DNA of 15,025 nt from an uncultured Candidatus Bathyarchaeia archaeon (lineage in GTDB: Archaea; Thermoproteota; Bathyarchaeia; Bathyarchaeales; Bathycorpusculaceae), in the NCBI GenBank assembly GCA_964450845.1, contig CAYVGZ010000039.1, positions 1-15,025 of the forward strand. Direction: 5' to 3'. Every line of letters starts with the position of its first letter. The first letter of the stretch is position 1. Made by a program: the position numbers and the translations under genes. Positions 1 through 15,025 of the stretch are shown in pieces. The notes beneath the pieces are model-generated. The model did not search any database. It saw nothing but the letters and a program-made list of their open reading frames with translations, and was not told where the DNA came from.

Positions 1-49
1 AGCAGAAGAAGGTGTTGGCAAGATAACGATATAAATAATATTGGCAAGG

Positions 50-145
50 TATTTAGAGCCCCAGCGTTACCGATATATCGGCAAACTGTTACACTTTTAA
101 CTTTCTATACATTTTAATGTGGCATACCGTTTTTTGGGTAACTGC
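50..145 (+). repeat. Diverged ~95-bp intergenic repeat, copy 1 (copy 2 at 8403-8498); candidate small structured RNA
   Basis: tattta(g)agcccc(g)agcgttaccgata...caaactg...attttaa...ttttttgg(g)tRactgc aligns with 8403-8498 at roughly 70% identity by eye. GCGTTACC (64-71) can pair with GGTAAC-T-GC (137-145). Confidence 0.65.
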
Positions 146-226
146 GTTAAACTACGCACTGCACATACTAAATGTTTTTGAGCAACACAAATTGTGAAGA
201 AGACAGAAAAAGTCAAACTGGACCCC

Positions 227-269
227 AACTTAAGGGGATGAAAACTTAGGGGGTTAAGTTCTTGGGGAT
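227..269. repeat. Three short G-rich direct repeats at 16-bp period
   Basis: Cores cttaagggg (229), cttaggggg (245) and cttggggat (261) are exactly 16 nt apart. The first two are preceded by aa. Confidence 0.45.
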
Positions 270-403
270 CTTGTCCACTAAATCTCACCCCCTTTAGCAT
301 AGCCGCTCTCACTAAGGAAAAAGAGCTGTTGCAGGATTGTGTTTGCTAATAGCGAATATTTATCTAAACAATCGAACACTGAAGCAAGTTATTATTGTAT
401 AAG

Positions 404-411
404 TTTATATA
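404..411 (+). promoter_or_regulatory. Archaeal TATA box for the wHTH gene
   Basis: TTTATATA about 50 nt upstream of ATG 461. Confidence 0.5.
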
Positions 412-460
412 ATAGTCTGCCCATATAACACTTAGCAAAATCTAAAAAGATGATAAAAAC

Positions 461-724
461 ATGACAACAAAGGTAATTCACGAACCGCAACTCGACACCA
501 TACTTATGGTTGAAAAAGCTATCAGAGAAGCCGAATCATACCCCACCAAGAAACAGCTTCTGCAAAGCCTTCCAAAACAAATCCAGTATCAAACCTTCAA
601 CCGCATACTCGAATACCTCGAAAGCTCCAACAAAATCGCCATCGATGGACGCAGAATAATATGGGTATTCCCAGACAACCCAAAACTGAAAAAACTACTC
701 GAAACAAGCGTCAAACTTCGATAA
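461..724 (+). CDS. Small winged helix-turn-helix protein (87 aa), putative antitoxin/regulator
   Basis: Three helices (LDTILMVEKAIREA, TKKQLLQSL, YQTFNRILEYLESSN) followed by a beta-wing (KIAIDGRRIIWV). Adjacent to a RelE-like gene. Confidence 0.75.
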   Translation: MTTKVIHEPQLDTILMVEKAIREAESYPTKKQLLQSLPKQIQYQTFNRILEYLESSNKIAIDGRRIIWVFPDNPKLKKLLETSVKLR

Positions 725-734
725 ACTCAAAAGC

Positions 735-1082
735 CTAACCGTAACCAAATCTTTCCTCATACTTCTTATGATCTAAAATCTCCAAAACAACAACAGCAAC
801 ACCCGATTCATCAGCAACAAGCGTATAAATCAAACGAGTCCTGGAATCCAAATTAAACTTGTATAGGTTGTTAACCCCATACTTCTGAATATAATACTTG
901 GGAAACTTGCGTTTCTCAATCCGTTGCCCAGCAAACATATTCCCTTTCAACACATCCAATCCCGAATTAACAATCTTCAAGAGATAACTACCTTCCTTCA
1001 AAGAATTAATGAAAACCGCAGCTTCCCTACTCGCCTTAACGCAGGAAGGCTTCCTCGACATGACCGCACTCTCACTCTTCAA
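735..1082 (-). CDS. RelE/ParE-superfamily-like protein (putative toxin); start TTG 1082 or ATG 1061
   Basis: ~110 aa, basic, with RelE-like C-terminal strands LYKFNLDSRTRLIYTL...VVVLEILDHKKYEERFGY. GGTGA precedes TTG 1082, but the TATA position better fits ATG 1061. Confidence 0.65.
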   Translation of the reverse strand: MKSESAVMSRKPSCVKASREAAVFINSLKEGSYLLKIVNSGLDVLKGNMFAGQRIEKRKFPKYYIQKYGVNNLYKFNLDSRTRLIYTLVADESGVAVVVLEILDHKKYEERFGYG

Positions 1083-1093
1083 AGTTTTTCACC

Positions 1094-1107
1094 TTATAAG
1101 CTTATAA
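1094..1107. promoter_or_regulatory. Perfect 14-bp palindrome TTATAAGCTTATAA (double TATA-like site) upstream of the RelE-like gene
   Basis: The sequence equals its own reverse complement and contains TTATAA twice. Confidence 0.5.
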
Positions 1108-1188
1108 CATATTGCCTTATTTTCTCGCAAACAAAAATCTCGAAAGCACCCGAAAAATCCAAAAGACAGTAAAGAACACCTAAAAAAT

Positions 1189-1250
1189 AAAAAAAGGATT
1201 TGCAGGAGTTTTCGCCATTACTTCCAGCGTACAAGATTCCGCTCCGCCCA
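1189..1250 (-). repeat. Conserved integrase-downstream element, copy A
   Basis: 1196-1219 matches 3879-3902 at 22/24 nt. It shares the terminal ccgccca and the A-run (U-tract on the minus strand). Confidence 0.75.
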
Positions 1251-1289
1251 CCTAAAACACAAACCGAACCCTGACAAGTTTTGTAAAAG

Positions 1290-1370
1290 TCATTCTATTT
1301 CCCTGAACATTTTAGTGCCGTTGTAGTTGCAGACATGTTAGAAGCCGACGGTAATCATTTTCTTGTTTTA
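1290..1370 (-). pseudogene. Decayed C-terminal remnant of a tyrosine recombinase/integrase
   Basis: Minus frame reads *NKKMITVGF*HVCNYNGTKMFREIE*. It is homologous at DNA and protein level to 3970-4050, and TAA and CAT are single changes from GAA (E) and TAT (Y). Confidence 0.55.
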
Positions 1371-1396
1371 GACATCAGAGTTGGTTGTGCTTGTTA

Positions 1397-1480
1397 CTAT
1401 GGCTTGAGTAGTTTTCGCTTGTGTGCTGCCATTGCAGTTGCGAGTGCAATTAATACGAGGAGCATCGATGACCATGACAA
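1397..1480 (-). pseudogene. Orphan C-terminal TM anchor plus basic tail of a PEF-CTERM-type surface protein
   Basis: Reads LSWSSMLLVLIALATAMAAHKRKLLKP* (stop 1397-1399). No credible start or N-terminal domain lies upstream. Confidence 0.5.
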
Positions 1481-1519
1481 ATACAGAATAATTAATAAAC
1501 AATAATCGTTAGATTTCTG

Positions 1520-3868
1520 GTGGGAATATCTATGTACAGGAATCTATTGAAAACGAGGTTCATTATGATCATGCTTGCATTTTTGTTGTTCGCTTCATCA
1601 TCTCTATTTTCAACAGCAAAGGCTGCACCTGCCGAAAATGGCGAGTGGATCGCTTATCCGTTTGTTTACCCCACAGTAGGAAACATATACTCTGCCTGCG
1701 GAGAAGGCTGCATTGGCTGCGCAAAACCACTGTCTGACTCGATCTTATTCTTCGACATAAACAAATCAGCTTGGACTGAACTCGAATTCGATAGCCAACA
1801 GACCATTCGTGACCTGAAAGCCGAAGGACACGTGGTCTTTGCTTATACTGACGAGTTTCTGATAGGCTACAGCGCTTTCACATGTGATTATGACGTGATA
1901 CGATATGATGGTTTGTTACTGGTTCCTACTGGTTATAATCCGAGTTATGGCTGTGGAAGCAATCTGGCTTTCTTTGTTACGAATGAAACAATGTATGTAT
2001 TTGACGCTAAGCTGGGGCGTTGGCAGGAATATGACTACGGTTTGCCTATCGACTACTCAGGTTCGTATTACATAACAAGAGATGATTATGTTTGGGCACT
2101 CATGTACCGTGGAACTTCTGGCGAGAAACAACCAAAAAACGTTGTTTACAGCCTTCACACGCACAGCTTCAACCAGCTTGAAAACGGGTGTACTTTATCA
2201 GATGGATATTTACATCACGGGTTTGCCGGATATTATGCCCACGACGCTGAAAACTACACACTTATAGGTTACAGTGCCTACACAAACGAATTTGACATAG
2301 TTCAAGTGACCGATCAGGGTTACCTCTGTTCGAGTGTTCCGCCATGGGATTTGAAAGCTGACGAGATCACAGTGTATGCACTAAGCTTTAGAAAGGTAAT
2401 AGAAGTAGGCGTGCTTGTACGCGGCGAGTTCTATGGTTATGACACACGCCAAGGTACGTGGTCTCATACAACCGTAGACTTTGACTATGAGAACGGAGAA
2501 AGATACAGTGGAAGCTGGCAGCATGGCGGACAGTTCGCAATTGACTTCTCAATACTGCCGGGCGAAATATACAAATTCATAATTTACTCGGGAATCACAG
2601 GTCAATTCTCGATCGTATCACCTGGTCTGATTTATAATAGCGTTACCAGTTCCACTCTGTGCGGTGGTAAGGTCTTCGTTGTCTATGACATCGATACTGC
2701 ATGGGGATATAGTCTCGTGACAGAACAAGGTTCAATAATTTCCCTTGATAAACCAGACACAGACTTTTATTCTTTCGGGGACGATTTTTGCGCCTTAGGA
2801 AGAGACAGCACAGAATCCAACATAACGACCATGTACATCTACAATAGCGAAAACAACAACTGGACAACTATAGATTTGGCAAAAGTATTGTACAGCATGC
2901 AGTGTTCCAACAGTGAACACGTCTTCGCATACAGCTCATACGAAAGCCCAATTAGAGAAACAGTTTTCTACTCATCGTTTCTGGACAAGTATCTAAAATG
3001 CGAGTTTCCAGTAAATAGCTCTGTTTCCGTGGAAGCTAAATACAATCTTGCATGGGCCCGCTCAAGCAATATGTCATATCTTTTTGACGCCATGAGGGGG
3101 ATGATCTACGCGTTTGATTTCATGTTCACCACAAACGGTTTAGCCAACTTCGCCACTTGCTTTTTTGACGCTAAAACAAAAACTCTATACGGTTACAGCG
3201 TCCTTTCAGGAAAATGGACAAACCTAACGATTTCAGACACACCTTATACATGCGAAGCAAAGGGGTTCATCGGTCTAATCTCCAGCAATATCGACACAAC
3301 ATACTACAGCAGATATTACGCTTTCAATGGCCTCGAAGATAGTTGGGTCGAACTTGTTCCTTCAGGAATATATAAAGGACACAAAATTGGCGAGAAAACT
3401 GCTTTAGTAATCAGGTCAGACATGCTTTATGCCTTTGACCCAAATGGACACGTAGGCACATACAACTATCTGGTAGAGCATGAAGGAAACTTCTATCCCT
3501 TGTCATTATTCACAAACTCAACGATTTCCAACTTCAGTTTTAACCAGTCAACAACAGAGATAAGCTTCAACGTAACGGGACAAGACGGCACAATAGGCTT
3601 CTGCAACATAACACTCCCTAACACTCTGGTTCAAAATCTCTGGCAAGGCAACCCCACAATTCTCGTCGATGGAGAGCAGCCACTACAGATCAGCAGTTGG
3701 ACTGACGGAAATTACACCTACATCTATTTCACCTATGTTCACTCCGAGCACAAAGTAGTTATAGTTCCAGAGCTTTCACATGCCGTCCTTACATCAGCCT
3801 TTCTACTGATAACGCTTTCAGCAGTATTCGTTTGCAGGAAAAACCGTCTTCACAACAATTATGTGTAA
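1520..3868 (+). CDS. Secreted multi-blade beta-propeller-like surface protein with C-terminal module and PEF-CTERM-like anchor (likely start ATG 1532)
   Basis: Signal peptide ending AKA-A. About 14 degenerate ~40-aa repeats (hhhY/FDxxxxxW). C-terminal NSTISNFSFN...VTG.DGT.GFCNITLP...YIYFTY.HS module, then VPEL, TM helix and RKNR. GGTGG lies just upstream of ATG 1532. Confidence 0.85.
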   Translation: MGISMYRNLLKTRFIMIMLAFLLFASSSLFSTAKAAPAENGEWIAYPFVYPTVGNIYSACGEGCIGCAKPLSDSILFFDINKSAWTELEFDSQQTIRDLKAEGHVVFAYTDEFLIGYSAFTCDYDVIRYDGLLLVPTGYNPSYGCGSNLAFFVTNETMYVFDAKLGRWQEYDYGLPIDYSGSYYITRDDYVWALMYRGTSGEKQPKNVVYSLHTHSFNQLENGCTLSDGYLHHGFAGYYAHDAENYTLIGYSAYTNEFDIVQVTDQGYLCSSVPPWDLKADEITVYALSFRKVIEVGVLVRGEFYGYDTRQGTWSHTTVDFDYENGERYSGSWQHGGQFAIDFSILPGEIYKFIIYSGITGQFSIVSPGLIYNSVTSSTLCGGKVFVVYDIDTAWGYSLVTEQGSIISLDKPDTDFYSFGDDFCALGRDSTESNITTMYIYNSENNNWTTIDLAKVLYSMQCSNSEHVFAYSSYESPIRETVFYSSFLDKYLKCEFPVNSSVSVEAKYNLAWARSSNMSYLFDAMRGMIYAFDFMFTTNGLANFATCFFDAKTKTLYGYSVLSGKWTNLTISDTPYTCEAKGFIGLISSNIDTTYYSRYYAFNGLEDSWVELVPSGIYKGHKIGEKTALVIRSDMLYAFDPNGHVGTYNYLVEHEGNFYPLSLFTNSTISNFSFNQSTTEISFNVTGQDGTIGFCNITLPNTLVQNLWQGNPTILVDGEQPLQISSWTDGNYTYIYFTYVHSEHKVVIVPELSHAVLTSAFLLITLSAVFVCRKNRLHNNYV

Positions 3869-3871
3869 GGG

Positions 3872-3930
3872 AAAAAAGGGATTTGCGGGAGATTTCGCCA
3901 TTTTCTGCGAATATAGGGCAACCCCGCCCA
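3872..3930 (-). repeat. Conserved integrase-downstream element, copy B
   Basis: 3878-3927 equals 9850-9899 at 46/50 nt. The minus strand can form hairpins followed by U6. Confidence 0.9.
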
Positions 3931-3969
3931 GTTTTTACTGACTCCGCTTAGTTTTTTATGCAGTTGTCC

Positions 3970-4050
3970 CTATTTTCGTTTTCTGAAGAAGAGCAGGTCG
4001 TCTTTTTGGCAGACGTATTCGAAGCCGGCTTCTATGAGTTGGCAGATTTC
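3970..4050 (-). pseudogene. C-terminal remnant of a tyrosine recombinase/integrase
   Basis: Minus frame reads EICQLIEAGFEYVCQKDDLLFFRKRK*. This matches the C-terminal signature I recall for Bathyarchaeia/Nitrososphaeria tyrosine integrases (LIEAGFEYV...FRKRK). No catalytic domain upstream. Confidence 0.7.
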
Positions 4051-4230
4051 TTGTTCTTCTCCAGCTTCTTCCTAAACATCTCATCCATATCAACCGGCGG
4101 ACATGCACGCCTATTCGCATCCAACACATAAAAAACCACGTCAACCAACTCCTCAGCAACCGCCTCTTCGCTTAACCCCTTCTTCCAAGCACCAGCCGCC
4201 TCACCCAACTCGATAAACGCAAAAAAGAAG
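4032..4230 (-). pseudogene. N-terminally truncated MazG-like nucleotide pyrophosphohydrolase
   Basis: LLF(+1 T)AFIELGEAAGAWKKGLSEEAVAEELVDVVFYVLDA...MDEMFRKKLEKNKK has the ExxE...EExxD acidic motifs. No in-frame start, and the 3' end overlaps the integrase remnant. Confidence 0.75.
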
Positions 4231-4383
4231 CCAGTGATAGAATAGCATGCGCTCTACAGTGCTAAGGCTGAGGAGAGAGGAAAATTATAGCAGAATGCTC
4301 TATCGATTGAATAGTTATCCACAAGTGTTATTAAGACACTGAGTGCAAAAGTCAATCGACGGATCGAAGAAGAGGCGATTTGA

Positions 4384-5559
4384 TTGAAGAGAGTCATGAT
4401 TGTCCTTATTGCTTCAGTTTTTCTGGCGTCATTAATGCTGTGCAGAAACGCGTCGGCGGCACTGCCTCCTCCACAGCTCAAGGCAAAATTCAGCAGTGTC
4501 ACTCCTGATATCGATGGAATCCTACGCAGTGCAGAATGGAATGATACAATAAAGTACGAGATCACCTTGACAAATGGAACTATTGACATTAGTGCTTGGC
4601 TTTACGTTAAACATAATTCGACGCACATTCACTTAGGCCTCTTAGTTTGGTCTTTTGAAAATCTGGATGAAGTATTAATCGCGTTTGACGAGGGAGACGA
4701 TGGGAGCCACGGGAGCGGAAGTCGAGACATCACTTTGACACCTTTGCAGGAGGACTTGAAGATTGTTACGAAAAACCATGAACTTTATGATGGTTACTTC
4801 AATGTGGTATGGTACTCAAAAAGCACTGAGATAGACTTCGACGCTGAGCTTATTCATGAAATAGAACACACCACGGCTTCTTGGGAGATTGAGTACTGGG
4901 AAGGCGTAGGATGGGTAGATGATCACAAAGAGTGCGAATTTTCAATTCCGTTCGTTGGCAATGATGCTGGAACAAGCGATGTGAGCGATTTGTCGTGCAA
5001 TGTGACAGATACAGTAGGCATAAAGCTCCAGCTATACTATCCTCCTTCTCAAAACAACTACTTTCCATCAGGCGACAAAACACAGGTTAGCACATACGCG
5101 GATCTTAGCTTTCCTGCACCTCTTATCGAAAGTTGCGGCTCCTCGGGGGTGGAAAAGAATAGCTTCAACTTGTATGAGGATGTGCGTGCAAATGGAGAGG
5201 GTTTCCTGCCTAACGCAACTTATGACTTCTACGTCGTGAATGACGTTGCAACTTGGATTAATGGTATGCCGATTCCGGCAAGGGTTTCTGGAACTGCAAC
5301 ATCAATCACTTCAGATTCTGACGGAGCTGTTTTGCCCATAACAGTGTGGAGCGATCCATCAACAGTTGGCGCGTATGACATGCTGGTTGACACGAACAAG
5401 AATGGTTTCTATGACGAGGGCGTAGATGCCTTGGACAGTAATGATGTAGAGGTTACGGCGGGCTTTGTGATTCCAGAATTTTCGGCACTCTCGATTTTGT
5501 TGCTGTTTCAGCTGGCAGTGTTTGCAGTACTGATCTTCGCCAAAAAGCACTATCACTAA
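4384..5559 (+). CDS. Secreted DOMON/CBM9-like domain surface protein with PEF-CTERM anchor
   Basis: TTG start after GAGGCG. Signal peptide, TPDIDGILRSAEW and DEVLIAFDEGDDG motifs, acidic C-terminal domain with LVDTNKNGFYDEGVDALD loop, then VIPEF, TM helix and KKH. Confidence 0.85.
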   Translation: MKRVMIVLIASVFLASLMLCRNASAALPPPQLKAKFSSVTPDIDGILRSAEWNDTIKYEITLTNGTIDISAWLYVKHNSTHIHLGLLVWSFENLDEVLIAFDEGDDGSHGSGSRDITLTPLQEDLKIVTKNHELYDGYFNVVWYSKSTEIDFDAELIHEIEHTTASWEIEYWEGVGWVDDHKECEFSIPFVGNDAGTSDVSDLSCNVTDTVGIKLQLYYPPSQNNYFPSGDKTQVSTYADLSFPAPLIESCGSSGVEKNSFNLYEDVRANGEGFLPNATYDFYVVNDVATWINGMPIPARVSGTATSITSDSDGAVLPITVWSDPSTVGAYDMLVDTNKNGFYDEGVDALDSNDVEVTAGFVIPEFSALSILLLFQLAVFAVLIFAKKHYH

Positions 5560-5898
5560 CCCTTCTTTTTCTGCAATTCCTCAATAACTGATTTCCAATT
5601 CAATGGCAACGCAATCATCTTTTATGTTACTGGCGGCAATGGCACCGCTGGTTTTTGCAGGCTCTGTATCCCAACAGCTTTGAATGCAACATACACGGTA
5701 TTTGTCAATGGTGCAGAAGTTCCATCTGACCTTCTATCATGTTCCAACAGCACACACAACTACTTATACTTCAACTATACTCACTCAACACAACAAGTAG
5801 TAATAATCACAGAGCTCCCATCAGCCACCATCCTACCACTATTCATAGCACTTTCCGCAATAGCCATTATCGCAACAAAGAAAAAATCTAAAAGATAA
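5560..5898 (+). pseudogene. Orphan C-terminal surface-protein module plus anchor (no start codon)
   Basis: Frame is open from the preceding TAA: NSSITDFQFNG...VTGGNGTAGFCRLCIP...NSTHNYLYFNYTHSTQQVVIITELPS, TM helix, KKKSKR*. Same module family as the C-terminus of 1520-3868, with PEF degenerated to TEL. Confidence 0.8.
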
Positions 5899-5986
5899 AA
5901 GCCAACTTCCAAACCCAAGTTTTACCCAGTCAAATGTCTTAAGTGCTTCACATCAAGCATTCACAAAACACCAAACTATAAAGAGG

Positions 5987-6013
5987 TAGGCTCCGAGCCT
6001 ATACTCGTAGGCT
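5987..6013. repeat. Overlapping inverted repeats TAGGCTC-C-GAGCCTA-tactcg-TAGGCT between convergent units
   Basis: Perfect 7-bp arms (5987-6001) plus a third TAGGCT box. Lies next to a minus-strand U-tract at about 6018-6022. Confidence 0.5.
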
Positions 6014-6045
6014 AAGCAAAAAGAGACAGTGGCTGGAGAGCCCCG

Positions 6046-8280
6046 CTAAAGAGGAGTGTGCTTCCTTCTTAAGACAAATGCAGCTGCCAGAGTTGCTATC
6101 ATGAACAGCGGCAAAATAAGTAACGCTTGAAATTCTGGAATTACAAAATCTTCCAACATCAACGTAATCTGCTTATTCTCTGTCATATCAATCGTTGCAT
6201 TTGCTGAATGTGTGGCATAGGTTGCTGTCACCGTGTAATTTCCATACGGATGTGCTCCTGTAGCGTTAGTCATAAGTTGAACCAAAATAAACTTGGCCCA
6301 GCCACCTGAATCTGCCAAATAGGAATATGCAACTGTCCCATTCTGATAGTTAACTGTCACGTTTGCATACGGAACATCGTCACTATTCATGTCTACTACA
6401 TGCACATTGAGATACCAGCAAACATAAGTCCTCGACTGATCGTGATTCTCACCATAGTTAGCCATCGAATTTATGGCCCACACCTCGGAGTTATCATAGG
6501 AATATGCATAGTTTGTTGAAGAATTGTATGCATAGAGCTTGGAATTTTGATATGTTATTACTGCATAAGTGACATTTACAGCGTAAGCCGAAACAACTGT
6601 CGAATCGTAGATATAAACGAAATGCAATGTCGAGTTAGATATTGTCGCGTTAGAGCTATTCTCAAGGCTCAGGCTCCAAAGATCGACGTACGAGTTTACG
6701 ACTGTGACGTTTGGTGCTTCGCCACCAACAGTAACCGTTACTGAACAGTTAAGTTTGAAATCCCAATAGCCAAAGTAACCCGGGTTAAGTCCATCAATAG
6801 AGCAGTTTATAGAGGCAGCATAAACAGTGATGTAACCTGAAATCGAGCAGTTGGAAATATATACGTCAGCGTCATCGCGACCGGTAAGAATGTCGATTGT
6901 GCAGTTGTGCGCTTCAAAGCTTGAATCATCATATATGTGAGTTGCGTAGGATGTTGAATCCCGCAAATTGAAGTTGGAAGTGCCGAAGGCATGAATGAAC
7001 TGGACAAAGGAATTTGAAACAGACACATAAGAATCATCAAAGGTGCGTAGCCAAATCGAACCTACTGTGTTGAGCATCTCTATTGAGCCTGTGCTGTTTC
7101 CATAAAGGCTCATGAACAGATCATAGCCATTTGTGCTTATGCTGGCGTTTTCTATTATCAGACGCGGGTTGCCATAAGCTGGATTGCGCAAAGTCAAATT
7201 AAATTGATGATCCTCAGACTGCGTGAAATTTACGTACGCATTTCTCAGAATCAGCGTGGCATTTTCTTCTACAATCATGCTCCCATTAATGTTAAAGGTT
7301 CCTTCAATAACATAGACGCCGTCGCCGCTGAGATGCAAGTCTCCAAGGTATAACGGACTTTTGCTGACAACCCACTCCACGCCATTCCAATGCAATATAA
7401 GCCCAAAATCGCCAACAGCCCAACCATCAAAAGCATCAACCATAAACACTGAAAAGAGGTAGCTGGTTGCGGGTTTTGTGACACTGTTCCATGTGGTTCC
7501 GTTGTAGTGAAGTATGTCTTGATCGCCCACTATCCAACCGTCAGTGGCGTTGAGCATAAACACTGACCTTAAAGTATGGGGAGTTGGGCTTGTAAAGTTA
7601 CTCCAAGCTGTGCCGTTCCAATGAATTATTGTTCCGTAAGAGCCTACGGCCCAGCCCTTAGTAGCGTTAACCATAAAGACTGAATGGATACCACTTGATG
7701 TTGGACTTGTAACTGATTTCCAAGCTGTGCCGTTCCAGCGTAATATGCCGTAGGCGCCGCTTACAGCCCAGCCGTCTGTGGCATTAACCATAAAAACTGA
7801 CTTCAGCCAATTTGACGTTGGACTTGTGACTATGCTCCATGCGGTGCCATTCCAACGAATTATAATTCCATTCCAACCAACTGCCCAGCCTTCAGTAGCA
7901 TTAATAATATACACTCCATAAAGGTTCTCAGAAGTTGGGCTTGCAACCTCACTCCAAGCAGTTCCATCCCAATGAATTGTGGTTCCCTCAGTACCAACTG
8001 CCCAGCCATCAGTAGCATTAACCATATGAATTGACATAAGATTACTCCCTGTTGGACTTGGCACTGTTCTCCAAGTAGCACCGTTCCAATGAAGTATAGT
8101 TTGGCCAACTGCCCAGCCATCGCTGGAGTCAAGCATAAAAACTGATCTCAAGTCTTTATCTGTCCAATCAAACGACATAGGCTCAAAACCAGACGTAGCC
8201 GCATACACACAAACTCTAACATTCATTCCAGCAGTAAACAACAAGCACAAAAAAAACGTTGCAAAGACCAAATTCTTCAT
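6046..8280 (-). CDS. Secreted surface glycoprotein: 7-blade YCF48/BNR-like beta-propeller, beta-helix-like region, Ig-like domain, PEF-CTERM anchor
   Basis: Signal peptide. Seven LxSVFMxNATDGWAVGxxGxIxHWNGTAWxxxxSPT repeats, a Ser/Asn-rich beta-helical region, about 30 NxS/T sequons, then VIPEF, TM helix and RRK. Confidence 0.9.
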   Translation of the reverse strand: MKNLVFATFFLCLLFTAGMNVRVCVYAATSGFEPMSFDWTDKDLRSVFMLDSSDGWAVGQTILHWNGATWRTVPSPTGSNLMSIHMVNATDGWAVGTEGTTIHWDGTAWSEVASPTSENLYGVYIINATEGWAVGWNGIIIRWNGTAWSIVTSPTSNWLKSVFMVNATDGWAVSGAYGILRWNGTAWKSVTSPTSSGIHSVFMVNATKGWAVGSYGTIIHWNGTAWSNFTSPTPHTLRSVFMLNATDGWIVGDQDILHYNGTTWNSVTKPATSYLFSVFMVDAFDGWAVGDFGLILHWNGVEWVVSKSPLYLGDLHLSGDGVYVIEGTFNINGSMIVEENATLILRNAYVNFTQSEDHQFNLTLRNPAYGNPRLIIENASISTNGYDLFMSLYGNSTGSIEMLNTVGSIWLRTFDDSYVSVSNSFVQFIHAFGTSNFNLRDSTSYATHIYDDSSFEAHNCTIDILTGRDDADVYISNCSISGYITVYAASINCSIDGLNPGYFGYWDFKLNCSVTVTVGGEAPNVTVVNSYVDLWSLSLENSSNATISNSTLHFVYIYDSTVVSAYAVNVTYAVITYQNSKLYAYNSSTNYAYSYDNSEVWAINSMANYGENHDQSRTYVCWYLNVHVVDMNSDDVPYANVTVNYQNGTVAYSYLADSGGWAKFILVQLMTNATGAHPYGNYTVTATYATHSANATIDMTENKQITLMLEDFVIPEFQALLILPLFMIATLAAAFVLRRKHTPL
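7354..8160 (-). repeat. Intragenic ~117-bp tandem repeats (7 propeller blades)
   Basis: gttgg(a/g)cttg recurs at 7583, 7700, 7817, 7934 and 8051, an exact 117-nt period. Confidence 0.9.
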
Positions 8281-8312
8281 AGGGCATCGCTACCCTATTC
8301 TTCACACCAGCT

Positions 8313-8327
8313 TTTTATAATTTTCGA
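8313..8327 (-). promoter_or_regulatory. BRE plus TATA promoter of the 744-aa gene
   Basis: Minus strand reads CGAAAA-TTATAAAA about 33 nt upstream of ATG 8280. Confidence 0.7.
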
Positions 8328-8402
8328 AAAGCATTGACTGCAAACAATAGTCAGAACAGAGCTTTTTCAGAAGTATAACAACGATGCGATATATAGGTAG
8401 GC

Positions 8403-8498
8403 TATTTAAGCCCCGAGCGTTACCGATACGCACAGACAAACTGAATACTTTCAGTTTTTTATGAATTTTAACATAATATGCCCTTTTTTGGTGACTGC
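8403..8498 (+). repeat. Diverged ~95-bp intergenic repeat, copy 2; candidate small structured RNA
   Basis: Homologous to 50-145. Closing stem 8417-8426 with 8488-8498 and an internal perfect hairpin AAACTGAA-TACT-TTCAGTTT. Confidence 0.65.
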
Positions 8499-8573
8499 TC
8501 TCTAAGAATTCATCAATCTGGATAGCAATCTATCTAATACACTAAGAATCTAAAATAAGCTTGAAACATGAAA

Positions 8574-8608
8574 GTATGCCCACCCATACTTTGTATGGGT
8601 ACCCCTAC
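8574..8608. promoter_or_regulatory. Tandem pair of 16-bp imperfect palindromes (consensus GTATGGGTACCCATAC) downstream of the ATPase gene
   Basis: GTATGCCCACCCATAC (13/16), 3-nt spacer, GTATGGGTACCCCTAC (15/16). Confidence 0.8.
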
Positions 8609-8655
8609 TCCCGAATGCCTTCAACCATGTCTCAGCTTCAGTGACCAACAAATAA

Positions 8656-9751
8656 CTATTCAGGCAGAGGCTCCTCTCTAATGCCTTCGATCAAAAGCGC
8701 ATCAGAAATGGAATATTTACCATCAGTCTCAAATATGATTCCCATGTTAACCAGATTTCTGATAAGAGTTGAAACAGCATGGTTCGTTATTGACCGCGCC
8801 TCTTTCGTCTCAACCACAGACTTGATTTGAGACCAACTCGCTTCTCCTACCTTCATAACAAAATTGAGAATAACACCATAACGTCGGGATAGAGCAACAA
8901 TCTTCAAAACTTCTTCTCTCGCCAGTTTCCCAGCCTCAGAAGCAACTTCATCCACAAGCTCTCTTGAACATAGATTTCTATCTCGACACCTCACACCAAA
9001 CAGCGTCAGCCACCCTGGAACCCCGTCGAGCCTCTTAACGGCATACTCTAACACTTCAGAGCTTGGCTCCAGCTTAACCTGCTTAAACCCCGAAACAAGG
9101 AAGTCCTTTGCCATACTTGCAGAGAAATTTTTCATTTGAACTTGAACAAAATGCCTTCCGTACAAAGGAGAATCAGGCTGATCAAAACCCAAGAAAACAA
9201 ATAAGACTCCAACCTCTGAACCAGTTACCACGACCACAACGTTATGATAAGAATCAACAACATGCGCAAGAAAACGAAGCATCCACTTATCTCCACGAAT
9301 AACCTGAATTTCGTCAAATGCAATCACAAATTTTTTCTTCTTCTTTGCAGCCCAGCTATCGATCTCACCGAAAAGCTCAGCTAAATCCACTCCTGCCTTA
9401 CCCTGCTCAAAGCTCAACTCACTCCCAAGAACCGACACACCCTTTAGGTGTTTCAAAGCCTCAGAGAGATCAGAGAACAATTTTCGGTCAATCTGTCTAA
9501 ACGCTGCTTCCAGCCTCCGAACAATGTCAGCATAAGAAGGATTAAAAGGCAATCCACGCAAATCCAAAATCGCAAAGGGACAACCGCACTCAACCAAAGC
9601 AACATTGACAAAAGAAGTCTTTCCAGTCCGACGAAGACCGGTAACAACAATCAAAGGCGAGTAAGACAAAGCCTTAAAAAACTGCTCAAGCTCTTTCTCG
9701 CGATTATAAAGATCTTCTTTTTTTTGTCTTTGGACGGGGATCAAAATACAT
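8656..9751 (-). CDS. Archaeal AAA-type P-loop ATPase with C-terminal winged helix; natural start is frameshifted at an A8 run (possible pseudogene, phase-variable gene or sequence error)
   Basis: Walker A GLRRTGKTS, Walker B IAFDEIQ, C-terminal wHTH. ATG 9751 gives the family-typical MYFDPRPKTKK, which joins EDLYNREKELE only if one A of the run at 9718-9725 is removed (364 aa). Confidence 0.8.
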
Positions 9752-9786
9752 GTATAGGCACCCATACTGCGTATGCCTACCCATAC
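9752..9786. promoter_or_regulatory. Tandem pair of 16-bp imperfect palindromes directly abutting the ATPase start codon (putative operator)
   Basis: GTATAGGCACCCATAC (14/16), 3-nt spacer, GTATGCCTACCCATAC (14/16). Same 19-bp period as 8574-8608. Confidence 0.8.
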
Positions 9787-9840
9787 TAACAAAGTTTTCA
9801 ACATCACGCTACAATGCGTTAGGCAACAACATCAAGACTC

Positions 9841-9899
9841 AAAAAAGAGGGGATTTGCGGGAGCTTTCACCATTTTCTCCGAAAATAGGGCAACCCCGC
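9841..9899 (-). repeat. Conserved integrase-downstream element, copy C
   Basis: 46/50 identity to 3878-3927, with the same A-run on its left. No clear integrase remnant upstream. Confidence 0.9.
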
Positions 9900-9956
9900 A
9901 ACAAGCTGATATTTGACTTTGTCTGTTGGGTTATTTTTGTGTTTCCTTGTTGACAA

Positions 9957-11912
9957 ATGTTTTTACTGCGAAAACGGTTATTGAGAAGTAGGGTGAAAAT
10001 CGGTTTGTCTTCGTTAAGTGAGGCAATAAAACGAACCAGTGATGTGCTTAGGTTTGGTGCTTCAAAACAGGTTTTGGATTACGAGCAGCGGTTCTCATCA
10101 ATCAAAAATCTTTACGATGGTTTACTTTTAAATCTTATAAAGATGGATTTTGACTTTGAAGAGGCTTGCGTAACTGCACAAAAGTTTTTCGGGGCATCAA
10201 GTGTTCGTTTTGCGGGTATAGATGGCACAATGTATTCGCGGCCGCTGTTTGATTTGGTGATTTTCTTCGGCGGAGCTTATGCTTCAACTGGTACAATAAC
10301 TTTTTCGGAGAAGGACAAGCCCCTAGTTGAGTATGATGAAAGAACTGTTCAGCAAGGTGCAGGAATATCAAGCGTTGTGCCTGTTTACGTCAACGAGATT
10401 CCAGATATAGATCAGACGTTTTTTGATGTTGAGCAGCCTGGGGAAATCAGTTTAGGTAAGCCGCTGGTGGATGAAGCAATAATAAGTAATGCCACGATTG
10501 CGAATTGGATAATGACTTTCGCCGAGTATTATCTTGCCTATAAGCTTGCCACAGACTTAGAACAGAATGTACGTATTATTCTTTTGGATAGAAGTCTATC
10601 CATTGAGCGTGCAAGCCTCCTTTATGACACTTCAAAGTATGAATTATGGAAGGCGAAAAGCAGCATAATTGGGTATAAAATTGACAATGAGCCTATCGAT
10701 GTTAATGACTTAACTATTGCAAGACAATATGTTTGCAATGAGGCATTGGGTTTGCCGCCTCAAAGGGCAGATTATCTGCGTTATGCAATAATTGAATTAG
10801 TCAGGCGAAAAGGAGCTTTAACTGAGAAGCAGATTTTGGCCGAATTTGGGATAACTGACGAGAAAAGAACCAGAAGAGCAGGGCGATACCTTAAACATTT
10901 GATTAAGCGGGGTGTTCTTGTCGAGGAAAATGAGAATTATAGTTTGGTTCCTAAGTATAATACGACTTGGGAACGCATCAAAAAGCTTGTTATAAGTTTG
11001 GGTGATCGGTTCTTTTTTACGAAAACATCGGGGACGGAAACGGCAAATTTGATGAAAATTTTGAAGGAGGGAAAAGAGAGTTGGCTTACAACTCTTGACA
11101 TTGCTTTTCTTACGCTTTTCACGTTGCACATGCTTGTGGAGGAATGTTGGAAAAGACAAATTTTGCTTGTAGGCGTCACGAAGGACACTGCTGCAAGGGA
11201 TTTTAAGAGGCAATTGATTCCAATAATGTACAATGAAGGCTTATTGAAAGCGGCTATTTCGCAGGAAGAGTTTGAAAAATTGCCGAACACTGATCGTATG
11301 ATACTGCAGTCTGCCAGCATTTTCAACAACGAAAAAATTAAGCTTCCGTGGAGTATAGTCGAATATGATTCAGCTTTCAGAACTATGGTTTCTGATAGGC
11401 AGGGTCGCAGGGGTTATGTTTCTGGGGCGATAAAGAACAAGATTGGCTTAGAGAAGACTTTTTTGAAGACGTATGTGCAGTTAAGCCAAGCCAAAACGGA
11501 TTCGATGTTGAGGAGTAATGTGTTGTTGATAGATCGTCTTGTTTATCCGCAGTATGATTATAGGCGTGAAAGTGTTGTGGAGTTTTGGAATGAACTGAGT
11601 GATGGTACGAGAGAGCCTGTTGAAGCGATTTTGTTTGTGGATAAAAGGGTTCCGAATAAGCTGCAAAACTTGGTTATGACTGTTTTGGCTGCTATGGTTC
11701 CGTCTAGTATTCCTGAAGCTTTCGGTCACAATAAGCCCTTGTTTATTGCGGATAAGATTGCTAAGTGGAATTACAGTCAATTCAAGTGTGTTGTGGATAC
11801 TACTGCGGATTGGATATTGAATAACCATAAATTGAGAAGGTTCATATTTTATATGAGCACGTTTAGGGAGAGGAGGACTGCAATTGAAGCTGCAAGAAGA
11901 GAAGGCATTTAA
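9957..11912 (+). CDS. nurA: NurA-family nuclease with internal winged-helix insertion (likely start TTG 10005)
   Basis: Motifs FAGIDGT, FAEYYLA, ILLDRSL, VGVTKD and GHNKPLFIADKIAK. wHTH-like segment at aa ~271-335. GGTGA at 9992-9996 lies 8 nt before TTG 10005. Confidence 0.8.
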   Translation: MFLLRKRLLRSRVKIGLSSLSEAIKRTSDVLRFGASKQVLDYEQRFSSIKNLYDGLLLNLIKMDFDFEEACVTAQKFFGASSVRFAGIDGTMYSRPLFDLVIFFGGAYASTGTITFSEKDKPLVEYDERTVQQGAGISSVVPVYVNEIPDIDQTFFDVEQPGEISLGKPLVDEAIISNATIANWIMTFAEYYLAYKLATDLEQNVRIILLDRSLSIERASLLYDTSKYELWKAKSSIIGYKIDNEPIDVNDLTIARQYVCNEALGLPPQRADYLRYAIIELVRRKGALTEKQILAEFGITDEKRTRRAGRYLKHLIKRGVLVEENENYSLVPKYNTTWERIKKLVISLGDRFFFTKTSGTETANLMKILKEGKESWLTTLDIAFLTLFTLHMLVEECWKRQILLVGVTKDTAARDFKRQLIPIMYNEGLLKAAISQEEFEKLPNTDRMILQSASIFNNEKIKLPWSIVEYDSAFRTMVSDRQGRRGYVSGAIKNKIGLEKTFLKTYVQLSQAKTDSMLRSNVLLIDRLVYPQYDYRRESVVEFWNELSDGTREPVEAILFVDKRVPNKLQNLVMTVLAAMVPSSIPEAFGHNKPLFIADKIAKWNYSQFKCVVDTTADWILNNHKLRRFIFYMSTFRERRTAIEAARREGI

Positions 11913-12067
11913 TGGTTATGTGCGTGTTCTGTTGCTGTTTGCGGTTACTATCCCCCTCTATATATACCTTGAATTTATGGTTAGAACTTAAGCGTGGATT
12001 TAGCGGAAATAGCTTAAATTGAAAAAGCAGTCTATACACAATCATAAATCCAGAGGCGAACAATCCT

Positions 12068-13954
12068 TTGAATACGCAAAAAGAAACCACACTAAACGAG
12101 TTCTGCTTCACGAATTTTGACGACAGGTTCCACGCGAGACTTGCTGCTGTTATTCCAAGATTTTTTGGTGGAGCAGAGGAAACTAAGCTTTCGGGCACGA
12201 GTGCCCGTTATCAGTGTCGCGCTAAAGTTGAGTATCAGAAGGATTTGATGGGGCTTTTGGAAGAGGGCATGCTTTTGGCTGTTAAGAACTTTAAGCAGGC
12301 AATGGGGCAGGGTGAGGAGAGGTTTACGCTTATGGAGATTAGTCGAGTTTGGCCTGAGCATTTTGGTTTGCGTGGGTTGTCTGATCATGGTTATTATCCT
12401 ATGCAGTTTGAGATTATTGAGCAGTCTGAAGTGGATTGGCAGACGGATGATAAGTCTACTATGATGATTCAGATAGACGCCATTCCAATAAACTACGATT
12501 TAATCCTAAACAAACAGTGCGAGTTCGAGTTTGTTAAGGGCTTTTCGTATCCAGTTGTAGGAAGCTCCGCCTTTTTGCTGAATAGTGAAATGATAAATCG
12601 CATGTATAACCAGAAGATAGCCGAAAAGTTTGGCATAGACCCATCTAAAACTGTTGAAGATGCTAGGGCTGATCCGAGGCTTGGCTTAATTAAAATGTTT
12701 CAAGCAAGTAAAACAGTTATTCCTATCTATGTTGATTTTGAGAAGCTTGTTCGCTATCACTTCGGTGTTTTTGCTTTTACGGGTGGTGGAAAAAGCAATT
12801 TGATGTCGAACGTTCTTAGGCGAATTTTGGTGCATACTGACAACACGAAGGTTATAATTTTTGACATAAGCTGCGAATACATATTCCTAATGCTGGATAT
12901 GCTTGCTGACCCAGCGTTTTCGGCGAAGGTTGTTGTTGAGCATAGGATAGATTCGCTTGAACAGTTTTTCAACTCTGTTGTTAAGCCGAGGGAGTATGAG
13001 GCTGATGAGAGAATCAAGGCGGGATTACAGCGTATAATCGAGCAGGGTAAACTTGCCTATTACACGAGACCTAAGCAGAAGATTCCTACTTACAGTCAAT
13101 TTTCGGATGAGCTTGGTGCTCAGAGGAGAGATAGCGTAGATAAACCGCATTACATGAACGCTATTGACAAGATTCATGATGCTATTCTTGAGTATGCGGA
13201 AGAGCATGGTTTGAGCGAAAACCAAGAAGTGAGTGAAGATTTTATTGGATACATAGACCAGCTTGCCACGGAAACCATACAGCAGTTTAAGGTTCACGAA
13301 AAAAGTGGGTTGTATGCGTGGGCTACCACGAGAAGTGCAATCTTGGACATTATTAAAAAGAAACAGGAGAAAGAAAAGGAAGAAGTTGGTGGACTGACAG
13401 CTGAAAAAATCCGTGAATTATTGGAAGATAAAACGACAAGCCTTGTTTGTGTTTCAATTTCAGACCCGTTCATAATAAAGGACTTAGTCATCACTTTGAC
13501 GCAGGATTTACTTGTTCGGAGAAAGCGCAGATTCCAAGTTAAGCCCTACGTCTTGCTTGTTTTTGACGAGGCACAAGAGTTCGTTCCAAGTGGCGCAGGA
13601 GGAATTGATTCTAAATGTTCTGGGCATGTTGAAACTTTGCTCAGGCAGGGGAGAAAGTATGGTTTAGGCGTTTGCATAGCTACACAACGTATTGCCTACT
13701 TGAACACAAACGCTTTGCAGCAGCTGCACACGTATTTTGTTGGCACTTTGCCGCGCCCATATGATCGCACGCTTGTCAGCGATACGTTTATGATAGATAA
13801 GGGTATATTGGAGAAAACTTTGGAGTTTGCGCCGGGCGAGTGGCTTTTGTCAAGCTACATAGCTACTGGCATAGAAAACGTGCCCATATTCATAAAAGCA
13901 GATAACGCAGAAAACGAAATAGAAAAATACCTGAAAGAAAGCAGGTCAAAATGA
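12068..13954 (+). CDS. herA: HerA-like FtsK/HerA-family ATPase (N-terminal HAS-barrel-like domain plus motor domain)
   Basis: Walker A AFTGGGKSN, Walker B LLVFDEAQEF, LRQGRKYG arginine-finger motif, IATQR. GAGGCG before TTG 12068. Directly follows nurA. Confidence 0.85.
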   Translation: MNTQKETTLNEFCFTNFDDRFHARLAAVIPRFFGGAEETKLSGTSARYQCRAKVEYQKDLMGLLEEGMLLAVKNFKQAMGQGEERFTLMEISRVWPEHFGLRGLSDHGYYPMQFEIIEQSEVDWQTDDKSTMMIQIDAIPINYDLILNKQCEFEFVKGFSYPVVGSSAFLLNSEMINRMYNQKIAEKFGIDPSKTVEDARADPRLGLIKMFQASKTVIPIYVDFEKLVRYHFGVFAFTGGGKSNLMSNVLRRILVHTDNTKVIIFDISCEYIFLMLDMLADPAFSAKVVVEHRIDSLEQFFNSVVKPREYEADERIKAGLQRIIEQGKLAYYTRPKQKIPTYSQFSDELGAQRRDSVDKPHYMNAIDKIHDAILEYAEEHGLSENQEVSEDFIGYIDQLATETIQQFKVHEKSGLYAWATTRSAILDIIKKKQEKEKEEVGGLTAEKIRELLEDKTTSLVCVSISDPFIIKDLVITLTQDLLVRRKRRFQVKPYVLLVFDEAQEFVPSGAGGIDSKCSGHVETLLRQGRKYGLGVCIATQRIAYLNTNALQQLHTYFVGTLPRPYDRTLVSDTFMIDKGILEKTLEFAPGEWLLSSYIATGIENVPIFIKADNAENEIEKYLKESRSK

Positions 13955-14074
13955 TTTTCCGATTGTAAGAATATATCTAAGAAGAAAAGAGGAGCATGAA
14001 TGGTCTATCGGCACGCAAATAAGGTACGCTTACAGACATCCCACGCATCTCAATACGCAAACACAAAGAAGACG

Positions 14075-14710
14075 ATGGCTATGAATAGAAAAATGGTGTT
14101 ACTAATCGTTGCATCGATTATCATCGTTTCTTCGACTGTTGGAGTTTACTTGCTTACACAGGTGCGAGAAGCGACTAAACCCTCTTGGCTGAAAGTGGGC
14201 GCTTTCGTGACTTACGAGCAGTTCTTCGTGTGGACAGGGAACAACGCAACAGAGTACATGACGTGGAACATAACCAGACTAGAAAATGATTCCGTTGACC
14301 TGCACCTGATTTCCCACGGCGTGAACACATCTAGTGGAAACGTAGTCATAACAACGGGCGAGGTCAATTGGACGCTCAATGCAGCTACACGCGAGATACT
14401 CGGTGCCTCAGATTCAAACTACATTGGCGAAAAAAACCCATTCTGGATTGAAAAAGACGTCACTGCAGGGTCCACGATAGACATACTTTATGGCTCCAAC
14501 ACCATCAGCAAAAGTGAATCCATCCACGTTCTCGGACAACAACGAGACTGCTGGATCGTTGAGTATCAATGGCCTACGTCCACCATGAAGCGCTGGTACG
14601 ACAAACCTAGCGGGATTGTTCTCAAAATCCAAGTAGTCCTGTATCGCCAAGACATAATAATAGAGATTACAGAAACAGCAGTGCAAACCAACGTTAACCT
14701 AGAATCCTAG
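14075..14710 (+). CDS. N-terminally membrane-anchored/secreted hypothetical protein (ORF open from 14000; start probably 14075 or 14081)
   Basis: MNRK, hydrophobic helix, then a beta-rich domain with PSWLKVGAFVTYE and DCWIVE...WYDKPSGIVLK patterns seen in archaeal exported proteins. Confidence 0.7.
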   Translation: MAMNRKMVLLIVASIIIVSSTVGVYLLTQVREATKPSWLKVGAFVTYEQFFVWTGNNATEYMTWNITRLENDSVDLHLISHGVNTSSGNVVITTGEVNWTLNAATREILGASDSNYIGEKNPFWIEKDVTAGSTIDILYGSNTISKSESIHVLGQQRDCWIVEYQWPTSTMKRWYDKPSGIVLKIQVVLYRQDIIIEITETAVQTNVNLES

Positions 14711-14719
14711 TACACCAGA

Positions 14720-14788
14720 ACAGAGTTTGCAACCTACAAAACCTTCGCAGACTACAGCGACATCATGCCCTTCAGAAAACAGAAATAG
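14720..14788 (+). pseudogene. Possible third integrase C-terminal remnant
   Basis: Reads TEFATYKTFADYSDIMPFRKQK*. ttcagaaaacagaaatag differs at only 2 of 18 nt from the 3' end of the 3970-4050 remnant (ttcagaaaacgaaaatag). The upstream match is weak. Confidence 0.35.
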
Positions 14789-14906
14789 ATGAGAATACTA
14801 AAGTCCCAAACAACTTGGGAAAGGGTTTGGGGGTTCAATCTATTTATAAGGGAGTTCTAGTTTTTCCGAGAGCAACAGAACTGCTCATGAATTGCTAAGT
14901 GTGCAT

Positions 14907-15025
14907 TCAGCTTCTTATTGATAGGTATGTCTTGTAGGGTTTGAAGCCAACCTTAGAATACGCTCGAACTGCTGGAGCATTGTCCGCTATGACATGAATC
15001 AACGCAATCGGAGACCTCTTCAAAA
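14907..15025 (-). CDS. 3' end of a GNAT-family N-acetyltransferase (runs off the window)
   Basis: LKRSPIALIHVIADNAPAVRAYSKVGFKPYKTYLSIRS* contains the GNAT motif-B pattern N.PA...Y.K.GF. Confidence 0.75.
   Translation of the reverse strand, partial: LKRSPIALIHVIADNAPAVRAYSKVGFKPYKTYLSIRS

Follow-up and report, generated by a model that had tools for sequence, protein, structure and literature searches.

The window, by which we mean the whole 15,025-nt stretch of contig C39 of a Bathyarchaeia genome that was analysed here, is made up of blocks of genes separated by three copies of a 56-65 nt short element, two of which follow, on the minus strand, the final ~25 codons of a tyrosine integrase gene, and of a pair of NurA-like and HerA-like genes beyond the last copy:

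1..1185, minus: opening part of a third inserted block (element C), cut off by the contig end, with pieces that are 72-87% identical to other genera
735-1082, minus: 115-aa ORF of element C
1186..1370, minus: older, decayed tandem junction (stump, spacer, decayed core, motif and T-run)
1194-1218, minus: end motif of this junction, with a T-run also present
1234-1247, minus: decayed core of this junction, GCGGAGCGGAATCT
1248-1289, minus: 42-nt spacer of this junction
1290-1292 (stop) and 1293-1364, minus: integrase stump of this junction (HMM E 0.0027)
1253..3867, mixed strands: element B cargo, with homologues at 70-76% DNA identity in G005, G024, G043 and G023
ending near 1397, minus: C-terminal TM-plus-basic anchor fragment of element B
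1520-3868, plus: 782-aa secreted protein of element B with a C-terminal PEL-TM-basic anchor
3868..3969, minus: tandem junction (P arm of A, core, P' arm of B), the seam adjacent to the stump of element A
3872-3877, minus: T-run of this seam
3877-3901, minus: end motif of this seam
3914-3927, minus: 14-nt tRNA-Ser stub of this seam; 23 nt (3914-3936) are identical to C83:58-80
3928-3969, minus: 42-nt spacer of this seam, with a CATAAAAAAC box
3970..4046, minus: integrase 3' stump of element A (ending ...ICQLIEAGFEYVCQKDDLLFFRKRK and a stop), fused at 4046/4047 to a truncated MazG-like gene
3933..9839, minus: element A cargo (Pfam and sequence); pieces recur in other genera at 66-90% identity
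4032-4253, minus: truncated MazG-like ORF of element A (weak Pfam MazG match, E 0.073)
4254-4589, minus: 111-aa ORF of element A
4384-5559, plus: surface-protein gene of element A, broken near 5559, with a C-terminal anchor fragment at 5570-5898
6046-8280, minus: 744-aa BNR/Ycf48-like repeat protein of element A
8656-9807, minus: archaeal ATPase (PF01637) with wHTH, element A
9840..9904, minus: attL (B-core-P'), comprising tRNA-Ser stub, end motif and T-run, with no integrase tail upstream
9840-9848, minus: T-run of attL
9849-9873, minus: end motif of attL
9886-9899, minus: 14-nt tRNA-Ser 5' stub of attL, GCGGGGTTGCCCTA
9905..13954, plus: host flank (B arm)
9905-9956, plus: native upstream region of tRNA-Ser, part of the host flank
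9957-11912, plus: NurA-like gene (weak Pfam NurA match)
12068-13954, plus: HerA-like gene (Pfam DUF87/HerA, E 6.5e-15)
14000-14710, plus: 236-aa ORF
14720-14788, plus: possible integrase stump (...DIMPFRKQK and a stop), tentative

A repeat search placed the short element at 1186-1250, 3868-3932 and 9840-9904, and nhmmer profile searches returned the same copies (1185-1252, E 4e-14; 3868-3932, E 9.5e-18; 9840-9904, E 4.3e-17), with only partial copies elsewhere in the genome (C14:14558-14591 and C10:8556-8590). The repeated module of integrase tail and element described in the first-pass annotation, which was made from the letters of this stretch, is thus real, with a tail at identical spacing in two of the three copies, and so is the solo copy at 9840-9904. 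The short element is bipartite, consisting of the first 14 nt of tRNA-Ser(GCU) followed by a 25-nt end motif and a T-run. On the minus strand, 23 nt are identical to C83:58-80 of the same genome, which comprises 9 nt upstream of tRNA-Ser(GCU) and the first 14 nt of the gene, and these direct tRNA repeats bound the larger elements, GCGGGGTTGCCCTA being present at 9886-9899 and 3914-3927 and decayed at 1234-1247. Both integrase stop codons (3970-3972 and 1290-1292) lie exactly 42 nt from tRNA position +1 of the short element, in agreement with the fixed spacing of ~40 nt that had been counted from a different edge. The short element is thereby identified as an att site.

The NurA-like/HerA-like pair is kept in 18 of 24 relatives searched, at 65-90% DNA identity. 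An intact tRNA-Ser(GCU), corresponding to an empty attB, lies directly upstream of NurA in three of them (G001, G008 and G010), and a contig of G002 carries the 5' part of tRNA-Ser at the same place beside NurA. Homology between these loci and the window ends inside the tRNA at 9904/9905, so that positions 1-9904 are inserted DNA; 1..1185 has no homology to the relatives' tRNA-Ser/NurA loci. The full tRNA-Ser(GCU) gene of the source genome is located at C83:67-155, and past its tRNA contig C83 is 90% identical to the G001 flank past tRNA-Ser, so that C83 appears to be the far flank of the array. The 57 nt upstream of the C83 tRNA resemble the P-arm spacer, with no recognisable integrase tail upstream of this tRNA. 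As contig C39 runs off at position 1, leaving the array unclosed, and an overlap of the C39 and C83 contig ends sought at k=21 was not found, the number of elements and the physical linkage of C39 to C83 were deduced from synteny. Window positions 1-9904 very probably consist of three or more degraded integrative elements, arranged in tandem within the 5' end of tRNA-Ser(GCU) of the Bathyarchaeia host. These elements were inserted successively and later lost their integrase genes, and the repeated tail plus short element marks the seams between them, the two tail-bearing modules being attP-like seams between tandem elements. That such modules mark the junctions of separately acquired DNA blocks had been proposed before, and this holds. 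Homology of G073 to element A (89%) stops exactly at 9873, the first base of the end motif.

The minus strand of 3970-4071 translates as EEAGEEQEICQLIEAGFEYVCQKDDLLFFRKRK followed by a stop, and was matched at E 1.7e-14 by a 48-position HMM built on integrase C-termini; the decayed tail at 1302-1364 (minus) was matched by the same HMM at E 0.0027 and aligns with the 3970 copy at the DNA level. The tyrosine integrase identity first assigned to the tail was substantiated by a full-length integrase in the same genome (G000:C11:654-2057), which carries PF00589, and by its intact relatives, 31 of 31 of which, as aligned, end in L[IL]E.GFEYVC....FRKRK and a stop. The tails are thereby genuine tyrosine-integrase C-termini. 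The full-length integrase has the catalytic signature R...HxxR...Y, and its closest profile matches are of the XerA/XerC type, none of which reaches its family cut-off (XerA_Arch scores 84.6 bits where 220 is required). A Zn-ribbon is present at its N-terminus, and at its C-terminus a conserved extension of ~45 residues that ends in FRKRK; XerA/XerC/XerD-type profile and structure matches end near residue 423-437 of 468, short of this extension. There is no integrase ORF in the 15-kb contig, and no intact integrase of the cognate ...VCQKDDL.FFRKRK subtype was found in the 93%-complete assembly, where C11, whose tail belongs to another subtype, and C118, truncated by its contig, were the only ones found.

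A tRNA gene or fragment is located 25-50 nt after the integrase stop in ~16 of 30 loci. In G108 the integrase (residues 206-468), whose gene contains an in-frame stop, is followed by a 43-nt gap and an intact tRNA-Ser(GCU). Loci L020 and L029 show the 42-nt distance of the window, and a TATA-like box lies there at -33 to -24. An intact 6.7-kb element in G010:C1 reads core TCGTAAAWTCTAAAA, P' motif, cargo, 429-aa integrase, 46 nt and core, and a 2.85-kb mini-element in G000:C10 is bounded in the same way. In single integrated elements the tRNA thus follows the integrase and the motif half lies at the opposite end, a geometry that is family-wide and that overturns the earlier picture of the short element as one unit 40 nt after every integrase.

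The fusion of the MazG-like gene to the tail at 4046/4047 lies within an AAGAA(A) microhomology, and both gene ends have been removed. Mapping against five relatives whose MazG-like gene continues ...EKNK(K/E)RPYQYGEGHR... to its stop indicated that a deletion took the last ~14 codons of this gene. Of the gene fragments said to abut the tails, the anchor fragment ending near 1397 and the MazG-like ORF at 4046/4047 are both in place; the MazG assignment is weak. Tail remnants in five genomes range continuously from ~16 to 470 residues, and matches to the tail HMM begin anywhere from position 1 to 35. One clustered point of truncation was therefore rejected, and the tail is not a defined part of the recombination site, as had been suggested, because remnant lengths and HMM starts are scattered, an outcome that the first-pass annotation itself had named as refuting its reading. 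The tails are deletion stumps, with 4046/4047 a deletion junction.

The end motif has the consensus TGGnGAnnTCnCCCGCAAAWYCCC (25 nt) followed by a run of T4+, which begins within 4 nt after the motif in 118 of 127 copies. There were ~90 matches in 36 of the 61 family genomes, compared with 0 for a reversed-pattern control, and at least 119 stretches in a species-level genome collection, ~95% of those listed being in Bathyarchaeia. Among 80 loci listed, the motif usually has a tRNA fragment 2-12 nt upstream of it, mostly the 3' end of a tRNA in reverse and in some cases a 14-22-nt 5' stub. The end motif borders tRNA-derived attachment cores at more than 100 Bathyarchaeia loci, and the non-motif half of the short element varies with the tRNA targeted. 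The tail-core-P' seam is also present in G016 (L035), G006 (L086) and L089. A viral origin of the motif was rejected (0 matches in IMG/VR), and a literature search with the motif sequence matched only unrelated primers. The motif was also rejected as a gene start (M-[AEV]-K-[ST]-P-A-N-P), since all such ORFs in the genome have 12-33 codons and 20% of the 127 copies begin with C or T. An all-against-all BLAST of ORFs ≤2.2 kb downstream at 57 loci found no family at more than two loci, and a conserved neighbouring gene was rejected as well. Apart from the conserved end motif itself, the features of the array are accounted for.

Integration at this site very probably proceeds as follows. The P end of each element carries a classical XerA-like tyrosine integrase and, ~42 nt past its stop, a copy of the first 14 nt of the tRNA, and the P' end carries the conserved 25-nt motif followed by an oligo-T run. 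A crossover inside the 14-nt core yields an attL (9840-9904) at which the native promoter drives only a 14-nt tRNA stub running into the motif and T-run, and an attR (now on C83) at which the tRNA body is joined to the spacer-plus-stub of the element. The 42-nt spacer resembles a copied tRNA promoter and may drive the displaced tRNA, a role that would account for its constant length; the T-run may terminate stub transcripts, and the P' motif is a putative protein recognition site at the element end. Each later integration at the site creates an internal attP-like seam of integrase end, spacer, core and P' motif, and the integrase genes were afterwards removed by ordinary deletions, leaving 3' stumps.

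The first-pass annotation had compared the tails with integrases split by integration, as in SSV1. C-terminal fragments are indeed very common (of the best 150 tail matches, about half are in open frames of <200 aa), and Sulfolobales and Thermococcales provide established cases of SSV-type splitting and gene capture (PMC8371274, PMC7253208). In SSV-type (type I, suicidal) integrases, attP lies within the ORF and integration produces int(N) and int(C); here the core lies 42 nt past the stop, and intact integrase genes adjoin intact tRNAs in the integrated state, which refutes splitting of this kind. The upstream end of the tails also lacks tRNA sequence, the MazG-like gene being truncated there by deletion, and the R...HxxR...Y signature with best matches to XerA/XerC-like proteins does not fit, so that it is extremely unlikely that the tails are int(C) halves split at an internal attP. 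The 56-65 nt element could also be read as a structured small RNA or a MITE-like repeat, dispersed and lying near integrase remnants by chance, but this is highly unlikely. The element does end in a U-run, the copy at 9840-9899 folds better than shuffles (z -2.1), and the motif holds the imperfect palindrome GGnGAnnTCnCC. However, the three copies fold differently and the other two no better than shuffles (z -0.85 and +1.2), a covarying hairpin was rejected at the variable palindrome positions (Watson-Crick fraction 0.34 against an expected 0.40, n=127), Rfam gave no match, the half outside the motif depends on which tRNA is targeted, and 9904/9905 is an insertion boundary.

A third reading, close to the idea of the first-pass annotation, holds that the integrase-less blocks are still mobile, being excised, shuffled or re-inserted in trans by a resident integrase in a CIME-like or loosely integron-like manner of accretion and mobilisation, because tail, spacer, core and P' motif would form a complete attP/attL/attR set. 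The ~114-nt seam at 3914-4026 (tail, spacer and core) is 98% identical to an attR in G061, of another genus, where the seam-like stretch runs on into an intact tRNA-Ser, although the cargo common to the two is only ~78% identical and host genes differ by 20-30% between genera. Such identity sits badly with plain decay, which predicts less conservation. G061 also has similar cargo (a BNR-repeat protein) between the same kinds of seam, stump-only mini-elements of 0.9-2.9 kb recur, and homology between elements of different genera stops exactly at the P' motif. Against this, the assembly has no intact cognate integrase, the tail remnants are without fixed length and 4046/4047 is a plain microhomology deletion, the 1186..1370 module is visibly decayed, core included, and terminal overlaps sought in 15 short motif-bearing contigs revealed no circular free forms. 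We regard continued mobility of the blocks as unlikely. A related proposal, which is unlikely, is that end motif and T-run form an undescribed Bathyarchaeia-wide recognition site that lets one integrase family use dozens of tRNA cores and that, together with tail and spacer arm, keeps integrase-less blocks mobilisable in trans. If this were true, tRNA-anchored arrays would be a lineage-specific gene-exchange platform, not graveyards.

The array of degraded elements at tRNA-Ser represents a known archaeal route of gene acquisition and is not an integron. Archaeal tRNA genes are known sites of tandem integrated elements and of gene capture (She et al. 2001/2002/2004) and of tandem iMGEs (Redder et al. 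2009), all as cited in PMC8371274, and iMGEs of Thaumarchaeota are covered in PMC6563490. As in those gene-capture arrays, insertion of a tyrosine-integrase element into a tRNA gene duplicates a short part of the tRNA; the elements accumulate at a single site, and after loss of their integrases the captured accessory genes remain between att copies. The window differs in its Bathyarchaeia host, a core of only 14 nt at the tRNA 5' end, an apparent promoter copy on the element, a lineage-wide 25-nt end motif beside the core, and an integrase that stays intact on integration (classical type), unlike the SSV-type cases in which gene capture was first described. Classical (type II, pNOB8/XerA-like) integrases (PMC8371274) share with this family an unsplit gene, attP outside the ORF, R...HxxR...Y in PF00589 and best profiles of XerA/XerC; the matches are far below the cut-offs, however, the protein has the N-terminal Zn-ribbon, and the FRKRK extension lies beyond the XerA/XerC/XerD-type matches. 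In bacterial CIMEs and tandem islands (PMC5704250, PMC5812530; phage-ICE tandems, PMC13651849), serial integration likewise produces attP-like or hybrid seams, and integrase-less derivatives are still flanked by att sites (att-like in the window), but trans mobilisation has been shown for the bacterial systems and is only a possibility for the window blocks. Mobile integrons (IntI, attI, attC) also hold acquired genes between recombination sites through a tyrosine recombinase. Their platform places intI, attI and Pc beside the cassettes, whereas the window has no adjacent platform integrase and no common promoter, and NurA/HerA host genes bound the array; in place of folded attC-type sites it has a tRNA-derived core and end motif without covariation or consistent fold; and cassettes are mostly single promoterless ORFs that end in imperfect-palindrome attC sites, whereas the blocks hold 1-5 genes on both strands in 0.9-6 kb. 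The integron-like array first proposed is accordingly not retained, and nothing here requires homology-driven recombination of the pTN3 type.

The suggestion that the site repeatedly took up cargo, much of it encoding secreted or anchored proteins, holds. The cargo taken up is mostly of this kind, with an ATPase and a MazG-like gene in addition; the element B proteins have no match in Pfam or NCBIfam. A puzzling repeat is in this way explained by an ordinary mechanism, and the result is a clean case, verified by comparison with relatives, of an element targeting the 5' end of a tRNA in Bathyarchaeia, for which there is no cultured genetic system. With tail motif, ~42-nt spacer and end motif taken together, integrated elements and the cargo they bring can be delimited automatically in Bathyarchaeia MAGs, where contigs break at such loci because the att sites are repeated. 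Conservation is left unexplained for the end motif and for one tail-spacer arm that is 98% identical between genera.

Downstream of HerA, 13955..14831 (plus) is a separate 877-nt insertion relative to G001, holding the 236-aa ORF and the sequence at 14720-14788. The latter, listed as a possible tail in the first-pass annotation, has no match to the integrase C-terminus HMM at E<=1, and the end motif is absent from the left edge of the insertion, which makes its assignment as a stump tentative. An integrase tail here is plausible but unproven; the sequence does end 43 nt before same-genus host homology resumes at 14832.

The minus strand of 3970-4071 codes for ...EEQEICQLIEAGFEYVCQKDDLLFFRKRK*, and 1290-1370 is a decayed form of the same sequence. 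Homologues of the corresponding integrase were present in 24 of 24 same-family genomes searched, and the source genome (G000) contains one full-length relative:

C11:654-2057, full-length integrase relative of 468 aa (PF00589)

This protein has the R...HxxR...Y signature, an N-terminal Zn-ribbon and the C-terminal end ...EFIEAGFEYVRYDDKEQCPIYRKRK*. A C-terminal extension of ~45 residues (consensus DEFxxKVAxTxxEAxxLIExGFEYVCxxxGxKxFRKRK) is common to 31 intact integrases, and an HMM of this extension matched the window tails with E-values of 1.7e-14 (3970-4071) and 0.0027 (decayed copy). A repeat search found three copies of the adjoining element in the window (1186-1250, 3868-3932 and 9840-9904; nhmmer profile E-values of 1e-14 to 1e-18), with only partial copies elsewhere in the genome, and the stop codon of both tails lies 42 nt ahead of one and the same element position. 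The first-pass annotation had proposed a repeated element, a fixed tail-to-element spacing and an integrase identity for the tail; the repeat search and nhmmer confirmed the first, the 42 nt in both copies the second, and the extension HMM together with the full-length relative the third, so that the tails are identified as integrase C-termini.

The element's minus-strand sequence is AAAAACTGG-GCGGGGTTGCCCTA-(12 nt)-ATGGCGAAATCTCCCGCAAATCCC-TTTTTT, and its first 23 nt are exactly those of C83:58-80, comprising 9 nt upstream and the first 14 nt of a tRNA gene. The window is the complete 15,025-nt contig C39 of a MAG of 1.64 Mb in 120 contigs, and two features locate the native insertion site:

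C83:67-155, tRNA-Ser(GCU) gene
9957-13954, NurA-like and HerA-like genes, conserved in most relatives

Three relatives (G001, of the same genus, G008 and G010) have an intact tRNA-Ser(GCU) immediately upstream of NurA and divergent from it; a short contig of G002 has the 5′ portion of this tRNA at the NurA-adjacent place and then ends. Relatives and window align across the intergenic region and as far as nt 14 of the tRNA, the alignment breaking off at 9904/9905, and C83 beyond its tRNA has 90% identity to the sequence that flanks tRNA-Ser on the far side in G001. It follows from these two matches that 9840-9904 is attL (native upstream region, 14-nt stub and element end), that the reconstituted tRNA on C83 is, by synteny, the attR side, and that 1-9904 is inserted DNA, the window being foreign from 9839 down to 1. 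Both tail-bearing modules are ordered integrase end, spacer, core (the tRNA segment at the att site) and element end, and are attP-like seams, as expected where one element integrated beside another. On the G002 contig (L055, G002:C127:2500-2675; also of the same genus) the NurA-adjacent tRNA-Ser diverges from the tRNA sequence just past the anticodon loop, 13 nt before the contig ends, which could reflect an intron or else another insertion whose core is longer. The source genome also has 16 tRNA genes within 18 kb (C1:168746-186356, on a contig of 196.6 kb), a second tRNA-Ser(GCU) among them.

Across the integrase family, approximately 16 of 30 loci have a tRNA gene with its start or end 25-50 nt past the integrase stop. 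The window tails belong to the ...VCQKDGL.FFRKRK subtype, in which the tRNA is co-oriented with its 5′ end towards the integrase; at loci L020 and L029 exactly 42 nt separate the stop from the tRNA, and a box (TTTAAAA or CATAAAAA) lies at about -33 to -24. In genome G108 an integrase (residues 206-468) is followed, after a gap of 43 nt, by an intact tRNA-Ser(GCU), a layout found pseudogenised in G099 and G061. In five genomes the tRNA-Ser-specific spacers have ...CATAAAAAAC..GCGGAGTCAG..AAAAAC... in common, a sequence similar to the native region upstream of tRNA-Ser (CACAAAAATAACTCAGCAGAC...). The element would bring a promoter and leader copied from the tRNA, keeping the displaced tRNA expressed, and this would explain the fixed stop-to-core distance. 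An intact element with both ends is present in G010:C1 (core TCGTAAAWTCTAAAA, motif, 6.3 kb of cargo, 429-aa integrase, 46 nt, core), a 2.85-kb mini-element of the same build with an integrase remnant of ~100 residues in G000:C10, and window-like seams in G016 (L035, 286-aa integrase), G006 (L086) and L089. Integrase stumps (...GFEYVCDMDNAKILRKCK*, ...GFECICDMEDPKFFRK...) also lie in reverse orientation ~40 nt from tRNA 3′ ends at G000:C68:100-384 and C61:1-150; the C68 tRNA is Leu-like, seems to contain a non-canonical intron and was overlooked by ARAGORN.

The 25-nt end motif of the element (TGGnGAnnTCnCCCGCAAAWYCCC) gave ~90 matches in 36 of 61 family genomes with one mismatch permitted, and none for the reversed control. 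The exact degenerate pattern occurred in at least 119 stretches of the species-level genome collection, where ~95% of the records among the matches listed were Bathyarchaeia/Bathyarchaeota MAGs, which puts the source lineage in Bathyarchaeia; no match was found in IMG/VR, Rfam or a literature search. Comparison of 80 distinct loci limited conservation to the motif and the T-run after it (118 of 127 copies have T4+ within 4 nt). A tRNA fragment usually lies 2-12 nt upstream; some are tRNA 3′ ends, reverse-complemented and broken in the T-arm, the others tRNA 5′ stubs of 14-22 nt. The motif is conserved class-wide beside cores from many different tRNAs, tRNA-Ser recurring at L076 and L152. Because a tail lies within 260 nt upstream of only 7 of 122 copies, seams are a minority and most copies are plain attL sites. 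Searches found no conserved gene in the motif neighbourhood, no covariation in the motif and no consistent fold of motif or element, and our best guess is that the motif marks the element end for recognition by a protein and that the T-run adds an oligo-T terminator.

The MazG-like gene adjoining the tail is found in five relatives at 73-90% identity, where it runs on as ...EKNK(K/E)RPYQYGEGHR...*. The homology ends at 4047 of the window, where the integrase tail starts inside AAGAA(A) microhomology, indicating that a single deletion cost the MazG-like gene its last ~14 codons and the integrase about 440. Among 117 tail-HMM matches in five genomes, HMM start points were scattered over positions 1-35 and open frames ranged from 17 to 748 aa, with no preferred truncation point. 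The window's arrangement fits the classical (type II) scheme of archaeal integration, as well as the tandem integration and gene capture described in archaea (review PMC8371274), and fits neither integrons nor the SSV-type scheme of split genes (PMC7253208). The integron-like array of the first-pass annotation was not upheld, nor was a split integrase of SSV1 type; by that annotation's own criterion, which equated scattered truncation with simple decay, the tails show the pattern of simple decay. The seam at 3914-4026 is 98% identical to the G061 attR, against about 78% for the BNR-repeat cargo shared with G061 and a 20-30% divergence of host genes between genera. This conservation points to recent exchange, or to constraint acting on the tail-spacer arm, and leaves a low probability to mobilisation of integrase-less blocks in trans.

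C-terminal fragments of the integrase family were strikingly common (for example in G019, G077 and G023), with about 540 tail-domain matches across 61 genomes; roughly three quarters of the 117 matches in five genomes lay in frames below 250 aa. Repeated replacement at att sites, or a use found for the C-terminal domain of ~45 residues, may lie behind this abundance. Two tRNA-Ser-linked integrases of different genera (L215, G108:C176, about 1240; L212, G061:C27, about 5650) share the position of an in-frame stop (LL*[VI]G[FY]EYV; consensus E), TAA in one and TGA in the other, which may be coincidence or recurrent removal of the FRKRK tail.

Two further features lie within the inserted DNA:

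5570-5898, plus strand, 3′ gene fragment (~100-residue C-terminal domain and PEL/TM/basic anchor, as in the 782-aa ORF at 1520-3868)
7351-8151, minus strand, seven tandem 117-nt (39-residue) repeats inside ORF 6046-8280

The former probably belongs with ORF 4384-5559, which would be broken near 5559; its segment 5570-5846 has matches of 70-75% identity in at least 10 other genomes, indicating that surface proteins of Bathyarchaeia commonly have this C-terminal module. The 744-aa product of ORF 6046-8280 gave weak matches to BNR/Ycf48-like propellers. An intergenic direct repeat of ~100 nt, containing a CGATATATCGG-type palindrome, occurs at 38-137 and 8391-8491 (71-79% identity within the window) and in other genera at 78-86% identity (G005:C39:508-641, G085:C11:69723-69829 and G020:C8:58172-58249).
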